From: a virus | Direction: 5' to 3' (one strand) | DNA: 46,984 nt | Virus genome (UHGV): UHGV-0142121 | Shown here: positions 1 to 46,984 of the stretch, piece after piece | Numbering within the stretch: position 1 is the first letter of the stretch | How the letters are laid out: each line of letters opens with the position of its first letter | Position numbers and translations under genes: made by a program | Notes under the pieces: model-generated | What the model was told of the DNA's origin: nothing | The model's database searches: none | Seen by the model: the letters and a program-made list of their open reading frames with translations, nothing else

Positions 1-54
1 AAACGACACACATTATTAAATATACGCGCGTATATTTAATAATGTGTGTCGTTT
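1..54. repeat. Hairpin telomere, left end: 54-nt perfect palindrome (apex between 27 and 28)
   Basis: Reverse complement of 1-27 equals 28-54 exactly; core TATACGCGCGTATA with alternating CG centre as recalled for N15-type telO; palindrome abuts the window start, as expected if a closed hairpin was read through. Confidence 0.85.
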
Positions 55-56
55 AA

Positions 57-198
57 CGTAACAGTATATGCAAATGATGTTACGATAAATTAATTAATGG
101 TTACGATAATTATTTACACATAGTTAAAATTATGTTACGATGATTTATAGGTTGATTTTTAGCCTTTTAGGTGTAATGTTTTCGCATATTGTTACGAT
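57..198. promoter_or_regulatory. Telomere-flanking repeat array: GTTACGAT direct repeats at 79, 100, 134, 191 and inverted CGTAAC at 57; overlaps the telN upstream region
   Basis: Four copies of one octamer in AT-rich DNA between telomere and telN start; the reverse-complement octamer recurs next to the other telomere. Confidence 0.5.
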
Positions 199-212
199 AA
201 TGAGGGGGGCAC

Positions 213-2114
213 ATGGCGAAGCTAGGCGATGGCGGAATTGGTAAAATCATCTCTGATTTGGTGGCGGACGTTGACGCTATCGAAGCGTCCGACATCCCAC
301 AGGGAGATAAGACACGAAAATATAAGGCTGCGGCTACACGTGTTAAAAACGCGCTATTTTTAGATAAAAGGAAGTTCCGTGGTAACGGTTTGAAGAAACG
401 CATTACAGCCAATACCTATAACGCGTATATGACCCGTATTCGTAAACAGTTCGACGACCGTTTGCACCATCACTTCACCAGCAGCATTGAAAAGTTAGCG
501 GCAAAATACCCCGCCTACAGTGCTGAATTACAGGCGTGGCAATCTATGCCTGCGGCAAATATTCGTCAGGCATACGGCAATCTACAGGGCCAACTGAAGG
601 AAATTATGCCGCTGGCGGAGGTGCTTTCGGGTATGAAGTTCGGACCGGCTGCGGAGAAAAAATTGACGCGCCTGGCAAAAAAATACCCTGCCTGGAGCAT
701 CTATCTTAACGCGTTGACCAGCCAAGACTGGAAGTCGGTCGAAACCGAAATGCATGCCGCGTTCCAACAGGGAACCCGCTTGTTGGATGATCTGAATGGC
801 CTGAAAATCAACCATGAAATTCTGTATCACCTGCAGTTGAGTCCGGCAGAACGCTCATCGATACAGCAGCGCTGGGGCGAGGTGCTCAGCGAGAAGAAAC
901 GGTCAACTGTACTCTTGGACTACCCCAAATATATGCAGGCTGTGACCGAGCAGATCTACAAGGCGTTTGAACCATCACTTATCACGCAACGTAAGGATAT
1001 GGCGCCGCTGGCGTTCGCGCTAGCAGCCGTATCCGGGCGTCGATTGATTGAGGTGATGGTTCAGGGAGAATTTGAGGTTACCGGCAAGTATGAAGTTATT
1101 TTCTACGGGCAGGCCAAAAAACGAACCGGCGAGGATAAGGGGCGTAAAATTTATGTGCTGTGCGACCCGGCTCTGTTCGTTCAACGTTTAAATGAACTGA
1201 GAAGTTGCCCCGCAGCGGCTGATTTTGACGAAATCAGATCTCTGTTGAACGATGATAGCTACCGGGCCGCAAATGTGCGCATCGCATCAATTCTTGGTAA
1301 CACATTTAACCAGCACGCGAAGCTGTTCTTCGGCGACGACCGCCGAACATTCAAAGACACGCGCGCGATTTATGCGCGTATCACCTATGAGGCGTTTTTC
1401 CGCTACGACCCGCGCTGGAAAAACGTTGATGAGGACGTCTTTTTCTCTGAAATCCTGGGGCATGACGACGAAAATACGCAGCTGCACTACAAACAGTTCA
1501 AACTGCATAATTTCTCACGCAGCTGGCGCCCGGAAACGGGGATTGAAAATAAGCGCCTCGCTGCTCTACAAGCGCTTGACGACCAAATGCCTGGCTTCGC
1601 CAGGGGCGATGCCGGTATCCGTATTCATGAAACAACAAAGCGGCTGGTGGAGGAATCAGCTGATATCGTCATCAACACAAAAATATTACGAGATGCTGGA
1701 TTTAACCCGACGCTAGTTCGCCGGTACCTTGATTTTGTTGCTGAGGCGCTGGCTATGAGCAGTACGATTAACAATGCAGATGCGCCCTCTATTGTCATAA
1801 CCTCTGACGAACTGGATGATGAAGACGACCTCGCTGGCGATAGCGGTGCCGATAGAGAGGAAACCAGTGACGATACCCAGGCGCTGGAAGCTGAAGAGGA
1901 AGGCCGAGAAGATGGCGTGACCGCCGAGGCCGAAGAGGAAAAACCAGTACCAATAGACACTCGTCCACGCTTCTCCGCGCCCGTTCGTAGTGACGACGGC
2001 AGCTGGACGATCCGTTTCAAATACAAGGGGCAGCTATACGCCTGGAGTGGCGCGGCGGATAGTATCAGCAGTGCCATGAAATCAGCATGGTTTGCGTATT
2101 TCCCAGAAAATTAA
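213..2114 (+). CDS. telN: Protelomerase (telomere resolvase) TelN, 633 aa
   Basis: Long stretches match my recollection of N15 TelN (RKFRGNGLKKRITANTYNAYM, MAPLAFALAAVSGRR, FFGDDRRTFKDTRAIYARI, acidic C-terminal tail); GAGGGGGG ribosome-binding site; sits beside the telomere palindrome. Confidence 0.9.
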   Translation: MAKLGDGGIGKIISDLVADVDAIEASDIPQGDKTRKYKAAATRVKNALFLDKRKFRGNGLKKRITANTYNAYMTRIRKQFDDRLHHHFTSSIEKLAAKYPAYSAELQAWQSMPAANIRQAYGNLQGQLKEIMPLAEVLSGMKFGPAAEKKLTRLAKKYPAWSIYLNALTSQDWKSVETEMHAAFQQGTRLLDDLNGLKINHEILYHLQLSPAERSSIQQRWGEVLSEKKRSTVLLDYPKYMQAVTEQIYKAFEPSLITQRKDMAPLAFALAAVSGRRLIEVMVQGEFEVTGKYEVIFYGQAKKRTGEDKGRKIYVLCDPALFVQRLNELRSCPAAADFDEIRSLLNDDSYRAANVRIASILGNTFNQHAKLFFGDDRRTFKDTRAIYARITYEAFFRYDPRWKNVDEDVFFSEILGHDDENTQLHYKQFKLHNFSRSWRPETGIENKRLAALQALDDQMPGFARGDAGIRIHETTKRLVEESADIVINTKILRDAGFNPTLVRRYLDFVAEALAMSSTINNADAPSIVITSDELDDEDDLAGDSGADREETSDDTQALEAEEEGREDGVTAEAEEEKPVPIDTRPRFSAPVRSDDGSWTIRFKYKGQLYAWSGAADSISSAMKSAWFAYFPEN

Positions 2115-2123
2115 TTCACATAA

Positions 2124-2141
2124 CCGGGACCGTGGTCCCGG
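2124..2141. repeat. sopC-like palindrome CCGGGACCGTGGTCCCGG followed by TTTT; possible SopB site and/or bidirectional terminator between convergent telN and repA operons
   Basis: 8-bp inverted repeat around a 2-bp centre, 10 nt after the telN stop; same core as the dispersed TGGGACC..GGTCCCA family. Confidence 0.55.
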
Positions 2142-2277
2142 TTTTACAACCGACCTATCCAGCCCGTAGGGACGAACCTCTAACGGCATCCGGCTGAATT
2201 ATATGCCGAAAACTGTCACCAATATTTCTACCGGATGTTTTGCGAAAATTTCCTCGTTCATCCTCTGCGATAAATCA

Positions 2278-2661
2278 TTATTTAAGCTCCGTTTCTGGAA
2301 ACATTTCCTGCAGCCGCTTTTCGTAGCACACATCGTCGAAATACTTCTGCTCAACTTTCAACTCAAAGTCATTCAGCGTCATTTCTACAGGTCTGATACC
2401 ATAAAGCAGGGTACTTTTATTCATATCAAACATTTCCGTTCCTTCTTTGGTCCCTGCATCTTCCAGAACAGATTGAGCTATGTCAGAAAAGCAGATCGCC
2501 GCGCAGCGAAAATCAGCAAAGGCCCGATGCTCTCCAAACTCAGTCACCACATAAACGACGCGGGTCGGGCCACTGGCGCGGCGTTCAATTTCTCGTGCAA
2601 TATCTTGCTTAAGCTCATCCAGATCGTAGTCAGTTAGCTTTTTTACGTTAAGATCAATCAT
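2278..2661 (-). CDS. Hypothetical protein, 127 aa, acidic, last gene of repA operon
   Basis: ORF with ATGA start/stop overlap to the upstream gene; AT-richer than repA by eye; no recognisable motif. Confidence 0.5.
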   Translation of the reverse strand: MIDLNVKKLTDYDLDELKQDIAREIERRASGPTRVVYVVTEFGEHRAFADFRCAAICFSDIAQSVLEDAGTKEGTEMFDMNKSTLLYGIRPVEMTLNDFELKVEQKYFDDVCYEKRLQEMFPETELK

Positions 2662-3050
2662 GCCCCTACCTCACGTAGTTTCTGGTCGATATAACTTTCA
2701 AGTGCGCCATCTGTCGTCTTTTCACGTTTCAAAAACCATCTATCAGACGAAAATTTCCCTCTTTCCCGTTGGTGAATTAAATCGCCAGTGTCACGAATAG
2801 TTCTGGGAACACCCTGCATGACGATTGCAGGAAGAAACATGACAACGATGAGCAAAACCTTCATCCATGCCGAAGTGAAATACTGTGCCTCGAATATCTG
2901 AGATTCTGGCTCGAAGTAATACTCAATTTTTGCTCCAAATCGTTGCTTGCGGTTTGGCAGCATTTTGTTATGCGTAGCCCTGCTTACGGGAATTCGAACG
3001 AATCCTTTCTCACACAAGTTTTCATATTTGTAGATCACGTTAACCCCCAC
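2658..3050 (-). CDS. Hypothetical membrane protein, 130 aa, single central transmembrane helix
   Basis: Hydrophobic segment WMKVLLIVVMFLPAIVM; translationally coupled to neighbours on both sides. Confidence 0.5.
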   Translation of the reverse strand: MGVNVIYKYENLCEKGFVRIPVSRATHNKMLPNRKQRFGAKIEYYFEPESQIFEAQYFTSAWMKVLLIVVMFLPAIVMQGVPRTIRDTGDLIHQRERGKFSSDRWFLKREKTTDGALESYIDQKLREVGA

Positions 3051-3376
3051 TGGCCATCAGCAAACAGCGCTTCGTATTCGGACGCCGGCAGGCGCTGGCC
3101 CTGAATAGAAAAGTTCAGCCAGCCGCGAGTTTGCGGGTTGCCTTTGTCTTCTTCAGTCTCTCCGTTCCAGCGCTTCTCAGCTTCGCGTACCAGGCATTCG
3201 ACAGCTTTCAGGTAGTCCTCAGTTCGGTACCAGCCGTAGTTGACCGAGCCATCAGTTACCGCCCAGGCGACCTTCTTTTGTTCTTCCTGGATAGCACGAA
3301 GCATTTCGTCGCACTTATTCCGGCAGAACTGCAACTGGACACGATCCAGTGTTTTCAAAAAATCAGTAGTCGACAT
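3035..3376 (-). CDS. Hypothetical protein, 113 aa, immediately downstream of repA
   Basis: ORF 11 nt after repA stop on the same strand; no recognisable motif. Confidence 0.5.
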   Translation of the reverse strand: MSTTDFLKTLDRVQLQFCRNKCDEMLRAIQEEQKKVAWAVTDGSVNYGWYRTEDYLKAVECLVREAEKRWNGETEEDKGNPQTRGWLNFSIQGQRLPASEYEALFADGQWGLT

Positions 3377-3386
3377 AGATATCCCC

Positions 3387-6300
3387 TTAAACCGCCTGCA
3401 ACCGCTTCAGTTCGTTGTATTGGCCATCTGATAGTTGCCACATATTGTCAGCCATAAACAGCCCGGCAACCGTCGCCTGTATCAACCGTGGCGGCATAGT
3501 CGCCAGTTGTGCCAGTTCTTCCGGCGTCAGTGCGGTTCTCAGCCATGCAAATGGCACCGGCATCGCAGCGATAGCCTCTTCAATCGTCGTCAGCGTTGCC
3601 TCAATAAATGCCGTCTCAGCAGATCCAGATTGGGATCTTACATCTATATTTGATCGGCAATCGAGATCCGGTTCTTCCGGTGCCCCCACATCCAGTTTCA
3701 TCTGGACAAACGACAGTGATGCCTCGGCGCGACGCGCCAGAATTCCGTGAATGAATTCCCAGGATTCGGGGACGATTGACCACACGTAACCGAGGCCCTG
3801 TGAACGCGGTAGGCGGCGTTTTTGAGTCGCGTAACCGAATGCCTCACAGATCTGTTTGAAAACCGTCTCGGGGCGTTTCTGGCGGCCTTTAGGGTTTATA
3901 TAGCCACCGAACCGCAGGACGTTGTTGAAACGGTCCGCGGTGGTTGGGTCCATAAGTTTGGCCATAGCTTCCGCCATACCTTCCTGGCTGGCTTCACCGG
4001 CGCCGGTATCTGGGTTAATACCGCAGGTGGAGAAATACTCCCTGGCGGCCTTACGGTGCAGCGATGCGTACGTACGCTGGGTTACTTCCATCACCGGGCG
4101 GCTTTGGACGGTGTAGCCGGTTATTCCTGGCTGCATGCGGTCGAACTGCGCATCAGCTGCTTCGCGGTTGAGCGCGGTGATCGTTACAAATTCGTTACGC
4201 GGCCCTTTGCGGAATTGGTAGGTGAACGTGAAAGCCTGCTGCTCACGGTCAATGCGTGCGGCGGTCATTTCATCCATCGTCATCAGTTCGGCCAGCGTCA
4301 GTTTCTTCTTCCCGCCATCGAGCAGGAATTTCAGAGATTCCGGGCTGACATCCAGCATCAACTCTTTTTCGATATCCCAGCGCGCCAGTTGCGCCTGCTC
4401 ATCTTCAGATAGTGATCGCTTGCCCATCAGTTCGTCGCGTTCGTCTTCGTCCGGGGTTTCCACTTCCATATGGCGCAGAACGGTCATATCCCAGACCCGC
4501 TCTTTCGATGCCTTACGCAGTTCTTTGCCGGTTTCGCTGGCCAGCGAGTCTTCGGCCAAGTGGCTGACGTTATAGCCATCGGCGTAGAGAATGCAGATCA
4601 GGTTGTTGGCGAAATCGTTTCTGGCCTGGGCCTCCATCGCGGCAACTTTAAATTTCATGCGGACATAGGTGGTGTCCGCCAGACCAAGGGAAAGGCGGTC
4701 GCCATCCAGGATGGCGTCGGTAAATTCTTCGTTTATCTCGGCGGTTTCCAGCAGTGCCTGCAGGAACCCACGGCGGATGTTGTCGGCGTTCTCTTCGCGT
4801 ACGCCAGGCAGCTTGTTCAGGCCGACCATAAATTCGGTGGCGGTCCTGTCGCGGCGCAGCATCTGAATGGCGTCGGACGGCACTACCTGGCCGCAGAAGC
4901 AGCCGAAATGGCGGGTGAAGTGCCGTTCTTCGATCGAGACGCCAGAACTGATAGCCGGGCTATAAATCAGGCCATCGTAGAGTTTAGCGCGCTGGTTCGG
5001 CGCGTCGGTAAACGCCACGACTTCCTGATCCGGCTTTGTGTCCTGGCTGACGTAAAGCCATTTCTTTTCTGGCCAGCGGTCGCGCAGCTGCAGCAGCAAC
5101 TGTTCGGCAAAATTGGTTGAGTCGGTGGCCAGCAGGAATTTTTCGCCAGCGGCCACAGCTTTCAATACTTCAACCATTATGCGGTCGGTATCGGTGTAAA
5201 GCACGCGGCGCGCTTCGCGCGTACCGTCGACTTTTTTGTACTTCACATCAACCGGCAGCTCGATGACGTGGATCTGTGTCCAGGTCGACAGGCCGGTTTG
5301 TTCGCGTCTGGCCAGCGCCAGTTCGCAGAGGTCTACCAGGATATCGCTGGCGTCCGCATCAACCAGCAGTGCGTGGTCATCGCTGTACGCGATGGAGTCG
5401 ATAAGGCGATTGAACACATCAACCGGGTGCGCCATCGCTTTACCGGAAAGCGTAGCGCGCAGGCCCTGGGTAGCTTCATCCAGGCCAAAGAAATCGTGCT
5501 TGCGCATCAGCGGTTGCCAGCAGCCCTTCACGATTGAATTGATACAGATCGTCAGCTTGCTGGCATACGGCGCCAGTTCCTGATAGCCGGGGTCCTGATA
5601 GTGCAGGATATCGCAATTCATGCGGCGGCCATCGTCGGCACGCGTCATCATGTCCCAGAGGCCACCGATTAGCGAAACGCGGTGCGCAACCGAAACGCCA
5701 CGCTGCGCGCTGTGCATCATAGGGCGCAGCAGGTGCTTGGATTTGCCCGACCCCATGCCGGCACGGACTATTACCGGGCCATTCAGCGCTTTGATGTAAT
5801 CCAGCACGTCTTTGGTCATGTGCGGTGTATCGAACCGCTTATAGGTGATATGATCGGGGCGTATTGCCGGGTTCGTTACGCGCTCGCTGAATGATCGGAA
5901 AGCCTGGGCCTTGTCGCATTTCTGTTTGAAGGCGCGTTTAACGCGGTTATACACGGTACCGTGCAGCGCTTTGTCGGCGCCGAGCTGGTCCAGCTTCATT
6001 TTTATCAGCGAGATCAGCTCCTGCGGGGATAACTTGGACGGGCATTGCATCATGCCGGCATCAATGCAGCGTACCAGCTGGCGTGAGAACGCGCGGCGAT
6101 CGGAAACCGGCGCAACGGCCAGAGACAGCATTTCAGCATCAAAGGAATTGCCTGGCAGCTGCAGGCGGTTCTGTTTTGAAAACAGCTGGCGGTTAGTTTC
6201 GGTGGCACCACGCGCCAGGTGGAGATCGTTGAAATCGCTTAATTCAGTTTCGCTGCTGTCGAAAATCGGGAATGTGCAACGGACCTGCGGGAATTTCTTC

Positions 6301-7376
6301 ATCACGTCGATGCCGACTCTTAACCCGGTATTGCCCTTTCCATTACGGGCCGACTTCTGGTCGTTATCCAGTGCGCACCAGATTTCCATGCCTGGGTACA
6401 GGCTGACCAGCTGATCAACAACCTTGATAACGTTATTTGCTGACACAGCCACGACAACAGCGTCGAAGCGCTTTTTGGCAACGGCAAACACACTGGCGCC
6501 AGTCGCGAAGCCTTCAACAACGCAGATCCTGGTTGCGCCGCGCAGCTGGCCAATGATGTGGCACGAACCAGCAAAGTCACCGGAATCAACAGCGCGGGTC
6601 TGCAGCTTGTCGTTTCTCTCGGTGATTCGCTGCCAGCCAACAATCGGGCCAACGCGAGATTCCCTGTCTTCCCGGCGGTCATCAATATGAGACAGCGGGA
6701 TAGCCATAACAGTTTGTTTTTTAACCGTTTTAGAATTGGGACCATGGTCCCACTGGGTTACGCGCCTGACGTTGCAGTATGAGAAAATGGAGCTGATACC
6801 TTTCTTCACCGCGTATGGCCATGAACCATCTTCTGCCGGTGCGTTGGCGAATGCGGTGGAGAACTGCAGGTATTCGTTCAGGTCAGCGTCGCGGCGCTGC
6901 GACTCCATAAACACAGAGATAGCCTGCTGGCGTTCACGTTCCTGGCGGCGTGCCTCAGCACGTTTACGCTGTTCCAGCTCGCGCGCGGACAGTGGGACCA
7001 CGGTCCCACCGTTCTGTTCTTTGTACCGGCGATATTCGGCTATAAGGAACTGGAAACCACTCCAGGAGCCAGCGTCAGAGCCTTTACATACGAAGTTAAC
7101 AAACGGGTACTTGATGCCTTCCTGCGAACACTCCATGCGGGAGTAGATCTCAACCTTACCTTTCAGCTTTGGCTCAGTAACGGCAGGACCATGATGGGCG
7201 TACTTTGTGAATTTTTCGGCGGCACCGCGAGAGGCAGAAAGTTGAATATCACTGGCGCATTTATGCCAGTCGATGCCGGCAGCGCTCGCAAGATCACTCA
7301 ATTCATTTGATGCCGCGTCAAGCAGCGAAAACGGGTCAGAGTTAAATTTGTGTTGAAAAAAATCCGTTAATTTCAT
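3387..7376 (-). CDS. repA: Replication protein RepA (primase-helicase), about 1329 aa from ATG at 7376; track ORF extends to a TTG at 7388
   Basis: Size and architecture match N15 RepA; Walker A GMGSGKSK; GGTGA ribosome-binding site before the 7376 ATG. Confidence 0.88.
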   Translation of the reverse strand: MKLTDFFQHKFNSDPFSLLDAASNELSDLASAAGIDWHKCASDIQLSASRGAAEKFTKYAHHGPAVTEPKLKGKVEIYSRMECSQEGIKYPFVNFVCKGSDAGSWSGFQFLIAEYRRYKEQNGGTVVPLSARELEQRKRAEARRQERERQQAISVFMESQRRDADLNEYLQFSTAFANAPAEDGSWPYAVKKGISSIFSYCNVRRVTQWDHGPNSKTVKKQTVMAIPLSHIDDRREDRESRVGPIVGWQRITERNDKLQTRAVDSGDFAGSCHIIGQLRGATRICVVEGFATGASVFAVAKKRFDAVVVAVSANNVIKVVDQLVSLYPGMEIWCALDNDQKSARNGKGNTGLRVGIDVMKKFPQVRCTFPIFDSSETELSDFNDLHLARGATETNRQLFSKQNRLQLPGNSFDAEMLSLAVAPVSDRRAFSRQLVRCIDAGMMQCPSKLSPQELISLIKMKLDQLGADKALHGTVYNRVKRAFKQKCDKAQAFRSFSERVTNPAIRPDHITYKRFDTPHMTKDVLDYIKALNGPVIVRAGMGSGKSKHLLRPMMHSAQRGVSVAHRVSLIGGLWDMMTRADDGRRMNCDILHYQDPGYQELAPYASKLTICINSIVKGCWQPLMRKHDFFGLDEATQGLRATLSGKAMAHPVDVFNRLIDSIAYSDDHALLVDADASDILVDLCELALARREQTGLSTWTQIHVIELPVDVKYKKVDGTREARRVLYTDTDRIMVEVLKAVAAGEKFLLATDSTNFAEQLLLQLRDRWPEKKWLYVSQDTKPDQEVVAFTDAPNQRAKLYDGLIYSPAISSGVSIEERHFTRHFGCFCGQVVPSDAIQMLRRDRTATEFMVGLNKLPGVREENADNIRRGFLQALLETAEINEEFTDAILDGDRLSLGLADTTYVRMKFKVAAMEAQARNDFANNLICILYADGYNVSHLAEDSLASETGKELRKASKERVWDMTVLRHMEVETPDEDERDELMGKRSLSEDEQAQLARWDIEKELMLDVSPESLKFLLDGGKKKLTLAELMTMDEMTAARIDREQQAFTFTYQFRKGPRNEFVTITALNREAADAQFDRMQPGITGYTVQSRPVMEVTQRTYASLHRKAAREYFSTCGINPDTGAGEASQEGMAEAMAKLMDPTTADRFNNVLRFGGYINPKGRQKRPETVFKQICEAFGYATQKRRLPRSQGLGYVWSIVPESWEFIHGILARRAEASLSFVQMKLDVGAPEEPDLDCRSNIDVRSQSGSAETAFIEATLTTIEEAIAAMPVPFAWLRTALTPEELAQLATMPPRLIQATVAGLFMADNMWQLSDGQYNELKRLQAV
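6736..6753. repeat. sopC-like palindrome TTGGGACCATGGTCCCAC inside repA coding sequence
   Basis: Near-perfect 18-bp inverted repeat matching the dispersed family; encodes TQWDHGPN in RepA. Confidence 0.7.
7002..7019. repeat. sopC-like palindrome GTGGGACCACGGTCCCAC inside repA coding sequence
   Basis: Core TGGGACCACGGTCCCA, identical to the F sopC inverted repeat as I recall it; encodes GGTVVPL in RepA. Confidence 0.7.
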
Positions 7377-7405
7377 TATTTCACCCAAAAAAAGACGCTG
7401 CGCAG

Positions 7406-7435
7406 TTGCGCAGTGCAGGTGAAACGAACTACAAT
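7406..7435 (+). promoter_or_regulatory. Candidate sigma70 promoter (TTGCGC, 18-nt spacer, TACAAT) pointing away from repA
   Basis: Hexamers read by eye; overlaps TGCGCAG direct repeats at 7399-7413. Confidence 0.3.
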
Positions 7436-7441
7436 CGACTC

Positions 7442-7558
7442 ACAGTTGTGTCTTTGATCAGCTTTGTTCATTAAAGTGAATGCCAATCACTGACTGAGTT
7501 GAATCTAGACCTGTTTCACCCGAAAAGCCCTGGACGCCACATCCGGGGCTTTTTATTT
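7442..7558 (+). ncRNA. Candidate small RNA of about 115 nt ending in an intrinsic terminator (7526-7558); no ORF
   Basis: Promoter-like element upstream; 8-bp stem AGCCCTGG/CCGGGGCT with 9-nt loop followed by TTTTATTT; lies in the repA-cB intergenic region with no plus-strand CDS. Confidence 0.3.
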
Positions 7559-7644
7559 GTCTGAATCCAGAGGTGGTTAAAAAGTGCTCAATCCGCACGC
7601 TACCTCTGGGGCAAGTACATCCTGGTCAGTTGCTATCACGCCAC

Positions 7645-7674
7645 ATAATAGCCTCTGACAAGTACGTTTGACAA
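7645..7674 (-). promoter_or_regulatory. Candidate leftward promoter (TTGTCA, 18 nt, TATTAT) that would give repA a leader of about 260 nt
   Basis: Hexamers read by eye on the minus strand just downstream of the cB stop. Confidence 0.3.
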
Positions 7675-7694
7675 ACCTTGGTTACTAAAATTTA

Positions 7695-8324
7695 CTATCT
7701 GGCCTTAACTGCTATAGATTTAGCCACGCAGATAACGGGATGAATCAAAATAATTTCGTCAAGATCGATTATCACGCGCTGAGATCTGTCGTTCGGCGCG
7801 TCGAGAAACACTTTGCCATCACGCTTCGACGCTAACATCCTAATAAACGGGTCATTACCTGATTTTGTGACAACGACCACATCTTCCCCGGTCACCGGCT
7901 CGCGGTTTGGGTCTGCGATCAGCACTTCACCGATATGATACGGCGCCGCGACGTCGTTATCGACCATCAGGCCATACAGGGCCGCATCCTGAACATTGAT
8001 ATCAACGTATTCCCGGCAGTTCTGCGCCAGGCCGCTATTAATCATTTCCAGGTTGGGGCCTGTCGCGGTTGAACCGATAACAGGGACTCCACGAAACACA
8101 TCGCCGCCGGCACCAGTTAAGATCCACTCAACAGGACGGCCCAGCTCGCGCGCCAGCTTGATAGCCAGATCTAACGCGGGCATAGCATCACTATTTTCCA
8201 GGTGTGAAAGTCCTGCCCCGGTAATACCGACGCGTTCAGCTACGGCTCTCACCGAGAACTTTGATTTATTTCGCTTCTTCAGCTCTTCACGGCGAGCCTT
8301 CAGCCAATCACCACGTTTTTCCAT
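7695..8324 (-). CDS. cB: Prophage repressor CB (CI-like), 209 aa: N-terminal HTH plus C-terminal LexA/S24-type domain
   Basis: HTH-like segment VRAVAERVGITGAGLSHLE; divergent from a cro-like gene; position matches the N15 immB region. Confidence 0.8.
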   Translation of the reverse strand: MEKRGDWLKARREELKKRNKSKFSVRAVAERVGITGAGLSHLENSDAMPALDLAIKLARELGRPVEWILTGAGGDVFRGVPVIGSTATGPNLEMINSGLAQNCREYVDINVQDAALYGLMVDNDVAAPYHIGEVLIADPNREPVTGEDVVVVTKSGNDPFIRMLASKRDGKVFLDAPNDRSQRVIIDLDEIILIHPVICVAKSIAVKAR

Positions 8325-8345
8325 AGAGAGATATTAAATCAAATC

Positions 8346-8363
8346 TGTATAGCTAGCTATACA
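8346..8363. promoter_or_regulatory. Operator: perfect 18-bp palindrome TGTATAGCTAGCTATACA; a half-site copy TGTATAGCT recurs at 8415
   Basis: Perfect inverted repeat 22 bp upstream of the cB start, inside the cB/cro divergent intergenic region. Confidence 0.6.
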
Positions 8364-8390
8364 CGGCTAAAGGGAATATTAGTGTAAATT

Positions 8391-8435
8391 TTGACAAGCG
8401 TACTAGACAAAACTTGTATAGCTTGGTTAGTATCA
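8391..8435 (+). promoter_or_regulatory. Putative rightward early promoter(s) for cro (TTGACA at 8391; -10-like TAGTAT at 8428)
   Basis: Consensus -35 hexamer; -10 candidates overlap the operator half-site; no Shine-Dalgarno before cro, suggesting a short or absent leader. Confidence 0.4.
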
Positions 8436-8439
8436 TTTC

Positions 8440-8628
8440 ATGAAAACGAAAGAAGCCATAGCCGCCTGCGGCGGCATAAACAAACTCTGCGAACTGCTCG
8501 GCTGTACTCGCGTTGCGATCTACAAATGGGGAGAGGAAGTCCCCGTGCTTCGACAGTACGAGCTGGAGATTAAAACAAATGGCCGACTCAAATCTGACTA
8601 CACACTGCATAAAGAAAAGGATGCCTAA
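8440..8628 (+). CDS. cro: Cro-like repressor, 62 aa
   Basis: Small HTH protein (ELLGCTRVAIYKWG) divergent from cB. Confidence 0.75.
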   Translation: MKTKEAIAACGGINKLCELLGCTRVAIYKWGEEVPVLRQYELEIKTNGRLKSDYTLHKEKDA

Positions 8629-8631
8629 CCC

Positions 8632-9273
8632 ATGGGACAGAATAAACGTCCATCGCGAGACACAATGTCATCAGTGGTTATACGGGCAACCTTACGGATG
8701 CTCGATGAAACCGGCGGCAGTGTCGCACAATTCTCTACAACGCGCTTGATTCCTGCTCTGGAAGTTCAGGGGCTTGTTGATATGGGGTCTGAAGGCATCA
8801 ATGTCACAGATTACATGCGCTGGCGTAGCCGTTGCATTAAGCGAGCACAGCGCGTCCTGGCTGGCGATACACCGATGCCTGCAGATTGGGTGTTAACGTG
8901 GTTGTCATGTCTTCCGGAAGAGTACCGTAACAAGTGCTCTCAGAAGCTGGCAGCGATGCAGGGCCTGCAATGGGTCCGCATGCCTAAGTACAACCGTATT
9001 CGTGTTGATTCAGTCGACGCTGAAATTGACGAGATTACTGTGAAATTCGGTGCCGTTCTCGCCAACTCAGCGCCAGCCCAGGATGGCGTATACGATGGCA
9101 GTGATGACCAGCACGCCCTGAAGCAGCTGCAGAACCGCCTGTATGAGTTGTCGTCATACCTCTATCGGGAAATCCTGAATATAGAAATGGCCACCGGCAT
9201 TAAACCGGACCACGTTGAACTTGGTGCGCTGAGTCCGCTGGGCCATCAAGCAGGGGGCAAATATGCAGTTTAA
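8632..9273 (+). CDS. Hypothetical early protein, 213 aa (possible regulator)
   Basis: First gene after cro in the same operon; no confident motif. Confidence 0.45.
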   Translation: MGQNKRPSRDTMSSVVIRATLRMLDETGGSVAQFSTTRLIPALEVQGLVDMGSEGINVTDYMRWRSRCIKRAQRVLAGDTPMPADWVLTWLSCLPEEYRNKCSQKLAAMQGLQWVRMPKYNRIRVDSVDAEIDEITVKFGAVLANSAPAQDGVYDGSDDQHALKQLQNRLYELSSYLYREILNIEMATGIKPDHVELGALSPLGHQAGGKYAV

Positions 9274-9928
9274 TTTTGTTCGCAACGAGCTTACTGCAGC
9301 GCTCTTGTCGTTCTCAAAATCTCACCGCAATCAGATCGTCGCGATGGCAGAACGTGCGCCACTGCAGAGCCGATTTACTGCAAAGCCGCAGCGTGAAATT
9401 GATATCGATAACGACACTGTCATTGTCATTGATGCCGAGCCAATCAGCTACAGAGAAGGCAAGCGTTACCATACGAGCATGATCCCGGTATCGCCAGCCA
9501 TTTTTAGCCAGGTGTCATGGCGTAGCGCGTTATTGAAAATGCCTGAGCCGTATAAATCCTGGTTGAATTACTGCTACGGCGATTCAATTTCATTTGAATA
9601 TCAAACAATACTGACAACACATATCTGGCATTCCCTGCTGATTAACCTGGCTGAAAGCAAATCGCCAAAAATGAACGGCAAGACTGAAAGCAACTTAAAA
9701 GCACTTGCCTGGTTGGCTCTACAGGAATCAAAAAATTTCATTAACCGCGGCGAGCTTAAATACAGCCAGGAAGAATTGAGCCAGCTATGTGGTGTGAAAT
9801 ATGACCTATGGCGGAAGAATTATAAAAATCGCTGGGATGTCATGTTGGCCTGCAGTGTTCAAATGGATCGGGAGGCGTTAATACATGTCGACCAATTACG
9901 GAAGAAGCATATCAGCAACAGGCGGTGA
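9263..9928 (+). CDS. Hypothetical early protein, 221 aa (antiterminator Q-like role possible by position only)
   Basis: AGGGGG ribosome-binding site; no confident motif. Confidence 0.45.
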   Translation: MQFNFVRNELTAALLSFSKSHRNQIVAMAERAPLQSRFTAKPQREIDIDNDTVIVIDAEPISYREGKRYHTSMIPVSPAIFSQVSWRSALLKMPEPYKSWLNYCYGDSISFEYQTILTTHIWHSLLINLAESKSPKMNGKTESNLKALAWLALQESKNFINRGELKYSQEELSQLCGVKYDLWRKNYKNRWDVMLACSVQMDREALIHVDQLRKKHISNRR

Positions 9929-10187
9929 AATTCCTTCCTGCCTTTGCAAACAAGTAATGCATCACCACGCAGTAAAACCGAAATTAGTTAGATCTGAGCT
10001 ACGCAATGAATATTTGATGTTTTGTCCATCTTGCGGATTCAGAACACATCCTGACTGGTGTCGAAATGCCGTTATTGCGGAGTGGTGTGGCGCAAATAAA
10101 CCAGGTGACCAGCATATTCAGGAGCTTTGGTTAAAGCGCTATACAGAGCAACAAAATGAAAGTCTTGCAAAAAAGATGAATATTTAA
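9885..10187 (+). CDS. Zinc-ribbon protein, 100 aa, weak Lar-like signature
   Basis: CPSCG zinc knuckle followed by AVIAEW, reminiscent of the Lar restriction-alleviation family; GGAGG ribosome-binding site. Confidence 0.35.
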   Translation: MSTNYGRSISATGGEIPSCLCKQVMHHHAVKPKLVRSELRNEYLMFCPSCGFRTHPDWCRNAVIAEWCGANKPGDQHIQELWLKRYTEQQNESLAKKMNI

Positions 10188-10191
10188 CTCA

Positions 10192-10209
10192 TTGGGACCA
10201 TGGTCCCAA
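10192..10209. repeat. sopC-like palindrome TTGGGACCATGGTCCCAA (perfect)
   Basis: Perfect 18-bp palindrome in the 12-nt gap between two early genes. Confidence 0.75.
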
Positions 10210-10226
10210 AATCGGATGAGGTAATT

Positions 10227-10445
10227 ATGGCAGATAACCTTTTCGGGAAGAATCGCACTTATCACGATTCTGGTGATTTCACTCATCGCTATTTCTACTT
10301 ATTGCGCGGTTGCGTTCCCCCGCCAGCGAAACGGCAGGCAGAACCCAGCGTGCAGCCAGTAGCAAAGGCAAATACAAAGAGCCAACGTCAGCAAGCCATG
10401 GATAAGGCCAGGGCCAATGCTAATCGTCGTTATAAAGGAAAATAA
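10227..10445 (+). CDS. Hypothetical protein, 72 aa (start moved to ATG 10227; the track start lies inside the palindrome)
   Basis: GAGG ribosome-binding site 7 nt before ATG 10227. Confidence 0.4.
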   Translation: MADNLFGKNRTYHDSGDFTHRYFYLLRGCVPPPAKRQAEPSVQPVAKANTKSQRQQAMDKARANANRRYKGK

Positions 10446-10446
10446 G

Positions 10447-11385
10447 ATGAAAAACTTCCGTTGCGTATTCCCTTACATCAGCAAAACAGCAGTACCCGAA
10501 AACATCAACGAACTACTCATCGAACGTGCGTTTGATGGCCTGTCTGATTGTGAACGTGAGGGTAAAGGCTGGGCCAGAATTGGCGATGAACGCATGCTTA
10601 CTGTTGATGGTAAGTATCTTTTCCGTTATTTCGCCAGCAAGCGCCGTCCTGACCAGCTGGCGGTTCAGCGTTTGCTTAACGAACGTACCGATGAAGTAGT
10701 CGAAGACGGTCGGGAGGTTACTCCGGAACTGATGGAAGAGATGCGCTTCCAGGCTGAGAACGATGTGATGAAGTACTCCCCAATCAGCAGCACAGCGATC
10801 TATATCCTTATGTGGCCAGCGCGCCGCCTTCTGTTGGTTTCTGGCGGAACGGCGTCAAAGTGCGAGGATGCATTGTCATTTTTGCGTAACACGCTGGGTA
10901 ACCTGCATGCGATGCCATGGGGGAATTCACATTTTACCTCCACAGCAGTCACTAAGAATATGACTGAGGGAAATAGCATCTATAAGCTGCCACCTATGCT
11001 GGCTATTTCGCCTTATGGGAAAACGTTATTCACTGGTGAAGACACATCTTTAAAAATCACGCTTGATGGCGTATCGAATGATACTGACGATGCACGGAAT
11101 ATTCTTTCAGGAATGACGGCCCGTTCAGTTGAGATGTCCCTTTATAAACGCCCTGATAATGGGCAAATTGAAAACTTAGCGAATTTCAACCTTGTCATGC
11201 CGCCGAATGGCAACGTCCATTTAAAATCGTTCGATTACGACGATGATATGGAACGTGATGACTTATCGCAGGCATTGATTGCTGAAATGCACCTCGTGAC
11301 TAACTACACACATCAAATTCTATCCGGGCTGGAAGATTTTATCGGCGTGGATCTGGAAGATAATAGCCTCACGCCGCAGGAATAA
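10447..11385 (+). CDS. rdgC: RdgC-like recombination-associated protein, 313 aa
   Basis: Matches my recollection of E. coli RdgC at several blocks (GTASKCEDALSFLRNTLGNL vs [20 protein letters not shown]); start moved to ATG 10447 after AAAGGA. Confidence 0.65.
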   Translation: MKNFRCVFPYISKTAVPENINELLIERAFDGLSDCEREGKGWARIGDERMLTVDGKYLFRYFASKRRPDQLAVQRLLNERTDEVVEDGREVTPELMEEMRFQAENDVMKYSPISSTAIYILMWPARRLLLVSGGTASKCEDALSFLRNTLGNLHAMPWGNSHFTSTAVTKNMTEGNSIYKLPPMLAISPYGKTLFTGEDTSLKITLDGVSNDTDDARNILSGMTARSVEMSLYKRPDNGQIENLANFNLVMPPNGNVHLKSFDYDDDMERDDLSQALIAEMHLVTNYTHQILSGLEDFIGVDLEDNSLTPQE

Positions 11386-11387
11386 AT

Positions 11388-11588
11388 ATGGCATTGGATC
11401 TGTTTATGCAGGGGCCAATGACAGAACAGGAAGCTACGGAGCTGGCAAATAAGTACAAAGCATCAGGACGCCGGGTATCAATAACGGCGTCGTTTCAGCC
11501 AGGTCTTAAATATGTTCAGGTTTATCTGCCAGTCAGCAGATTTCGCCCCAGACAATCAGCGACATATCAACAAAGAATATGGAAATAA
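11388..11588 (+). CDS. Hypothetical protein, 66 aa
   Basis: AGGAA ribosome-binding site; tightly packed in operon. Confidence 0.4.
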   Translation: MALDLFMQGPMTEQEATELANKYKASGRRVSITASFQPGLKYVQVYLPVSRFRPRQSATYQQRIWK

Positions 11589-12514
11589 TGATGGATAATG
11601 CACATAAGACTATTTTACAGCTGTTAATGGCTACATGGCTTAAAAGTGATTTTCGTATTATTGATACGGAAACAACCGGGCTGGAAGATAATGATGAGAT
11701 TATCGAAATCTCGATCATCAATATGCGTGGTGATGTGCTGCTTGATACGCTTGTTAAGCCGACCCGCCCTATCCCCGCAGCTGCGACCGCTATCAACAAC
11801 ATCACCAACGAAATGGTTGCTGATGCCCCATCCTGGCAGGAAGTTTATCCGGCGGTAGTCGCCGCGATTGGTGGCCATAAGTGGCTTGCCTGGAACTCAA
11901 AATTTGATGCCCGGTTGATTACTCAGACCTGCATGATTACTGGCCTTTATAACGATTTGGCACCGGCGGCCATGCTGGAAATGTACAGCAGCATCCATTC
12001 CGGCCATATCGACGCGAAAGAGACTTACAGCCAGTGGTACGGCGCGCTTTCTATGAAGGATAGAAACTTTGTTCGGCAGTCTCTGTCGATGGCAGTAGTT
12101 CAGCAGGGCGTAACGGTCAGTGCTGAAGCTCACCGTTCACTCGCCGACTGCCAGCGCGTTCTCCGCGTACTAGAAAGCGTCTGCAATGATCCACACCTAC
12201 CAGCTGATGGCGCCGACCTTCGCCAAGGTGATGAGTCCGGGCTGGCGCCCTGCCCGTTCTGCTATGGTCCTCCATCGATGTTTGTTCATCACCTGCATGG
12301 CCTCCAGTACAAGCCGTTGTGGAACCCTGCCAACTATGGCGAGGACGGCCTGTATGCCGGCGCCGTTGTTTTCTGTCATGAGTGCGGCGCACATGGCGAA
12401 GAGGCCACCGATGTTGTGTTTGATGATAGCGACGTCGAGCAACTGGAGAACGCCGCCAAAAAGAACTGGAACACGCGCGATAAGCGCCATCAGGACCTTT
12501 ATGAATCCAAATAA
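11579..12514 (+). CDS. DEDDh (DnaQ-like) 3'-5' exonuclease fused to a C-terminal Lar-type zinc ribbon, 311 aa
   Basis: Exo motifs IIDTETTG, LAWNSKFDARL, HRSLADCQ; C-terminus CPFCYG...CHECGAHG...AAKKNWNTR matches the Lar family pattern. Confidence 0.7.
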   Translation: MEIMMDNAHKTILQLLMATWLKSDFRIIDTETTGLEDNDEIIEISIINMRGDVLLDTLVKPTRPIPAAATAINNITNEMVADAPSWQEVYPAVVAAIGGHKWLAWNSKFDARLITQTCMITGLYNDLAPAAMLEMYSSIHSGHIDAKETYSQWYGALSMKDRNFVRQSLSMAVVQQGVTVSAEAHRSLADCQRVLRVLESVCNDPHLPADGADLRQGDESGLAPCPFCYGPPSMFVHHLHGLQYKPLWNPANYGEDGLYAGAVVFCHECGAHGEEATDVVFDDSDVEQLENAAKKNWNTRDKRHQDLYESK

Positions 12515-12527
12515 GCGGGATTAAGTC

Positions 12528-12758
12528 ATGAAGCTGAAAATGAATGCGCCGGATGGTTCCGTGATTGTCGAAAGCAACCTGGTATCTCAGTTCTATCCTG
12601 ATTTCGACAGCGGTGGCGAGCTAACAACAATCGAAACTGTTTCGCCTGATGGGAAAACTTTCTCAGTGAAAGTTAAGCACTCGTTTCATCAGGTCACTAA
12701 CGCGCTGGCGACCGCATGGCGCGTAGATGAGAAGAAAGCCGAAGGAGCAGCCCAATGA
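12528..12758 (+). CDS. Hypothetical protein, 76 aa
   Basis: ORF in operon with ATGA overlap to the next gene. Confidence 0.4.
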   Translation: MKLKMNAPDGSVIVESNLVSQFYPDFDSGGELTTIETVSPDGKTFSVKVKHSFHQVTNALATAWRVDEKKAEGAAQ

Positions 12759-13336
12759 ACGATATCACTGCACTGGCGCAGCGTATGAAGGCGGCAGCAG
12801 AGAAGGCGACACCGGGGAACTATGTTGTAGGCCATAACGACATTAACCGGCATGGGTTGTTGAGCAGTGTATTTGTATGCCAGGAGTACAAGGGGATTGC
12901 TGGCGGTGTTGTAGCTGAATGCCATATGAATTGTCTTACTAAAAATGACGAGCAGGTGTACGCAAATGCAGAATTTTTTGCAGTTACTCACCCAGCCAAC
13001 GTCCTGGCGCTGGTAGAGGCGCTGGAGATGGCGCAGCGTCAAATACAAGCTCATGAGCGTGCTGAATTCACCTGGATGAATGCCCTAGCGCTTCCGGATA
13101 ATGCGTCGCGTATCGACATCCTACCGGCTATTCATGCGGAAAAATATGCACTGCGAGAGGCAACCAAGCGGATTGCTTCGCTGGAGTCCCGCACTGTCAC
13201 CGTGAAGCTGCCTGAGCGTTACTCCTGCGAACTGGGCTACCCTGGCCCCGACCCGGATGGCGAGCTGCTCGACCGTAACGATGTAATCGAAATACTCCGC
13301 GCTGCTGGCATCCAGGTTATCGAAGGAGACGCATGA
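12755..13336 (+). CDS. Ead/Ea22-like protein, 193 aa
   Basis: N-terminus ITALAQRMKAAAEKATPGNY resembles the lambdoid ead/Ea22 family start. Confidence 0.4.
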   Translation: MNDITALAQRMKAAAEKATPGNYVVGHNDINRHGLLSSVFVCQEYKGIAGGVVAECHMNCLTKNDEQVYANAEFFAVTHPANVLALVEALEMAQRQIQAHERAEFTWMNALALPDNASRIDILPAIHAEKYALREATKRIASLESRTVTVKLPERYSCELGYPGPDPDGELLDRNDVIEILRAAGIQVIEGDA

Positions 13337-13587
13337 TGGGTATGAAAAGCATCTGGGATGGGAAAAACCTCCCGCCAGTTGGTTGTCACGTGCTGATTAA
13401 CCTGTCGTCATGCGGGATGCGCGAATATGAGGTTGTCGGGTATGAAGTCAAAAAATCAGTTATTGAAGAGGAACAACGTCCTGGCATGTTCGTTGTGAAC
13501 ATTCTCGTTAAATCGCGTGATGGTAAGGCGACCAATTGTCGGTTCCTGGATGAGGTATTTCCTCTCGACTGGAGGGAAGAACAGTGA
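13333..13587 (+). CDS. Hypothetical protein, 84 aa
   Basis: GAAGGAG ribosome-binding site; ATGA overlap. Confidence 0.45.
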   Translation: MMGMKSIWDGKNLPPVGCHVLINLSSCGMREYEVVGYEVKKSVIEEEQRPGMFVVNILVKSRDGKATNCRFLDEVFPLDWREEQ

Positions 13588-13754
13588 AAATAGTAACTGT
13601 GACGGTAGAAATTGAAGTGCCAGATACCGCGACAAACCAGGATATTCGCGAGTATGTCGATGTTGAATATGGGCAGTGTAACGGTATGAAAGCTGATAAC
13701 CCATGCAAAGACTGCGAGGTTATCTACCACAACTTCACAGTTGAGAAGGATTGA
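13584..13754 (+). CDS. Small hypothetical protein, 56 aa, GTG start overlapping the upstream stop
   Basis: Fills an otherwise unexplained 170-nt gap; GGAGGGAAG upstream; below the 60-aa track cutoff. Confidence 0.25.
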   Translation: MKIVTVTVEIEVPDTATNQDIREYVDVEYGQCNGMKADNPCKDCEVIYHNFTVEKD

Positions 13755-13758
13755 CTCA

Positions 13759-14079
13759 ATGGCAAATAACCAGTTAACAGCCGAGCAACTCGTAACTCTG
13801 CAGCTGCGGATTATGAGCACGCTGTCGTTCTACCAGCAACGCCCGGAGAAAGAAGCCAAGAGGATGGCAGAGCTGCTTATGCTTGCAGGTGCTGCTGCGA
13901 GTGAGCTTCAGGAACACCAGAAAGCCGCTGCTTTGCACTTCCAGCGCGGATACGACGAAGGTCATTCACGCGGCCTGACGTGCGGGAAATTATATAAGGG
14001 CGACGACCAACTGAGGCAGCACCGTGCCGCATGCGTGTCGGCGTACCTGGCAGAAATCAACGGCGGGGAGACCGATTAA
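13759..14079 (+). CDS. Hypothetical protein, 106 aa
   Basis: GAAGGA ribosome-binding site before ATG 13759. Confidence 0.4.
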   Translation: MANNQLTAEQLVTLQLRIMSTLSFYQQRPEKEAKRMAELLMLAGAAASELQEHQKAAALHFQRGYDEGHSRGLTCGKLYKGDDQLRQHRAACVSAYLAEINGGETD

Positions 14080-14619
14080 ATGACTGATGCCCAGTTAACA
14101 GACAAGCGCGCGCGCCTCCGCAAAGCCGCTCAAGACTATCAAACAGCATTATCTTGGTATCAAGAAAACCTCGATAACCCAAACGCGGAACAGGATTGCG
14201 ATGAGGCTGCGGCGGCGTTTAAGCGTGAGATAGCCTATCGAGAAATGGACATTATTTCTGACCTGCTGAATGAGATAGACGAGCTTCATGAACACCTGAA
14301 AGTAGTCGAGCCGGTTGGCGGTGATGAGCTTGACCATCTCATCTGGGGGCTGCAGCGCGAAGGATTCCATGCTCGCACGCTAGCTGCATTGGTAGAGCTA
14401 CGCGAGCGCCGGAAAAGTGACGCCGAATGCCGTTCAGCTGATAGCCTTCACGATCAGCTTTCTCGCCTGGCAACACATTCTGCAGAAGAAAGCGCCCAGA
14501 TGGCAGAATGGGATCGCCCTGCTCCGAAAAGCGCCCTTCGCCAGCAGGCTGAGAAAATTGCCGATGATGTGCAGGAACTAATTAAGCGTTTACCCGACGC
14601 AGATCAGGGGGGCGCATGA
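14080..14619 (+). CDS. Hypothetical protein, 179 aa, predicted helical and acidic
   Basis: GGGGAG ribosome-binding site; TAAATG coupling. Confidence 0.45.
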   Translation: MTDAQLTDKRARLRKAAQDYQTALSWYQENLDNPNAEQDCDEAAAAFKREIAYREMDIISDLLNEIDELHEHLKVVEPVGGDELDHLIWGLQREGFHARTLAALVELRERRKSDAECRSADSLHDQLSRLATHSAEESAQMAEWDRPAPKSALRQQAEKIADDVQELIKRLPDADQGGA

Positions 14620-14852
14620 TAGACCGGAATGTCGTATTGATAAACACATTGACGCGCCGAACAATGGCGAGCGTCACTGCCGGCGGTGATGGTTTCATTT
14701 CTACCGGCACGTTGTCGTTTGATGTTGGCCTGAATACCAGGACTATTCGTCGCATGCTCGATAGCGCAGTAGAGTCGGGCGAAGCTGAGCGCCGTTCTAA
14801 CGGGCCAGGCAAGCCATACAGCTATCGCATTCGGGAGGCGGCATGCTCTTAG
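14616..14852 (+). CDS. Hypothetical protein, 78 aa
   Basis: ATGA coupling; GGGGGG ribosome-binding site. Confidence 0.4.
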   Translation: MIDRNVVLINTLTRRTMASVTAGGDGFISTGTLSFDVGLNTRTIRRMLDSAVESGEAERRSNGPGKPYSYRIREAACS

Positions 14853-15469
14853 ATCATCGCAGCCACACCGCCGCTGAGCATCGAGATACCTGGAGAACTG
14901 ACCCGCGCATAGCCGCGGGCCTTTTTGAGCTATTGCGCCCTTGCCATATTGATGCGTGCGCCAGCGCTGAAAACCATCTTCTGCCGGAGTTCTTTACCCG
15001 CGAAGATAATTGCCTGCAGCTGGACTGGCTGGCTGAAACAAAACGTCGCGGCGTACTGCCAGCGCTTTATGCCAACCCGCCATTCTCGAAAGAGGACAGC
15101 CGAGCGGCTACTCCGCACAATGGCATGGGAAACTTCTTCCGTAAGGCGCGCGTAGAGGCTGAGCAGGGTGTTTATTCTCAATGGCTTTTCCGTGCACGCC
15201 CTGGGGAGAACTGGTTCCCCTGGCAACTAGCCAGCCGCATCTGGTTTATCGTTGGGCGTGTGGGCTTTGTTGATTCTGCCACAGGGAAAATCGACAACGA
15301 GCAGACAGAGAATCATTGTGTAGCCGAATTTATCCCTGGAGAGCATCCGATTCTTGCGGCTGGGCTACCAATAAACCGTGATGACATCCTGGCCGCAGGC
15401 ATGGCTGCAATCAGTTCTGGAAAATATGGATTGATAACAATCCGATACAAACAACTATCGATGAGATAA
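14843..15469 (+). CDS. Phage Dam-like DNA N6-adenine methyltransferase, 208 aa
   Basis: NPPF catalytic motif (YANPPFS) and overall pattern of the phage N6A methyltransferase family; GGAGG ribosome-binding site. Confidence 0.65.
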   Translation: MLLDHRSHTAAEHRDTWRTDPRIAAGLFELLRPCHIDACASAENHLLPEFFTREDNCLQLDWLAETKRRGVLPALYANPPFSKEDSRAATPHNGMGNFFRKARVEAEQGVYSQWLFRARPGENWFPWQLASRIWFIVGRVGFVDSATGKIDNEQTENHCVAEFIPGEHPILAAGLPINRDDILAAGMAAISSGKYGLITIRYKQLSMR

Positions 15470-15491
15470 ATATTTTCAAAATCAGCTTGGA

Positions 15492-15551
15492 AGATCCCCT
15501 TTCTCTATTTACACTGTATAAATAAACAGTATCATCAAGGAAAGGGGATCT
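15492..15551 (+). promoter_or_regulatory. 12-bp inverted repeat (AGATCCCCTTTC / GAAAGGGGATCT) whose 3' arm is the ribosome-binding site of the downstream gene; 36-nt loop carries a LexA box
   Basis: Perfect 12-bp complementarity; 3' arm ends 2 nt before GTG 15554. Confidence 0.5.
15512..15531. promoter_or_regulatory. LexA (SOS) box CACTGTATAAATAAACAGTA
   Basis: CTGT-N8-ACAG with AT-rich spacer, 17/20 to consensus TACTGTATATATATACAGTA; close to my recollection of the E. coli dinI box; overlaps a TATAAA -10-like element. Confidence 0.6.
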
Positions 15552-15553
15552 CG

Positions 15554-15790
15554 GTGAGAGTAGAAATACTTATTGATCAAGAAGCTAAGGTTTCAGAAAA
15601 AGTAATGGCCGCTCTTTCAGAGCAGGTAAAGCAGCGCCTTTCCCCTCAGTTCGAAAAATTCACATTGCGCATAGCAAAGAGCAGTAGCTCTGCGGTGCAG
15701 ATCACCGGCACTAAATCAGCAGATGAGCACAGTGCAGCTATGGACATCTTACAGAGCGTCTGGGAAGACGATAGCTGGCTGCCGGATTAA
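15554..15790 (+). CDS. DinI-like protein, 78 aa
   Basis: Aligns by eye with E. coli DinI (MRVEI..., ITGTKSADEHSAAMDILQSVWEDDSWL vs IGATKEDKQRISEILQETWESADDWF); preceded by a LexA box. Confidence 0.65.
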   Translation: MRVEILIDQEAKVSEKVMAALSEQVKQRLSPQFEKFTLRIAKSSSSAVQITGTKSADEHSAAMDILQSVWEDDSWLPD

Positions 15791-15817
15791 GTAGCTAGGT
15801 TGCAGGAGGTTGAATTG

Positions 15818-16081
15818 ATGACAGACGACACATGCAGTTCTGATTTACTCGCGTTGAAACTACAGCAGCTAAACGCATTGATTCAGGTTGTTCGTCGGAC
15901 GCTGGATAGCAGTGAAGGCAGCATTTATCTGAACGAGGCCATTAATTTAATGGGCGCTGCTGGAGAGATGACTCAAGACTGTGAAGCCATACGAAAGCGG
16001 ATAGATGTTGAGTTGTATCAGCAGAGCAGCAAGTACTACAGCCTGTATGGCTCTAGCTCTGATCGCCAGTCTGCCGGGTGA
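15818..16081 (+). CDS. Hypothetical protein, 87 aa, co-transcribed with the DinI-like gene (candidate antirepressor)
   Basis: AGGAGG ribosome-binding site 8 nt before ATG 15818; role inferred from SOS context only. Confidence 0.4.
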   Translation: MTDDTCSSDLLALKLQQLNALIQVVRRTLDSSEGSIYLNEAINLMGAAGEMTQDCEAIRKRIDVELYQQSSKYYSLYGSSSDRQSAG

Positions 16082-16168
16082 TCCAGATGCTTTGATATGT
16101 CCTATTTCCCAGCCTGTCGATGGCGGATAGGTTGGATATTCCAGGCGTGTTGTGGCGACGCGGATAAA

Positions 16169-16186
16169 TTGGGACCATGGTCCCAA
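16169..16186. repeat. sopC-like palindrome TTGGGACCATGGTCCCAA (perfect)
   Basis: Perfect 18-bp palindrome just upstream of the putative late promoter. Confidence 0.75.
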
Positions 16187-16194
16187 CCTGGAGC

Positions 16195-16283
16195 TTGCAA
16201 AAACTTCACAAAAAAATTAAACTTTTTCTAAGTTGGGTTTTCTGTAACCAGCTTATTCTAACCGCCTTCATGGCGGTTTTTTT
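16195..16283 (+). promoter_or_regulatory. Putative late promoter (TTGCAA ... TAAACT) plus short leader ending in an intrinsic terminator (16261-16283)
   Basis: Promoter-like hexamers followed about 40 nt later by hairpin ACCGCC-TTCAT-GGCGGT and seven T, upstream of the methyltransferase-lysis operon; architecture resembles Q-dependent late promoters. Confidence 0.35.
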
Positions 16284-16419
16284 GTGCCTTGAAAATGGGC
16301 GCTGCAGCATGTGTGACCATGCCACAGCTTTCAGCCCATGCCGCGGGACAGGGTGAAACAAGGCCCATTGCTGATGCGCAACAGCAAAACGAGCCTATCA
16401 AAAAAGGCTGATAAACACC

Positions 16420-17481
16420 ATGGAAAACACTGTAAATATAAACAGTGCCGTTCTTGTGCGTGCTGATACTCTGGCATACATAAAAACTCTCCCGGACAAC
16501 AGTATCGATGCCATCATCACCGACCCGCCCTACTACAAAGTAAAGGCGGCATCGTGGGATAACCAATGGCCGACGGCTGTTGATTATCTGGCATGGCTCG
16601 ATGAGTGCTTGGCGGAATTCTGGCGGGTGCTGAAGCCGGCTGGCTCTCTGTACGTATTCTGCGGTCCTAAGCTGTCATCTGACACAGAACTGCTGATAGG
16701 CGAGCGGTTCAACGTGCTAAACCATATCATCTGGGCCAAACCGAGCGGTCGTTGGAACGGCTGCCGGAAAGAGGATTTGAGATCGTATTTCCCGGCGACT
16801 GAGCACATTGTGTTTGCTGAACATTATGGCTCTGAGGGATTCGCAAAAGGTAATGCCGGGTATGCGACGAAGTGCCGGGAACTGAAAAGCCAGGTCTTTG
16901 CGCCGTTGATTGAATACTTCCGAACTACCCGGCAGCGCTTGGGCATTTCGGCTGCAGAGATCAACGCGGCGACGGGAACCCAAATGTGCAGCCACTGGTT
17001 TAGTTCAAGCCAATGGCAACTGCCCAGCGAAAAACAATACCAGGCTCTTCAGGCGTTGTTTAACCGGGTAGCGAAAGAGAAGCAAACCTCTGGCTTACTG
17101 TCCGACCACGCCGCGCTGGAAGCGGAATACAACGAGTTATCGGAACAGTATTCAGAACTGGTAAAGCAGTACAGCGATTTGCGTGAGCAGTACGAAAACC
17201 TGCGGCGCCCATTCAGGGTAACAAAGGATGTACCGCATACGAACGTCTGGACGTACCCACCAGTTCAGCATTATCCCGGTAAACATCCATGTGAAAAGCC
17301 GATAGAGATGATGATCGATATTATCTCGGCCAGTACTCGACCTGGCGACCTGGTAGCCGACTTCTTCATGGGTTCGGGTGCAACGGTTAAAGCAGCTATG
17401 CAGCTGGGCCGGCGTGCTATCGGCGTTGAGCTGGAAGAGGAGCGCTTCTTACAGACTGTCTCAGAAATTACAGAACTATAA
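16420..17481 (+). CDS. DNA methyltransferase, 353 aa, first gene of the late operon
   Basis: DPPY catalytic motif (IITDPPYY) near the N-terminus and AdoMet-binding FFMGSGAT near the C-terminus. Confidence 0.75.
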   Translation: MENTVNINSAVLVRADTLAYIKTLPDNSIDAIITDPPYYKVKAASWDNQWPTAVDYLAWLDECLAEFWRVLKPAGSLYVFCGPKLSSDTELLIGERFNVLNHIIWAKPSGRWNGCRKEDLRSYFPATEHIVFAEHYGSEGFAKGNAGYATKCRELKSQVFAPLIEYFRTTRQRLGISAAEINAATGTQMCSHWFSSSQWQLPSEKQYQALQALFNRVAKEKQTSGLLSDHAALEAEYNELSEQYSELVKQYSDLREQYENLRRPFRVTKDVPHTNVWTYPPVQHYPGKHPCEKPIEMMIDIISASTRPGDLVADFFMGSGATVKAAMQLGRRAIGVELEEERFLQTVSEITEL

Positions 17482-17485
17482 CCAC

Positions 17486-17508
17486 AGCCCCGCATTGCGG
17501 GGCTTTTT
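17486..17508 (+). terminator. Intrinsic terminator after the methyltransferase gene
   Basis: 8-bp GC-rich stem AGCCCCGC/GCGGGGCT followed by TTTTT. Confidence 0.6.
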
Positions 17509-17539
17509 ATTGCCTGCGCTGCAGGTTTCGGGTTGCGTC

Positions 17540-17851
17540 ATGAACACAGCTATCGAATACGGGAATCCTGATTTATGGCTGGTTTTGCTCATGCTCGCAG
17601 CAGGAGCAATATCCAGCGCCCTGCTCTCTGCCGACCCCATCAATTTAAAGCGCCTTGTAGGTGATGTCCTTCGGGGTGTTCTGGTAGCCATCATCCTCTG
17701 GTCTTACGGCGTGATCGGCGAAATCTCAATTCTAAAAATTATCACTTTGGCCGGACTCGCGTCGGTGGCCTGGCCGCATACGGTCAATGAGGTCACGCGG
17801 TTTGCGGCGCGGACTATCAGCCGTTTATTCGGCGGGAGAAAACAACGATGA
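17540..17851 (+). CDS. Holin, 103 aa, lambda S-like
   Basis: Three hydrophobic segments and a charged C-terminus; pattern resembles lambda S; start taken at ATG 17540. Confidence 0.6.
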   Translation: MNTAIEYGNPDLWLVLLMLAAGAISSALLSADPINLKRLVGDVLRGVLVAIILWSYGVIGEISILKIITLAGLASVAWPHTVNEVTRFAARTISRLFGGRKQR

Positions 17852-18339
17852 ATTACGGACTGATTAGCAAACAGGACGCGGTTCGTTACGCCACGGTTAT
17901 CTGTGACGTGATAGGACACGGTAAAAATAACGCTGCGGTTTCGCTGTGTGTCGAAACGGCAGCAGCAGAAACGCTGCTCGGCGACTTTAAAGATCCGACA
18001 CCAACGAGCGCCGGTACCGGATTGACCCAGGTCGATATCGGTACGTTTGAATGGTTGCGCGATAAGTACCGGAACAGCCGCTATGCGGCCCCTCTTCTTT
18101 CCACGTTTGGCATCGACCTGAGCCGAACGGTTTACCAGGAGCTTCGCACATCACCACTGATGGCGATGCTGTTTTGTCGTTTGCGCTACCTGGCGGTACC
18201 GGAATCTATTCCTGGCACGCGTGAGGCCCGCGCGGACTACTGGAAAAAATACTACAACACCGTCGCCGGCAAAGGTACGCCAGCTGACTATCTCGATAAA
18301 TGTCGCCGCGCTGATGTTGATGCGTTGCTTGGCCAGTGA
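17848..18339 (+). CDS. Putative endolysin, 163 aa
   Basis: Called by position immediately after the holin (ATGA overlap); no confident catalytic motif. Confidence 0.35.
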   Translation: MNYGLISKQDAVRYATVICDVIGHGKNNAAVSLCVETAAAETLLGDFKDPTPTSAGTGLTQVDIGTFEWLRDKYRNSRYAAPLLSTFGIDLSRTVYQELRTSPLMAMLFCRLRYLAVPESIPGTREARADYWKKYYNTVAGKGTPADYLDKCRRADVDALLGQ

Positions 18340-18352
18340 ATGTGAGGTTCCC

Positions 18353-18814
18353 ATGAACAAATTAAAAAGCATTACCCGCGCCTGGGTACTCATGAACGGC
18401 GTGTTCTTCCTGCTGCTGATGGTCACTCGCCCGGTGTTTGCAGCAGATAGCATTGATATCGACTCGCTGATCTCCAGCCTTCCCGCTGGCTGGGCCGGTG
18501 GAGTAACTGCGGTCTTTATTGTGCTCTATGCCATCGCGCAGCTGCGTGCCGTTCTGCCGCCATCGGTAACGGACAAGATCCCCAGCGTCGTGATGATGGT
18601 CCTGGATTTTGTAGCGGCGAATTACAAGCATGCGCGTAATGCCTCAGTCGCTAAGCAGGTTACGGACACGGCAAAAGCCGCTGGCGCCACGGATGATGAA
18701 TACCGCGTTGCAGTTGAAACAGCTAAGAACCGGGGGGAGCTTCGTGGAAGTCGGATTGAGAGTGCTGGCGATTATCCTGGAAATGATCATCCAGGTAGCA
18801 AAGACGCACAGTGA
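18353..18814 (+). CDS. Membrane protein, 153 aa, lysis-associated (possible i-spanin)
   Basis: N-terminal hydrophobic segment; start moved to ATG 18353 after GAGG; position in lysis cassette. Confidence 0.35.
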   Translation: MNKLKSITRAWVLMNGVFFLLLMVTRPVFAADSIDIDSLISSLPAGWAGGVTAVFIVLYAIAQLRAVLPPSVTDKIPSVVMMVLDFVAANYKHARNASVAKQVTDTAKAAGATDDEYRVAVETAKNRGELRGSRIESAGDYPGNDHPGSKDAQ

Positions 18815-19059
18815 AGATGAACGGCAAAAGCGCATTGATTATGCGCGCGACAACCCTGCTGATTATCTGCGTAAGTTTGGGCGCGTGCGGGAACTCGGCT
18901 CAGCTGGTACCGACAATGAAACCGGCACCGTGCGCAGCGGAAAAACCGACGATTGATGTTGCTCATGTGGATGGCTATTTCGTCATCCCGGAGAGCGATA
19001 TGGGGAAGTTAACCGGATATATGGCCGCGCTGGAAGCGGGCTGTATCCCGCCGAAGTAG
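18811..19059 (+). CDS. Lipoprotein, 82 aa (possible o-spanin)
   Basis: Signal peptide with lipobox LGAC; overlaps the stop of the upstream membrane protein. Confidence 0.4.
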   Translation: MKMNGKSALIMRATTLLIICVSLGACGNSAQLVPTMKPAPCAAEKPTIDVAHVDGYFVIPESDMGKLTGYMAALEAGCIPPK

Positions 19060-19066
19060 AGGGAAT

Positions 19067-19333
19067 ATGGCGCTCTTTAAAAGAATGACGAAAGCCGAGA
19101 TACGCCGCCAGTTCACGCATTATGGATTGTTCTGGGGGTGTGTTCCGGTCTACGTCAACATGCGTAACGATGAATGCCCGGATGTGGCCACGCGGAATTG
19201 GGTGCCGGAATGGACACTGGATGCTGCCGATTGGCTATCGGGTATCCCGATTTGGTTCATGACACTGATTAACCCGTATTACGAACCGATGTTTGCCATC
19301 AAATTAACGGCACTGATTGAGGATGACGAATGA
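19067..19333 (+). CDS. Hypothetical protein, 88 aa
   Basis: ORF with ribosome-binding site GAGGGAA; ATGA overlap with the next gene. Confidence 0.4.
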   Translation: MALFKRMTKAEIRRQFTHYGLFWGCVPVYVNMRNDECPDVATRNWVPEWTLDAADWLSGIPIWFMTLINPYYEPMFAIKLTALIEDDE

Positions 19334-19644
19334 AAGTCTACATCGCTGGCCCCATGACAGGCCGTGAGAATTTCAACCGCGAGGCGTTCAACAAAGAAGC
19401 TGAGCGGCTGGCTAAACATGGACATATCGTACTGAACCCCGCCACATTGCCGGCAGGCATGGAGCCGCGCGAGTACATGGATATCTGTTTTGCGATGCTG
19501 CGCTGTGCGGATGCCATGTTGATGCTGCCAGGCTGGCAGGCGTCATCCGGCGCGACCGCTGAGTACCACTACGCGTACAAAATGGATCTGCCGGTCTACA
19601 GCACACTGCATTACCCACCGGTGGCCAGCGAACAGGCTGACTGA
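19330..19644 (+). CDS. DUF4406 / nucleoside 2-deoxyribosyltransferase-like protein, 104 aa
   Basis: N-terminus MKVYIAGPMTG...NPA fits the family signature as I recall it. Confidence 0.5.
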   Translation: MKVYIAGPMTGRENFNREAFNKEAERLAKHGHIVLNPATLPAGMEPREYMDICFAMLRCADAMLMLPGWQASSGATAEYHYAYKMDLPVYSTLHYPPVASEQAD

Positions 19645-19662
19645 TTGGGACCATGGTCCCAA
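19645..19662. repeat. sopC-like palindrome TTGGGACCATGGTCCCAA (perfect)
   Basis: Starts at the base after the upstream stop codon; followed by an intrinsic terminator. Confidence 0.75.
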
Positions 19663-19669
19663 TGAAATG

Positions 19670-19692
19670 AACCACCTTCGGGTGGTTTTTTT
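19670..19692 (+). terminator. Intrinsic terminator closing the lysis operon
   Basis: Stem AACCACC/GGTGGTT with TTCG loop, then TTTTTTT. Confidence 0.65.
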
Positions 19693-19804
19693 ATGCGCAT
19701 CGCACGCGCACATCAAAGAGAGTCTTTCAGTAGTGAGCCTGGGTAATCCGTTAACTCTTGGCGGCTTTGCCGTGCGACAGGCTCACGTCTAAAAGGAAAT
19801 AGCT

Positions 19805-19978
19805 ATGCAATTCGGTAAAAAATCAAAGTCAGGTTTGAGGGCGTTTATTCGCAATGACGGGATAATCATCAGCGATAAAAAGGGAAATGCCCGCATCGTT
19901 ATCGGTGTACTCGGTGATGATAAACATGTCTTACGCAGTGGTCGTCCTTCTACCTTCAACCAGTTAGGCCGCGCTTGA
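19805..19978 (+). CDS. Small hypothetical protein, 57 aa, basic
   Basis: AGGA ribosome-binding site 7 nt upstream; ends 12 nt before the next gene; below the track cutoff. Confidence 0.4.
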   Translation: MQFGKKSKSGLRAFIRNDGIIISDKKGNARIVIGVLGDDKHVLRSGRPSTFNQLGRA

Positions 19979-19990
19979 AAGGAGTAAATA

Positions 19991-20842
19991 ATGGCTGAGA
20001 AAATTATTGCCGATGTACTCGATACTGCTCTGGCTCGACATTACGAGCAACTTGGCGATGCAGAACGTGAAAAACAGGCGGTGGTCTTTATGGATGGTCG
20101 CTGGGTGGCCATCCGCGGGGATTTTACCCCTGATGAAATTCGTGAAGCTGTGGAATACATCCATCGCTACCGTGTATCGAAAAAGCTCCAGAAATCGCTG
20201 GAAGATATCTCACCATTTGTTGTTGATAACGGTGAGGTATTCATCAAGGACGCATTTATTTCGGAAACTATCCACGCGGCAGAAACGCTGAAGCCGAAGA
20301 ACAGTAATAGCAACATAGATGTAGGTAAGATTCTTGACGATGCATGGAAAAGTGGTCGCCCATGTATCGGGGAGGCTGTGAACAATCTGGCTCAGGTTAT
20401 AGCAAGTGCCCGAGTATCCTCTCAAATCTTTAAGCAACATACGAGCTGCGGTGAGATAACGCCATTAACCTATACAGCATCTATGAGCATTAACGTAAAC
20501 GATGCCCCGTCCGCATCTGGTGCCGATAGTAACATTGATGGCATTTCATTTGAGGTGAGCGATAAGGACATGGTTGTCAATCTGGCTGGCGGTGGGCGAA
20601 TCGTCATCAGTAATTGGGGTGATAGCAGCACCATGGTATCGAAAGCATTACCACCACTTGCACATACAGCATCATTGGGTCTTTCCTGCCACGATATTGC
20701 GAAAGAAACATTATCAGCAGTGCTCGCCGCTACTCTCCCCAACGTACCAAGGGGTCGAACCGAAGAAGCGGCTATTGCCCTGGCTCGTGCGGTACGATCT
20801 GCTTTCAACGCGCTGGGAAACGATAATGCCAGCCCGCGCTAA
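19991..20842 (+). CDS. Hypothetical protein, 283 aa
   Basis: Strong AGGAG ribosome-binding site; no recognisable motif. Confidence 0.5.
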   Translation: MAEKIIADVLDTALARHYEQLGDAEREKQAVVFMDGRWVAIRGDFTPDEIREAVEYIHRYRVSKKLQKSLEDISPFVVDNGEVFIKDAFISETIHAAETLKPKNSNSNIDVGKILDDAWKSGRPCIGEAVNNLAQVIASARVSSQIFKQHTSCGEITPLTYTASMSINVNDAPSASGADSNIDGISFEVSDKDMVVNLAGGGRIVISNWGDSSTMVSKALPPLAHTASLGLSCHDIAKETLSAVLAATLPNVPRGRTEEAAIALARAVRSAFNALGNDNASPR

Positions 20843-21188
20843 GCGCCCTTGTAAGCACAAAGGATGCTCTACCGCCACTAACGACCCATCAGGATATTGC
20901 GATAGCCATCGCCAGCAGCACGCCGGTGATGGCTGGCGTAATTACCAGCCAGGGAAGAGCCGACAGGATCGCGGGTATGGAAGACCATGGGAGATACGCC
21001 GCGCTCGCATTCTGATGCGGGATAAATATCTCTGCCAGGACTGCCGGCGCCGGGGCATAGGCATGAAAGCTGAAAGTGTGGATCACATCATCCCGAAAGC
21101 CCATGGCGGCACCGATGACGATAGCAACCTCGAATCGTTGTGCTGGCCATGCCACCGCCGGAAGACAGCTAAGGAACGATTTAACTGA
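20826..21188 (+). CDS. HNH endonuclease, 120 aa
   Basis: Cys-rich zinc pattern plus DHIIPKAHGGTDD..NL..LCWPCH; start moved to ATG 20826; packaging-associated HNH by position. Confidence 0.7.
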   Translation: MPARAKRPCKHKGCSTATNDPSGYCDSHRQQHAGDGWRNYQPGKSRQDRGYGRPWEIRRARILMRDKYLCQDCRRRGIGMKAESVDHIIPKAHGGTDDDSNLESLCWPCHRRKTAKERFN

Positions 21189-21388
21189 TGGCATACATCC
21201 GTTGTACTTACTGCGGCTCGCAGCTGCATACCGTAGCGAACTGCCCTAAAACGTGGGGCGGTTCATCCCGCCGTGCCAACTTGCGCTGCGGCTATTGTGG
21301 ACAGTCAGGACATAACTCTAATGCCTGCCCACACAATGCGAGCAGCGGTCGCCGTCGTCAGTTGAACGAAAACTTTTATCTGGACTAA
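21188..21388 (+). CDS. Small zinc-finger protein, 66 aa
   Basis: Cys pairs CTYCG, CPK, CGYCG and a terminal Cys-Pro-His; ATGA coupling. Confidence 0.4.
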   Translation: MAYIRCTYCGSQLHTVANCPKTWGGSSRRANLRCGYCGQSGHNSNACPHNASSGRRRQLNENFYLD

Positions 21389-21392
21389 TGAG

Positions 21393-21779
21393 GTGATCAT
21401 GCTGGATTTAAATCCTCCAACAACTCCTGAAGAAAGTGCGGAGCATGGGCGCTTATACGCTGCATATATTGAATCCCTTGCCAGGACAAAACATCTGGCT
21501 TGCCAGAGGCTGTCGCTCAACGATAAAGAATATCCAGAATGGTTTGTTCTTTGGTTAGACGATGAAATTGCGCGTATTCGTTTTAAGTTAGAGGCGTTGA
21601 AATCCTGGAATAGACGAACTAATCCCGAAACTGCTGCAAATAAGGTTAGAAATATGATTTGGCAGGTTGATTACATGATGCGCGTAGCGACAGGGAAAGT
21701 GTTGCCTTGTCCTGTTAACCCTGAGTCAAATACTAACTGGCTTAACTATATGTCTACTACCAATGCACAGCCTGAATGA
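21393..21779 (+). CDS. Hypothetical protein, 128 aa, AT-richer than flanks
   Basis: ORF between HNH and cos; no motif. Confidence 0.45.
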   Translation: MIMLDLNPPTTPEESAEHGRLYAAYIESLARTKHLACQRLSLNDKEYPEWFVLWLDDEIARIRFKLEALKSWNRRTNPETAANKVRNMIWQVDYMMRVATGKVLPCPVNPESNTNWLNYMSTTNAQPE

Positions 21780-21799
21780 CGACTTTACTCTCGACTGAA

Positions 21800-21990
21800 C
21801 CGGCACCACGATGGCGGCGGGGGGATTGATTTCATTATGAAATCATTCAATGTGAAATCACTTTCAATATCAATAATGAGAATCAATATCATTAGAAGGG
21901 GATAGGGGGGGGTAAAATCCCTAAACCCCCCCGCCGTTGAGGACTGCCGCTTCCAGTCGATTTTTACACGTGGGAAATAAGATCTTTTTT
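21800..21990. other. Putative cos packaging site region
   Basis: Non-coding stretch just upstream of terminase small subunit with GGCGGCGGGGGG (21813-21825), a G8...C7 symmetric element (21903-21932) and repeated (A/G)TGAAATCA motifs. Confidence 0.4.
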
Positions 21991-22042
21991 TTGGATGAAA
22001 TTACCGTAACAGAAAACGCAATTGATGCATGGAGGTGCGCAG

Positions 22043-22480
22043 ATGGCGATGGGTGTGCGATCTCCAGGCGGTGGCCGGAAACCGAATAATATCGGCACAC
22101 AAGTCAGTTCAGTAACACGCGCCGTTTCGCCGCCAGATGAATTGCTGGGTGATATGGCCATTGATGCCTGGAAACGAACCTGCCGGCTGATGATCGATCG
22201 TGGCAACTTCGAAATGGAAGACTGCTACTTGCTGATGGAGTACTGCAACACGGTGCAGCTGCTGTACGACGCTAATCAGGAAATCAAAGGAGACGGGATC
22301 GGTGATGCGACTGCTGCCGGCGGCCAGAAGCTGGGCGCCGCGGTGAAAGCGCGTGATAAGTACATTTCGCAGCTCATCAGGCTGAGCGTCGTTCTGAAAC
22401 TGGACCCGAACAGCCGGGTCAGAGTTGCTAATCCGGGGCAAGGTGGCAAAGAAGCGGGAAACGATTTCGACGATTTTTAA
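22043..22480 (+). CDS. Terminase small subunit, about 145 aa
   Basis: Position directly upstream of terminase large subunit; GGAGG before ATG 22043. Confidence 0.55.
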   Translation: MAMGVRSPGGGRKPNNIGTQVSSVTRAVSPPDELLGDMAIDAWKRTCRLMIDRGNFEMEDCYLLMEYCNTVQLLYDANQEIKGDGIGDATAAGGQKLGAAVKARDKYISQLIRLSVVLKLDPNSRVRVANPGQGGKEAGNDFDDF

Positions 22481-22498
22481 TTGGGACCACGGTCCCAT
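22481..22498. repeat. sopC-like palindrome TTGGGACCACGGTCCCAT at the terS/terL junction
   Basis: 16-mer TGGGACCACGGTCCCA starts at the base after the terS stop and precedes the terL ATG. Confidence 0.7.
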
Positions 22499-22507
22499 TT
22501 TTTATGG

Positions 22508-24229
22508 ATGAGTTATATGGCCGCATACCCGAACGTCAATCTGGCGAATCAGTATGCGCGTGATGTGCTCAGCGGCAGCATAGTCGCCTGTAAATACATC
22601 CGGCTGGCCTGCCAGCGCCATTTTGACGACCTGAAAAAATCACTGGATAAGGATTATCCGTACCGATTTGACCGGGATTTAGCTGAACGAGCATGTCGAT
22701 TTGTTCAGCTGCTACCCCACTCCAGTGGGGACCTCAAAGGGCAGAAACTGAAGCTGGAAATGTGGCAAGCCTTCGCTTTCTGCTCGATCTTCGGCTGGGT
22801 TACGAAATCCAACAAAAAACGACGCTTTAAGGAAGCCTACATCCGCGTTGCCCGTAAAAACGGTAAATCGTTTATCTCTGCGGGCATTGGTATGTATATG
22901 TTCTGCGCTGATGGCGAAAACAGCGCAGAAGTTTACTGTGGCGCCACGCAGATGAGGCAGGCCAAGAAGGTCTTCACCCCAGCCCAACAAATAGCAAAAA
23001 TGCTGCCGGCGCTGCGCCGGCGGTTTGATGTTTCAGTCTGGACCGAGAAGCTGACGCGTCCGGACGGCTCCATATTTGCGCCGGTGGTCGGCGACCCTGG
23101 TGATGGTGACTCACCCAGCTGCGCCATCATTGACGAATACCACGAGCACAAAACAGACCGTCTTTACCAGGCGATGACGACGGGCATGGGCGCCCGTTCT
23201 CAGCCGTTGACGCTGATTATTACCACTGCCGGTACTGACCTCGAATCACCTTGTTACGACAAGGACAAAGAGGTCAAAGAGGCGCTGGACGAAATCACCC
23301 CGAACGATCGACTGTTTGGCATGATTTACGAGCTGGATCAGGGGGACGACTGGACTGACCCGGCCAACCTGATTAAAGCCAACCCGAACCTCGATGTCTC
23401 GGTGAAATACAGCGATCTGGTCGAGCTGCTGGAAGTGGCAAAGAAAGTCCCGCGTATGACGAACGCGTTTAAGACAAAGCGTCTGAATATGTGGGTTTCC
23501 GGTGCCGCAGCGTTCTTCAATATGGAGCAGTGGAAAGAAGCCGAAGATAAGACGCTGAAGCTGTCGGACTTTACTGATGACGATGCCAATCTGGGGCTGG
23601 ATCTCGCGAAAAAGCTCGATATGAACGCCTGCATACCTTTATTCACGCGGGAAATTGAGGGCAAGAAGCACTACTACTCCGTGGCCCCCAAATTTTGGGT
23701 CCCGGAAGATACAGTTCACAGCACCGATCCTAAGCACCTTAAAGCTGCTGACCGGTACCGGAAATTCGTCACGATGAAGGTACTGGAGGCGACCGATGGC
23801 GCCGAGGCTGATTATCGTGAAATTCACGCCAGCATTCTGGATCTGCGGCAGGAAATCAGGATTAAAGAAGCGGATATCGACCCGGCAGGTGCCACGGCGT
23901 TGCGGCATCTGCTGGAGGATGACGGGGTTGAATGTGTGGAGATCACGCAGAACTTCCAGAACATGTCTCCGGCGATGAACGAACTGGAAGCGGCGCTCGC
24001 CGGCGGGCGATTCCACCACGACGGCAATCCGATTCTCACCTGGTGTATCAGCAACGTTATCGGGAAGTTAATTCCCGGCAGCGATGACGTCGTTCGCCCG
24101 ACAAAAGGCGATAAACAATCAAAAATCGACGGCGCGACAGCGTTGTTTAACGCCCTTACGCGCGCGCTGCAGAACGGCGGAGGCGGGGGCGGCAAATCCA
24201 TTTATGACGAGGAAGACGTGGCATGTTAA
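22508..24229 (+). CDS. Terminase large subunit, about 573 aa
   Basis: Size, position and ATPase/nuclease layout typical of phage TerL; start moved to first in-frame ATG 22508. Confidence 0.8.
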   Translation: MSYMAAYPNVNLANQYARDVLSGSIVACKYIRLACQRHFDDLKKSLDKDYPYRFDRDLAERACRFVQLLPHSSGDLKGQKLKLEMWQAFAFCSIFGWVTKSNKKRRFKEAYIRVARKNGKSFISAGIGMYMFCADGENSAEVYCGATQMRQAKKVFTPAQQIAKMLPALRRRFDVSVWTEKLTRPDGSIFAPVVGDPGDGDSPSCAIIDEYHEHKTDRLYQAMTTGMGARSQPLTLIITTAGTDLESPCYDKDKEVKEALDEITPNDRLFGMIYELDQGDDWTDPANLIKANPNLDVSVKYSDLVELLEVAKKVPRMTNAFKTKRLNMWVSGAAAFFNMEQWKEAEDKTLKLSDFTDDDANLGLDLAKKLDMNACIPLFTREIEGKKHYYSVAPKFWVPEDTVHSTDPKHLKAADRYRKFVTMKVLEATDGAEADYREIHASILDLRQEIRIKEADIDPAGATALRHLLEDDGVECVEITQNFQNMSPAMNELEAALAGGRFHHDGNPILTWCISNVIGKLIPGSDDVVRPTKGDKQSKIDGATALFNALTRALQNGGGGGGKSIYDEEDVAC

Positions 24230-24408
24230 CAGCAGCGATCTCGGTTCTGATTTTTCTGATTGGTCTGGCCGGCGCCGTCATGATCTCTGCCGGCGCATGG
24301 CTATTTTCTCCCGCAGCGGGACTAATCACCGGCGGCGTTCTCTGTGTTTTTTGCTCATGTATGTGGGCTAAATATCTGGGTCAGTCAGCTAACAAGGGGA
24401 GCAACTAA
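24223..24408 (+). CDS. Small membrane protein, 61 aa
   Basis: Two hydrophobic helices; overlaps terL stop and portal start. Confidence 0.35.
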   Translation: MLTAAISVLIFLIGLAGAVMISAGAWLFSPAAGLITGGVLCVFCSCMWAKYLGQSANKGSN

Positions 24409-25670
24409 TGTTTATCCCCCAATTTTTCCGGGGAGCATCAAAACCCGGAGTAAACCGAGGCGACTGGACCGTCCTTGGTGGGTTCGGTGCCAGCAGTAGC
24501 TCATCGGGCATCATTATCACGCCGGAAACGGCCATGGCCATGTCGGCGGTCCGGGCATGTGTGACGCTTCTGGCGGAGTCGGTGGCGCAGCTGCCGTGCG
24601 AACTGTATCGACGGGATGAAAAAGGCGGGCGTATTCGGGCGACCGATCACCCGCTCTATGACCTGATTCACTCCCAGCCCAACAAGAAAGACACCTCATT
24701 TGAGTACTACGAGCAGCAGCAGGGCGCGCTGGGGATTGAAGGTAACTCGTTTGCGCTGATTGAGCGTAACGGGAAAGGTGAGCCGACGGAACTGATTCCT
24801 GTGAACCCGAAAAAGGTCATTGTGATGAAAGGCCCGGACGCGATGCCTTATTACCATCTTCCCGATCTCGGCGAAACATTGCCGATGCGCATGGTGCATC
24901 ACGTTAAATATTTCTCGTTCGACGGTTATGTCGGTACGTCGCCAATCCAGACGAACGCGGATGTTCTCGGCCTCGGTCTGGCCGTCGAGCAGCACGCTGC
25001 CCAGGTGTTTGCACGCGGCACGACTATGAGCGGTGTTATTGAACGTCCGAAAGAGGCGGCGGCAATCAAGAGCCAGGAGGCGATTGATAAGCTGCTGGCC
25101 AAATGGACGGATCGGTATTCGGGCGTCCGTAATGCGTTTTCTGTCGCGCTGCTGCAGGAGGGGATGAGCTATAAGCAACTTTCCCAGGACAACGAGAAAG
25201 CGCAACTGCTGGAATCGCGTAAATGGTCGGTGAACGAAATCTGCCGGCTGTATAAAGTCCCGCCGCACATGATTCAGCTGCTGGAACAGTCCACGAACAA
25301 CAACATCGAGCACCAGGGCCTGCAATACGTGATGTACACGCTGCTGGCCTGGCTGAAGCGACATGAAAGCGCGATGATGCGCGATCTGCTACTGCCCAGC
25401 GAACGCCGGGATCTGTATATCGAGTTCAACGTTTCCTCGCTGCTGCGAGGGGACCAGAAATCGCGCTATGAATCGTACGCGCTGGGGCGCCAGTGGGGCT
25501 GGTTATCGGTTAATGATATCCGCCGCATGGAGAATCTGCCGCCTATTCCTGGTGGTGAAACCTATCTGACACCGCTGAATATGGTGGATAGCGCCAAGGT
25601 TATTCAGGGCGTCAGCAAAGCCTCAGCCTCACAGCTGAAAGAGATTGAAGCCATTCTGGCACGTACCTGA
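24408..25670 (+). CDS. Portal protein, 420 aa
   Basis: Size and position after terminase; GGGGAG ribosome-binding site. Confidence 0.75.
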   Translation: MFIPQFFRGASKPGVNRGDWTVLGGFGASSSSSGIIITPETAMAMSAVRACVTLLAESVAQLPCELYRRDEKGGRIRATDHPLYDLIHSQPNKKDTSFEYYEQQQGALGIEGNSFALIERNGKGEPTELIPVNPKKVIVMKGPDAMPYYHLPDLGETLPMRMVHHVKYFSFDGYVGTSPIQTNADVLGLGLAVEQHAAQVFARGTTMSGVIERPKEAAAIKSQEAIDKLLAKWTDRYSGVRNAFSVALLQEGMSYKQLSQDNEKAQLLESRKWSVNEICRLYKVPPHMIQLLEQSTNNNIEHQGLQYVMYTLLAWLKRHESAMMRDLLLPSERRDLYIEFNVSSLLRGDQKSRYESYALGRQWGWLSVNDIRRMENLPPIPGGETYLTPLNMVDSAKVIQGVSKASASQLKEIEAILART

Positions 25671-25710
25671 AACAAGTCCGCAGCCGCGGGCTTTTCTTTT
25701 GGTGGAAACC

Positions 25711-26622
25711 ATGAAACTAAAAATGATTAACCTGCCGCACCTTGCGGATCAGGTCTTCGGTGTTCCGCACTATGCAACGCGCCAGATTATGGACTCGGTG
25801 AAAGCCGTTCTGGTCCCGCGCCTGCAGGGGAATGGTTCTCCGGATTTGTCTATGGCGTTCGAAGCCGATGATGCCCCAGAGCCTGAGCAAACGCAGGCCG
25901 CAGGCGGCGTCGCAGTGATTCCCGTTCACGGCATCCTGGTGCCGCGACGCGGCCAGATTACGGCGGCCTGTACGGAGCTGACCAGCTACGAGCGAATCCG
26001 CGGCATGATTAGCGCCGCGCTGAGCGATGCGGCTGTCAGTGAAATCGTGCTGGATATTAACTCTGGTGGCGGAGCTGCAGTCGGCTGTAAAGAACTGGCC
26101 GATTACATTTTCCAGTCGCGTGACGTGAAGCCGATCACCGCTATCGTGAATTTCAGTGCCTACTCAGCGGCCTATTTTATCGCGTCGGCATGTAGCAAGG
26201 TTCTCGTCAGCCAGACCAGCGGTGTGGGGTCGATTGGCGTCATCATGGAGCACATGGAGGCGTCAAAGTGGGAAGAGAATATCGGTCTGAAGTTTACGAC
26301 GATTTTCCGCGGCGATAACAAGAACAATGGCTCGCAACATGAACCTCTGAGCGAGCAGGCCATGGCGATGTTTCAGGGCATGATCGACCAGATGTATGAG
26401 GTATTCACCAGTTCGGTTGCTGAATACCGCGGCATGGCGCAACAGGCGGTTATCGATACGCAGGCGGCGCTGTATACAGGTGCTGACGCGGTTGCTGCCG
26501 GGTTAGCTGATGAAGTTTCCGACCCACAATCGGCTATCAACGCGATTGCAGCAAAGTACCGAAAACCCCAGCAATCAATCCTGTTACGGGCCTCAGTCAT
26601 GGACATGCAGACCCAACTTTAA
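25711..26622 (+). CDS. Prohead protease, S49 (SppA-like) family, about 303 aa
   Basis: LDINSGGG and GVGSIGV motifs typical of S49 peptidases (lambda C-like); start moved to ATG 25711. Confidence 0.6.
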   Translation: MKLKMINLPHLADQVFGVPHYATRQIMDSVKAVLVPRLQGNGSPDLSMAFEADDAPEPEQTQAAGGVAVIPVHGILVPRRGQITAACTELTSYERIRGMISAALSDAAVSEIVLDINSGGGAAVGCKELADYIFQSRDVKPITAIVNFSAYSAAYFIASACSKVLVSQTSGVGSIGVIMEHMEASKWEENIGLKFTTIFRGDNKNNGSQHEPLSEQAMAMFQGMIDQMYEVFTSSVAEYRGMAQQAVIDTQAALYTGADAVAAGLADEVSDPQSAINAIAAKYRKPQQSILLRASVMDMQTQL

Positions 26623-26646
26623 CCCGACGCCTACGCGTCACCCTGA

Positions 26647-26671
26647 AAGCAGCCATATGGCTGCTTTTTTT
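26647..26671 (+). terminator. Intrinsic terminator between protease and major capsid genes
   Basis: Stem AAGCAGCC/GGCTGCTT with ATAT loop, then TTTTT. Confidence 0.55.
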
Positions 26672-26694
26672 ATGTCTAAAAAGAGAGAAAAATC

Positions 26695-27984
26695 ATGCCT
26701 CAGATTGAAGAATTACGTCGTCAGCGCGCGGGTATTAACGATCAGGTTCAGGCTCTGGCTCAGGTTGAGCTGGGCGGCGGCGTATTGTCCGCCGAGCAAC
26801 TGACTCAGTTTAACAGCCTGCAGCAACAGTTCACCGATATCACCGCTCAAATCACCCGTCTGGAAGCGGCAGAACGCGCCGCAGCAGCGGTAGCGGTTCC
26901 GGTATCCGCAACGGGTACTGGCGCGCCGGCGATTCATGTGAAAGCCGAACCCGCTCAGTACAAGGGCGCGAGCATGACCCGCATGGTTATGGCTATCGCC
27001 GCCGGTGGTGGTAACCTGGGCGATGCGCAGATCTTTGCCGCTAAGGAACTGAACGATAATCAGGTCGCGATGGCGATCAGCACTGCTGCCGGTTCTGGTG
27101 GCGCTCTGGTTCCGACCAATATGCAGAACGAGGTCATCGAGCTGCTGCGCGACCGCACCATCGTTCGTAAGCTGGGCGCGCGTTCCGTGCCACTGCCGAA
27201 CGGCAATATGGCTCTGCCACGCCTGGCCGGTGGTTCGACTGCCAGCTATGTCGGTGAAGGGAAGGACGTGAAAGCCAGCGGCGCCAGCTTTGATGATGTG
27301 AAACTCAGCGCGAAAACGATGATCTGTATGGTTCCGCTGTCGAACCAGTTGATCGGTCGCGCCGGGTTCTCTGTTGAGCAGCTGATTCTGGGCGATATCA
27401 TCAGCGGTATTGCTACCCGCGAAGATAAAGCCTTCCTGCGTGATGATGGCACCGCTGACACGCCGAAGGGCATGAAAGCAGTTGCGACCGCTGCGACACG
27501 CTTCAAAACGTGGGATAAGGATGCTGACCCAACGCTGCAGAACATCGACACCTATCTGGATGGGCTGATCCTGATGACCATGGACGGCAACAGCAACATG
27601 CTGCAGTGCGGCTGGGGTATGTCTAACCGCACCTACATGAAGCTGTTTGGTCTGCGTGATGGCAACGGGAACAAGGTTTACCCGGAAATGGCCGCCGGTA
27701 TGCTGAAGGGCTATCCTATTGAGCGTACCAGCGCGATCCCGGCGAACCTCGGTACCGGCGGTAACGAGTCAGAGATTTACTTCGCTGACTTCAGCGATGT
27801 GCTGATCGGTGAAGAGGGAGACATGAAGGTCGATTTCTCGCGTGAAGCAACTTACATCGATGCGGATGGCAACACCGTTTCTGCGTTCGCCCGTAACCAG
27901 TCCCTGATCCGCGTTATCGTTGAGCACGATATTGGTTTCCGTCACGTCGAAGGTCTGGCGCTCGGTACCGGCGTTCTCTGGTAA
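26695..27984 (+). CDS. Major capsid protein with N-terminal coiled-coil (scaffold-like) domain, 429 aa
   Basis: Position after protease, size, and an N-terminal 90-aa Ala/Gln-rich helical region. Confidence 0.75.
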   Translation: MPQIEELRRQRAGINDQVQALAQVELGGGVLSAEQLTQFNSLQQQFTDITAQITRLEAAERAAAAVAVPVSATGTGAPAIHVKAEPAQYKGASMTRMVMAIAAGGGNLGDAQIFAAKELNDNQVAMAISTAAGSGGALVPTNMQNEVIELLRDRTIVRKLGARSVPLPNGNMALPRLAGGSTASYVGEGKDVKASGASFDDVKLSAKTMICMVPLSNQLIGRAGFSVEQLILGDIISGIATREDKAFLRDDGTADTPKGMKAVATAATRFKTWDKDADPTLQNIDTYLDGLILMTMDGNSNMLQCGWGMSNRTYMKLFGLRDGNGNKVYPEMAAGMLKGYPIERTSAIPANLGTGGNESEIYFADFSDVLIGEEGDMKVDFSREATYIDADGNTVSAFARNQSLIRVIVEHDIGFRHVEGLALGTGVLW

Positions 27985-28014
27985 TCGTTCGCGATAGTGA
28001 TTCGTTCGATGCTG

Positions 28015-28041
28015 AAAAGGCCCGTTTAGCGGGCCTTTTTT
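28015..28041 (+). terminator. Intrinsic terminator after the major capsid gene
   Basis: Hairpin AAAAGGCCCG...CGGGCCTTTT with T-run. Confidence 0.6.
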
Positions 28042-28065
28042 ATTCACTTTAGCTGGAGATAGAGC

Positions 28066-28413
28066 ATGGCTGGAAAACCTAAAACCAAAACAGACGCGGA
28101 CACCACAACTTCCGTTGATGGTGTTGATGCGATTATTGATACCTCCAATATTGTCGACAGTGTGATTTCTGGTGATGTGATTACCGGTGATGAAATTGGG
28201 ACCGTGGTCCCAGCGGTGAAATCCGCGCCGGAACGTCGCGCTGTTGTGTTCCTGGGGCCGTACCATCGTTATTCGCGCGCTGATGTCGCTGCGTTCGATG
28301 CCGAATACGCTGAAGAGCTTGTTGCACGCAATATCGCTGCCTGGCCAGAAGATGCGAAGCGGGCGTTGAATCCTCGTCGGGGAGACGATGACCATGAAAC
28401 CGACATTGGATGA
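28066..28413 (+). CDS. Hypothetical head-region protein, 115 aa; contains a sopC-like palindrome
   Basis: GGAGA ribosome-binding site; palindrome 28196-28213 encodes DEIGTVVPAV. Confidence 0.4.
   Translation: MAGKPKTKTDADTTTSVDGVDAIIDTSNIVDSVISGDVITGDEIGTVVPAVKSAPERRAVVFLGPYHRYSRADVAAFDAEYAEELVARNIAAWPEDAKRALNPRRGDDDHETDIG
28196..28213. repeat. sopC-like palindrome TTGGGACCGTGGTCCCAG inside a CDS
   Basis: 16-mer TGGGACCGTGGTCCCA with 2-bp centre. Confidence 0.65.
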
Positions 28414-28717
28414 AGTTAAGCTCCAGCTGCGTCTCGAGCTGGATTTTACCGAGCATGACGATCTGCTGACGCGCCTGATTGGTGCCGCGCGTCGCAGTAT
28501 CGAGCGCTCGTATTACTGTCGCCTTTCTGAGTCGCAGGATGAACTGGACAAACTTCCGGAAGGCCAGCCGGCGTACCTGATTGATGACGATATCCAGCTG
28601 GCCATGCAGATGATGGTCGCCCACTGGTATCTCAACCCGACAGGTGCCGGCGAGGGGACGCCGTCAGAACTTGGCGTTTCCTACCTGCTGTTTCCGCTGA
28701 TGGAGCATACGGTATGA
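28388..28717 (+). CDS. Head-tail connector (gp6-like) protein, 109 aa
   Basis: Sequence pattern and position typical of the gp6-like connector family. Confidence 0.5.
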   Translation: MTMKPTLDEVKLQLRLELDFTEHDDLLTRLIGAARRSIERSYYCRLSESQDELDKLPEGQPAYLIDDDIQLAMQMMVAHWYLNPTGAGEGTPSELGVSYLLFPLMEHTV

Positions 28718-29058
28718 GCCAGAAACCACTGCAACCCGGCGAGCTGAATTGCCGGCTGTCGTTCAGCTACATCGTTATTGGCGAAGGCCCGCTGGGTGAG
28801 CCGTTGCCAGCGCAGGAGGTGCAGGCGGGGAAAGCCTGGGCGAAGAAAGATCTGATTTCAGGCCGGAAAATCCGGACGCTGGACCAGCAGCAGGTGGTCG
28901 AAACCTGTGAATTTACTCTCTATCCGCGTGAAGTGGATATCGACTGGAAGGTGGCCACAAAGGACCGGGTTTATACCGTTCGCAACGTGGACCGACTTCC
29001 GGACCGCATGATCATTACGGGGGAGGCTGACGGGCGCCATGATCGAGCAGGCCATTAA
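28714..29058 (+). CDS. Head closure / head-tail joining protein, 114 aa
   Basis: Position and size; ATGA coupling. Confidence 0.45.
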   Translation: MSQKPLQPGELNCRLSFSYIVIGEGPLGEPLPAQEVQAGKAWAKKDLISGRKIRTLDQQQVVETCEFTLYPREVDIDWKVATKDRVYTVRNVDRLPDRMIITGEADGRHDRAGH

Positions 29059-29419
29059 ACCCGCACTGGAGCGCATTACGGGGCTAAAAGCGTATCCGCT
29101 GCTGCTGCCTGATAGCGTGCAGGAAGGGGTCACGTTTCAGCGAATTTCCGATCCACCGGTCGGCGATGGTCTGGTGCGTACGGGGCTTTGTGATGTACGG
29201 ATGCAGGTAAATTTGTACATCGTTGACGACTACACCCACATGCTGGCGCTGGATAAGGCGTTATGGGACGAGTGGAAAACGCTGGTACACGGTGAGCTTG
29301 AAAGCTATCCGGTCCAGTATGTTGAACGCGGTGGCATCCAGCAGGATAAAGTCACCCTGACCAGCGGACGCGTACAGTACCGCCTCATCCGAGATTTTAC
29401 GTTTACGGTTCCAGAGTAA
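29039..29419 (+). CDS. Tail completion protein (lambda Z-like position), 126 aa
   Basis: Synteny only. Confidence 0.35.
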   Translation: MIEQAIKPALERITGLKAYPLLLPDSVQEGVTFQRISDPPVGDGLVRTGLCDVRMQVNLYIVDDYTHMLALDKALWDEWKTLVHGELESYPVQYVERGGIQQDKVTLTSGRVQYRLIRDFTFTVPE

Positions 29420-29424
29420 ATCCT

Positions 29425-29835
29425 ATGGAGATGAACATTAAATTCCCGACCGGGAAGGATTTCGATCGGATTCTGGAAGATATCGACAAAAAAGTGGGTG
29501 TGAAGTTGCTACGTGATGCCGGGCGTGAGGCGATGAAAATCGTTCAGCTGGACATGATTAGCAACGCCGGTTTCGATGAGGAAAGCATCGGGCCGCACAT
29601 GCGCGACAGCATCAAAATCCGCAGCACCAACGTAGCAGAAACATCCCACTATAACACGATCGTCACGCTTCGTGTCGGTCCCAGCAAATTCCATCACATG
29701 AAAGCCCTGGCGCAAGAGTTTGGCACCGTAAAACAGGTGGCCAAGCCGTTTATTCGTCCGGCGATGGATTACAACGTTCAAAAAATCCTGCAGGTGCTGG
29801 CAACCGAAATCCGCATCGGGCTGGAAGGTCAATAA
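29425..29835 (+). CDS. Tail terminator-like protein (lambda U / HK97 gp10-like position), 136 aa
   Basis: Synteny plus weak family resemblance. Confidence 0.35.
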   Translation: MEMNIKFPTGKDFDRILEDIDKKVGVKLLRDAGREAMKIVQLDMISNAGFDEESIGPHMRDSIKIRSTNVAETSHYNTIVTLRVGPSKFHHMKALAQEFGTVKQVAKPFIRPAMDYNVQKILQVLATEIRIGLEGQ

Positions 29836-29847
29836 TCGGAGATAAAA

Positions 29848-30321
29848 ATGGCTGACGAAAATATCAAATCCCCCTCGGAGTATGCATCTCTCCCGGCGGG
29901 TACCCGCGTGTCTTACGGCACAGTTGGCGCAACACTTGCAACGGCGAAGCTGTTGCAGTCGGCAACGGCCATCGGAGCCACAGGCAACAAAGGGACGTTT
30001 ATCGACGTTACCCGCCTGATTGATACCGAGCCGAAATATATGGCTGACATGGGCGAAGGCGAAGATAAAACACTGGTCTTTATTGATGACCCGGATGATG
30101 TCGCACAGCAGGCGCTGCTGGCCTCCGCTGATGCGAAAGAAACGGTCGTATTCTTCATGCAGTTCCCGAACCGCCGTCTGGCGGAGATTCAGCTCGTTCT
30201 TGCCGGCTGGAGCATGCAGACCGTAGATTCACCGAAAGGCAAGGTGCTGCAGCTGGAGGTTTACGGCAAGCAGAACAAACTGAAATGGACCGTTACTCCA
30301 GCTGATGCTGGCGGCGAATAA
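29848..30321 (+). CDS. Major tail tube protein, 157 aa
   Basis: Position immediately before the G/GT chaperone pair; GGAGA ribosome-binding site. Confidence 0.5.
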   Translation: MADENIKSPSEYASLPAGTRVSYGTVGATLATAKLLQSATAIGATGNKGTFIDVTRLIDTEPKYMADMGEGEDKTLVFIDDPDDVAQQALLASADAKETVVFFMQFPNRRLAEIQLVLAGWSMQTVDSPKGKVLQLEVYGKQNKLKWTVTPADAGGE

Positions 30322-30383
30322 CGCCATTTAATAGCTGACCCGGCCCGGCTTCCCTTCACTCATTCATCATCAGGATCATCGTC

Positions 30384-30728
30384 ATGAACTACAAATCCCT
30401 CACCACCCCATTGAATACAACGACTGAAAAGAAACTGCTTGGCCAGAAGGTATTTATCCGCCGCCTGACCAATACCGAGCTGGATAATTATACCGATGCA
30501 GTAGAAGCGGCCCAGAAGGAAGGGAAGTCCCCTCGACAGCTCTCAGTGATGGGGGTGAATTTATTCCTGCAGGCGTTGGTTAACGAAGACGGTAGCCGCC
30601 CTGGGAAGAAGGACCTTCCGACGGCGGAAGAACTGCTTGATGTTCATGCATCCGCTGATTTGCTGGAAGCCGTTACCCTGGTTCAGCGCCATTCCTACGG
30701 TACGCTTGAGGAAGCGGAAAAAAACTAA
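30384..30728 (+). CDS. Tail assembly chaperone G, 114 aa
   Basis: Position before tape measure; ends at slippery heptamer A-AAA-AAC (30719-30725). Confidence 0.6.
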   Translation: MNYKSLTTPLNTTTEKKLLGQKVFIRRLTNTELDNYTDAVEAAQKEGKSPRQLSVMGVNLFLQALVNEDGSRPGKKDLPTAEELLDVHASADLLEAVTLVQRHSYGTLEEAEKN

Positions 30729-30967
30729 CCGCCTCGCCCCGGCTTAGACTGCTGTTCACACTGGCAGACCGCTGGGGCGAGCCTGACCCGCGCAAACTTG
30801 GTGACCTGCCGGCAAATATTCTCACCCATTGGGAGGCGTATTTTAACCTCCTGAAGACTGAGACCGCCGGCGAGCCACCGCCATCATCACCGCAGCCTGC
30901 TGTTGCACCGTCTGAGGGCGCTCAGCAGTTCGCTGATTGTCTGAGGATCTTAGGAAATGGCTGCTGA
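30384..30967 (+). CDS. Tail assembly chaperone GT fusion via programmed -1 frameshift at 30719-30725
   Basis: The -1 frame is open from the slippery site to TGA at 30965-30967 (about 80 extra codons), overlapping the tape-measure start. Confidence 0.55.
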
Positions 30968-33935
30968 TGTTGCATCGTTGGCTGTTGCGCTTCACCTGAA
31001 CTCGGCCAGCTTCAAATCGCAGTTCGCTGATGCGATGCGGTCGGCTGACAGTGGGGCGCAACAGTTCAATAGAAAGGCGCAGGCGGATGCCAAAAATACC
31101 CGCCAGTCATACGAGGGAGTCAGCAAAGGGATCACCGGTCTCGATGCTGATTTTAACAAACTTGGCCGCACGGTTGATAAGCGTCTGACCGGGCTTGATG
31201 AGATGCGCGGCCTGCTGGCCAGCATCTCTGCCGGTAGTAACGTTGCCGGCAGTTCTATAGCAAACGCGCTGGTTACTTCGCTCAGCGAGGGTATGAGTAC
31301 CGCGCTATCAAACAGCGTGAATGGCCTGAAGAACCAGCGACAGGCCCAGATTGAGTTCACCGCGGCGCAGGTTGATGCGGCGCGCGGCGTAATTGAGAAC
31401 GCCAGGAGCCTCCGCGAAGAGGCCATCGCCAAACAGAACGCCGCGGTGAAAACTATTGAGGCGGCGAAGGCCGATCGTGAACGTGCATTCGCACTCGATG
31501 AGTATTACGCCAAACAGGCCGAGGTAAACAAACAGTTCGGGTTGACGGTTGATTATCAGGAAGAGCACGTTAAAAACTCGCGTGTGATTAATGAAGCCAA
31601 CCTGGCGGAAGCCAAAGGGAAAGGCAGCCTGGCAGAAGCGACAAAAGCCGTGCTGGCCGCCGATATTGCCGAATCCAACGGTAAGCAGCAGCTGGCCACA
31701 TCGACCCGTAATCTGGTGGTTGTCAGCCAGGAACTCTCGCTCGGCCAGCGTGCTGCTGCGACCAGCGCGGGTCTATTGCGTGGCGCGCTGGCGATGGTCG
31801 GCGGTCCTGTCGGCCTTGCCGTGATGGCGGCTGTCGGCGCTGGTACCGCTATTTATACCGCGTTCTCGCGCAGCCAGGCGGAGATCGACGGGTTCAATAA
31901 GGCGCTGCAGAAGTCCGGGCAGCAGTCCGTGATGAACGTGATGTACCTGCAGAACCTGGTTTCCCGTCTGGGCGATACCGCCGGTGCGGTTAAGTCGGTC
32001 ACTGCCGCTGTCGGTGCCGGGTTCGGCGGCGATATTCTGGATCAGGTGGCGGGGCTTGGCACCCGTATGGAAGAAATTGGCCAGAGTTCTGATGACCTGG
32101 TTACGCTGCTTTCCAGTCTCAGCGGCGACCCGCTGAACGCGCTGCAAAAGCTGACCGATCAGGGAATTTTGCTGAACAGCAGCATGGTCGATCAGATTGT
32201 TACCCTGAACCGCCAGGGGAAAACGACTGAGGCTACCGCGCTGCTGCAGCAGGCGGCCATGGATGACGTTTCCCAGAAGCTCAAAGAGCAGGAAAGCCAG
32301 GTCGGCGTGCTGGAAGGGGCGTGGAAGTCCCTGAAAGGGTTTGTTGCTGATGCTTTTAAGACCATGGGAGATGCGCACATAGCGACCGCCCAGGCGATGG
32401 CCGCTGGTGCCAATGTCGATCTGACGCCAACCGAAGACCCCGCCATCAAACAGCGTGAAGAAGCTGAAAAACTCTACCAGCAGCGGAAGAAAGAGCGAGA
32501 GGAACTGACGAAGCGCCTCAAGGATGAAAACACCCTTTCTGGCCTGATGAAAGCGGGCGTATCGCGCGAAAAAGAGCGAGCTGATGCTATCGCACTGGTT
32601 AACGCGAACTATACGAAAGGCACGGCGGAGTACACGCAGGCGATGGCTGGCGTGAACAAGATGTACGCCGAGCAGAAAAAAGCGCGTGAGAAAGCCTACA
32701 GCGATGATGCTGCCACTCGCCGCCTGCAGGAGCTGAAGCAGGAAGAGACGGTGCTGCGTACGCAGAACGACCAGACGGAAGAACTGACGAACAGCGAGCG
32801 TAAGCTGCTGCAGTTCAATCAGGAAGTTGCCGATCTGAAAGAAAAGCGCATCCTGACCGCTGGCCAGCGCAGTCTGCTGGCGCAGGAAACAGAGCTTCGT
32901 AACCAGCTGCAGATCAACGCCAGTCTGGACCGAGCCAACGCGCAGCGGAAAATCGGCCTGCAGATGCAGGAGAAGAACCAGGAACTGTACCGCTCAACCA
33001 TCCAGTTGCAGCAGGAGTACAGCAACCGGGTCGCGCAGATGACGATGAGTTCAACTGCATATGACCAGATGGTTGCAGAGCAGCAAGTTCGTGAACGATT
33101 TGCAAAACTGAGGGAAGAGCTTGATAAAACCGTAAGTGATCACGCTTCTGAACAGTATCGCCAACAAACGGAAGTATTACGCACTGAAGAGCAGAAGCAG
33201 TTCGATATTATTTTGAGCGGTGCTAAGCGAAAAAAAGAAGTGGAAGGCTCTTGGATTGACGGTATGAAAAGCGGGCTACAGGAGTGGCGTGAAGATGCTG
33301 AAAACCAGTTTGCTATGACGCGAGATATTGCAGTTAATGCGATGGACGGCATGAGCAATAGCATCTGGAATTTAGCCTCTAAAGGGAAGGCTGATGTTAA
33401 GTCATTTGCAGTTTCAGCTATCAATGATATCGGGCAGATGATTACCAAAATGCTGGTCATGAATGCGGTCAAATCAGGCGCATCTGCATTTGGCATAAGT
33501 AGCATGTTTGGCTGGGCAGATGGTGGCTATACAGGTGATGGTGGCAAGCATGATGTTGCCGGCGTCGTGCATAAGGGGGAATGGGTAGTACCTCAGAACG
33601 TCGTGCAAAAGCCTGGCATGCTGAATTTCCTGAACCAGCTGACATACGGCAGCGGGTATGCAGACGGTGGTTTAGTCGGTGGTAGCGTTGCCCGCCCGTC
33701 CAGCAATGAGGATGCCGGCAGCGATAATCGAAACATCCGCGTTACGGTCAACATCCCGCTGCAGGTGATTAAGCAGGGAGCCGCAGCAACTCAGCAATCA
33801 AAAGATCAGGGGAAAACGAGTGATGAAGCTCTAAGCCTCGAGGCGCTATCCCAGATTAAGCAGGTCTGCTATAGCGTGCTGGACCGTGAGTTATCGAATA
33901 ACGGCATGATCCTGAACGCAATCAAGGGGGCGTGA
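30957..33935 (+). CDS. Tail tape measure protein, 992 aa
   Basis: Long Ala/Gln-rich helical protein with Gly-rich C-terminal region, after G/GT. Confidence 0.85.
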   Translation: MAADVASLAVALHLNSASFKSQFADAMRSADSGAQQFNRKAQADAKNTRQSYEGVSKGITGLDADFNKLGRTVDKRLTGLDEMRGLLASISAGSNVAGSSIANALVTSLSEGMSTALSNSVNGLKNQRQAQIEFTAAQVDAARGVIENARSLREEAIAKQNAAVKTIEAAKADRERAFALDEYYAKQAEVNKQFGLTVDYQEEHVKNSRVINEANLAEAKGKGSLAEATKAVLAADIAESNGKQQLATSTRNLVVVSQELSLGQRAAATSAGLLRGALAMVGGPVGLAVMAAVGAGTAIYTAFSRSQAEIDGFNKALQKSGQQSVMNVMYLQNLVSRLGDTAGAVKSVTAAVGAGFGGDILDQVAGLGTRMEEIGQSSDDLVTLLSSLSGDPLNALQKLTDQGILLNSSMVDQIVTLNRQGKTTEATALLQQAAMDDVSQKLKEQESQVGVLEGAWKSLKGFVADAFKTMGDAHIATAQAMAAGANVDLTPTEDPAIKQREEAEKLYQQRKKEREELTKRLKDENTLSGLMKAGVSREKERADAIALVNANYTKGTAEYTQAMAGVNKMYAEQKKAREKAYSDDAATRRLQELKQEETVLRTQNDQTEELTNSERKLLQFNQEVADLKEKRILTAGQRSLLAQETELRNQLQINASLDRANAQRKIGLQMQEKNQELYRSTIQLQQEYSNRVAQMTMSSTAYDQMVAEQQVRERFAKLREELDKTVSDHASEQYRQQTEVLRTEEQKQFDIILSGAKRKKEVEGSWIDGMKSGLQEWREDAENQFAMTRDIAVNAMDGMSNSIWNLASKGKADVKSFAVSAINDIGQMITKMLVMNAVKSGASAFGISSMFGWADGGYTGDGGKHDVAGVVHKGEWVVPQNVVQKPGMLNFLNQLTYGSGYADGGLVGGSVARPSSNEDAGSDNRNIRVTVNIPLQVIKQGAAATQQSKDQGKTSDEALSLEALSQIKQVCYSVLDRELSNNGMILNAIKGA

Positions 33936-33937
33936 TA

Positions 33938-34285
33938 ATGGCGCTGGAAACATTCAACTGGTCGCCGAGGAATGGTCCCGTTGGTGACATTCAATTTCGT
34001 ACCCGGTCAGCGCAATATGGCGACGGTTACGAGCAGGTAACTGGCGACGGTATTAACTCCGAAACGCAGTCATGGCCACTGACGTTTGTCGGGTTAAATG
34101 AGGATATCCGCCCTATCCTGACTTTCCTCAGAGAGCATGGCGAAACGCGTGCGTTTAAGTGGGTCAACCCTCTGGGTGAGCTTGGGTTATATCGTGCCAC
34201 CCAGATAAAACCCACCGTGATGGATTTTGCTCGTATGTCGCTATCTGTTACGTTTGTGACGGCATTTCGCGCCGAATCATCATAG
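33938..34285 (+). CDS. Minor tail protein M, about 115 aa
   Basis: Resembles lambda gpM (RSAQYGDGYEQV vs RFGDGYSQR); AGGGGG ribosome-binding site. Confidence 0.65.
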   Translation: MALETFNWSPRNGPVGDIQFRTRSAQYGDGYEQVTGDGINSETQSWPLTFVGLNEDIRPILTFLREHGETRAFKWVNPLGELGLYRATQIKPTVMDFARMSLSVTFVTAFRAESS

Positions 34286-34293
34286 AGGGATAT

Positions 34294-34671
34294 ATGAAAG
34301 GACTATTTTCCGCACTTATTATGTGTATTGCATTAACTGGTTGTGTCCAACCTATGACAAAAGCTGAAGTTGATCGTGCAGTTTATGAACCGTTGCCTGC
34401 AGATTACCAAGAGCAAATAAAATCAACGATTGAGCTTAAGCTAAAAGATCCTGACTCTGCAAAATATCGGTTTTTCGACCCCAAAAAAGGATATACAGAG
34501 GGTACACGACACTTTGGCTTTGTAGTTCCCGTAGGTGTTAACGCAAAAAATAGCTATGGTGGATATACAGGTTATAAATTGTATTATTTCGTTTATTACA
34601 ACCAATCATTCAAGGATGTCACCGAAGGCGTAGCATGGGATGCAGTCAAATGGTCTGATGACGTCAAATAG
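34294..34671 (+). CDS. Lipoprotein, 125 aa, moron inserted between tail genes M and L
   Basis: Signal peptide with lipobox LTGC; AT-rich codons; own ribosome-binding site and own terminator. Confidence 0.6.
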   Translation: MKGLFSALIMCIALTGCVQPMTKAEVDRAVYEPLPADYQEQIKSTIELKLKDPDSAKYRFFDPKKGYTEGTRHFGFVVPVGVNAKNSYGGYTGYKLYYFVYYNQSFKDVTEGVAWDAVKWSDDVK

Positions 34672-34691
34672 CCTCACCCCGTCCCCACACA

Positions 34692-34714
34692 AACCCCGCT
34701 CTACGGGGTTTTTT
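34692..34714 (+). terminator. Intrinsic terminator after the lipoprotein moron
   Basis: Stem AACCCCG/CGGGGTT with CTCTA loop, then TTTTT. Confidence 0.6.
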
Positions 34715-34718
34715 GTTA

Positions 34719-34736
34719 TTGGGACCATAGTCCCAA
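34719..34736. repeat. sopC-like palindrome TTGGGACCATAGTCCCAA (one mismatch)
   Basis: Lies between the moron terminator and the gpL ribosome-binding site. Confidence 0.65.
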
Positions 34737-34749
34737 TCAGGAGAACCCC

Positions 34750-35499
34750 ATGGGTATCGCAGCTGATGATCAGAAATTAGAACCCGGCAGCAAAATCGAA
34801 CTGTACGAGGTGGACGGCACTGCGTTCGGGGCCGAGGTGCTTTATTTCCATAACCACGCCATCCCGTACACCGCAGAAGAGATCCTCGCCGCCGGCGATG
34901 ATGCCAGCCTGCTGCCCGGTAAGCCTATTTTCTGGCAGGGCATACGCTACGATGCGTGGCCATGCCGGATTGAGGACATGGAATCGAACGGTGATGGCTC
35001 GCCGGCTACACCGAAATTATCGGTAGCCAACCTGGACGGCTCGATCTCTTCCCTGTGTGGCATGTTCCAGGACATGAAGCAGGCCAAGGTGACGGTTCAC
35101 CGGACCTACGCACATTATCTCGATGCGGAAAACTTCCCCGACGGCAACCCTGGCGCCGACCCGACCGCTGACAGCGTGGAGGTCTGGTACATCGACAGCA
35201 AGTCTGCGGAGAACGACACCACTGTCCAGTTCAAATTATCCTCGCCGGTCGATGTGACCGGGCAGAAGCTACCGGGCCGCCAGATGCTGAGCCGTTGCGC
35301 CTGGTGCCTGCAGGGCCAATACCGTGGCGCCGACTGTGGCTATACCGGAACAAATTACTTCGACAAATTTGGCAACCGGGTCGACAACCCGGCGAAAGAT
35401 GAATGTCCCGGCACCGTAGCCGGCTGCAAATTGCGCTGGGGCGAAAACTCAGAGCTGCCGTTCGGCGGCTACCCGGCCATTGCACTGATAAGGATGTAA
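34750..35499 (+). CDS. Minor tail protein L, 249 aa
   Basis: Lambda gpL-like C-terminal Cys cluster (CAWCLQG...CGYTG...CPGTVAGCKLRWG). Confidence 0.75.
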   Translation: MGIAADDQKLEPGSKIELYEVDGTAFGAEVLYFHNHAIPYTAEEILAAGDDASLLPGKPIFWQGIRYDAWPCRIEDMESNGDGSPATPKLSVANLDGSISSLCGMFQDMKQAKVTVHRTYAHYLDAENFPDGNPGADPTADSVEVWYIDSKSAENDTTVQFKLSSPVDVTGQKLPGRQMLSRCAWCLQGQYRGADCGYTGTNYFDKFGNRVDNPAKDECPGTVAGCKLRWGENSELPFGGYPAIALIRM

Positions 35500-35501
35500 C
35501 C

Positions 35502-36209
35502 ATGCTGAGCCAGCGACTGATTACCGCCATCCAGAAGCATGCCGAGAAGGTATATCCGCATGAGTGTTGCGGGTTGATTATCCGGGCTGGACGCCAGCGC
35601 CGGTATATTCCCTGCGAAAACACCCACGACCAGCCCGCTGAATTTTTCCGGATCAGTGCTGAAGCCTGGGCCGATGCTGAGGACGCTGGCGAGGTGCTGG
35701 CGGTTGTGCATTCGCATCCTGATGCCGGGCCACATGCGTCTGCAGAAGACCTGAAGCAATGCCATGAAAGCGGCCTGCCATGGATCATTATGTCGTGGCC
35801 ATCCGGAGAGCACACCGTCACCACGCCAGCCGATACACCGCCGCTGCTGAAGCGTCCGTTTATCCATGGCAGTTGGGACTGCTATGGGCTTATCCGCGAC
35901 TGGTACAAGCAGGAACGTGGCATAGAGTTACCCAACTTTGAGCGGACCGATAACTGGTGGACACGCGGAGAGAATCTCTACGTTCGGCACTATGCTGAGG
36001 CGGGGTTTTACTCGCACGTCAGCGAGCTGCAGCCGGGCGATATCATCCTGATGCAGTACAAGGCCGATGAAATTAACCATGCCGGCATTTACCTGGGGGA
36101 CGGAAAGATGTTCCACCACATGTATGGCCGGCTGAGTGAAGTTGTTCCGTACGGCGGCATGTGGCGCGACCGTACGCTGTTAACGCTGAGGTATAGAGAT
36201 GGGCAGTGA
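35502..36209 (+). CDS. Tail assembly protein K (JAB/MPN plus NlpC/P60-like), 235 aa
   Basis: HECCGL and VHSHPD motifs of the gpK N-terminal domain plus C-terminal peptidase-like region; start at ATG 35502. Confidence 0.75.
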   Translation: MLSQRLITAIQKHAEKVYPHECCGLIIRAGRQRRYIPCENTHDQPAEFFRISAEAWADAEDAGEVLAVVHSHPDAGPHASAEDLKQCHESGLPWIIMSWPSGEHTVTTPADTPPLLKRPFIHGSWDCYGLIRDWYKQERGIELPNFERTDNWWTRGENLYVRHYAEAGFYSHVSELQPGDIILMQYKADEINHAGIYLGDGKMFHHMYGRLSEVVPYGGMWRDRTLLTLRYRDGQ

Positions 36210-36810
36210 ATCCCTTAATACCGTTGAAAAAGTCGTCCTGGTGCGCCTGTACGGCAAGCTGGGAACGTTATTTGGGCGCGAGCACCGGCTGTCCGTCTCA
36301 TCCGTACGTGAAGCGATACGCGCGCTCTGCATCATGATCCCCGGTTTCGAACTTTGGCTGGAAACAAGCCAGGAGCGGGGTATTACGTATGCCATCTTTA
36401 ACGGCGAACGCAATATCCGCGAGCAGGACCTGCAGCTGGATGGCGTACACGAAGTTATCCGCATTGCGCCGGTGATTATCGGCAGCAAGAAAAATGGGGC
36501 GTTCCAGACTATTTTTGGTGCCGTATTAGTTGCAGTGGGATTCGTGCTCAGTTTTACACCATACGCAGCAGCATCACCGTTTCTCTACAAAATTGGTGCG
36601 GCAATGATGCTGGGTGGTGTTGCGCAGATGCTCGTTCCAGCAGGGACGCAGGGTATGACGAACGAATCAAAAGACACCCGGAAAAGTTACTCGTTCGGTG
36701 CGCCGGCGAACCAGGTGGCCGCGGGGAGTGGTGTTCCGATTCTTTACGGCATCCGTGAAATCGGCGGCGTACTGATTAGCGGCGGGATCTACGCCGAGGA
36801 CCAGAACTAA
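36199..36810 (+). CDS. Tail assembly protein I, 203 aa
   Basis: Lambda gpI-like, hydrophobic C-terminal half; position between K and J. Confidence 0.7.
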   Translation: MGSESLNTVEKVVLVRLYGKLGTLFGREHRLSVSSVREAIRALCIMIPGFELWLETSQERGITYAIFNGERNIREQDLQLDGVHEVIRIAPVIIGSKKNGAFQTIFGAVLVAVGFVLSFTPYAAASPFLYKIGAAMMLGGVAQMLVPAGTQGMTNESKDTRKSYSFGAPANQVAAGSGVPILYGIREIGGVLISGGIYAEDQN

Positions 36811-36827
36811 AAGACCTTTATCCAATT

Positions 36828-36852
36828 ATCCCGCTTCGGCGGGATTTTTTTT
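36828..36852 (+). terminator. Strong intrinsic terminator between tail genes I and J
   Basis: Stem ATCCCGC/GCGGGAT with TTCG loop, then eight T. Confidence 0.6.
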
Positions 36853-36866
36853 GCCCGGAGTTAGCA

Positions 36867-39800
36867 ATGGAAATTACAGGCGCAAAAGGTGGCGGCGGCA
36901 GCGGAAGTAGCGATAAAGGCGAGAATCGCGGTACCGAGATCGCTTCAGTTGCTTACATGAAGATATTACTGGCGCTGACCGAAGGCGAAGCCGCCGGCGG
37001 ATTCTCAGGCAAGGATATTTATCTCGATGGCACACCGCTGCTGGATGATTCCGGGAATGCAAACTTCCCAGGCGTTACCTGGGAATGGCGTAGCGGGACT
37101 GTCGACCAGCCATATATTTCCGGCTTCCCTGCTGTTGAAAATGAAGTGGCCGTTTCTACGGAGCTGAAATACGGGACGCCGTGGGTTAAGTCGATTAATA
37201 ACACGCAGCTCTCAGCCGTTCGTCTGCGCCTGAAGTTCCCTAATGGCCTGTATGAACTGCGAGACTCAGGTGGGAAGAGCGGTTATACCGTTGAGTTTGC
37301 CATTGATATCTCAACTGATGGCAGTTCCTATGTCGAATACGGGCGGGATACCGCAAGTGGTATTGCTAATAATGGCTATGAGCGTAGCTATCGAATTGAG
37401 CTGCCACCGGCACAGGCTGGATGGCAAATTCGTGTAAGACGCCTTACACCAAACGCCAATGATGCACGGCACGCCGATACATCCCGAATCGAATCGATAA
37501 CCGATATCGTTGATGCCAAGCTGCGGTATCCCCACACCTCGCTGCTGTTCGTCCAGTTCGATTCTCAGTTGTTCGATGGTCGTACGCCGACAGTAACGAT
37601 AAAAATGAAGGGGATCATTATTCGCGTTCCATCGAACTATGACCCGATCAACAGGACGTATAGCGGTACGTGGGACGGGACGTTTAAATGGGCATGGACG
37701 AACAACCCGGCCTGGATTTTTTACGACATCGTGACGAATGCCCGGTACGGCCTGGGTCGCCGCATAACGACAAACCTCGTTGATAAGTGGACGCTCTATC
37801 AGATAGCTCAGTACTGCGATGCGAAGGTTTCTGACGGCGCAGGAGGCACAGAAGCGCGTCATCTTTGCGACCTGTACATTTCACAGAGAACCGACGCCTG
37901 GACGGTCCTGATGGATTTGGCGGCGATTTTCAGGGGGATGATCAGCTGGTCGAATAATCTGCTTTCGCTTGATGCCGATATGCCGCGCGAGCTGGACCCG
38001 GACTTTGTCTTCAATAAGTCCAATATTGTCGGTTCGTTCAACTTCTCCAGCTCATCCGAACGTACCAACTATTCTGCGGCGATAGTGACTTACAGCAACC
38101 CGAACAACGGCTACAACGATGATCAGGCCAGCGTTCACGTACCTGAAGTATCTTCGCGATTTGGTTTCAATACGATGGAAATGACTGCCGTCGGCTGCAC
38201 GCGCGAGAGTGAGGCGCAGCGCCGCGGATTGTGGGGCATCGAGACAAACCGCGATGATAATGCGGTGGAGTTCAAAACGGGCATGGAAGGCCGTATTCCG
38301 AGGGTAGGCAAAGTGATCGGCGTGAATAACGCACCACTGGCCGGACGGGCGAACGGTGGCCGTGTAGCTGCAGCTGCAGGTACAAAAATCACGCTGGACA
38401 GGAATACCGTTGCCGTTCCCGGTAATCGGCTGATCATCAACCTGCCGACGGGAAAGGCCGAAGGACGAACGATTAAGTCAGTATCTGGCCGCGCGGTCAC
38501 TGTGGAATCTGCATACAGCGTATTACCGAACGCTGAGTCGGCGTGGGTAATTGACCAGCAGGATCTGGCCATCCAGTTATTCAGGGTTCGCCGTGTGGCC
38601 ATCGGGAGTGATGACCTGGTGACAATATCCGGGTTGCCCTATAACCCGAACAAATTCGCGAAAATTGATGATGGCGCGATTGTCGAAGACCGTCCTGTGA
38701 CCGTGGTCCCACCAGGTAGCCAGGCTGTACCAACGAACATTGAAATCACCAGTGAATACCGAATTGTTCAGGGGATAGGTATTAACACCCTGGTCGCAAC
38801 ATGGGACCCGGTGGTAAACGCCATCGCCTACGAGGTGCAATGGCGCCAGAACAGCGGCGACTGGATTAATGGAGGCAGGACAGGAAATACCCGAATTGAG
38901 GTCGATGGTATTTATGCCGGCCGTTATGTCGTTCGTGTTCGGGCCATCAACGCGATGGATGTTGCCTCGGTATGGGCAGTATCAAAGGAAGTCCAGCTGG
39001 ATGGCAAAATCGGGAAGCCACCCGTTCCTGTCAATTTGAGAACAACCCCGATGCTATGGGGTATTCGTATCGACTGGTCTATTCCCGCAGGAGCTGAGGA
39101 CTCGCTCTATACGGAGCTGCAGTATGCGCAGGAACGCGACGGCAACACGGCTCTGTTGCTGAGTAATGTTCCTTACCCGCAGTCCACATATTCACAGATG
39201 GGGCTTCGTGCCGGGCAGGAGTTCTGGTATCGAGCGCGCCTTATCGACAAAATAGGCAACCGCTCTGACTGGACTGACTGGGAGAGAGGGCTTTCCAATG
39301 ATAATACGGATGAGTATCTGGATAGTATTGGTACCGGTTTTCTTACATCCGCCGACGGTGACCGCCTGACAAGCGATATTGATACCGACCTCGAAGCCGC
39401 ATTACAGAACGCGCTGGCCAACCACGCAACGGCTGAACATCAGTGGGCGCAGTATGGTGAAGTCCGCGCGGATATTCTGGTGGTCAAAACGACCATTGCT
39501 GATGTTGATAAAGCGATGGCTGAAATGACCACCCAGGTACAGGCGCAGATTAAAGATGTCACCGCCTCGCTTGAGGATAAGCTCACCGCCACCGTTGATG
39601 CTACAAGTGCTACGGCCATTCATACCCTGAAAGCCGGAGTGCGCATCAACGGTATTTTTTACAGTGCCGGGATATCGATTGCGGTACTGGCCGAAGCGGG
39701 TAAGCCGGTGGTCACTCGTGTCGGGTTTAACGCCAACCAGTTCGTCCTGATGAGTGGCAGCGGTGATACGCAGTATTCACCGTTTGCTGTTATCAATGGT

Positions 39801-40085
39801 CAGGTGTTTATCAGTTCTGGCTTCATCCAGGATGGCACTATTATCAATACAAAAATTGGTAATTACATTCAGTCTAACACCTGGGATGGTACCGGTAATG
39901 TTGGTTGGCATATCAACAAATCAGGCTATGCGACATTCAATGATGTCACTGTCCGTGGTGCAATTTATGCCAACAACGGCAATTTTGCATTTAACGGCAC
40001 CAATAACACTGTCGTCATCAACGGAAATGGGCTGACTGTTAATTTGTCTGGTGGCGGCAAAGTTGTCGTCGGGAGGTGGTCATAA
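36867..40085 (+). CDS. Host specificity / central tail fibre protein J, 1072 aa
   Basis: Size, position after K and I, lambda J-like N-terminus. Confidence 0.85.
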   Translation: MEITGAKGGGGSGSSDKGENRGTEIASVAYMKILLALTEGEAAGGFSGKDIYLDGTPLLDDSGNANFPGVTWEWRSGTVDQPYISGFPAVENEVAVSTELKYGTPWVKSINNTQLSAVRLRLKFPNGLYELRDSGGKSGYTVEFAIDISTDGSSYVEYGRDTASGIANNGYERSYRIELPPAQAGWQIRVRRLTPNANDARHADTSRIESITDIVDAKLRYPHTSLLFVQFDSQLFDGRTPTVTIKMKGIIIRVPSNYDPINRTYSGTWDGTFKWAWTNNPAWIFYDIVTNARYGLGRRITTNLVDKWTLYQIAQYCDAKVSDGAGGTEARHLCDLYISQRTDAWTVLMDLAAIFRGMISWSNNLLSLDADMPRELDPDFVFNKSNIVGSFNFSSSSERTNYSAAIVTYSNPNNGYNDDQASVHVPEVSSRFGFNTMEMTAVGCTRESEAQRRGLWGIETNRDDNAVEFKTGMEGRIPRVGKVIGVNNAPLAGRANGGRVAAAAGTKITLDRNTVAVPGNRLIINLPTGKAEGRTIKSVSGRAVTVESAYSVLPNAESAWVIDQQDLAIQLFRVRRVAIGSDDLVTISGLPYNPNKFAKIDDGAIVEDRPVTVVPPGSQAVPTNIEITSEYRIVQGIGINTLVATWDPVVNAIAYEVQWRQNSGDWINGGRTGNTRIEVDGIYAGRYVVRVRAINAMDVASVWAVSKEVQLDGKIGKPPVPVNLRTTPMLWGIRIDWSIPAGAEDSLYTELQYAQERDGNTALLLSNVPYPQSTYSQMGLRAGQEFWYRARLIDKIGNRSDWTDWERGLSNDNTDEYLDSIGTGFLTSADGDRLTSDIDTDLEAALQNALANHATAEHQWAQYGEVRADILVVKTTIADVDKAMAEMTTQVQAQIKDVTASLEDKLTATVDATSATAIHTLKAGVRINGIFYSAGISIAVLAEAGKPVVTRVGFNANQFVLMSGSGDTQYSPFAVINGQVFISSGFIQDGTIINTKIGNYIQSNTWDGTGNVGWHINKSGYATFNDVTVRGAIYANNGNFAFNGTNNTVVINGNGLTVNLSGGGKVVVGRWS
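38696..38711. repeat. Degenerate sopC-like site TGTGACCGTGGTCCCA inside J (one mismatch)
   Basis: 15 of 16 match to the palindrome core. Confidence 0.3.
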
Positions 40086-41029
40086 TGCCGGAAGGTATTC
40101 TGATTGATTACAACGATGGCCGTCCGATGATGGCAATTACTGCGGGGCTTCGCGCCCCCAGTTTTTGCACAACGTTCTCGGGCTGGTCATCCCAGTCAAT
40201 GCAGTACCCGGTCAATACACCGCTGGTTCCAGGTTCACAGGCTATCGTGGTGCCCACCAATCCCATTTACATCTATTCCTTTGCTGAATTTGATGTGGCC
40301 ATTATGACGAGCGTCACCCGAAACGGGGACGCCGGGGTCATCATTGGTGCAGAGACCATCGGGGGTAAGGCCCTCACTCCGGACTGGTCTGGTTATGTTA
40401 TGGAGCTGCTGCCTGCGGCGACGTATAACGAAGGATTACTGGTTTCAAACTCGACTGACTTCACCGCCATATCTAATCAGGCTGCGCTGATGACCTGCGC
40501 TTATTCCGGACGTATTACGGTTAGCGGCAGCGCGCCGCTTCCGGTGAGCGGTATTCCTTTCGGCAAATGGGATAACCCGAATGTGTCGGTGGGGTTTGAT
40601 GGCACCAGTATCATCGTGCGCGACATTTCCTATACAGGGCGGGACGACGTGGCCGGAACGGCGACGATAGACCTGGTGATATTCAATCAGACCGCACCTG
40701 TCGGCGGCGACGGTATCACGATGACCAACGCTGCAGGCCAGGTCACGTTCTCCACGCTGAAACGCCCCTTTGTCTATGACCGACAAATCCAGATCACCGA
40801 TGCCTTCCAGGATATTGGCGGTGGGTTCTGCCAGATAGTCTATACCGGCGTTCAGGTACGAATGATAGGTGGATGGGGAAATATCAGAACCAAAGGCGTC
40901 GTCATGTCAGGCGGTAGTGTCAGGTCAGCCTACAACAAAGTGTTTGCGGACCGCAATTCTGGTGCATGGGATATGACCCGTAACAGAAATATCGCCATGC
41001 CCATTCTAATTCTTCCGAATATGTACTGA
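40085..41029 (+). CDS. Hypothetical tail-associated protein, 314 aa
   Basis: GGGAGG ribosome-binding site; TAATG overlap with J stop; between J and tail fibre. Confidence 0.4.
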   Translation: MPEGILIDYNDGRPMMAITAGLRAPSFCTTFSGWSSQSMQYPVNTPLVPGSQAIVVPTNPIYIYSFAEFDVAIMTSVTRNGDAGVIIGAETIGGKALTPDWSGYVMELLPAATYNEGLLVSNSTDFTAISNQAALMTCAYSGRITVSGSAPLPVSGIPFGKWDNPNVSVGFDGTSIIVRDISYTGRDDVAGTATIDLVIFNQTAPVGGDGITMTNAAGQVTFSTLKRPFVYDRQIQITDAFQDIGGGFCQIVYTGVQVRMIGGWGNIRTKGVVMSGGSVRSAYNKVFADRNSGAWDMTRNRNIAMPILILPNMY

Positions 41030-41038
41030 GGAAAAACT

Positions 41039-42397
41039 ATGTCAGCAGGAACCTTAACCCTGACGAATAACTCTGCTGCGGTCGCTGGTAGCGGGACCGC
41101 GTTTACTACCGAGGTGGCGGCCGGAGATTTTATTGTTGTCACTGTCGGCGGCGTTCCCTATACACTCCCGATTAAATCAGTGGAAAGCGGTACAGCATTG
41201 ACGCTGGTCAGCAATTTCACCGGGCCAACACAGTCTGGCGCTGCCTGGTTTGCTGTTCCGCGCGTGGCGCTTAATATGGTTACCGCGGCGCTGGTGACTC
41301 AAAGCGCGGAGGCACTGCGCGGACTGAACTACGATAAGCAGAACTGGCAGCAGTTTTTTACTGCCGATGGTGATGTAACGATTGCGCTTCCTGATACCAG
41401 CCAGACAACGGGGCCATCAGCGAAAAAGTTAATTAAAAGTGTTAACGATAAAGCAGATAAAACAGCGCTTGATGAGTACGCCAAAAAGGGCAGCAACAGC
41501 GATATCACGAGTCTTTCCGGCCTAACTACTGCCCTAAGTGTTAAGCAGGGCGGGACAGGAGGTGACAATAAGACTGGCGCATGTAAAGGTATAGGTGCCA
41601 TGAATGCGGAATTGTCGGTGCCTAATGCCTCGGCGATAGCCCTGCCATCTGGATCGTTCTTCCTGGGTGATGGTCAGGAGGCTGGAGGGGCAGGTAAGCC
41701 ATTCACCTATTCGATGATTCTGCAATTATCTGCTGGTGGCGCAAGTCCTACAGGAGACTGGGTGCAGGTGGCATATCAGATGTTTGGTACCGGCGCTCCG
41801 AAATACCGAACACGTGTTGATTCTCCACCATCTCTGTCTAACTGGTTCGACTTCCTTGTCCGTGGAGTAAATACTACGGTGGACTCCAATGGATTCTACA
41901 AAACTTCATCGCCGATTATTAAAATTTGGGGGGATGGGACCTCTGAATTAAACGATGAGTCCGAAGGGGCAACCGTTGTCCGAATGGATACAGGGGTTTA
42001 TAAAGTATCTGGCGTCATGGGGTTTAACTCCAGTCCGGAGTGGGGAGGCGTGGAGGGCGGATATTCAGTACCGCAAAACGGCAACGGGCTGCCTCTGTTG
42101 TGGCTGGATTACGAAATAGCATCTGATGGTGATATTACAGTCCGAACGTATCATCGTACACACAGTAATGCGCCAGAATTTGCCCGAAACCTGATTGGTA
42201 TTAAACATGACGATGGTTCATTTACCGAAACGGTTAAAGATGGCGACCCGGTGGATATCCCGGCTGGTCGCTGGATAGATCTGCGCGTTGAGATGCCCCA
42301 CAACAGCATCTGGAATATTAAACAGATCGAGGCACAGGAAGCCAGAGAAAAAGCTGAGCGCGAGCGCCAGGAAAATCAGCAGGATGCCCAGTTGTAA
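41039..42397 (+). CDS. Tail fibre protein, 452 aa
   Basis: Position after J; Gly/Ser/Thr-rich with KQGGTGG motif; C-terminal coiled-coil tail. Confidence 0.6.
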   Translation: MSAGTLTLTNNSAAVAGSGTAFTTEVAAGDFIVVTVGGVPYTLPIKSVESGTALTLVSNFTGPTQSGAAWFAVPRVALNMVTAALVTQSAEALRGLNYDKQNWQQFFTADGDVTIALPDTSQTTGPSAKKLIKSVNDKADKTALDEYAKKGSNSDITSLSGLTTALSVKQGGTGGDNKTGACKGIGAMNAELSVPNASAIALPSGSFFLGDGQEAGGAGKPFTYSMILQLSAGGASPTGDWVQVAYQMFGTGAPKYRTRVDSPPSLSNWFDFLVRGVNTTVDSNGFYKTSSPIIKIWGDGTSELNDESEGATVVRMDTGVYKVSGVMGFNSSPEWGGVEGGYSVPQNGNGLPLLWLDYEIASDGDITVRTYHRTHSNAPEFARNLIGIKHDDGSFTETVKDGDPVDIPAGRWIDLRVEMPHNSIWNIKQIEAQEAREKAERERQENQQDAQL

Positions 42398-42532
42398 AAA
42401 TGGATAGTTGCCGCAACCACACCGTATGCAAGAGCATGATTGCGGCCGACTGGCGAACGTTCGATAGTGCGAGTATTGAATGATTGCCAGTCACGGCGGA
42501 TTGTACTTAAGCAATATGACGGTTCAAGGCGT

Positions 42533-42775
42533 TTAATCTGAAACCAGCCACATATCAGCCTCTTCAAACATTTCCTGAACAGCTCGGCTTATCTGTTCCT
42601 TCTCGTGCTTGCTGGCGTCAGTGTTGATCGCCGGCAATGTCATCATCGGTTTAACCCGGACATCAGCATCGGGGAAGATCCGGTGAACCCTCTTAGTCAA
42701 CTCGCCCAGAATGATATCTTTTGCACCGGGCAGACCATCAAAATTCCTTTTGTCATAAACGAGTTCCACGAACAT
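42533..42775 (-). CDS. DinI-like protein, 80 aa
   Basis: Aligns by eye with E. coli DinI (ELTKRVHRIFPD..., KHEKEQISRAVQEMFEEADMWLVSD vs KEDKQRISEILQETWESADDWFVSE). Confidence 0.7.
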   Translation of the reverse strand: MFVELVYDKRNFDGLPGAKDIILGELTKRVHRIFPDADVRVKPMMTLPAINTDASKHEKEQISRAVQEMFEEADMWLVSD

Positions 42776-42790
42776 TGCTCATTGCCTCTT

Positions 42791-42810
42791 TACTGGATGG
42801 ATATACAGTA
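42791..42810. promoter_or_regulatory. LexA-box-like element TACTGGATGGATATACAGTA within the divergent dinI-like / umuD'-like promoter
   Basis: CTGG-N8-ACAG, 17/20 to consensus; sits between -35-like TTTACT (42789) and -10-like TATACT (42812) of the rightward promoter. Confidence 0.5.
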
Positions 42811-42853
42811 TTTATACTGTGTTTTTATCCGGTGTTCAAGAGAGGGTATAAAC

Positions 42854-43243
42854 ATGGGCTTTCCTTCACCTGCGGCAGATTATGTTGAAACACGAATCTC
42901 CCTCGATCAGCAACTAATCAGCCAGCCCGCAGCGACTTATTTCATGCGGGCATCGCGTTCACATTTCAGGGAAGGAATACTCCAGGGAGCGTTGCTTGTT
43001 GTGGATGCATCACTTACTGCCTGCGATGGTTCACTACTGATATGTGCAATAGACGGGGAATTCAGGATCAAGCGATACCGAACTCACCCTCAGCCCCACC
43101 TGATAAATCTGGAAAACGGAAGAAGGGAGGCGCTGCCAGTAGATGATGGCGGTTACAGTTCTGCACCCGCTATATTCGGGGTGATCACGTACATCATTAA
43201 TGATGCCAGGAACGCGGAGTTTGATGACTGCCCGGTGATGTGA
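42854..43243 (+). CDS. UmuD'-like protein, 129 aa, starts at the position equivalent to the UmuD self-cleavage site
   Basis: MGFPSPAADYVETRISLDQQLISQPAATYF matches E. coli UmuD from Gly25 onward; the nucleophile-Ser region (GDSM in UmuD) is divergent; no umuC downstream. Confidence 0.7.
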   Translation: MGFPSPAADYVETRISLDQQLISQPAATYFMRASRSHFREGILQGALLVVDASLTACDGSLLICAIDGEFRIKRYRTHPQPHLINLENGRREALPVDDGGYSSAPAIFGVITYIINDARNAEFDDCPVM

Positions 43244-43340
43244 GAATCCACAGAAAACATCATATGCAAATTCCGTCAGAAGGAGATTTAGCGAAAAAAC
43301 ATTCTCCAAAACTCATTTGTAACTACATGATTTTATAGAG

Positions 43341-43380
43341 TTTGGCATGCAGTTTACTTGAAGGTAAAAAGCATGCCAAA
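43341..43380. repeat. 10-bp perfect inverted repeat TTTGGCATGC / GCATGCCAAA, 20-bp spacer, between convergent umuD'-like and sopB
   Basis: Seen directly; no adjacent T-run. Confidence 0.3.
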
Positions 43381-43438
43381 TTAAGCGTTAACTTATTGAA
43401 TGATATAAATTAACTATCTATGTCGCTAACCTTCTTGT

Positions 43439-44620
43439 TCAAAGGACGTAGCGCTTTGCTATTTCGTTACCTATTTTTTGAATCCGCTGGTCTTCAGTGG
43501 TTTCATCATTTAGTACGGTTCTGGCGAACGGGATTAGGGCCAGAATTTCGTTGGCGGGGATATCGTATTTCAAGCCTGTCGCCGCGGCGCGGATGTAGTT
43601 GGTCACATCATTAATTTCTAAAAATGCCTCATCCACTACCTTACCAACCGATTTTTGCTGTTCGGCCTGGTGAGCTTCCAGTAGTTCTTCAATCCTCTGT
43701 ACTAACGCTGGCGATACGTTGCTAAGTTGGAAGGATACAGAATCCCCCTTGTACTTCGCTTTCATCCCTTTACCAAACAGGCGCTCACGCACTGCAGGTT
43801 TTACTGGCTTTTGCGCTACCTGGTGCAGCTGGTCAAGAATGTCATCAGTTTCGAGCTGTTCACCAGCGCGCTTGCGCTTGGCCAGATGCTGCGCAAACGC
43901 AAACATTGCATCTTCATTCTCGGCATAGACTTTTGCCAGTGCCTCACCAGCTCTGGCGCTCAGCTCGTTAGGGTTACGGAAAAGGCCAATGATTTCGCGT
44001 GGTAGCTCTGCCGTCTTCATGCAGCGGACGATAATTTTTCGGGAGATATTCTCCGCTTCGGCCAGCTTACTGACGGTACCACCGAACTCATTAGCCAGGC
44101 GGCGAGCATAGCGTTTTCCGCGTTCGTAAGAGCTGGTCTGCCGGTAGTCGTTCCCGATCTGTGATAGCCAGGCCATTTGTTCGTCGTCCAGCTCGCCGAC
44201 GAGAACGCGGTATTCAGAGCTGGTGTAAATGGCTGTCTGGCGGCGGCGGCTACCGTCGGCCACTTCAATGATGCCAGAAATTTTGCGGCCAAAAGCTGGG
44301 TTTTGTTGCCCGGATGCGAGGAATGATGGGATCAGGTCATCCAGGGCGTCTTTTGTCAGTAGAGCCTGGTCCCGCTCGTTGCCGCCCCATACCATGGTCG
44401 CCTTTTCCACCATGTTTGCATCGACGGTTTCCAGCTTAAACGACACATCCCGCCCACAGACCGGAAGGGTGATATGGTTCCCGGTCATCCCGCGGACGCG
44501 TTCGCTTAGGTTTGCCACCGCCGGCGCCGCTGGTTTATGCGCTTCATCATGTCGTGGGACCGCGGTCACAGTGTCCAGATTAATTTGCGGAGCGTTTTTC
44601 ATTACAGGCGCGCGTTTCAT
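43439..44620 (-). CDS. sopB: Partition protein SopB (ParB family), about 393 aa from ATG 44620
   Basis: N-terminal 230 aa closely match my recollection of F SopB (ITLPVCGRDV, NERDQ, DALDDLIPSF, RVLVGELDDEQMA, AENISRKII); start overlaps sopA stop (ATGA). Confidence 0.85.
   Translation of the reverse strand: MKRAPVMKNAPQINLDTVTAVPRHDEAHKPAAPAVANLSERVRGMTGNHITLPVCGRDVSFKLETVDANMVEKATMVWGGNERDQALLTKDALDDLIPSFLASGQQNPAFGRKISGIIEVADGSRRRQTAIYTSSEYRVLVGELDDEQMAWLSQIGNDYRQTSSYERGKRYARRLANEFGGTVSKLAEAENISRKIIVRCMKTAELPREIIGLFRNPNELSARAGEALAKVYAENEDAMFAFAQHLAKRKRAGEQLETDDILDQLHQVAQKPVKPAVRERLFGKGMKAKYKGDSVSFQLSNVSPALVQRIEELLEAHQAEQQKSVGKVVDEAFLEINDVTNYIRAAATGLKYDIPANEILALIPFARTVLNDETTEDQRIQKIGNEIAKRYVL
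44555..44570. repeat. Degenerate sopC-like site TGGGACCGCGGTCACA inside sopB 5' coding region (one mismatch)
   Basis: 15 of 16 match to the palindrome core. Confidence 0.3.
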
Positions 44621-45828
44621 TTGTTGTTCTCCCAGCGAGTAGCAATCAGGCGGTCGTAAATTTCCCGGCAAACAGGTTCCCAGATAGCGACAGCATTGCG
44701 CCATGCTGTAGGGGTGCTGCGTTGGTTTGCAGCCTGCTCAAACACGGTGCGCATGCGTACCTGGCCCTTACCTACTTCGTCGGTTACGCGGACAACCTCC
44801 TTCAGCACCATCCCGCCCCAGGCGTTGCGGATCTGTTCATCCATCCAGGCAGATTGGTTGCCGACGGCCGTGCTGTATTTAGTTACCAGAACGCGGACAT
44901 CAGGTTCAAAGCCACCAAGGTCCACGTTGGCCATCAGGTCGCGAAGCATTGTGAAGAACTGAAGAGAGGAAACGTAGTCATACAGTTCAGCTGGTGTAGG
45001 TACAACGATCACATCTGCTGCGCATACGACGTTTATTGTGCCGATGCCGAGGTTTGGTGCGCTATCAATGACAATCAGGTCGTAGCTATCCCAGACAGAC
45101 TCGATAGCGGCGCGCAGAAGCAGGTGAGATGCCACCGGCAAGCGGCCTTCTTTCTCCAGTACCTCGATCTCTGATTCGATGCGGTGAATGGCCAGGCAGG
45201 ACGGGATGATATCGAGGTTCGGCCAGCAGGTAGGCTTAATCGCGTATTCAGCGTTATCACGTTCGCCCAGGTAGTACGGCAGCAGCGTATCGTCTGCGTG
45301 GATATGCAGATCAGGGACGTAGCCGTGGTACAAGCTGGCGGTTGCTTGCGGGTCAGTCGCATCAATCAGCAGAACGCGAAGGCCCTGCAGTGCAGCCCAT
45401 TGAGCCATATGTACGCTGGTCGATGTTTTGTATGCGCCACCTTTATGCGCGGCAATAGCCAACACAACAGGCGATTGGCCTTCCGGACGAGACGGGCGGG
45501 TACCAAAGTGATCGCGCATAGAGTTGATTTGCTCGATGGTATAGCCGGCACGTTGTGGAACGCGACCGCGAGTCACCATATCAGCCGGCGGCAGTCGCCC
45601 ACCATCTTCTGCATTGCGAATAGATTGCGGTGTAACACCGATCAGTTCTGCCGCTTCAGTAATGCCCCAGCGACGAGTGATGGCGCGAGACTCTGGGCTA
45701 TCATCACCAAATTGAGCCTGCGCGATAGCCATTGTCATGGCATGGCCACGAGAAATCAGTTCATCCAAACGCGATTTTAAATTCACTTTCGTACTCTCCG
45801 GTAACTTTGCGTAAAAATAGTAAAACAC
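44617..45828 (-). CDS. sopA: Partition ATPase SopA (ParA family); probable start at GTG 45786 (389 aa) rather than the track start at 45828
   Basis: Near-collinear with my recollection of F SopA (AHKGGxYKTS Walker A, IIPSCLA, VIDSAPNLGIGTINVVCAADV, EPVCxEIxDRLI); GGAGAG ribosome-binding site before the 45786 GTG; CTTTGC-like motifs upstream. Confidence 0.85.
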   Translation of the reverse strand: MFYYFYAKLPESTKVNLKSRLDELISRGHAMTMAIAQAQFGDDSPESRAITRRWGITEAAELIGVTPQSIRNAEDGGRLPPADMVTRGRVPQRAGYTIEQINSMRDHFGTRPSRPEGQSPVVLAIAAHKGGAYKTSTSVHMAQWAALQGLRVLLIDATDPQATASLYHGYVPDLHIHADDTLLPYYLGERDNAEYAIKPTCWPNLDIIPSCLAIHRIESEIEVLEKEGRLPVASHLLLRAAIESVWDSYDLIVIDSAPNLGIGTINVVCAADVIVVPTPAELYDYVSSLQFFTMLRDLMANVDLGGFEPDVRVLVTKYSTAVGNQSAWMDEQIRNAWGGMVLKEVVRVTDEVGKGQVRMRTVFEQAANQRSTPTAWRNAVAIWEPVCREIYDRLIATRWENNK

Positions 45829-45924
45829 TATAAAAGACGCAAAGCAACATTAAAAAAGCAAATTTGTTTATGTGACGCATTAAAGAGAACTATCAACACT
45901 AAAAAGTTTATAGGACAGAGCTAG

Positions 45925-45964
45925 CCGTACGTAGGCCGTACAAACCACCCGTACAACGTACGGG
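45925..45964. repeat. CCGTAC direct repeats (45925, 45936, 45949) ending in palindrome CCCGTACAACGTACGGG, immediately upstream of the GNAT gene
   Basis: Three direct hexamers at roughly one-helical-turn spacing plus an inverted copy. Confidence 0.5.
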
Positions 45965-45965
45965 T

Positions 45966-46448
45966 TTGATTGACAGCGGGGATGACGTAATCAATAAGTT
46001 CATCCCGCAACTAAAGCGCCAGTGTGGCCGTGACAACATCAATGCATTGCTGTTGCTTGATGGGGATAAAAAACTATTCGGCTTTGCCACGGCCACCCTT
46101 TATCAGTTAGGACGGGATGGTATTCCGGAAGATACATATCCGTATGCACTACCACCCGCAATAGCGGTGATGAAAATCCCAATGATTGCCATCGATAAAC
46201 AACTACAAAGGCAAGGTTGGGGGCACGATTTATTGCGTGCAATCCTTGATTACAGCGTTGAGAGCGCTGATTTGGTGAAAGGCATTAAAGGTGTTTATCT
46301 TGATGCAAAAGTAGACGCTCGCTCGTTTTATGAGAGCTTTGAATTCAAAGCTCTCAGCGAAACGGTTAGCGAGAATGGCACTATCCCAATGCTCCTCCCT
46401 ATGGATGTCCTCCGGGAGAGCCGGAAAAACTGGGAGCAGTCCGCATAG
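45966..46448 (+). CDS. GNAT-family acetyltransferase-like protein, 160 aa, TTG start
   Basis: Acetyl-CoA motif Q-x-x-G-x-G (QRQGWGHDLL); no in-frame ATG in the N-terminal 70 codons; no antitoxin-sized partner ORF adjacent. Confidence 0.45.
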   Translation: MIDSGDDVINKFIPQLKRQCGRDNINALLLLDGDKKLFGFATATLYQLGRDGIPEDTYPYALPPAIAVMKIPMIAIDKQLQRQGWGHDLLRAILDYSVESADLVKGIKGVYLDAKVDARSFYESFEFKALSETVSENGTIPMLLPMDVLRESRKNWEQSA

Positions 46449-46478
46449 GCGTGGACGTAAAAGCCAGAACTCAATGAA

Positions 46479-46508
46479 AGAGCCACCGCGAGGTGGCTCT
46501 TTCTCTTC
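46479..46508 (+). terminator. Hairpin after the GNAT gene (terminator-like)
   Basis: 9-bp stem AGAGCCACC/GGTGGCTCT with GCGA loop, followed by TTCTCTTC. Confidence 0.4.
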
Positions 46509-46746
46509 TGAAGGGCGGCATATGACATGCAGCGCGAAGCGCTGTGGAAGCATAAAAAGGGGTTTTATAGAGGCAAAAGAGCCAAACTGGAAGATGGTTC
46601 AATAAACGTCAACACCTAACATAATGTTTTTCAATGATAATATAAGGAATTTCCGTTTAACTGTTGGAGAACAACAAGCATCATAACACGTGATTTTTTT
46701 ACTATTTTTTATTTTCATTCGATGAATGAATGAAAGCAAATAACAA

Positions 46747-46916
46747 CGTAACAAAATACGAATTTGAATTACAATAATTGAACACACTACCACGCCAATA
46801 AAATGACCAACCATAAAACCAATAGAACCTAATCAAACAAAATCATCGTAACACAATCTACAATTAATCATCGTAACAACATCCGAATGAATTAGCAGGG
46901 TGTATCATATCGTAAC
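46747..46916. promoter_or_regulatory. Telomere-flanking repeat array, right arm: ATCGTAAC at 46845, 46870, 46909 and CGTAAC at 46747, in AT-rich non-coding DNA
   Basis: Reverse complement of the GTTACGAT repeats next to the left telomere. Confidence 0.5.
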
Positions 46917-46930
46917 AATTATTGAATGAT

Positions 46931-46984
46931 TAACAGAACACATTATTAAATATACGCGCGTATATTTAATAATGTGTTCTGTTA
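46931..46984. repeat. Hairpin telomere, right end: 54-nt perfect palindrome (apex between 46957 and 46958)
   Basis: Reverse complement of 46931-46957 equals 46958-46984; shares the 40-nt core with the left-end palindrome, outer 7 nt differ. Confidence 0.85.

Follow-up and report, generated by a model that had tools for sequence, protein, structure and literature searches.

In IncFII plasmids (R1/NR1), repA is controlled by the repressor CopB together with the antisense RNA CopA, which acts on the repA leader (CopT). The CopB gene lies upstream of repA in the same orientation, and CopB turns off an internal promoter of repA; CopA is a constitutive two-stem-loop RNA of about 90 nt that blocks translation without covering the repA SD. 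Transcription attenuation driven by an antisense RNA is known from pT181 (RNAI/II) and from pIP501 (RNAIII, acting with CopR). In phage P4, the CI RNA controls the operon of the primase-helicase alpha; its seqB matches seqA and seqC in the target transcript, and the RNA is processed from a same-sense transcript and causes premature termination. For the linear phage-plasmid N15, the putative Pinc antisense RNA of the immB region is reportedly associated with Lobocka et al. 1996.

The GenBank record of the N15 immB region (U45242.1) annotates CB operators at a repA promoter, "PL; putative promoter of repA gene". At the place homologous to the one studied here, it lists "Pinc; promoter of putative antisense RNA" and two terminators, "putative terminator of RNA antisense to repA transcript" and "putative terminator of repA leader transcript". 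An antisense RNA of this kind was predicted for N15 in 1996 already, and in view of this record the original prediction for the DNA analyzed here was mistaken in supposing that nothing similar had been described for N15-like replicons. The phiKO2 record labels the homologous hairpin a "putative bidirectional" terminator, and in the PY54 record nothing is annotated at the homologous place. No mention of an antisense RNA for an N15-like repA was found in the searchable open-access full texts, nor any experimental test of Pinc in the open-access literature searched. CB is known to bind OL upstream of repA and to lower the copy number in N15 and phiKO2 (PMC4997575), and the literature searched attributes this lowering solely to CB at OL (PMC4997575, PMC4488713). 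Inactivation of CB lifts N15 vectors only from ~5 to ~50 copies (PMC2847241), which, in our view, leaves room for a second copy limiter.

The window examined here, a stretch of 46,984 nt of viral DNA (UHGV-0142121), is a PY54-like telomere phage-plasmid (linear) with the gene order repA, cB, cro, and Q. The presumed target of control, repA (positions 3387–7376, minus strand, ATG at 7376), is a replication gene of the primase-helicase type, whose product matched the Toprim domain with an E-value of 2e-5 and 25.4 bits, just under the Pfam gathering cut-off of 27.2 bits. Upstream of repA on the same strand lies the prophage repressor gene cB (7695–8324, stop at 7695), which encodes a CI-type HTH protein matching HTH_3 and Phage_CI_repr; these domain matches agree with the flanking genes named in the original prediction. 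cro (8440–8628) is divergent from cB and is followed by an ORF of no assigned function and then by Q. The antisense unit is held in the 318-bp spacer between repA and cB.

The DNA of the window is not that of N15. In the phage collection, the spacer matched only PY54 and P840, with 79% identity across the repA start; the only matches in the plasmid collection were four linear Salmonella plasmids, and a search of the E. coli complete genomes returned none. A scan of metagenomes for the exact terminator 19-mer returned 19 loci, of which one (L063) was a true relative and the others were chance matches. The N-terminal 400 amino acids of RepA were 65% identical to PY54 RepA and ~52% identical to N15 RepA; the corresponding values for viral contigs were 65–77% for PY54-like and ~52% for N15/phiKO2-like sequences, and a partial RepA from Salmonella Enteritidis was 96% identical to that of the window.

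On the plus strand of the spacer, a Pinc-type promoter (7406–7435) combines a -35 element TTGCGC (7406–7411), an 18-nt spacer, and a -10 element TACAAT (7430–7435). It begins at a distance of 30 nt from the repA ATG, is directed away from repA, and has a predicted transcription start at ~7442. This promoter-like element is present as originally read and is weak by consensus: it matches 8 of 12 positions, below the scanner's threshold of 9/12, and was hence unlisted by the scan. By itself, it is not above chance. The intrinsic terminator (7522–7558, plus strand) consists of a hairpin with 13 pairs (stem 7522–7534/7542–7554) and the 7-nt loop CGCCACA, followed by TTTTTATTT, which runs to 7558. 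It ranked best among the seven terminator-like sites in 6800–8600, a region in which shuffled sequences yielded 2.0 ± 1.8 such sites, and its stem and loop are invariant among the PY54-like relatives. One pair of the stem is U.G on the plus strand and a C.A mismatch on the minus strand, where only four U follow (UUUUC); the hairpin is therefore weaker as a terminator for the cB and leader transcripts. Short ORFs in the spacer (36–46 amino acids) were rejected, because an indel of ~40 nt crosses them in relatives. Both the plus-strand terminator and the absence of a fitting ORF had been proposed beforehand, and both held.

The predicted start and the terminator delimit a candidate antisense RNA of ~113–117 nt (7442–7558, plus strand), composed of stem-loop I (7442–7514, with an apical loop at ~7480–7486), the single-stranded spacer UUUCACCC (7514–7521), and the terminator stem-loop II. 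A predicted RNA of 121 nt formed two stem-loops with a folding energy of -37.4 kcal/mol, for which comparison with shuffled sequences gave z = -3.2. A search of 6500–12500 against Rfam gave no relevant match at E ≤ 1. The candidate RNA has a recognition stem-loop and a terminator stem-loop, which is the structure of the CopA/RNAI class, and like IncFII the locus would combine two layers of control, a repressor whose gene is co-oriented with repA and upstream of it and a two-stem-loop antisense RNA that targets the leader and leaves the repA SD uncovered, with read-through from the repressor gene being possible. The two systems differ in several respects. The R1 leader peptide (tap) is coupled to repA, whereas the leader in the window has no conserved ORF (indels); the Rep protein of the window is a primase-helicase and belongs to another family; and its repressor is a prophage immunity repressor.

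The repA promoter (7645–7674, minus strand) has a -35 element TTGTCA (7674–7669), 18 nt of spacing, and a -10 element TATTAT (7650–7645), matching 10 of 12 consensus positions. The predicted start at ~7638 gives a leader of ~262 nt to the ATG at 7376, in agreement with the leftward promoter and the leader of ~260 nt that had been suggested. Equivalent promoters were found in PY54 and in the relatives L068 and L069. The -35 element is overlapped by an operator-like repeat that is also present in the cB-cro spacer, the OL-like operator region (7656–7693) being a direct repeat of sequences at 8392–8438 in that spacer. The conserved repA promoter sits ~80 nt past the antisense terminator, and from its place and from a co-varying sense pairing (7525–7417) we infer that the sense leader spans the region overlapped by the antisense RNA. 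The same co-variation speaks against a repA start to the left of 7442, the arrangement in which the original prediction saw no overlap between the leader and the antisense RNA.

The repA ribosome binding site GGGUGAAAU and the ATG (7376–7374) occupy 7374–7387 on the minus strand, and all relatives keep this start. In the 5' portion of the leader, outside the antisense RNA, lies the inverted repeat CCAGAGGT/ACCTCTGG (7567–7574/7602–7609), which had been noticed before; it is real, and the position first given (7569–7611) was 2 nt off. Its arms differ yet remain complementary among the PY54-like relatives, and the repeat is missing from the other clades; the overall fold of this segment was no better than that of shuffled sequences. 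Just 5' of the repA SD, there is a minus-strand hairpin CTGCGCAACTGCGCAG with a U7 run (7413–7388) that was not part of the original prediction. It comprises the small hairpin CUGCGCAACUGCGCAG (7398–7413) followed by CGUC and U7 (7388–7394) and is terminator-like in the scan. This hairpin contains the complement of the Pinc -35 element and is kept in the PY54-like relatives; its homologs in L068, L069, and L074 are without the U-run.

We compared 50 loci with a related RepA, drawn from GenBank records and from collections of viruses, genomes, and metagenomes. They represent at least five clades: the PY54-like group (to which the window belongs, and in which the RNA has a long or a short form), L068/L071–73, L069, L074, and N15/phiKO2. 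A unit on the antisense strand upstream of repA was present in all 50. It starts with TTGnnn-17/18-[T/C]AnAAT at 29–38 nt from the repA ATG and continues with a body of 70–113 nt and a GC-rich hairpin with T5–8. The TTG of the -35 element and A2, A4, A5, and T6 of the -10 element were invariant throughout, as was T1 except in the N15 group (CACAAT); the antisense promoter of PY54 was taken from the alignment and was absent from the scan list. Between clades, conservation in the spacer is almost confined to the hexamers of the two promoters, antisense and repA, and to the terminator, and the remaining spacer cannot be aligned. The promoter hexamers and the terminator are invariant even between clades whose RepA N-terminal regions are ~40–54% identical.

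Among the 26 distinct sequences of the N15 group, pairwise identity was 0.95 for the promoter block, 0.97 for the terminator, and 0.90–0.93 for the flanking coding DNA, compared with 0.66 (minimum 0.40) for the RNA body. A hypervariable body between an invariant promoter and an invariant terminator is what would be expected of a specificity (incompatibility) determinant. When the body was compared with dinucleotide shuffles, the antisense strand gave a mean z of -1.54 and was negative in 16 of 17 representatives, whereas the sense strand gave a mean z of 0.07. RNAalifold applied to the aligned N15-group RNAs recovered the terminator and four outer pairs only, with zero compensatory changes, and swapping the arms of stem-loop I within this group gave no significant difference (-9.1 vs -8.0 kcal/mol). 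The same arrangement at every locus, the strand-specific folding, and the hypervariable body support the antisense copy-control layout that had been suspected from the window, and the conserved unit facing the repA leader is very probably a copy-number-control antisense RNA. We infer both the existence and the function of this RNA from sequence.

The unit of the window resembles Pinc of N15 in several features: it occupies the same position between cB and repA, antisense to both genes; the promoter begins 30–38 nt from the repA ATG and is directed away from repA; the RNA of 80–115 nt ends at a hairpin that also terminates the leader; and the repA promoter further upstream carries overlapping CB operators. 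Furthermore, the N15 promoter (TTGAAA-17-CACAAT) and terminator, which were found independently here, coincide with the annotation of U45242.1. In contrast, the hexamers of the window (TTGCGC-18-TACAAT) differ from those of N15, the terminator loop is inverted in N15, and the ribosome-binding-site switch described below is not predicted for the N15 group. A covariance model built from 16 N15-group RNAs, in which N15 itself scored 90.5 bits, recovered only the hairpin of the window, on the minus strand (9.5 bits, E = 5.7), and the RNA of the window has no detectable sequence similarity to that of N15. The correspondence therefore rests on position and architecture, by which the element in the window is a divergent member of the control unit predicted for N15.

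The leader also contains a set of elements that were not included in the original prediction. The sequence TTTCACCC occurs at 7379–7386 and again at 7514–7521, and its complement GGTGAAAC occurs at 7418–7425. On the minus strand, these correspond to the SD region of repA (7387–7379; mRNA GGGUGAAA), to an exact SD-like copy or SD mimic (7514–7521; mRNA GGGUGAAA) inside the stretch covered by the antisense RNA, and to an anti-SD segment (7417–7425; mRNA GUUUCACCU; GUUUCACC) just outside that stretch. In the sequences of the relatives, SD, anti-SD, and SD mimic co-vary. The window has GGGUGAAA / UUUCACC / GGGUGAAA, with A/U/A at the central position, and the counterparts in L003 and L007 are GGGCGAAA / UUUCGCC / GGCGAAA, with G/C/G; PY54 has GCGGAAA with UUUCCGC, and L068 and L071 differ by a double change from G-C to A-U in the mimic:anti-SD helix. 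Across 15 representatives, the mimic:anti-SD duplex had an energy of -13.8 kcal/mol for cognate pairs, as against -8.2 for non-cognate pairs and approximately -8 for shuffled sequences, and the anti-SD:SD duplex gave -14.1, -9.3, and approximately -8 kcal/mol, respectively.

In the model of the free leader, mimic and anti-SD form the basal helix of a long hairpin. Part of the SD is engaged with the early coding sequence even in this state, which counts against the explanation proposed below. When 7442–7558 was blocked, the anti-SD moved from the mimic to the SD, and the unpaired probability of the SD fell to ~0. Blocking raised the opening energy of positions -14 to +3 by 3.5–6.5 kcal/mol in eight representatives of the non-N15 clades; the rise was 0.0–0.5 when the anti-SD was shuffled, and the observed value was reached in 1 of 240 shuffles. 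The first measure of SD accessibility, the mean unpaired probability over -16 to +3, showed no effect because the U-run was averaged in, whereas the opening energy and the per-base probabilities showed the switch. These models predict an SD-mimic/anti-SD switch in the clade of the window and in three others. In the N15 group, the opening energy changed by ~0 upon blocking, so that the switch is not predicted there and the mechanism may differ.

The best explanation of the locus, and in our judgment a reasonably probable one, is that an antisense RNA tracking the copy number lowers RepA synthesis by pairing with the leader and involves a switch at the ribosome binding site. The constitutive plus-strand promoter (7406–7435) and the strong terminator (7522–7558) would yield an untranslated RNA of ~115 nt that is fully complementary to the middle of the ~262-nt repA leader. 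Because this RNA would be made from the plasmid itself, its concentration would track the copy number, and its pairing with the leader would lower RepA synthesis, forming a second negative loop atop the repression of the repA promoter by CB. In the free leader, the mimic (7521–7514) would pair with the anti-SD (7425–7417), leaving the true SD (7387–7379) usable. Complementarity of the antisense RNA extends over the 5' arm of this hairpin with its SD copy but stops short of the anti-SD; its binding would thus release the anti-SD, which would close the ribosome binding site. The single-stranded spacer UUUCACCCGAAAA of the RNA could additionally pair with the SD region directly (13 bp), and specificity, in the form of incompatibility between relatives, would reside in the variable stem-loop I.

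It is also conceivable, although we regard it as unlikely, that the antisense RNA is real and acts in another way, through RNase III cleavage of the long duplex, transcriptional interference from promoters that face each other, or increased termination of the sense transcript at the shared hairpin. The two promoters are indeed convergent, ~200 bp apart, and share a bidirectional terminator, a second copy of the terminator loop lies in the cB read-through region, and the N15 group keeps the RNA without a predicted switch, so that another mode is needed there. Against this, it is hard to see why, outside the N15 group, SD, anti-SD, and mimic should co-vary and the opening energy should rise beyond that of the shuffled controls in a system where access to the ribosome binding site is irrelevant. 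RNase III cleavage, interference, and termination are each compatible with the favored switch at the ribosome binding site.

A less probable account, to which we give little credence, dispenses with a functional antisense RNA: the hairpin at 7522–7554 would be a bidirectional terminator that ends cB transcripts and attenuates the leader, and the promoter block would be kept for the sake of two leader structures, the sense-leader hairpin, whose 3' arm it forms, and the small hairpin beside the SD. In N15, the PY54-like loci, and other clades, this hairpin is terminator-like on the sense strand too, and its homologs are annotated as the "putative terminator of repA leader transcript" (N15) and as "putative bidirectional" (phiKO2). 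The plus-strand promoter is under the scan threshold, and its block doubles as the 3' arm of a conserved hairpin of the sense leader. Inside this hairpin, the complement of the -10 element is paired, and the short-form relatives show co-variation with the partner arm, TACAAT becoming TAAAAT with a complementary change there; part of the conservation of the promoter block could therefore be structural. However, a helix constraint alone would let both arms drift, whereas the hexamers and their 17/18-nt spacing stay constant across clades in which the partner arm and the remaining spacer differ. The T-run is longer on the antisense side (T5–8 vs U3–5), and the wobble in the hairpin of the window is functional on the plus strand only. 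The folding signal is likewise specific to the antisense strand, and the hypervariable body is flanked by invariant blocks, all of which speaks against this account.

Attenuation of the pT181/pIP501 type, in which binding of the RNA would turn the hairpin 7413–7398 and its U7 run into a terminator before the repA SD, is highly improbable: the hairpin and U-run are terminator-like in the window and in PY54 and lie between the antisense target and the SD, but the hairpin is present in both the free and the bound models and is thus independent of the RNA, 4 nt separate the stem from the U-run, and the U-run is missing in L068, L069, and L074. The locus nevertheless shares with pT181 and pIP501 an antisense RNA directed against the rep leader 5' of the ribosome binding site and a terminator-like hairpin between the target and that site, and with pIP501 the additional action of a protein repressor. 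The difference is that the hairpin in the window forms, according to the model, regardless of antisense binding, and that three clades lack the U-run.

In the usual description of N15/PY54/phiKO2-type linear phage-plasmids, CB alone controls the copy number through repA. The comparative data suggest a second, RNA-based loop that is universal and conserved across every enterobacterial clade in the sample. The new elements are the breadth of this conservation, the hypervariable specificity region, the predicted translational switch, and the repeated terminator loop described below; given that the system is of a classic kind and that a prediction for N15 existed, these extend and sharpen existing knowledge rather than overturn it. 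The variable stem-loop is a likely incompatibility determinant and would bear on which phage-plasmids coexist in one cell, a matter of relevance in Klebsiella, Salmonella, and E. coli, where these elements are increasingly common. For most clades, the SD mimic, anti-SD, and SD offer a concrete, testable switch. A second loop may also be relevant to N15-based linear cloning vectors such as pJAZZ, in which the copy number rises only about ten-fold without CB.

The terminator loop ACGCCACAT (7534–7542) has a second exact copy in the same orientation at 7638–7646, abutting the repA -10 element, and these are the only two exact copies within the 47-kb window. The second copy forms the center of a palindrome, GCTATCA-CGCCACA-TAATAGC (7632–7652, minus strand), around the -10 element. 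The loop (sense UGUGGCG) and the second copy change together between clades, as CGCCACA, CGGCACA, CGGCAA, and CGGCAAA: both copies carry CGCCACAT in the group of the window, CGGCACAT in L069, CGGCAAAA in L068 and L071, and CGGCAAC in L074. An equally long match occurred in 0–11 of 2000 shuffles per clade. The match was less complete in PY54 (7 nt at the promoter) and in L074, and for each of these the test placed its longest match at another site. In N15, the loop is inverted and is without a second copy. Several roles for the motif were considered and rejected. It is missing from repA, including the origin part, and from the cB-cro spacer, which excludes an origin iteron or a CB operator; DNA looping between the copies is unsupported, as their spacing varies from 86 to 104 bp; and a leader peptide starting from an AUG in the motif and a CsrA site were dismissed because L068 has neither the AUG nor the GGA.

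Where the arms of the palindrome mismatch, the sense strand mostly has U.G, which points to a hairpin in cB-derived transcripts. The second copy might then be a second target of the antisense RNA, whose terminator loop would "kiss" the hairpin in the 3' untranslated read-through region of cB or pair with the melted promoter strand; we put this forward as a speculative and rather doubtful idea. If it were true, the immunity-repressor transcript and the replication-control RNA would sense each other, and lysogenic immunity would be coupled directly with copy control. Phage P4 offers a partial parallel, in that its small RNA governs a related primase-helicase gene and its two target sites recall the doubled sense-strand sequence of the terminator loop, although the CI RNA of P4, unlike the candidate RNA of the window, is not a convergent cis-antisense RNA.

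The loop of the antisense RNA terminator (hairpin 7522–7554) consists of 9 nt, ACGCCACAT (7534–7542), and is repeated exactly at 7638–7646, where the second copy adjoins the −10 element of the repA promoter and forms the center of a palindrome (7632–7652). Between clades of related repA loci (four or five), the terminator-loop copies change jointly, reading CGCCACAT, CGGCACAT, CGGCAAC, and CGGCAAAA. As a separate observation, the terminator loop of the loci in the N15 group (e.g., locus L014, positions 2348–2383) reads GTTTGCCGA on the antisense strand and thereby corresponds, in inverted orientation, to that of the clade of locus L068, TCGGCAAAA on the same strand; the loop appears to have been turned around inside an otherwise similar hairpin.

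The inverted repeat in the repA leader (7567–7609) retains its pairing with differing sequences in the PY54-like relatives, in which the arms are CCAGAGGT/ACCTCTGG, CCAATT/AATTGG, CCAAAA/TTTTGG, and CCCAAA/TTTGGG; it was not found in the other clades.

The region covering the repA −35 element (7656–7693) and the spacer between cB and cro (8392–8438) have in common the operator-like sequences TGACAAG...TTGACAAA and CTTGGTTA; these sequences probably represent OL and OR of the CB repressor of the window phage. Such sequence sharing between OL and OR is likewise present in loci L068 and L069. In a metagenomic contig nearly identical to the related repA locus L003 (L063; OKVX01004734.1), a deletion about 90 nt beyond the terminator removes the repA promoter/OL region together with the 3′ end of cB, so that repA would rely on read-through from the truncated cB; the antisense unit itself is preserved, with its promoter (Pinc), body, and terminator intact.

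Elsewhere in the window, a stretch of approximately 120 bp (19681–19801) shares 91% identity with the lambdoid phages mEp390, mEp237, mEp213, and mEp043, which carry no annotation at the matching stretch. An ORF of 213 amino acids on the plus strand (8632–9273), between cro and Q, had no match in Pfam; ORF42 occupies the equivalent position in PY54, whereas N15 and phiKO2 lack this ORF. The palindrome GGGACC[AG][CT]GGTCCC occurs in eleven scattered copies (≤2 mismatches; positions 2126, 6738, 6994, 10194, 16171, 19647, 22483, 28198, 34721, 38697, and 44556), compared with 0.25 expected by chance, and two copies lie within repA, 370–640 bp from its start. These palindromes look like candidate centromere sites of the N15 sopC type, although they outnumber the four sopC sites of N15.

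Follow-up and report, generated by a model that had tools for sequence, protein, structure and literature searches.

The 115-bp spacer between the divergent genes cB and cro of the prophage studied here holds a perfect palindrome, which raises the question of which repressor this palindrome serves and where on the DNA the other one acts. The window, by which we mean the whole stretch of DNA analysed (46,984 nucleotides, UHGV virus genome UHGV-0142121), is a complete linear-plasmid (telomere) prophage of the N15/PY54/phiKO2 group. This follows from the joint presence of a protelomerase, a RepA of 1333 aa, the block cB-cro-cII-like-Q and palindromic ends; both ends of the window are 54-bp perfect palindromes with the core TATACGCGCGTATA. 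The gene order is repA-cB-cro-cII-like-Q, and positions 7645–8440 form a PY54-like primary immunity region (immB), in which a CI-type helix-turn-helix repressor gene is divergent from a P22/N15-type cro followed by Q, all of this adjoining repA on a protelomerase replicon. The order cro-cII-like-Q is that of PY54 and P840. The first-pass annotation had recognized an immunity switch at this place, and the Pfam matches, the structure match of Cro and the gene order bear it out. A hairpin lies between cB and repA, and its counterpart in phiKO2 is annotated as a putative bidirectional terminator. The features discussed below are collected in Table 1.

Megablast of positions 7400–9300 against phages and plasmids revealed no close deposited relative: nothing was found among phages, and the sole match among plasmids was a partial Salmonella hit at 73%. 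Distant and protein searches were therefore used. The nearest deposited matches of immB are the Yersinia phages PY54 and P840, with 64–68% DNA identity, and the head genes are ~74% identical to those of phiKO2-like Klebsiella phages. The relatives in which the palindrome was compared comprise PY54, P840, plasmid prophages of Salmonella, Pantoea and Rouxiella, and viral and metagenome contigs, with CB proteins 37–99% identical to that of the window; a scan of genome contigs with the CB protein gave no confirmed relative. The putative functions named in this report are carried over from relatives that are 62–71% identical in protein sequence.

Table 1. Features of the immunity region and its surroundings (positions in the window)
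Feature	Position	Strand	Remarks
Protelomerase	213–2114		four TelK/ResT domains
Hairpin, bidirectional terminator-like, between cB and repA	7522–7554		kept in relatives
Predicted repA promoter	7645–7674	-	-35 TTGTCA 7674–7669, 18-nt spacer, -10 TATTAT 7650–7645; 10/12 match
Predicted OL, TGACAAG-TACG-TTTGACA	7656–7673		on repA promoter; 7/8 of the frame; predicted CB site for replication control
cB, prophage repressor, 209 aa	7695–8324	-	N-terminal HTH; Pfam HTH_3 and Phage_CI_repr
-10-like element of proximal cB promoter	8331–8338	-	TAATAT 8336–8331 or TTTAAT 8338–8333, ending 6 or 8 nt before cB ATG
OR3, perfect 18-bp palindrome TGTATAGCTAGCTATACA	8346–8363		predicted sole high-affinity Cro site; covers -35 position of proximal cB promoter
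Predicted OR2, TGACAAG-CGTA-CTAGACA	8392–8409		covers cro -35; predicted CB site
Predicted cro promoter	8404–8433	+	-35 TAGACA 8404–8409, 18-nt spacer, -10 TAGTAT 8428–8433; 9/12 match
Predicted OR1, TGTATAG-CTTG-GTTAGTA	8415–8432		covers cro spacer/-10; predicted CB site
cro, lytic repressor, 62 aa	8440–8628	+	Pfam P22_Cro 5.8e-18; N15 Cro structure 2HIN 4.5e-7
cII-like ORF (cro operon)	8632–9273	+	phrog_4834 2e-66
Antiterminator Q (cro operon)	9263–9928	+	Phage_antiter_Q 3.9e-42

That the palindrome at 8346–8363 is perfect over 18 bp was confirmed. The 22 bp given earlier as its distance from cB is correct when counted from start to start; 21 nt separate it from the A of the ATG (8324, minus strand), and its centre precedes the cB start codon by ~30 bp. 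Taken by itself, the palindrome is not significant by shuffling, as 33 of 200 shuffled versions of the window contained a perfect palindrome of at least 18 bp, and other long palindromes exist in the telomeres and partition sites of the window itself. It might thus be argued that the palindrome, which contains GCTAGC, is a product of chance or of the restriction-site type, with no regulatory role. What sets it beyond chance is its placement in the 115-bp divergent spacer together with its conservation there in every relative found: an OR3-type site lies 21–22 bp from cB, or slightly further in the Pantoea/Rouxiella-like group, and its cro-side (right) half, GCTATACA, is invariant in a 12-sequence alignment. 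In addition, the homologous site of PY54 is a proven Cro operator. The chance reading is effectively refuted by conservation, and we give it next to no weight.

Even when up to three mismatches are allowed, the palindrome occurs only once in the 46,984 bp of the window, and the genome thus has one OR3 copy, as does that of PY54. The earlier statement that no further copies of the operator occur upstream of repA or telN consequently holds for the sequence itself; it does not extend to a degenerate site of the same frame at 7656–7673, on the predicted repA promoter. Outside the window, a scan of genome contigs for GTATAGCTRGCTATAC returned at least 120 matches in unrelated taxa, which is about chance for a 16-mer in 596 Gb. 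Most viral-contig matches to the operator that had no cB/cro neighbour were treated as chance.

Homology assigns the palindrome to Cro. PY54 carries TGTATAGCTGGCTATACA at an equal distance from cI, and purified PY54 Cro binds this OR3 alone, genome-wide (Hammerl et al. 2015, PMC4488713). According to the same work, the inner 16 bp of PY54 OR3 are enough for Cro binding, binding is kept when the central G is changed to A (GCT-AGC, fully symmetric), half sites are not bound, and the outer G/C pairs set the specificity towards PY54 as opposed to N15 and phiKO2, which carry T/A (PMC4488713). The 16-bp core of the window palindrome, GTATAGCTAGCTATAC, is exactly the G-to-A variant of PY54; it conforms to the PY54-type core GTATAGCT(G/A)GCTATAC, located ~22 bp upstream of the repressor gene and flanked by the peripheral G and C, and its counterpart in phiKO2 is TTATAGCTGGCTATAA. 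The Cro proteins of the window and of PY54 share 71% identity and differ little in helix 3 (TRVAIYKW in the window, SRDAIYKW in PY54); no in-frame start was found upstream of the window cro ATG. In phiKO2, too, Cro is confined to OR3, while the targets of CB are OR1-3 and two OL sites (Hammerl et al. 2016, PMC4997575). The palindrome is therefore, with little room for doubt if function follows homology, the Cro operator OR3, homologous to that of PY54.

The first-pass annotation had treated the palindrome as the one operator of the switch. As an operator it stands, being the homologue of PY54 OR3 with a core equal to a bound PY54 variant; as the one operator of CB it is probably an incomplete account. 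For PY54 CI, strong binding has been described over the cro promoter and weak binding at OR3 (authors' unpublished data in the discussion of PMC4488713), and by analogy the palindrome is probably not the main CB operator in the window either. That CB binds elsewhere, which the annotation had named as a finding that would count against its view, is likely to be true in part. The sites of the PY54-group prophage repressor were stated to be unknown in 2015, 2016 and 2023 (PMC4488713, PMC4997575, PMC10612081).

A promoter scan found TAGACA-18-TAGTAT as the only rightward sigma-70-like promoter in the spacer. The -10-like element seen earlier just before cro is this TAGTAT, which ends 6 nt before the ATG at 8440, and its A2, A5 and T6 are invariant in the alignment. 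The geometry equals that of PY54, TGGACA-18-CATAAT-6 nt-ATG. In PY54 the cro -10, CATAAT at 6 nt from the ATG, was defined by spontaneous mutations, and RACE showed the cI and cro mRNAs to be single species, each with its 5' end at the AUG (PMC4488713). The claim that cro has no Shine-Dalgarno sequence proved correct: the 20 nt before its ATG pair with the anti-SD at no better than -2.2 kcal/mol, with a background median of -2.7, whereas five of seven other window genes sampled reach -5.3 to -9.4; the two weak exceptions are the start at 11579 (-0.9) and a doubtful TTG at 7388 (+0.5). In the relatives, a -10-like hexamer precedes the cro ATG by 6–7 nt in 13/13 scored, and anti-SD pairing is ~0 to -2.4 kcal/mol at both cro and cB, the Rouxiella cB (-6.1) excepted. 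With no Shine-Dalgarno sequence and a -10 element placed for a start at the A of the AUG, the cro mRNA is in all likelihood leaderless and begins at 8440 (+/-1). The suggestion of a leaderless cro thus gains support from homology, through PY54 RACE and the geometry kept in all relatives scored.

Alternatively, cro may have a short leader of ~10–15 nt that lacks a Shine-Dalgarno sequence, if transcription were driven by TTGACA (8391–8396), a perfect -35 hexamer, with a poor -10 near 8414–8422. The -10 candidates there are unconvincing: TTGTAT matches at 3/6 positions and lacks A2, and TATAGC would require a 20-nt spacer. This promoter did not emerge from the scan, its TTGACA is not conserved in the relatives, in contrast to the TAGACA/-10 pair, and the cro start of PY54 was mapped to the AUG. 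We consider the short leader improbable. As a cro promoter, TTGACA was rejected for its lack of a usable -10 and of conservation.

The transcript of cB is probably leaderless or near-leaderless as well. For both genes this rests on the conserved geometry and PY54 RACE. Of the two -10-like hexamers before cB, TTTAAT is the best-scoring alternative. A hexamer matching at 5/6 positions lies 7–8 nt before the cB ATG in 12/13 relatives, phiKO2 having only 3/6, and 12/13 also lack a Shine-Dalgarno sequence at cB, Rouxiella (-6.1 kcal/mol) being the exception. A PY54 fragment with OR3 and the proximal -10 was, however, almost devoid of promoter activity, and a strong cI promoter was mapped inside cro (PMC4488713). 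The origin of the leaderless cI/cB transcript is therefore uncertain, that of the window cB included. The protein itself is 62% identical to PY54 CI, and its C-terminal half gave no Pfam match to the S24 peptidase (autocleavage) domain even at E <= 1.

The second element noted earlier, a half-site copy overlapping the cro -10, exists in a slightly different position. The half-site TGTATAGC repeats exactly at 8415–8422, and identity runs over 9 nt (TGTATAGCT, 8415–8423); the copy thus falls within the promoter spacer and stops 4 nt short of the -10, and only the 18-bp frame 8415–8432 overlaps that hexamer. The other exact copies of the 8-mer, at 10138 and 33526, are in coding DNA and look like chance, ~1.4 being expected. 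Comparison of about 19 relatives revealed a frame, TG-N3-AG-N4-CT-N3-CA, that is common to OR3, the 18-mers at the cro promoter and a site past the cB stop; it was found by inspection, after looking at the sequences. Exact matches to it (TGNNNAGNNNNCTNNNCA) number only two in the window, OR3 and 8392–8409, both of them inside the 115-bp spacer, with 0.56 expected.

The candidate site at the cro -35, predicted OR2, scores 5–8/8 at the homologous position in relatives, has the same left half as OL, and includes G8393 and A8397, which are invariant or nearly so in the alignment. The left half of OR2 might instead be A/T-rich DNA resembling an UP element, a suggestion of the PY54 authors. Among its kind, predicted OR1 of the window is the weakest (6/8): its left half is perfect and of the OR3 type, its right half, on the -10, poor and degenerate. 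Good palindromes occupy this position in relatives, for example TGATAAGCTGACTTATCA in L003, L007 and L163, and the two spacer positions G8416 and G8421 show little or no variation. An alternative register of the cro-proximal site, 8424–8441 (TGGTTAG...), reaches 5/8 and is not claimed. The right halves of OR2 and OR1 coincide with the -35 and -10 hexamers, and part of their conservation could be that of the promoter.

Counted from the cro ATG, frame scores of at least 6/8 recur in the relatives near -94, -48 and -25/-26; counted from the cB stop, they do so at -34 to -41. The background probability of 7/8 or better is 0.00045 per position. Loci retrieved once the frame and the positions had been fixed were scored separately and behave alike: 7, 7, 8, 8, 7, 6 and 7 at the -48 site, 8, 6, 6, 5, 7, 8 and 5 at the -25 site, and 8, 7, 7, 7, 7 and 7 at OL.

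Three candidate sites in the cB-cro spacer, 46 and 23 bp apart, together with the gene arrangement, bring to mind a classical lambda-type switch, in which CB and Cro would share all three operators with opposite orders of affinity and Cro would repress its own promoter late; in the window, the -25 site repeats the OR3 half-site perfectly in its left half, which would fit as well. Yet the Cro proteins of PY54 and phiKO2 bind OR3 only, and half sites are not bound. Moreover, OR3 is nearly invariant and the other sites are phage-specific, which indicates two recognition classes. A lambda-type arrangement is accordingly very unlikely.

The site past the cB stop, predicted OL, lies on what is the best leftward promoter of its region. 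The -10 of this predicted repA promoter is within the block ACGCCACATAATA, present in the window and in nine Yersinia/Salmonella-type relatives; Pantoea and Rouxiella have TATCAT at that position. OL is a direct repeat of 8392–8416, within the similarity between the cro promoter region and 7656–7693, and its homologous position scores 6–8/8 in all 17 relatives where it could be evaluated. A second OL is not claimed for the window, where the best candidate reaches 5/8 (7679–7696). In phiKO2, two OL-type 16-mers identified by pattern match lie 15–53 nt past the cB stop and 23 nt apart, which agrees with the position of OL in the window and with the 23-nt spacing of 8392/8415, as far as a positional comparison with phiKO2 OL1/OL2 based on pattern matching goes.

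The half-sites of OL co-vary with those of the cro promoter. They are closer to the cro-proximal half-sites of their own phage than to those of other phages, with p = 0.0001–0.0006 by permutation among 11 phages and p = 5e-5 with 17 phages, values that overstate independence, since the relatives represent perhaps 6–7 clades. The same comparison among 11 phages showed no preference of OL for the OR3 of its own phage. Individual cases illustrate the pattern: the window has TGACAAG at both OL and the cro-proximal locus, L006 has TGATAAG at both, L163 CTTATCA at both, and L160 the odd, frame-breaking half TGATCTG at both, and in L155 TGTTTA(C/G/T) appears in six half-sites. In L158, which is near-identical to the window, OL differs in the central N4 only and the -48 site at a non-frame base only. 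Helix 3 of CB falls into groups that follow the half-site types, and helix 3 of Cro is conserved like OR3, in a correlation that is confounded with phylogeny.

An alternative explanation would retain OR3 as the sole sequence-specific operator, with CB recognizing something else over the cro promoter. What is conserved in the frame would then be promoter hexamers and an UP-like element, together with the trace of a promoter module that was duplicated long ago between the cro and repA regions. Indeed, an in silico search of PY54 found one site, and the CI targets were described as having 'only marginal sequence similarity' (PMC4488713). The right halves of the predicted sites are promoter hexamers, the similarity between 8392–8438 and 7656–7693 can be read as a plain direct repeat, and OR1 of the window scores only 6/8. 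Sigma-70 promoters, however, have no sequence requirement in the spacer or upstream of the -35, and it is in just these places that the invariant G and A columns stand. The frame of OL stays at 7–8/8 while the intervening bases change between clades, and a given phage shows identical deviations at OL and at its cro-proximal site. Finally, phiKO2 and N15 have experimentally verified sites at equivalent places. We regard a single operator as unlikely, though less so than the lambda-type switch.

On balance, the sequence comparisons thus tilt towards the three frame sites at 8392–8409, 8415–8432 and 7656–7673 being CB sites. With slightly less assurance, it may be proposed that the switch of PY54-type phages is not a single-operator one but comprises four or five sites in an N15-like set. 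By a similarly narrow preference, this set would obey a two-class code: a near-invariant OR3 for Cro, and phage-specific CB sites, two at the cro promoter and one or two at the repA promoter.

The reading that we favour, with a probability of roughly 0.8, combines an OR3-based Cro switch, a leaderless cro and CB at the three frame sites. In this model, CB at 8392–8409 and 8415–8432 would repress cro-cII-like-Q, and CB at 7656–7673 would repress repA and so limit the copy number; repressor control of repA or of copy number has been shown in N15 and phiKO2 (PMC4997575). CB may in addition bind OR3 weakly, which would provide a low-affinity autoregulation of cB. Cro, made from a strong leaderless promoter, would bind OR3 and thereby shut off cB. 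It would probably do so with no self-repression, since OR3 ends 41 bp before the cro -35; shut-off of the repressor gene by a Cro that does not repress itself has been shown in PY54 and phiKO2 (PMC4488713, PMC4997575).

A single OR3 and leaderless repressor transcripts have already been demonstrated for PY54, of which the window is a further, diverged example; only the prediction of CB sites adds to published work. The window and about 18–19 relatives offer enough variation to predict the sites of the PY54-group repressor, and the predicted site at the repA promoter links immunity to replication control. If the prediction is true, it would answer where the prophage repressor of the PY54 group binds, and the CB sites would be the seat of both immunity specificity and copy-number control. 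The Cro site hardly varies among phages whose CB sites differ, which suggests cross-talk among heteroimmune telomere prophages, in that Cro from one of them could turn off the cB of another.

Among known systems, the window most resembles PY54 and P840. It has in common with them the divergent repressor and cro genes with a spacer of 115–116 bp, a single copy of an 18-bp OR3 at 21–22 bp from the repressor gene with G/C peripheral pairs, the geometry -35, 18 nt, -10, 6 nt, ATG at cro, and a cII-like ORF between cro and Q. It differs in the sequences of CB (62% identical) and Cro (71%), and in the perfect symmetry of its OR3, which has A instead of G at the centre. The window also has, next to cro, a perfect copy of the OR3 half-site and a TGACAAG-type site, both of which PY54 lacks, and its head genes are phiKO2-like, unlike those of PY54.

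The predicted layout is that of N15 and phiKO2 (PMC4997575): OR3 by cB, two sites at the cro promoter, one or more past the cB stop, and 23 nt between adjacent sites. Cro is restricted to OR3 in those phages, and their CB, like that of the window, has no S24 autocleavage signature. Their spacer is shorter, however (80–81 bp, compared with 115 bp), CB is ~38% identical between them and the window, and their operators follow T-A-(N)10-T-A with T/A peripheral pairs, whereas the predicted CB sites of the window follow TG-N3-AG-N4-CT-N3-CA. The T-A-(N)10-T-A pattern (TA at 2–3 and 14–15 of 16 bp) is kept in OR3 and absent from 8393–8408 (GACAAGCGTACTAGAC) and 7657–7672. The predicted CB sites of the window are thus outside the N15/phiKO2 operator family, despite the similar layout.

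With phage lambda, the window shares divergent repressor and cro genes, a (here predicted) Cro-bound operator over the repressor promoter and probably a leaderless repressor mRNA, which in lambda is the cI transcript from PRM. Lambda cro, in contrast, has a leader and a Shine-Dalgarno sequence, whereas the window cro lacks the latter and is probably leaderless, and lambda Cro is of the alpha+beta fold, whereas that of the window is of the all-alpha P22/N15 type. In lambda, each of the three OR sites is bound by CI as well as by Cro, and Cro is autorepressing; in the window, only one of the three frame-matching sites in the spacer is OR3-like, and the two Cro homologues tested, those of PY54 and phiKO2, bind OR3 only.

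Across the 12 phages of the cB–cro alignment, the two halves of OR3, the palindromic predicted Cro operator (8346-8363), differ in how they evolve. The half facing cro, the lytic repressor gene, is unchanged in all 12 (GCTATACA), whereas the half facing cB, the prophage repressor gene, occurs as TGTATAGC, TGTACAGC, TGTAAAGC, TGTGAAGC or GGTTAAGC. Within the window, the flanks upstream of the left half of OR3 and of the second half-site (8332-8354 and 8401-8423) are 74% alike over 23 nt, although the match is weak outside their common 9-mer. This likeness suggests a local duplication in the window's lineage.

One of the relatives, L158 (OKVX01000478.1, a 20.9-kb metagenome contig), comes from a public metagenome and represents a near-identical phage: its CB is 99% identical to that of the window, and the spacers differ at two bases. 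It also supplies substitution data for positions outside the frame shared by the predicted CB sites. Comparison of the loci also bears on the repressor start in PY54 (NC_005069), where the RefSeq start of cI lies 12 nt upstream of the one conserved in all relatives (3694 versus 3706). The conserved start agrees with the 116-bp spacer and the leaderless transcript given by the PY54 authors; the extra in-frame ATG is also found in several relatives.

Features of the window and their coordinates
Feature	Coordinates	Remarks
Perfect 54-bp palindromes	1-54; 46931-46984	Core CACATTATTAAATATACGCGCGTATATTTAATAATGTG common to both ends
Protelomerase gene	213-2114	Adjoins left end
TGGGACCATGGTCCCA palindrome, 16-20 bp	6737-6752; 10192-10209; 16169-16186; 19644-19663	Four scattered copies
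Hairpin, bidirectional terminator-like	7522-7554	Between predicted repA promoter (about 7645-7674) and repA start (7388)
ORF, 213 aa	8632-9273	phrog_4834, 'CII-like'; between cro and Q

The hairpin upstream of repA is conserved among relatives. Given its position, repA transcripts would need read-through; it is also a possible end point for a rightward antisense transcript. The mechanically called RepA ORF (3387-7388) begins with a TTG that has no SD-like sequence, and translation may really begin at an ATG four codons further on (MKLTDFF...).

The terminal palindromes resemble telL and telR, the hairpin telomeres of a linear plasmid prophage, with each sequence continuing past the turn of its hairpin, and for this reason the window is probably the entire replicon. 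Among the TGGGACCATGGTCCCA copies, one lies within repA and another after Q, the antiterminator gene. Since the phiKO2 record carries the annotation 'putative plasmid partitioning site' at the two equivalent places, these palindromes probably serve as centromere sites of the sopC-like kind.

The replicon is mosaic in composition. Its head genes (20000-28000) share about 74% identity with those of phiKO2-like Klebsiella phages; its immunity region (7400-9300), in contrast, is of the PY54-like kind and lacks the operator type of phiKO2. The 'CII-like' ORF corresponds to PY54 ORF42 and to P840 ORF40; of these two proteins, that of P840 is active as a prophage repressor, and that of PY54, which is longer, is inactive (PMC10612081).

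Follow-up and report, generated by a model that had tools for sequence, protein, structure and literature searches.

An early gene of an N15-like telomere phage-plasmid joins a DnaQ-like exonuclease to a long-type Lar zinc ribbon

The window, that is, the whole stretch of 46,984 nucleotides that was analysed (UHGV virus genome UHGV-0142121), is an N15-like telomere phage-plasmid. Its early rightward operon starts with cro and a cII-like gene (8440-9273). A promoter-like site lies 5' of cro (8404-8433), and no convincing + strand terminator was found 3' of cro until about 14.6-16.3 kb, which makes the early operon of the original prediction a reasonable assignment. This operon carries a conserved cassette made of Q, QD1, optionally p81 and an RdgC-like gene, p66, and a gene fusing an exonuclease to a Lar-type ribbon. 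The features are the following:

8440-8628, + strand: cro (PF14549, 5.8e-18; phrog_4834, listed jointly for cro and the cII-like gene)
8632-9273, + strand: cII-like gene (PF14549 and phrog_4834, listed jointly with cro)
9263-9928, + strand: Q-type antiterminator, upstream boundary of the cassette (PF06323, 3.9e-42)
9885-10187, + strand: 100-aa basic Cys4 protein, N15 "Orf QD1"/PY54 ORF44 family (open reading frame, phrog_6795, 17 clusters)
10200-10445, + strand: p81, 81 aa (PHROG match, phrog_25996)
10417-11385, + strand: distant RdgC-like protein, 322 aa (PF04381, 35.3 bits against a cut-off of 25; phrog_724, 2e-43)
11388-11588, + strand: p66, 66 aa (phrog_1212, 1.5e-18)
11579-12514, + strand: exonuclease-Lar fusion gene, orthologue of N15 gene 41 (dnq) (open reading frame, Pfam, N15 gp41 match)
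11636-12178, + strand: DEDDh (DnaQ-like) 3'-5' exonuclease domain, residues about 20-200 (PF00929, motifs, AF2, Foldseek)
12179-12238, + strand: acidic interdomain linker, residues 201-220 (identity, pLDDT, charge)
12239-12511, + strand: long-type Lar-family Cys4 zinc ribbon, residues 221-311 (PF14354, 45-48 bits; hhalign 96%)
12755-13336, + strand: Ead/Ea22-like protein (PF13935, 1.8e-12)

The fusion gene encodes 311 aa when counted from the ATG at 11579, but the ATG at 11588 seems the likelier start. The latter lies within a TAATG stop/start overlap with p66, the 5' neighbour, and the alignment with N15 gp41 begins at M4/M5 of the 311-aa protein; p66 is translationally coupled to the exonuclease gene. 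Pfam recovers both domains that had been read in this protein, a DnaQ-like exonuclease and a C-terminal Lar module: RNase_T (PF00929) covers residues 27-198 (E 3.6e-19, 70.3 bits against a cut-off of 24) and Lar_restr_allev (PF14354) covers residues 222-300 (E 1.3e-11, 45 bits against a cut-off of 28.6). The motifs also lie where they had been placed, with ExoI (DTETTG) at 29, ExoII (NSKFD) at 106 and ExoIII (HRSLAD) at 185, while the CPFCxG, CxECGAxG and WNxR elements of the ribbon are CPFCYG at 225, CHECGAHG at 266 and WNTR at 297. The AF2 model gives two well-folded domains and, between them, a low-confidence linker (pLDDT 60-68; net charge -4), which is poorly conserved and 14-20 aa long across relatives. 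Outside the closest pair, the linker is identical to that of relatives at a level of 0.08-0.40, versus about 0.6 for either domain; towards the N15 clade, the values are about 0.59 and 0.60 for the two domains and 0.14-0.4 for the length-variable linker. Since the exonuclease and the ribbon are equally well conserved, both are probably functional.

The exonuclease domain is intact and of the DnaQ/ExoX-like DEDDh type. In 76 homologues, each of the catalytic residues (D29, E31, D110, H185 and D190) is conserved to 90% or more, and the domain is modelled with a pLDDT above 90. Foldseek brings the fold to Pol III epsilon (TM 0.78) and also to the PolC and DinG exonucleases and ExoX; the PDB sequence matches are 2p1j and 4fzx. 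As modelled, the fold is closest to DNA 3'-5' exonucleases, and it is only through these neighbours that a substrate can be suggested, whether DNA or RNA and whether ends or flaps. The label that the family bears in PHROG and RefSeq, "DNA polymerase exonuclease subunit", corresponds to a role in replisome proofreading, in which an epsilon-like exonuclease would associate with the host Pol III in the phage replisome that RepA drives and the ribbon would replace the polymerase-binding tail of epsilon. The label is that of phrog_192 and of N15 gp41 in RefSeq, epsilon is the best structural match, and the phage encodes its own RepA primase-helicase and, within the window, no polymerase. We nevertheless consider this role very improbable. 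All epsilon equivalog models fall far short of their cut-offs (dnaQ_proteo reaches 51.5 bits versus 222.7, over profile positions 4-100 only), the protein resembles ExoX and the PolC exonuclease domain just as strongly in sequence (E about 1e-9 to 1e-10), and the phiKO2-type homologues stop at about residue 202, without any tail. The window protein shares the DEDDh fold and catalytic motifs of all these enzymes, but it has neither the polymerase-binding C-terminus of epsilon nor the C-terminal domain of ExoX, and carries the Lar ribbon instead. The label is probably best taken as the name of a family.

The ribbon is laid out as a first pair of cysteines (C225/C228, in CPFCYG), a beta insertion some 24 residues long, a second pair (C266/C269, in CHECGAHG), the WNTR helix (297-300) and an RDKRHQDLY tail, with a beta-beta-beta-beta-alpha-alpha secondary structure in the AF2 model. 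The Lar-family models proposed as a check gave a divided answer: the Pfam model accepts the C-terminal region, whereas the NCBIfam model TIGR03655 gives it 25.1 bits, below its cut-off of 39.6. On the Pfam model, the isolated C-terminal 100 aa score 48.4 bits versus 53.5 for the founder, Lar/RalR of the Rac prophage (E. coli K-12 b1348; founder of both PF14354 and TIGR03655), and hhalign aligns this founder to the long-Lar subfamily profile with a probability of 96% (E 2e-9). We thus read the ribbon as truly homologous to Rac Lar, with which it shares the CPFCG and CxxC knuckles and a helix ending in WNxR, and as a member of a divergent subfamily in which some 24 residues are inserted between the knuckles. 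It also has a conserved RDxRHxxLY tail. RalR is a standalone protein of 64 aa, basic (+5, pI 9.1), while the window ribbon is fused and acidic (-7), as is its subfamily (median net charge -7, pI 4.9; 90% of 51 members net negative). RalR is under the control of an sRNA, RalA, whereas the window yielded no match to any Rfam family.

The ribbon would be dispensable to the exonuclease core, since the homologues of the Klebsiella/phiKO2 type are 202 aa long and have no Lar; a long-Lar was not found anywhere in phiKO2-type phages. Because the exonuclease works there without a ribbon and the long-Lar subfamily is consistently acidic, the ribbon more likely contacts a protein partner than binds DNA. 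The targeting of a specific DNA structure, which had also been proposed, is less likely given this acidity. C. elegans CRN-4 (PDB 3cg7) offers an analogy only: this eukaryotic apoptotic nuclease also has a DEDDh head, which superposes on that of the window protein (Foldseek ranks 22, 43 and 46), and a C-terminal zinc domain, but the latter is unrelated to the ribbon and reportedly binds DNA, whereas the ribbon is acidic. The acidity is mild, however, and a local basic patch such as KKNWNTRDKRH could still bind DNA. In RalR, the equivalent residues (WNKR) matter for DNase activity and toxicity (PMC4041452).

The closest known system is N15 gp41 (Dnq; AAC19079.1), 55.5% identical over 100% of the query, of which the window gene is the orthologue. 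N15 gp41 has the same cassette, catalytic residues, cysteines and WNxRDxRHxxLY tail, and with its homologues from Enterobacter, E. coli and Pseudocitrobacter phage-plasmids it aligns full-length over PF00929 and PF14354. The window protein is 55-60% identical to this group, and up to 93% to relatives in unannotated assemblies. Its linker is longer than that of N15 gp41 by 6 residues, and the p81 and RdgC-like genes that lie between QD1 and p66 in the window are absent from N15. At the DNA level, no similarity of the window to deposited phages was found except for a 200-bp stretch at 74%. Exonuclease and Lar are joined in the same way in at least 44 protein clusters; to call the architecture unusual was therefore an overstatement, as it is already known from N15 gp41 and its relatives.

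The rest of the cassette is unequally conserved. A QD1-family gene always follows Q in the fusion loci, and p66 lies upstream of the exonuclease in 15 of the 16 viral ones, as well as in one further locus (L087). The original prediction had associated RdgC with Lar in a shared island. The RdgC-like assignment stands by PF04381, although the NCBIfam RdgC models are far under their cut-offs, but the association does not hold: apart from the window, a single viral fusion locus of the 16 has this gene inside the cassette, and it is an optional insert rather than a conserved partner. It travels with p81 (both are found in L009, L033 and L061), and RdgC is dispensable in PY54 (PMC10612081).

A second and weaker Lar ribbon had been attributed to the 100-aa protein encoded upstream. 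Its reading frame, which shares 44 nt with the 3' end of Q and is preceded by a GGGAGG ribosome-binding site, is a real and conserved gene: it has 17 homologous clusters, 64% identity to PY54 ORF44, and N15 Orf QD1 as its best BFVD match. C19, C21, C47 and C50 are invariant and form one CxC and one CPxCG knuckle, in a protein with a pI of 8.8. Lar membership is not demonstrable from its sequence. Pfam and NCBIfam give no match, even at E 10, and in hhalign the long-Lar profile reaches 3.5% and Rac Lar 9.8%. The phrog_6795 label speaks for membership, as do weak Foldseek matches to small Lar-annotated proteins (E 0.09-0.3, TM up to 0.70), from a model that was confident in 1 of 5 runs. We thus do not adopt this attribution, and count the protein in the QD1 family as a basic Cys4 protein in its own right.

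PY54 shows the pairing in a split form. Its early operon resembles that of the window from Q onwards (QD1/ORF44, ORF45, RdgC, p66/ORF47), and there too a 3'-5' exonuclease adjoins a long-Lar, 46% identical to the window ribbon. These are separate genes (gene 51 and ORF52) that overlap by 77 nt, and the exonuclease is Rv2179c-like (PF16473, 1.9e-68), with no BLAST similarity to that of the window. In four more loci (L024-L027), p66 is directly followed by an Rv2179c-type exonuclease and the long-Lar lies 1.6-2.4 kb further downstream. Because the telomere-phage ribbon is found with these non-homologous enzymes, it may work with whichever 3'-5' exonuclease fills that slot. Outside the fusions, the long-Lar mostly stands alone as a gene of nin-like regions. 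Of the loci with a long-Lar, 59 of 80 viral and 14 of 15 genomic ones showed no DEDD exonuclease within 3.5 kb. The link is restricted to one phage lineage, and in two loci (L033 and L061) the cassette includes Lar and lacks the exonuclease, so the pairing could be inherited synteny.

These observations also bear on an adventitious origin, in which a neighbouring early exonuclease and a small Lar-like gene, overlapping as in PY54, would have been joined by a frameshift or deletion, leaving two independent domains and a tether of no mechanistic meaning. Besides the PY54 arrangement and the standalone long-Lar genes found outside telomere phages, it could account for the repeated joining of the exonuclease C-terminus to other modules: Lar, Lar with an Ead-like tail, Ead/Ea22 (in Salmonella relatives; P0060 and P0076) or coiled-coil tails. 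It also fits the N-terminal fusion of p66 in some relatives (P0016 and P0053) and the loss of knuckle 1 in the variants P0045 and P0046, the four cysteines being kept in all fusion clusters except two. We hold it unlikely, as the fusion is stable in at least 44 clusters whose identity has fallen to about 55%, the domains are equally conserved and the reading frame is kept through a variable linker. Moreover, the PY54 exonuclease is non-homologous, and the window fusion is therefore not a simple joining of the PY54 gene pair.

The explanation that we favour, and to which we give about an even chance, is that of an early-cassette protein of the N15 gp41 type, in which the DEDDh exonuclease is the catalytic, DNA-trimming part and the ribbon a tethered accessory module. 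Early in lytic development, the exonuclease would trim DNA at 3' ends or 3' tails, in the service of phage recombination or replication-associated DNA processing, and the ribbon would rather contact a protein than DNA. The exchange of modules at the exonuclease C-terminus speaks for this explanation as well. We found no experiments in the literature on N15 gp41 or on any member of the long-Lar subfamily.

Restriction alleviation is one possibility for the partner of the ribbon. The ribbon would then bind a Type I restriction-modification complex, as reported for Rac Lar, and alleviate restriction or enhance modification, acting by itself or recruiting the exonuclease to the complex or its DNA substrate. 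Lambda Ral, a functional analogue of Rac Lar whose sequence is unrelated and which is no zinc ribbon, would be relevant only in this case. Ral, a small protein made early, relieves EcoKI restriction by speeding de novo methylation via HsdM's N-terminal domain (PMC12707154). The true homology to Rac Lar, for which EcoKI alleviation is described (King & Murray 1995, as cited in PMC4041452), speaks for such a device. So do the acidity of the ribbon, suited to contact with a DNA-binding protein, and the constant enzymatic head with variable C-terminal modules, reminiscent of arms-race adaptors. However, the function is borrowed from one member alone, which is unlike the window ribbon in charge (+5 versus -7), length and the 24-residue insertion, and the ribbon is under the NCBIfam Lar cut-off. 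RalR was later reported as a non-specific DNase toxin, an activity that differs from EcoKI alleviation and leaves the mechanism of the founder unsettled (PMC4041452). A 3'-5' exonuclease has no obvious role in Type I alleviation, and the functional reading seems to be supported by nothing beyond the family name. It strikes us as improbable.

The constant head with modular adaptors and the acidic protein-contact module would also suit a counter-defence nuclease with another target, degrading a nucleic-acid component or signal of a host defence whose protein the ribbon recognises. Early expression, as the context of the promoter-like site suggests, would agree with this. Nevertheless, nothing specific favours it: the PADLOC matches concern the generic DEDDh domain only and no literature precedent was found for the exonuclease-Lar family, and we judge it highly improbable. 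As for restriction, the neighbours of the standalone long-Lar genes are mostly structure-specific nucleases (NinG, RusA and VRR-NUC) and not anti-restriction genes, which counts against alleviation, while methylases often adjoin these genes, which counts for it. So do two DNA methyltransferases further down the early operon of the window, the only parts of the supposed island with a straightforward tie to restriction evasion.

Both early open reading frames of the original prediction exist as described:

11579-12514, + strand, 311-aa exonuclease-Lar fusion protein
9885-10187, + strand, 100-aa protein

The 311-aa protein belongs to the DEDDh / DnaQ-like class by score, catalytic residues and predicted fold. 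The DnaQ-like 3'-5' exonuclease with motifs I-III that had been read from the sequence passed the domain check: in Pfam, RNase_T (PF00929) covers residues 27-198 at 70.3 bits against a cut-off of 24, and D29, E31, D110, H185 and D190, which make up the three motifs, are all in their expected places, each at least 90% conserved among 76 homologues. The AlphaFold (AF2) model has a pLDDT of 83.7 overall: the exonuclease domain is confident (above 90), the linker is of low confidence, and the ribbon is rich in beta strands and ends in two helices. The exonuclease domain is best superposed by Foldseek on Pol III epsilon (TM 0.78, rmsd 2.9 Å, E 7e-9), and its further neighbors are the exonuclease domains of PolC and DinG, ExoX and a Cas2-associated DnaQ domain.

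The PHROG and RefSeq label of Pol III epsilon was judged on an equivalog-level match that includes the C-terminal polymerase-binding region, and it was rejected. The dnaQ_proteo model TIGR01406 gives 51.5 bits against the 222.7 needed, over profile positions 4-100 only, PRK05711 gives 49.5 against 196 and the dnaq subfamily domain 45.9 against 71.5; among the NCBIfam models, no ExoX or epsilon equivalog came near its cut-off. That the protein serves as a proofreading subunit of the replisome is very unlikely, since the epsilon equivalog models are not reached.

The Lar assignment of the C-terminal module held in Pfam and fell short in NCBIfam. PF14354 matches residues 222-300 of the full protein at 45.0 bits, above its gathering threshold of 28.6, and the isolated C-terminal 100 residues at 48.4, compared with 53.5 for RalR, the Rac prophage Lar and founder of the family (sequence taken from E. 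coli K-12). The TIGR03655 model (anti_R_Lar) gives only 25.1 bits against a curated cut-off of 39.6, which RalR exceeds (55.3) and which the long-Lar protein ORF52 of phage PY54 also fails to reach (19.5). The motifs CPFCYG at 225, CHECGAHG at 266 and WNTR at 297 are present, and both CxxC knuckles and the WNxR columns are invariant in the 51 members of what we term the long-Lar subfamily. RalR aligns to the profile of this subfamily with a probability of 96.2% (hhalign, E 2.1e-9) and in the correct register over both knuckles and WNxR, and the predicted topology of the ribbon is beta strands followed by a helix. As the PF14354 match takes 79 residues for 55 profile positions, some 24 extra residues must separate the knuckles, and the long-Lar signature reads PCPFCxGPP, then VFCHECGAxG, then WNxRDxRHxxLY. 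No further Lar-type open reading frame was found in the window, and sequence search retrieved no solved structure of any Lar relative.

The long-Lar ribbon is consistently acidic, with a median net charge of -7 over about 86 residues and a pI of 4.9; 90% of the 51 members are negative, and those in exonuclease fusions carry -5 to -10. RalR, in contrast, is basic (+5, pI 9.1), differs in size and lacks the insertion. This acidity makes the suggested binding of the ribbon to a specific DNA structure less likely and favors a role in protein contact. WNTRDKRH and its surroundings may nevertheless form a local basic patch, and the equivalent RalR residues 49, 51 and 52 matter for its toxicity and DNase activity (PMC4041452). 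A true anti-restriction device, as the name of the family would have it, is unlikely, because this reading follows from that name and the ribbon is unlike the founder in its charge, its size and its insertion.

Two observations concern variants of the ribbon. In the exonuclease-Lar proteins of clusters P0045 and P0046, a deletion of about 28 residues removes CPFC, the first knuckle, and keeps the rest; these could be either decaying copies or a sign that the second half of the ribbon acts alone. In a 953-aa protein (P0140), 10 distinct stretches match residues 1-30 of the ribbon query; it has only faint zinc-ribbon-like Pfam matches and, from its sequence, looks like a repetitive CPxC-knuckle protein.

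The joining of the two domains had been considered unusual, but N15 gp41 and at least 44 clusters have the same exonuclease-Lar fusion: in a collection of 5.8 billion proteins, PF00929 and PF14354 occur together in all of the 44 best-matching clusters. N15 gp41 is 55.5% identical to the 311-aa protein across 100% of the query, and full-length collinear similarity and a conserved gene neighborhood, on which we call orthology, are both found. By sequence, the 311-aa protein thus adds a divergent member to the N15 gp41 family. The fusion was already in public databases as the N15 gp41 type, and in this respect our result is a corrective one; its names there conflict ("exonuclease domain-containing protein", "Lar family restriction alleviation protein", "DNA polymerase exonuclease subunit"). 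Relative to the N15 clade, identity is about 0.59 in the exonuclease and about 0.60 in the ribbon, and only 0.14-0.4 in the linker, whose length varies from 14 to 20 residues among relatives. This equal conservation of the domains, with a drifting linker, points to two domains that are both functional and are connected by a flexible tether. That the protein arose as an adventitious fusion of neighboring genes has, in our estimate, a low probability.

Related exonuclease cores, 55-65% identical, are found in other architectures. The phiKO2-type Klebsiella elements have a tail-less exonuclease of 202 aa with hundreds of members, while Salmonella relatives are fused to Ead/Ea22 modules or to coiled-coil-like tails; cluster P0005 combines exonuclease, Lar and an Ead-like tail, and shares its '...GLISVEDxLR' ending with P0060. 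The C-terminus of the exonuclease appears as a hotspot of module exchange (P0057, P0060, P0064, P0068, P0076 and P0005), and in the window an Ead/Ea22-like gene stands apart at 12755-13336. Searched exhaustively, the ribbon alone gave 113 representative clusters, mostly standalone proteins of 100-140 aa, of which one is an exonuclease fusion; among the 30 longer proteins, Pfam recognized no other enzymatic fusion partner of long-Lar.

The genes that surround the fusion were then compared across loci, and three of them lie between the 100-aa gene and the exonuclease:

10200-10445, + strand, p81, an 81-aa gene
10417-11385, + strand, RdgC-like gene (322 aa)
11388-11588, + strand, p66, a 66-aa gene (phrog_1212; no Pfam match)

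A cassette of the antiterminator Q, the 100-aa QD1 protein, p66 and exonuclease-Lar is complete at 15 of the 16 viral fusion loci and in a Pseudocitrobacter element; at the exception, L020, p66 has no separate ORF call. By this synteny, it is QD1 and p66, not RdgC, that accompany the exonuclease as conserved genes: p81 and RdgC are inserted in the cassette only in the window and at one other fusion locus. RdgC had been proposed as part of an anti-restriction island, and it has to be placed outside the conserved unit, which is a second correction. The PY54 RdgC-like gene survives transposon insertion (PMC10612081). The 322-aa protein matches PF04381 at 35.3 bits against 25, over profile positions 18-178 of 298 only, and with about 30 bits on NCBIfam RdgC models that demand 227-501 it is a distant RdgC relative and not an equivalog. 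At two loci (L033 and L061), Q, QD1, p81 and RdgC are followed by a standalone Lar, with no exonuclease.

At the telomere-phage loci (L007-L027 and L087), p66 lies immediately upstream of a 3'-5' exonuclease, either DnaQ-type or Rv2179c-type, the latter following it directly at L024-L027. In the window, its stop overlaps the likely start of the exonuclease gene (TAATG), and in clusters P0016 and P0053 it is joined to the N-terminus of the exonuclease; p66 may be a third component of the exonuclease-Lar module. The ATG at 11579 is probably not the true start of the exonuclease-Lar gene. In-frame ATGs at 11588 and 11591 fall within the overlap with the p66 stop, and the alignment of N15 gp41 begins at that point; the protein would then have 307-308 aa.

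The 100-aa protein had been described as a second, weaker Lar-like zinc ribbon, and this description found no support in sequence, as every Lar sequence test failed. There is no Pfam match to PF14354 at E up to 10 and none to TIGR03655 in NCBIfam, the long-Lar model finds the protein by hmmsearch at E 2.5, and hhalign gives 3.5% against long-Lar, with the wrong knuckle aligned, and 9.8% against RalR. The Lar label on this gene comes from a PHROG name only, which is a third correction. The gene has a GGGAGG ribosome-binding site and 17 homologous clusters, and its product is 64% identical to PY54 ORF44. Four cysteines are invariant (C19-x-C21, C47-P-x-C50, then AEWxGxN), so that the first knuckle is CxC, and the net charge is +4 (pI 8.8). 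The resemblance of fold is suggestive only: many matches in BFVD are annotated as Lar, and these reach a probability of 0.95-0.98 and TM of 0.56-0.70 at E 0.09-0.3, for a query model that was confident in one of five AF2 runs (83 versus 42-55). In the PDB, only insignificant Elf1-type ribbons matched, and RalR also weakly resembles Elf1 models. The top structural match, in BFVD, is N15 "Orf QD1", an ORF that the partial N15 record U45242.1 annotates and the full record AF064539 does not. We therefore treat the 100-aa protein as a QD1-family Cys4 protein; always found right after the antiterminator, this basic protein might act in transcription. The first 44 nt of the QD1 gene (9885-9928) lie within the 3' end of Q. 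In N15 (L012, 2391-2895), the QD1 and p66 homologues lie within 413 bp between gp40 and gp41, unannotated in AF064539.

In PY54, exonuclease and long-Lar are split. The annotated exonuclease gene 51 overlaps the standalone long-Lar ORF52 by 77 nt; ORF52 is 46% identical to the ribbon of the window. Gene 51 belongs to the Rv2179c-like Pfam family (PF16473, 1.9e-68), and BLAST finds no similarity between its product and the exonuclease of the window. One operon slot is thus seen to hold either a DnaQ-type (PF00929) or an Rv2179c-type (PF16473) exonuclease, a non-orthologous displacement (L003 3900-4836; L024-L027), and at that slot long-Lar is fused, overlapping, or 1.6-2.4 kb downstream. The context of long-Lar was surveyed at 80 IMG/VR loci and 15 loci from species-representative genomes. 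N15-type fusions make up 16 of the 80, an Rv2179c-type exonuclease lies upstream on the same strand at 5 (adjacent in PY54 only), and no DEDD exonuclease was detected at 59; among the 15, the single locus with an exonuclease is the N15-like Pseudocitrobacter element. A general association of long-Lar with DEDD exonucleases outside telomere phages was rejected, as none of 56 other viral loci and none of 14 genomic loci showed it. Standalone long-Lar genes typically sit in a setting like the lambda nin region, with NinG (7 clusters), RusA (3), VRR-NUC (2), RdgC (2), Q (2) and C5 and Dam methylases (4) as neighbors.

Sequence comparison establishes that an intact DEDDh exonuclease of DNA type is linked to a zinc ribbon of the Lar family, and that their gene lies in an early cassette which is conserved. 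During early transactions of phage DNA, the exonuclease would trim 3' ends, and the ribbon would be an accessory that probably contacts a protein and cooperates with the 3'-5' exonuclease in the slot, whichever that is; for the two steps jointly, we see the case as evenly balanced. The initial observation of the domains is right, while its novelty and functional reading were overstated. Another counter-defence role is extremely improbable, given that known defense-system models matched nothing in the window beyond the generic DEDDh domain. The literature gave nothing functional for N15 gp41, for the structure or mechanism of Lar, or for phage DEDDh exonucleases in anti-defense. The Lar family has a single characterized member, for which two conflicting activities are reported, and no structure.

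It is quite unlikely that the long acidic ribbon is an adaptor bringing either of two unrelated 3'-5' exonuclease families to a host complex. The target may be one that processes DNA or serves in defense (a Type I R-M enzyme, for example, or an end-processing nuclease), and the whole may then form an enzymatic anti-restriction or anti-nuclease device of telomere phage-plasmids, with p66 as third component. If true, this adaptor role would provide the first mechanism for the Lar family and a reason for the interchangeable C-terminal modules of the exonuclease. The association of the long acidic ribbon with a 3'-5' exonuclease recurs among telomere phages: the ribbon is fused to the DnaQ type or lies near the Rv2179c type, always downstream of p66. 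The lasting value lies in a testable hypothesis about a widespread phage family: should this association be functional, the binding partners of Lar-type ribbons could be sought directly in N15, an E. coli phage amenable to genetics.

The remainder of the window is that of an N15-like telomere phage-plasmid, which matches the phage collection in DNA only over 200 bp (74%, phiKO2), and in which neither a RalA-like nor any other Rfam RNA was found at gathering thresholds. Its other features are the following:

213-2114, + strand, 633-aa protein at the TelN position (phrog_5272, 'unknown function', 812 bits, its sole PHROG match)
RepA-type replication protein, 1333 aa (phrog_4913)
early rightward operon after the repressor, with cro (PF14549), a cII-like gene, the Q antiterminator (PF06323) and a series of small genes
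14843-15469, + strand, DNA methyltransferase gene (phrog_111)
16420-17481, + strand, DNA methyltransferase gene (phrog_67/6952/6025)
20559-21185, + strand, HNH-like ORF (CQDC...CWPC)
21185-21385, + strand, 67-codon open frame with CxxC...CxxC

From its position and size, the 633-aa protein is a putative TelN, and since it matches phrog_5272 alone, the protelomerase family is apparently unlabeled in PHROGs. If any genes of the region serve to evade restriction, the two methyltransferases are the most direct candidates, and strong terminator-like hairpins occur at 16260 and 17486 in the same rightward block. The 67-codon frame follows the HNH-like ORF, just before the large structural genes.

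Follow-up and report, generated by a model that had tools for sequence, protein, structure and literature searches.

The stretch of DNA analysed here (the window) is a 46,984-nt viral genome, UHGV-0142121. It carries two genes for adenine methyltransferases, referred to below as MTase1 and MTase2. An earlier note on this DNA had placed the two ORFs at 14843-15469 and 16420-17481, and both lie exactly there. The features of the locus are as follows, with coordinates relative to the window.

9263-9928, + strand: gene for a Q-type late antiterminator of 221 aa (PF06323 Phage_antiter_Q, E = 3.9e-42)
14616-14852: upstream ORF, overlapping the start of MTase1
14843-15469, + strand: MTase1, 208 aa, PF05869 'Dam' N6-adenine methyltransferase with NPPF at nt 15074
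15490-15551, + strand: 12-bp inverted repeat with arms AGATCCCCTTTC and GAAAGGGGATCT on either side of the dinI promoter-like site
15508-15535, + strand: sigma-70-like promoter site TTTACA-16-TATCAT (promoter scan, 10/12 matches)
15514-15529: LexA-box-like sequence CTGTATAAATAAACAG, overlapping the dinI promoter-like site
15554-15790, + strand: DinI-like gene with a GTG start (PF06183, E = 1.9e-15; PHROG 189)
15818-16081, + strand: AntA-like antirepressor gene (PHROG 10889 'anti-repressor', 6e-33), at the position of PY54 antA
16170-16185, no strand assigned: palindrome TGGGACCATGGTCCCA, resembling a partition site and lying just upstream of the late promoter
16195-16223, + strand: putative late promoter TTGCAA-17-TAAACT, aligning with the annotated N15 and phiKO2 late promoters
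16224-16238, + strand: conserved initial transcribed block TTTTTCTAAGTTGGG, near-invariant in N15, phiKO2, PY54 and the window
16260-16285, + strand: intrinsic terminator right after the late promoter (terminator scan), aligning with annotated N15 and phiKO2 terminators
16289-16412, + strand: structured RNA leader of the MTase2 gene, 124 nt (covariance model R1, 121 bits in the window)
16420-17481, + strand: MTase2, 353 aa, M.EcoGII-family adenine methyltransferase of the beta class (DPPY ... FxGxG)
16430-16445, no strand assigned: LexA-box-like palindrome CTGTAAATATAAACAG, a candidate by sequence, inside the coding sequence at MTase2 codons 4-9
17486-17512, + strand: strong intrinsic terminator directly 3′ of MTase2 (8-bp stem with 7 G-C pairs, T-run)

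The window is a linear plasmid prophage (telomere phage-plasmid) resembling N15, PY54 and phiKO2. A near-identity search against phage records returned no near-identical relative; the matches were all distant and place the window among the N15, PY54 and phiKO2 phages. Identical copies of its genes are found in many public assemblies, and enterobacterial hosts were inferred from related contigs. Public contigs identical to the window likewise have the Q gene called and assigned to that Pfam family, and the AntA-like gene call (15818-16081) was taken from such contigs. Yersinia phage PY54 and vB_YenS_P840 share the gene order of the window: a Dam-family gene, a dinI-like gene, antA, an intergenic region and a beta-class methylase, the intergenic region containing a partition site, late promoter and terminator as it does here. 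PY54 differs in having two extra ORFs, 58 and 59, which separate antA from gene 60. In N15 and phiKO2 the late methylase gene occupies the same position but the early Dam-family gene is missing, whilst N15 has an extra cytosine methylase (gene 58) that is absent from the window. Stx phage 1720a-02 combines an early-region PF05869-type gene with an EcoGII-type gene directly after Q. MTase2 is 80% identical to phiKO2 gp52 and 60% identical to N15 gp52. PY54 genes 55 and 60 are orthologues of MTase1 and MTase2 in the same order (68% and 75% identity, respectively), and were annotated two decades ago. The two-methylase arrangement is therefore already known and cannot stand as a novelty; likewise, a methylase as first late gene is standard for N15, phiKO2 and Stx phages.

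The description of the early enzyme as Dam-like with an NPPF motif was borne out by a match to Pfam PF05869 (E = 9.2e-20, 71.4 bits, cut-off 28.1) and to PHROG 111 'DNA methyltransferase' (8e-46). ORFs overlap upstream of and at MTase1 (14616/14619 and 14843/14852), its start sharing 10 nt with the upstream ORF. At 64 bits it falls below the TIGR01712 (NCBIfam) equivalog cut-off of 97.05, and is thus a member of the PF05869 family but not demonstrably an equivalog. The Dam proteins of phage T1 and Haemophilus phage HP1 (PF05869 / TIGR01712) are similarly small, with no obvious separate recognition domain, and share the invariant residues with MTase1. However, they are only 22-26% identical to it and differ in the region after NPPF, where MTase1 has an insertion common to the Stx-phage type. 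The position of MTase1 is comparable to that of the HP1 Dam gene, which is last in its early operon with a terminator just after. T1 Dam and HP1 Dam both recognise GATC, a specificity that cannot be carried over to MTase1 with confidence. Depletion of GATC was discarded as a clue: the observed/expected ratio is 0.60 in the window and equally 0.60 in N15, which has no MTase1, and is therefore uninformative.

The late enzyme has the DPPY and C-terminal FxGxG motifs that had been reported for it, the former at residues 35-38 (nt 16522) and the latter as FFMGSGAT near residue 315. DPPY lies N-terminal to FxGxG with a recognition domain between, as in beta-class enzymes, and the match to PF01555 N6_N4_Mtase (E = 7.5e-43, 147.5 bits) is above the threshold of 26.7; PHROG 67 is matched at 3e-91. 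Sequence matches in the PDB, in two blocks, were to RsrI, CcrM, MboIIA and DpnA. Over residues 1-353, MTase2 is 62% identical to M.EcoGII, 66% to SUPREM and 71% to Anc250, as compared with the sequences in Table S1 of PMC11551740, which contain some machine-reading errors. The similarity to M.EcoGII is full length, the central target-recognition and linker region included, and is far closer than that of the nearest site-specific enzyme, M.PflMI, which is only 27% identical to M.EcoGII (PMC11551740). By this similarity MTase2 belongs to the M.EcoGII family.

Prophages of E. coli O104:H4 encode M.EcoGII and M.EcoGI, two adenine methyltransferases that are non-specific (PMC5778455). At 349 aa, M.EcoGII is close in length to MTase2 and has the same domain order (DPPY, central recognition domain, charged helical linker, FxGxG). 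Characterised members of the family methylate adenine whatever the sequence context (PMC5778455, PMC11551740), and all purified reconstructed ancestors, for which Anc250 is an example with reported DNA and RNA methylation, methylated both substrates (PMC11551740). MTase2 is therefore most likely an adenine methylase of little or no sequence specificity. Non-specificity was demonstrated for M.EcoGII and its tested variants (PMC11551740), whereas MTase2 differs from M.EcoGII at 38% of residues and is carried by a linear plasmid prophage; an identity of 62% does not prove that non-specificity was retained. The earlier note had assigned the two enzymes to different specificity classes. They do belong to different families, but the contrast is probably between one possibly site-specific enzyme and one that acts in any context. 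A non-specific MTase2 would cover the sites of MTase1 too, so methylation of the same motif by both, which the note had taken as refuting its proposal, is unfit as a criterion. Should MTase2 methylate every adenine, a second, early enzyme would seem superfluous.

Comparable enzymes are found in other phages. In the Stx phages examined, an M.EcoGII-type gene lies downstream of Q, encoding a methylase 93% identical to M.EcoGII. Mu-like prophages encode, at the mom position, the non-specific adenine methylases Hia5, Hin1523 and Nma1821. These genes and Mu mom itself are late-expressed, providing broad-spectrum DNA modification against many restriction systems (PMC3299994); mom is not a methylase. 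M.EcoGII is silent in the lysogen and deleterious if expressed constitutively (PMC5778455). In P840 an insertion in the orthologue of the late gene still permits lysis and lysogeny (PMC10612081), and the gene is thus dispensable there on a permissive host.

ORFs of 100 aa or more in all six frames were scanned for [DNS]PP[YFWH]. Only two sites were found in the window, the NPPF of MTase1 and the DPPY of MTase2, leaving these proteins as its sole amino-methyltransferase candidates. In agreement with the reported lack of a restriction partner, no nuclease domain was detected by Pfam or PHROG in the flanking ORFs scanned. The only names returned were DinI, anti-repressor and DUF4406, the rest being 'unknown', and most flanking ORFs had no Pfam match at all, so that the failure to detect a partner nuclease is no proof of its absence. 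An HNH gene near the terminase was seen in related contigs only. Both methylases are orphans in the sense that no adjacent restriction endonuclease gene was recognised, and a novel nuclease would escape such detection.

MTase1 had been described as the last gene of the early operon. It is not, however, the last + strand gene ahead of the late promoter: the DinI-like and AntA-like genes lie between the two methylases, although these have a promoter-like site of their own. The inverted repeat around that site has a predicted fold of -27.3 kcal/mol, and across six related lineages its arms vary in sequence while keeping their complementarity. The 3′ arm holds the DinI ribosome-binding site, and the 5′ arm could act as an anti-Shine-Dalgarno sequence in read-through RNA. 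The LexA-box-like sequence CTGTATAAATAAACAG is conserved in 7 of the 8 MTase1-carrying loci checked. Using a CTGT-(A/T-rich 8 nt)-ACAG palindrome as the criterion, only this box and that at 16430-16445 were found in the window, and none in 100 shuffles.

That MTase2 is the first gene after the putative late promoter holds by homology, the N15 and phiKO2 promoter and terminator, labelled 'putative' in those annotations, aligning base for base at 16195-16223 and 16260-16285. The N15 promoter is annotated with a -35 of TTGGCA and a -10 of TATCTT; that of the window matches the consensus at 8 of 12 positions, which is under the scan threshold, and so was not picked up by the scan. Nine copies of the palindrome TGGGACCATGGTCCCA occur in the window against 0.04 expected, and phiKO2 has an annotated 'putative plasmid partitioning site' just upstream of its late promoter, as TGGGACCATGGTCCCA is here. 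By analogy with the lambda model, Q engagement or pausing may take place at the block TTTTTCTAAGTTGGG, and the terminator at 16260-16285 is the presumed target of Q antitermination. Terminators are also annotated in N15 and phiKO2 at the place matching 17486-17512. Stx phages share the order of Q, then terminator, leader and methylase. With a Q gene and a promoter followed closely by a terminator, the window has the makings of a Q-antiterminated late operon, and antitermination is predicted. The different timing of the two enzymes claimed by the earlier note is supported in so far as gene order and the annotations of relatives suggest separate transcription units, one early/middle and one late and dependent on Q.

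Between the terminator and MTase2 lies the structured RNA leader, in which a short helix and a long hairpin of variable sequence are enclosed by an invariant 5-bp closing helix; two further hairpins and a conserved GAGCCUAUCAAAA block come after it. Double changes are seen at 23 of 30 pairs, and the covariation score of 0.366 compares with at most 0.139 for slid partners and was reached by none of 500 shuffles. From a plain MAFFT alignment, in which the arms of the long hairpin were misaligned, RNAalifold failed to recover that hairpin, and a hand-written structure with covariance-model realignment was needed. Two conserved GCCCAU segments are alternative pairing partners for a 5′ AUGGGC segment, an arrangement that would suit a switch. 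No Rfam 15 match overlaps the leader in the window at E up to 1, and a search of five related loci at E up to 5 gave no credible match, those below threshold centring on the upstream terminator. A 38-codon ORF within the leader (from 16295) was rejected as coding: relatives have 1-nt indels, in phiKO2 the frame closes after five codons, and the peptide of the Stx phage is an unrelated one.

When instances of the leader were sought from the DNA pattern alone, 118 of 121 lay directly upstream of an M.EcoGII-family gene. The spacing between leader and start codon is 22 nt in 75 of 79 unique sequences, and the MTase2 start codon has no normal Shine-Dalgarno sequence. Leader-bearing loci of the E. 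coli type reach 100% local identity to the better of two queries (MTase2 and M.EcoGII); read as matches to M.EcoGII, these suggest that M.EcoGII shares the leader. Moreover, the CTG-N10-CAG at the gene start, the outer part of CTGTAAATATAAACAG, is kept in 78 of 79 unique leader-bearing sequences, and in 26 of 84 unique gene starts, one of which has a differing peptide. Inspection by eye revealed no convincing SOS promoter to account for the CTGTAAATATAAACAG box.

In phage Mu, the translation of mom, a toxic late gene, is controlled via an RNA hairpin at its start. This provides a functional precedent for a structured leader before a harmful modification gene, although the leader at 16289-16412 has no similarity to the mom/com region. 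We tentatively propose, as a reading that falls somewhat short of even likelihood, that the leader, the fixed-distance start lacking a Shine-Dalgarno sequence and CTGTAAATATAAACAG form an undescribed cis-regulatory cassette of M.EcoGII-family genes in N15-like, Stx-lambdoid and Vibrio phages. This may be an RNA switch, or a protein- or ligand-responsive element, that sets the time and amount of translation of a host-toxic, genome-wide adenine methylase after Q antitermination. Alternatively, the leader and palindrome may not regulate the methylase, having been kept through horizontal transfer of a cassette or for another role such as a trans-acting processed small RNA. The terminator-leader-gene cassette does occur in unrelated backbones (N15-like, Stx lambdoid and Vibrio elements), and the short PR′ transcript of Stx phages is already known to function as a small RNA (PMC7547250). 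However, recent transfer alone cannot produce the compensatory double changes, and the fixed spacing and near-absolute gene association argue for a role in cis, making this alternative unlikely.

The explanation that we consider probable as a whole is of a linear plasmid prophage whose DNA is modified by two orphan adenine methyltransferases of its own, made at different lytic stages. It starts from what is directly seen (the identities and families of the genes, their synteny, and a leader that is conserved and covaries), and from these we infer the activities and specificities of the enzymes, their timing and every regulatory role. MTase1 would be a small T1/HP1-type 'Dam' enzyme, translationally coupled to the end of an early/middle operon starting at cro-Q, and would act on replicating DNA, the family precedent for its site being GATC. 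MTase2, the first gene of the late operon, would be read only once Q lets RNA polymerase past the terminator immediately after the late promoter, and the enzyme, which is harmful if constitutive, would stay silent in the lysogen. The leader, the missing normal Shine-Dalgarno sequence and the LexA-box-like palindrome would probably tune its amount further. Progeny DNA would thus become heavily methylated shortly before packaging, and so, on entering the next host, be shielded against many restriction systems that are adenine-sensitive.

A related possibility, close to the proposal of the earlier note, is that both orphans are sequence-specific and recognise different motifs, one protecting replicating DNA and the other packaged DNA from particular restriction systems. 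The membership of the two enzymes in different families (PF05869 and PF01555) and different transcription units is consistent with this, as is the general assumption that phage methylases serve anti-restriction (PMC5778455). We nevertheless regard it as quite unlikely, since MTase2 sits well within the M.EcoGII cluster, at 62-71% identity to non-specific enzymes or DNA- and RNA-methylating ancestors, against 27% for the closest site-specific enzyme.

It is also conceivable that MTase1 is no working DNA methylase, being a relic or acting on RNA or another substrate, and that the late enzyme alone modifies the genome. Its activity and target are uncertain given the sub-cut-off TIGR01712 score, an identity of only 22-29% to the T1, HP1 and Stx-phage enzymes that are characterised or annotated, and a low-confidence AF2 model. 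The latter (pLDDT 66) is too weak to judge the recognition domain and is poor in the N-terminal 60 residues, the site of the presumed cofactor-binding motif. No PDB sequence matched MTase1. Moreover, the gene is present in 12 of the 114 loci listed (about 10 distinct elements), and most relatives with the late gene lack it. A different prophage 'DNA methylase', of the MT-A70 family, was found to prefer 16S rRNA (PMC10810198), but this Stx-phage precedent was set aside because the enzyme is unrelated. Yet MTase1 scores well over the Pfam threshold and keeps all invariants of the PF05869 alignment (DxWxT, D37, N44, NPP[YF]S, W124, R139 and F142), and the protein is 69-97% conserved in 25 relatives from several genera with no signs of decay. 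We therefore consider an inactive MTase1 improbable.

Some phage genes, such as Mu mom, are regulated by Dam-type methylation. Epigenetic control of phage or host expression or of lysis-lysogeny timing as the main role of either enzyme, which the earlier note had entertained for phage promoters, has that precedent in its favour, as well as the GATC sites (15493 and 15546) that each arm of the repeat flanking the dinI promoter-like site contains, but is highly improbable: nothing was found in support of such control, the regulatory sites of relatives show no conserved GATC pattern and their repeat arms differ in sequence, the inferred enterobacterial hosts are as a rule Dam-positive, the late gene of P840 is dispensable for lysis and lysogeny, and a non-specific methylase is a poor regulatory signal.

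Two points are of added value. The first is the placement of the late methylase of telomere phage-plasmids in the M.EcoGII family; in the library searched, no paper names both 'phage-plasmid' and 'M.EcoGII'. Family membership predicts virion DNA heavy in 6mA, with consequences for host range, for sensitivity towards restriction that depends on methyl-adenine, and for how these plasmid prophages spread in Klebsiella, Salmonella and Yersinia. The second concerns the leader, the one new element to emerge. M.EcoGII has wide use in the laboratory, and neither PMC5778455 nor PMC11551740 treats the silencing and switching-on of its gene. The conserved leader, with its near-absolute linkage to the gene, offers a testable handle on both. 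Lastly, a frameshift in N15 gene 52 was ruled out, as tblastn gave a single continuous frame from 41387; the annotated start (41621) is set too far downstream.

Two methylase genes, one early and one late, had been described in the earlier note, and both ORFs were confirmed:

14843-15469, + strand: MTase1, the early methylase, 208 aa (PF05869 'Dam', E 9.2e-20, 71 bits against a threshold of 28)
16420-17481, + strand: MTase2, the late methylase, 353 aa (PF01555, E 7.5e-43; PHROG 67, 3e-91)

A six-frame scan of the window found amino-methylase catalytic motifs in long ORFs only at nt 15074 (NPPF) and nt 16522 (DPPY). No restriction partner was detected: a nuclease domain was absent from all neighbouring ORFs scanned. 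Both enzymes recur with identical protein sequence in dozens of public assemblies, on contigs of ~40-45 kb.

Whilst the pair is real, the membership of the late enzyme in the non-specific M.EcoGII type had been missed. The two ends of MTase2 match the solved beta-class enzymes RsrI, CcrM, MboIIA and DpnA. It is 80% identical to phiKO2 gp52, 75% to PY54 gp60, 62-63% to the 'DNA methylase' found after Q in Stx phages and 60% to a full-length N15 orthologue (NC_001901), which runs in one continuous frame from the ATG at 41387 to 42475; the annotated N15 gene 52 starts at 41621 (284 aa) and is thus missing the DPPY motif. For M.EcoGII, SUPREM (Anc284) and Anc250 we used the sequences given in the SUPREM paper (PMC11551740, Table S1), which contain a few errors from machine reading; MTase2 shares 62% identity with the first, 66% with the second and 71% with the third. 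MTase2 therefore falls well within the M.EcoGII cluster. Its activity is most likely context-independent adenine methylation. M.EcoGII is a prophage-borne, beta-class enzyme of 349 aa that modifies adenine whatever the sequence context; the lysogen does not express it, and constitutive expression makes clones sick; phage 1720a-02 carries a very similar homologue (Murray et al., PMC5778455), which we found to be 93% identical.

The early enzyme matches PHROG 111 'DNA methyltransferase' (8e-46) and misses the NCBIfam equivalog cut-off (64 vs 97 bits). In an alignment of seven sequences, including T1 Dam, HP1 Dam, the 1720a-02 early methylase and PY54 gp55, MTase1 keeps all invariant positions (D15, W17, T19, D37, N44, N56, W62, N78-P79-P80, S82, W124, R139 and F142). 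Identity is 68% with PY54 gp55 but only 22-29% with the other three. Its close relatives (n = 25, 69-97% identity) lie on contigs whose source names, where given, indicate Raoultella, Salmonella, Serratia and Yersinia, with one Komagataeibacter record. We take MTase1 to be a bona fide PF05869 family member that is probably active. T1 and HP1 provide a precedent for GATC as the recognition site. Both GATC (observed/expected 0.60) and CTAG (0.29) are under-represented in the window, CTAG strongly, and the same values were found in N15 and Stx phage 1720a-02, with or without a Dam-family gene.

The layout of the 46,984-bp window is that of an N15-type linear plasmid prophage, in which the following were recognised:

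213-2114: ORF at the telN position, identity inferred from the N15 layout
minus strand: 1,333-aa ORF at the repA position, identity inferred from the N15 layout
7695-8324, minus strand: HTH repressor
9263-9928: Q antiterminator (PF06323, E 3.9e-42)
11579-12514, + strand: early-operon protein, RNase T-type exonuclease with a C-terminal Lar restriction-alleviation domain (PF14354, E 1.3e-11), which may supply a further anti-restriction function

A SopB-like protein is also encoded, and the palindrome TGGGACCATGGTCCCA is present in nine dispersed copies, four of them perfect, where 0.04 are expected (6737, 6993, 10193, 16170, 19646, 22482, 28197, 34720 and 38696). As in N15, they presumably serve as SopB centromere sites. 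Megablast of the window against phage records gave no match; sensitive blastn grouped the region with phiKO2-like Klebsiella phages and the Yersinia phages PY54 and P840.

Among the 114 listed loci fetched by homology to MTase2, 12 (~10 distinct elements) carry an MTase1 homologue within 6 kb upstream, and all of these are PY54-like. The phiKO2-like, N15, Serratia and Vibrio elements have the late gene only. Moreover, the lambdoid Stx phage 1720a-02 has arrived at an independent combination, with a PF05869-type gene in its early (nin) region and an EcoGII-type gene after Q. A design with two methylases is thus nothing new and has arisen repeatedly, but its optional part is the early gene.

The intergenic region 5′ of MTase2 could be aligned with those of N15, phiKO2 and PY54, and contains all but the last of the following elements, in this order:

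16170-16185: partition-site palindrome, just upstream of the late promoter
16195-16200: -35 element TTGCAA, and 16218-16223: -10 element TAAACT, aligned with the 'late promoter' features of N15 and phiKO2
between the -10 element and the terminator: nearly invariant block TTTTTCTAAGTTGGG
16260-16285: intrinsic terminator
16289-16412, + strand: structured RNA leader
17486-17512: second strong terminator, 3′ of MTase2 and in the same place in N15 and phiKO2

A 'putative plasmid partitioning site' is similarly annotated just 5′ of the phiKO2 late promoter. Promoter, terminators and Q gene together give the predicted late unit a classic Q-antiterminated arrangement.

The leader, which was absent from the earlier note, forms together with a palindrome in the methylase gene an undescribed cassette linked to the M.EcoGII gene family. 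Among N15-like phages, the 134-nt stretch that separates the terminator from the MTase2 start shows 84-91% identity, against only 75-82% for their methylase proteins. A coding function was ruled out by 1-nt indels in relatives, an early stop in phiKO2 and unrelated peptides. The same element, with other helix sequences, lies 5′ of the gene in Stx phages, Serratia and Acerihabitans prophages and IMG/VR contigs; instances include related locus L003 (3924-4052), 1720a-02 (31590-31718, minus strand), N15 (41257-41379) and ~200 other loci. Rfam 15 contained no match to it.

A hand-drawn structure of five helices beat all controls in a 32-sequence alignment. The covariance model built from it found exactly one match per locus, always on the strand of the gene and 5′ of it, and also recovered Vibrio-type loci outside the training set (E ~1e-10 to 6e-5), with no further matches in 1.2 Mb. 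When 47 distinct sequences were realigned, 80.5% of cells paired against 28-47% with partners slid along the alignment, double changes occurred at 23 of 30 pairs, and the covariation score was 0.366 (≤0.139 slid; 0.155 ± 0.008 shuffled; reached by 0/500 shuffles), although these counts lean towards the structure because the alignment was fitted to the model. The closing helix, UGGGC/GCCCA, is invariant. For its 5′ segment an earlier GCCCAU is an alternative partner (92% pairable, wobble changes only), and so the leader may act as a two-state switch.

A DNA pattern drawn solely from the leader matched at least 120 loci in IMG/VR. Among the matches listed, 118 of 121 leader instances have the N-terminus of an EcoGII-family gene no more than 400 nt further on, on the same strand; of the other three, two are cut off by the contig end and in one the gene is deleted. 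On one IMG/VR contig (L146, 2145-2446) the leader is fused directly to the last ~68 methylase codons, an internal gene deletion with the leader retained. The methylase ATG lies exactly 22 nt after the GAGCCTA block in 75 of 79 unique sequences, and no normal Shine-Dalgarno sequence was found before the methylase ATG in leader-bearing sequences. In Vibrio phage-plasmid-like loci (L016, L019, L029, L076, L079 and others; ~5690-5860) the leader again lies 5′ of the gene, but ~150-300 nt instead of 22 nt from its aligned start, and there may be an extra element or a different start between the two.

The palindrome of the cassette, CTGTAAATATAAACAG, resembles a LexA box and occupies codons 4-9 of MTase2 (16430-16445), ~200 nt downstream of the late promoter. 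CTGT-W8-ACAG sites occur only twice in the window, here and before dinI, and were found in 0 of 100 shuffles. CTG-N10-CAG is kept in 78 of the 79 unique leader-bearing sequences, spanning N15-like, Stx and other phages. Locus L075 retains it too, despite a different peptide (NTGYSSS), both half-sites having changed symmetrically. An RNA hairpin formed by the palindrome would have only 4 bp in Stx phages, and a protein-binding site therefore seems the more consistent reading.

MTase1 had also been called the last gene of the early operon. ORFs 14080-14619, 14616-14852 and 14843-15469 overlap by 4 and 10 nt, which couples MTase1 to the run of + strand genes that starts after the repressor and contains Q. 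Literally it is not the last gene, as dinI-antA follow. The 85-nt gap 3′ of MTase1 contains a promoter-like site (TTTACA-16-TATCAT) overlapping CTGTATAAATAAACAG, which fits the LexA consensus well and is kept in 7 of 8 loci checked with the module, and we infer that dinI-antA form an SOS-controlled antirepressor unit. A 12-bp inverted repeat (15490-15551) flanks this site. Its 3′ arm is the DinI ribosome-binding site, to which the upstream arm is complementary, and between relatives the arms vary in sequence yet remain complementary. Because this anti-Shine-Dalgarno arm is only in the read-through RNA from the early operon, the arrangement suggests that such RNA cannot translate dinI, whereas transcripts from the SOS promoter can. 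MTase1 would then be the last expressed gene, as is Dam in the early operon of HP1.

Gene identities, synteny and RNA conservation are observed; we infer all other steps of the following model. In the lysogen, the repressor would shut off the cro-Q operon and hence MTase1, and the late promoter would yield only a terminated RNA of ~55 nt. On induction, the early operon would provide MTase1, Q and other functions, including the Lar-domain exonuclease. Q-modified polymerase would then pass the terminator at 16260-16285 into the leader and MTase2, whose translation level would be set by the leader and possibly also by LexA clearance. MTase2 would hypermethylate progeny DNA ahead of packaging, blunting adenine-sensitive restriction in the next host. 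The earlier proposal of an anti-restriction role is reasonable; the arrangement behind it was already known. Phage P840 could still lyse and lysogenise with an insertion in its orthologue of the late gene (PMC10612081), as expected of an accessory anti-restriction function.

Follow-up and report, generated by a model that had tools for sequence, protein, structure and literature searches.

The region around the dinI homolog of the virus genome UHGV-0142121 probably represents the SOS induction operon of an N15/PY54-type telomere plasmid-prophage, consisting of a LexA-repressed promoter, dinI, an antirepressor gene, and a guard against read-through transcription (Table 1). The LexA-dinI-antirepressor module is already known in kind, and it is the hairpin within the module that is apparently undescribed. 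With N15, phiKO2, and PY54 as its relatives, the window, by which we mean the whole stretch of 46,984 nucleotides analyzed here, is a complete telomere phage-plasmid. It contained homologs of CB, Cro, Q, the exonuclease, and gp47 in the same order as in N15, and showed nucleotide similarity to phiKO2-like phages.

Table 1. Features of the dinI-antirepressor region, with positions numbered from the first nucleotide of the window.
Feature	Position	Strand	Basis or remark
Dam-family DNA adenine methyltransferase gene	14843..15469	+	Pfam PF05869 Dam, E 9.2e-20
P1 candidate -35, TTGGAA	15487..15492	+	Prediction; abuts 5' arm
5' arm, anti-Shine-Dalgarno, AGATCCCCTTTC	15492..15503	+	Within P1 spacer
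P1 candidate -10, TACACT	15510..15515	+	Overlaps left end of LexA box
LexA (SOS) box, CACTGTATAAATAAACAGTA	15512..15531	+	CTGT-N8-ACAG core
Alternative promoter P2, TTTACA-16-TATCAT	15508..15535	+	Promoter scan, 10/12 match
3' arm, GAAAGGGGATCT, dinI Shine-Dalgarno region	15540..15551	+	Ends 2 nt before GTG
dinI homolog, 78 aa, GTG start	15554..15790	+	Pfam DinI, E 1.9e-15
AGGAGG, independent Shine-Dalgarno of the antirepressor gene	15804..15809	+	Sequence reading
antC-like antirepressor gene, 87 aa, ATG to stop	15818..16081	+	AntA (PY54)/AntC (N15) family

The Dam gene was the last gene in a co-oriented early block on the same strand as dinI, and is the presumed source of read-through transcripts. 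It directly preceded dinI in PY54 and in every relative that was fetched, with the exception of L031, the contig of which was too short to tell. The first-pass annotation had described a near-consensus LexA box inside a perfect 12-bp inverted repeat whose 3' arm is the Shine-Dalgarno (SD) sequence of dinI, and each of these elements was seen in the sequence, with the box placed inside the 36-nt loop of the repeat. Owing to the palindromic nature of the LexA box, the arms reached 29 nt at 76% complementarity in the repeat search.

To compare the region among phages, we used 20 distinct relatives in six clades, which are related to each other, so that statistics calculated per sequence are not independent. 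The relatives were gathered through protein searches. A megablast search with the 1-kb region gave no match among 50,697 phage records, the matches to plasmid records were confined to the methylase end, and a peptide-pattern scan of 100,044 representative genomes identified no relative.

The LexA box (CACTGTATAAATAAACAGTA) matched the consensus TACTGTATATATATACAGTA at 17 of 20 positions. The pattern CTGT-N8-ACAG occurred 3 times in the window compared to an expectation of 0.41, and the core CTGTATA[ACT]ATA[ACT]ACAG was kept across all relatives (20/20). A second LexA-like box, invariant at the nucleotide level, was noted at 16428-16447. Both candidate promoters were overlapped by the box at 15512-15531, P1 at its -10 hexamer and P2 in its spacer. 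In all six clades, a -35 hexamer of P1 (TTGGAA, TTGGAT, TTTGAA, or TTGATA) was found at a fixed distance of 17 nt (18 nt in PY54) from the -10 hexamer, which was invariably TACACT except for TAGACT in PY54; A2 and T6 of the hexamer were retained in all relatives. The sequence flanking the P1 hexamers diverged between the clades. P2 was the sole promoter-like site that the promoter scan identified in 14800-16600; it is the weaker of the two, and most other clades lack T6 of its -10.

Transcription from P1 is predicted to start near 15522, inside the loop, and transcription from P2 near 15542, inside the 3' arm. The 5' arm was thereby located upstream of both candidate starts. A LexA-repressed promoter inside the loop had been suggested initially, and this idea was retained for the predicted start but probably does not apply to the promoter as a whole, the candidate -35 of which abuts the 5' arm; the logic of a start inside the loop holds for P2 as well as for P1. 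Since the 5' arm is situated in the 17-nt spacer of a promoter overlapped by the LexA box, SOS transcripts should lack the arm, whereas transcripts reading through from Dam should carry it.

The repeat itself is unlikely to have originated by chance. Inverted repeats that were perfect over 12 bp or more and had a loop of up to 60 nt were present at only four places in the 47-kb window, namely the two telomere ends, a terminator-like hairpin at 46476-46503, and the dinI repeat, as compared to 0.155 per window expected from shuffled sequence. The read-through RNA (15470-15600) was predicted to fold into a 13-bp outer stem and an inner stem formed by the LexA box, with a free energy of -35.5 kcal/mol (z = -4.34) that was equaled by none of 200 shuffles, while no significant structure was obtained for the RNA started in the loop (15522-15600, z = -1.0). 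In the read-through RNA of the window, the SD was predicted to be unpaired with a probability of 0.01, versus 0.70 to 0.76 in RNA from either candidate start. The corresponding mean values for the relatives were 0.13 versus 0.53 to 0.56, with an identical direction of the difference in all 20. No terminator-like site was detected by the terminator scan between the Dam stop codon and the repeat, and occlusion of the SD was predicted only in the read-through RNA, both of which agree with the earlier proposal that transcripts from Dam carrying both arms would hide the ribosome-binding site.

For clade D, the predictions gave a low accessibility of the SD in loop-started RNA as well (0.08 to 0.31), which counts against the guard reading. 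This prediction, together with the natural example of the IS200 tnpA leader, in which a stem sequesters the SD constitutively (PMC4513863), and the fact that P1 and P2 are only consensus predictions, would be compatible with a start upstream of 15492, with LexA serving as a roadblock or acting on a different promoter, in which case the hairpin would be included in the SOS transcript and act as a constitutive damper of DinI translation and not to discriminate between transcripts. We consider such a damper improbable, because no promoter-like site was found on the + strand in 14800-15500 before the 5' arm, because the conserved -35 and -10 hexamers bracket the arm at a fixed spacing, and because LexA boxes usually overlap the promoter that they control, as for example in p95 of phage 186.

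The hairpin could also mainly serve the upstream early transcript, as a 3' stabilizer, an RNase III site, or a terminator or pause site that keeps the early operon apart from the SOS operon, with only an incidental overlap with the SD. The structure is long when the extended arms are included and is located at the very end of the early block; moreover, in the Gifsy prophages, palindromes resembling terminators are found ahead of the LexA box (PMC3121763), and phiKO2 has a hairpin of this kind before its LexA box. However, the repeat does not resemble an intrinsic terminator, since it has a 36-nt loop and a stem that is followed by CGGTGAGAG rather than a U-tract, and the terminator scan was silent at this site. 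Furthermore, the 3' arm covered the SD and ended 2 to 7 nt before the start codon in six of six clades, which would be needless for a hairpin that merely forms the end of a transcript, and the SD arm kept its G residues unchanged while the 5' arm toggled between C and U. This explanation is therefore regarded as unlikely. A comparison with Rfam 15 assigned no family to 15200-16500, the two sub-threshold hits on the - strand (E 0.3 to 0.4) being chance matches. A gene on the minus strand, the SD of which would be provided by the complement of the 5' arm, was also considered, but was rejected upon reading the sequence, as only a TTG-started frame of about 22 codons follows.

In 20 of 20 relatives, there was an arm rich in pyrimidines that was complementary to the SD of the cognate dinI, although the sequences of the arms differ between the clades. 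In each of these relatives, the promoter-spacer region formed a helix of 7 to 16 bp with its own SD. The mean duplex energy was -18.4 kcal/mol for the cognate pairs versus -11.8 kcal/mol (sd 3.2) for non-cognate pairs of clades, and the cognate duplexes had a mean z of -2.75 relative to dinucleotide shuffles, with several single relatives being non-significant (z -1.0 to -1.8). In an exact permutation test with the six clades, the cognate assignment was the best of 720, and in a test with nine representatives, 8 of 362,880 arrangements were as good.

We also counted the paired columns in a MAFFT alignment. Here, 86.7% of the cells were paired, a fraction reached by 1 of 500 shuffles, and 14 cells were changed on both sides versus 6.8 expected (3 of 500 shuffles). 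The one-sided changes, 24 in total, were nearly all of the U·G type. In a control where the partner was slid by -1 column, the pairing was as good (90.1% of cells). The column-wise covariation was only modest, because the helix slides between the clades and the arms are of low complexity, and we therefore relied on the alignment-free comparison of cognate and non-cognate energies and on the exact permutation test.

The low complexity of the arms and the slid control, along with the relatives that were individually non-significant and a 10-bp match with U·G pairs in PSP3 that was within chance (z = -1.0), might be taken to mean that the complementarity is fortuitous and without function, a chance match between a pyrimidine-rich promoter spacer and a purine-rich SD. 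Given the permutation results, the 12 perfect base pairs in the window against the low expected number of such repeats, and the finding that the 10-bp perfect repeat in PY54 is built from A/T-rich sequence that is not SD-like (TTTTATCCAT/ATGGATAAAA), we find a fortuitous match very hard to believe.

The window clade, L008/L022, and PY54 had a perfect DNA palindrome, and the structures on the two strands were equally stable in these genomes. Since the palindrome also brackets a promoter, the repeat could be thought to act as DNA, either by forming a cruciform with an influence on the promoter or by binding a dimeric protein, of phage or host origin, on the flanks of the LexA box. In clade D, however, the DNA repeat was only 5 to 8 bp, whereas the RNA helix on the + strand was 12 to 16 bp due to U·G pairs, and the + strand duplex was much stronger than that on the - strand (e.g. 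-22.7 versus -9.3 kcal/mol); over all 20 sequences, the strand asymmetry was not significant (p = 0.13). The arms were wholly different in sequence between the clades with complementarity retained, and a separation of 36 bp between half-sites would be unusual for an HTH dimer. A role at the DNA level is thus highly improbable, and the more specific idea of an operator was abandoned, since the arm was unlike the palindrome in the CB-cro intergenic region, from which it was absent, and was no more frequent in the window than expected by chance. Taken as an addition to the module, the RNA hairpin has apparently been maintained during evolution, as suggested by the conserved pairing.

The product of the first gene of the operon had been called a DinI homolog of 78 amino acids, which was confirmed by matches to the profile PF06183 (57.4 bits versus a cut-off of 24.2, residues 15 to 76) and to PHROG 189, "RecA filament binding protein DinI" (E 1.3e-19). 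The C-terminus, ...SVWEDDSWLPD, agrees with membership of the DinI family, which is characterized by a length of about 80 aa and an acidic helix at the C-terminus. The start codon was supported by a GTG/ATG exchange at the same position in the close relatives L015 and L016. By analogy with the Gifsy prophages (PMC3121763), DinI would be an accessory gene of the operon.

The 87-aa protein was previously listed as unknown but could here be assigned to the AntA/AntC family. It was 55% identical to the "AntA anti-repressor" of PY54/P840 (tblastn, E 3e-9) and matched PHROG 10889, "anti-repressor" (E 6.3e-33), as well as PHROG 6301 (E 1.1e-10), to which an N15 ORF (L003:6605-6832) belongs. This N15 ORF reciprocally matched PHROG 10889 (E 1.2e-8), and the profile of the 87-aa family aligned with the N15 and phiKO2 ORFs located behind LexA boxes with an hhalign probability of 92.5% (E 4.9e-7). 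Pairwise BLASTP of the 87-aa protein against N15 gave no match, the identity being about 25%. The "hypothetical protein" of 87 aa in public Citrobacter annotations can be re-annotated as an AntA/AntC-family antirepressor.

The N15 ORF is "uncharacterised" in the databases; from its LexA box and secondary citations, we infer that it corresponds to antC. AntC of N15 is described as an antirepressor under LexA control, with the prophage repressor as its target (Mardanov and Ravin 2007, as cited in PMC3121763 and PMC4488713), and antA of P840 abolishes lysogenization by PY54 when present on a plasmid (PMC10612081). Because of its homology to AntA and AntC, the 87-aa protein is a candidate induction switch. 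Both products of the operon had been put forward in this role, which on these grounds would belong to the antirepressor and not to DinI. The putative target, a CB-like repressor encoded at 7695-8324, was 38% identical to CB of N15. Its Pfam matches comprised an HTH domain with no Peptidase_S24 domain at E <= 0.01, where a missing profile match is not proof that the repressor is not cleaved.

The strong AGGAGG noted before the 87-aa gene in the first-pass annotation is present, and an SD of the GGAGG type preceded antC, 27 to 43 nt after the dinI stop codon, in all relatives. PY54 alone had a second anti-SD/SD pair, between the dinI stop region and the SD of antA (z -2.4); in the others, there was no general sign of sequestration of the antC SD or of translational coupling (z -0.2 to +1.6). 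Nor was there a hint of Rho polarity in the form of a C-rich, G-poor tract in dinI, where the maximum C/G ratio was 1.25. The hairpin is thus predicted to gate only dinI directly and to leave the SD of antC open. [quoted passage not shown] The separate SD of antC and the lack of general coupling and of a Rho tract leave a guard against untimely synthesis of the antirepressor unexplained.

The window resembles N15 in having a gp47 homolog upstream of the operon, a late methylase region downstream of it, and a CB-type repressor. The sole LexA box in the right arm of N15 is found directly before the homologous ORF, with CTGTGTTTATATACAG at the equivalent place. N15 differs in that neither dinI nor Dam is located between gp47 and the LexA box, and its pairing between the upstream sequence and the SD was at best borderline (z -1.8 or -0.6, depending on the start codon). 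No such pairing was found in phiKO2. The order of the genes for Dam, DinI (ORF56), and AntA in PY54/P840 is identical to that in the window and is so annotated in PY54, with DinI sequences that are 48% to 49% identical to that of the window. In PY54, the LexA box is also placed inside a perfect inverted repeat, of 10 bp, which ends 6 nt before the ATG of dinI, but the arm is A/T-rich and entirely different in sequence (TTTTATCCAT). PY54/P840 further differ by a gene for a HicB-like antitoxin on the opposite strand after antA. In the accessible literature on PY54 and P840, there is no mention of the LexA box or of the repeat.

Operons with the gene order dinI-antirepressor (gfoA/gftA/gfhA)-irsA have been described in the Salmonella prophages Gifsy-1, -2, and -3 (Lemire, Figueroa-Bossi and Bossi 2011, PMC3121763). 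Common to these operons and the one in the window are control by LexA, a location outside the immunity region, dinI as the first gene, and a small antirepressor gene as the second; the likeness may extend to a repressor that is not cleaved and to the insulation of the operon from upstream transcription. In the Gifsy phages, which are integrated lambdoid prophages and not telomere phages, terminator-like palindromes precede the LexA box rather than an anti-SD/SD bracket around it. In the window, there was no third gene (irsA) before the late-promoter region and no terminator-like site before the box. The relation to the Gifsy operons, as compared by operon layout, is thus best viewed as one of analogy and not of membership.

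In phage 186, the LexA box of tum (p95) overlaps the -10, which falls on the first 6 nt of the box (annotated, NC_001317), and the predicted P1 promoter matches this arrangement. Like the operon in the window, 186 tum and PSP3 tumA-tumB combine an antirepressor with a DinI-like moiety and are located downstream of a co-oriented early gene, here the gene for replicase A, but with the gene order reversed or the two parts fused. Anti-SD pairing was non-significant in 186, PSP3, SEN1, Fels-2, MLG42, and ST13-OXA48phi12.1 (z -1.0 to +1.3). With these six phages, the negative result for phiKO2, and the borderline value for N15, an anti-SD as a general rule for LexA-controlled antirepressor/DinI operons was rejected; the design appears to be specific to the dinI-antA clade.

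A close parallel to the predicted guard is outside the prophages. In IS10, folding of the RNA keeps the translation signals of the transposase gene sequestered (Davis, Simons and Kleckner 1985, as cited in PMC13181058). The logic of the predicted guard is the same, in that the translation initiation region pairs with a segment from upstream of the native start, so that efficient translation is confined to transcripts from the native promoter. The sequestration in IS10 is reportedly specific to transcripts that enter from outside promoters, and IS50 has a related read-through control. The layout in the window is of the IS10 type, with the 5' arm upstream of the predicted starts (~15522 and ~15542), no terminator after Dam, and complementarity in six clades. 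The two systems have no sequence relationship, and the gene concerned is a transposase gene in IS10 but belongs to a prophage SOS operon here. Unlike in IS10, the anti-SD lies within the spacer of a promoter under repressor control, and while the guard in IS10 was shown experimentally, that of dinI is predicted.

We propose that in the lysogen, LexA would bind to 15512-15531 and cover the -10 of P1 and fill the spacer of P2, so that the operon is silent. DNA damage would lead to cleavage of LexA and to transcription that starts near 15522 or 15542, within the loop. The resulting SOS mRNA would not contain the 5' arm, the SD of dinI would be free, and both DinI and the antirepressor would be made, the latter inactivating the CB-type repressor (7695-8324). 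RNA that presumably reads through from the early genes would carry the anti-SD at 15492-15503, which would pair with 15540-15551 and block initiation at dinI, and the synthesis of DinI would be expected to decrease. The translation of the operon would in this manner depend on the origin of the transcript, providing an IS10-like guard against outside promoters. There may be a knock-on effect on the antirepressor, the SD of which is open, and the phage might benefit from an SOS operon that is blind to early transcription, for example in the decision between lysis and lysogeny.

LexA-controlled antirepressors are a common route to prophage induction, as in 186, N15, and Gifsy. To our knowledge, the only answer given so far to the question of how such operons are kept silent behind strong early genes is that there is a terminator. 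The clade studied here appears to use a solution of the insertion-sequence type, in which an anti-SD in the promoter spacer makes the first gene of foreign transcripts untranslatable. If confirmed, this would provide a simple and portable design rule for promoter-specific translation, explain the split between SOS-driven and early-driven expression in plasmid-prophages from Citrobacter, Kluyvera, Salmonella, and Yersinia assemblies, and flag the dosage of DinI as a quantity controlled by the phage. We tentatively suggest, as a possibility that falls somewhat short of even chances, that the anti-SD in the spacer of the LexA promoter serves as a filter for transcript origin, such that early read-through would be unable to trigger DinI and the antirepressor and thereby sabotage lysogeny, and that the second anti-SD in PY54 extends the filter to the antirepressor. 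If true, such a filter would represent a general and evolvable alternative to terminators for the insulation of nested operons in compact phage genomes.

The inverted repeat is 12 bp long and perfect, and its arms bracket a loop of 36 nt with a LexA box that matches the E. coli LexA consensus at 17 of 20 positions. The GTG start codon of dinI (15554) is located two bases past the end of the 3' arm, which provides the Shine-Dalgarno (SD) sequence of this gene, and the 27-nt gap between dinI and the downstream gene contains an AGGAGG motif at 15804-15809. Our reading of 14400-16800 agreed base for base with the layout of repeat, LexA box, dinI and ORF in the first-pass annotation. No terminator-like site was found between the Dam gene and the repeat in a terminator scan. 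It was also noted that a strong terminator-like hairpin at 14902-14919, CCCGCGCATAGCCGCGGG followed by CCTTTTTGAG and with 6 G-C pairs, lies within the Dam-family ORF, about 60 nt from its start and in the region that Pfam matches.

Features of the dinI-antirepressor locus and arm sequences in PY54 and related loci (L handles)
Feature	Position	Strand or location	Sequence or description	Basis
Dam methyltransferase gene	14843-15469	same strand, upstream	Pfam Dam	
5' arm	15492-15503	+	AGATCCCCTTTC	sequence reading 14400-16800
LexA box	15512-15531	in loop	CACTGTATAAATAAACAGTA	CTGT-N8-ACAG core
3' arm	15540-15551	+	GAAAGGGGATCT	sequence reading 14400-16800
dinI	15554-15790	+	GTG start, 78 codons	Pfam DinI
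Antirepressor ORF	15818-16081	+	87 codons	
Arms, L008			5' TCTCCCTCTA; 3' TAGAGGGAGA	
Arms, L005			5' TCCTCCTGTTAA; 3' TTAATGGGAGGA	
Arms, L021			5' CCCCTCTC; 3' GAGAGGGG	
Arms, L011			5' CCCTCCG; 3' CGGAGGG	
Arms, PY54			5' TTTTATCCAT; 3' ATGGATAAAA	

Judged from its sequence, the window is a complete linear plasmid-prophage of the N15/phiKO2/PY54 type. Some stretches share about 75% identity with phiKO2-like Klebsiella phages, and homologues of N15 CB, Cro, Q, exonuclease and gp47 are encoded in the N15 order. Each window end (1-54 and 46931-46984) consists of a perfect 54-bp palindrome with CGCG at its centre; the two share an N15-telRL-like core, TATACGCGCGTATA, and differ in their outer halves. 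The sequence is therefore a whole element in which the assembly ran around the hairpin telomeres, and the true ends are probably located 27 nt inward from each window end. The likely host is Citrobacter, since 55 contigs of Citrobacter freundii assemblies, several of them about 48-49 kb long, encode a protein identical to the one of 87 aa.

The 87-aa protein, which the first-pass annotation had listed as unknown, was matched in tblastn by the antA "anti-repressor" genes of PY54 and vB_YenS_P840 at 55% identity, and the order of the genes for Dam, DinI (ORF56) and AntA in PY54 is the same as in the window. The protein also matched PHROG 10889, "anti-repressor", with an E-value of 6e-33, and PHROG 6301 more weakly. 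The only CTGT-N8-ACAG motif in the 13-kb right arm of N15 (L003) directly precedes an unannotated ORF of 75 codons (L003:6605-6832), which matched PHROG 6301 (1.4e-26) and PHROG 10889 (1.2e-8). Pairwise BLASTP of the window protein against the N15 ORF gave no hits, and a profile of the window family matched the N15/phiKO2 pair with 92.5% probability and an E-value of 4.9e-7. Induction of N15 needs AntC, a LexA-controlled antirepressor that acts on the prophage repressor (PMC3121763, PMC4488713), P840 antA on a plasmid completely prevented lysogenisation by PY54 (PMC10612081), and Gifsy prophages carry a LexA-controlled operon of dinI followed by a small antirepressor gene (PMC3121763). Based on the homology, this literature and the annotation in PY54, we assign the gene module to a kind already known: an antirepressor operon of the N15/PY54 type under LexA control, with dinI as its first gene as in Gifsy. 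Only HTH domains, and no S24 peptidase domain, were found in the CB homologue (7695-8324), which is consistent with, without proving, a non-cleavable repressor that needs an antirepressor. An 18-bp perfect palindrome, TGTATAGCTAGCTATACA, at 8346-8363 between the gene for this CB-like repressor (minus strand) and cro (8440-8628) probably serves as a repressor operator; it bears no relation to the dinI hairpin arms. Public records list the identical C. freundii protein, like its cluster relatives from Citrobacter and Salmonella, as "hypothetical protein", an annotation that could be raised to AntA/AntC-family antirepressor.

Searches with the 87-aa homologues in viral contigs and public assemblies yielded 28 further loci, which together with PY54 and the window represent 20 distinct upstream sequences in about six clades. 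All 28 contain dinI and the LexA box, and the Dam gene is located upstream in all but L031, a contig too short to tell. The core of the box, CTGTATA[ACT]ATA[ACT]ACAG, is retained and its flanks are not conserved. Yet in 20 of 20 sequences a pyrimidine-rich tract upstream of the box forms a helix of 7 to 16 bp (Watson-Crick and G·U) with the SD of the same sequence, the 3' side of which ends 2 to 7 nt before the start codon.

The RNA from 15470 to 15600 formed a 13-bp outer stem that encloses a second stem made by the LexA-box palindrome (-35.5 kcal/mol, z = -4.34), and the structure of RNA from 15522 was not significant (z = -1.0). The partition function gave the SD an unpaired probability in read-through RNA of 0.01 for the window, with a mean of 0.13 in the 20 sequences, and means of 0.53 and 0.56 in RNA from two candidate starts (0.70 and 0.76 for the window); the SD was freer in the loop-started RNA in 20 of 20 sequences. 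The occlusion of the ribosome-binding site on read-through transcripts that the first-pass annotation proposed is supported by the folding, which predicts pairing of the SD only there. No match to the hairpin was found in Rfam.

Cognate duplexes had a mean energy of -18.4 kcal/mol versus -11.8 (sd 3.2) with the 3' flanks of other clades, and a mean z of -2.75 against dinucleotide shuffles. In an exact permutation test with six clade representatives the true assignment was the best of 720, and with nine representatives 8 of 362,880 permutations were equally good. RNAalifold on a MAFFT alignment recovered both stems; by column counts on this alignment 86.7% of the cells were paired (reached by 1 of 500 shuffles), 14 cells were changed on both sides versus 6.8 expected (3 of 500 shuffles), and all 24 one-sided changes gave U·G pairs, whose G was always on the SD side. 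L021 differs from the window by a double compensatory change in the arms. A control slid by one position paired as well as the true register because the arms are of low complexity, and for these reasons most weight was given to the alignment-free tests, the energies and permutations. Pure chance is disfavoured by the permutation test over clades and by the frequency of perfect repeats (12 bp or longer, loop no longer than 60 nt), which was 0.155 per window in shuffles; the window has such repeats at four places, its two ends, a terminator-like hairpin at 46476-46503 and the dinI hairpin. CTGT-N8-ACAG occurs three times in the window versus 0.41 expected. In clade D (L004 to L007) the DNA repeat is only 5 to 8 bp and the plus-strand RNA helix 12 to 16 bp, and the duplex in L007 has -22.7 kcal/mol on the plus strand versus -9.3 on the minus strand; the strand asymmetry over all 20 sequences was not significant (p = 0.13). 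The arms turn over in sequence yet remain complementary, they include U·G pairs, and their sequence is absent from the rest of the window, all of which speaks against a site that acts at the DNA level.

A consensus scan identified TTTACA-16-TATCAT at 15508-15535 (10 of 12 positions), with the box core as spacer; the T at position 6 of its -10 is lost in other clades. More uniformly conserved is the candidate TTGGAA (15487-15492), a 17-nt spacer and TACACT (15510-15515), whose -35-like motif and spacing every clade retains despite changes in the spacer sequence; the PY54 version is TTGATA...TAGACT with a spacing of 18. The p95 SOS promoter of phage 186 is annotated with the same layout, its -10 likewise placed at the left end of the LexA box. 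Either predicted promoter would leave the 5' arm untranscribed, as the proposed start within the loop implies, and in the conserved one the anti-SD itself would be the spacer. A constitutive leader structure, with a start upstream of the 5' arm, is disfavoured by this promoter conservation, and the promoter scan found no promoter-like site upstream of the arm. A hairpin that forms the end of, or serves to process, the early transcript is likewise disfavoured, since a U-tract is absent and the 3' arm coincides invariably with the SD.

The sequestering reading held up in every computational test applied. In the lysogen, LexA on the box would keep the operon silent, and transcripts from early genes would carry the anti-SD and not initiate at dinI. 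After DNA damage, transcription from inside the loop would produce mRNA without the anti-SD, from which DinI and the antirepressor would be translated; analogy with N15 and PY54/P840 suggests that the latter inactivates the CB repressor. The principle is the same as in IS10, where sequestered translation signals guard the transposase gene from external promoters (Davis, Simons and Kleckner 1985, as cited in PMC13181058); in IS200 an SD-sequestering stem is found together with a terminator that acts against impinging transcription (PMC4513863). Gifsy and phiKO2 seemingly meet the same need by terminator-like hairpins before the box. As a general rule the design was rejected: six 186/P2-like phages had no significant pairing, phiKO2 had none and N15 was borderline.

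The guard covers dinI only; in every relative the antirepressor gene has its own GGAGG SD 27 to 43 nt after the dinI stop, and neither conserved sequestration of this SD among the relatives compared nor an obvious Rho-loading tract in dinI was found. The block at dinI may lower antirepressor output via polarity or mRNA decay, or the dosage of DinI itself may be what has to be controlled. The exception is PY54 (L002), where the dinI stop is directly followed by CCTCCCC (2931-2937), complementary to the GGGGAGG of the antA SD (2969-2975; -18.1 kcal/mol, z -2.4), a pairing that would couple translation of antA to that of dinI and has no equivalent in the window or other clades.

Further downstream, a perfect 18-bp palindrome, TTGGGACCATGGTCCCAA, occupies 16169-16186, past the antirepressor gene and ahead of the late-promoter terminator (16260-16278), and probably represents a SopB-type centromere site; phiKO2 has an annotated "putative plasmid partitioning site", GTGCGACCACGGTCGCAC, in the corresponding place, and in PY54 a GGGACC...GGTCCC palindrome directly follows antA. 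A second good LexA-like box, CACTGTAAATATAAACAGTG, at 16428-16447 covers codons 3 to 9 of an N6_N4 DNA methylase gene (16420-17481), the first gene after the late-promoter and terminator region. Across 15 diverse loci, phiKO2 and PY54 among them, its nucleotides are invariant except for one GTA to GTG change in L005 and AAA/AAT at one codon. This conservation extends to third codon positions, while the codons right behind the box show synonymous variation, and selection thus seems to act on the DNA or RNA and not on the protein, possibly for LexA control or a roadblock of the late genes. The stretch from the antirepressor to the late methylase gene is a cargo hot spot among relatives, with none in the window: IS605-family TnpB (OrfB_IS605/Cas12f-like) in L012 (3653-4834) and L025 (3781-4962), HicA/HicB in L022 to L024 (2779-3422), HicB alone in L025 (2631-3065), and RelE(Gp49)/HTH toxin-antitoxin pairs on the opposite strand in L027 to L029 (about 2775-3364; 2320-2909 in L029).

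To judge by the searchable literature, no anti-SD placed in a promoter spacer, conserved and co-varying, has been described for phages of this group. Its mechanism is familiar from insertion sequences, and the arrangement here is a new variant. The finding leaves the paradigm unchanged, but it is neat, can be tested with simple fusions, and bears on the insulation of prophage SOS switches.
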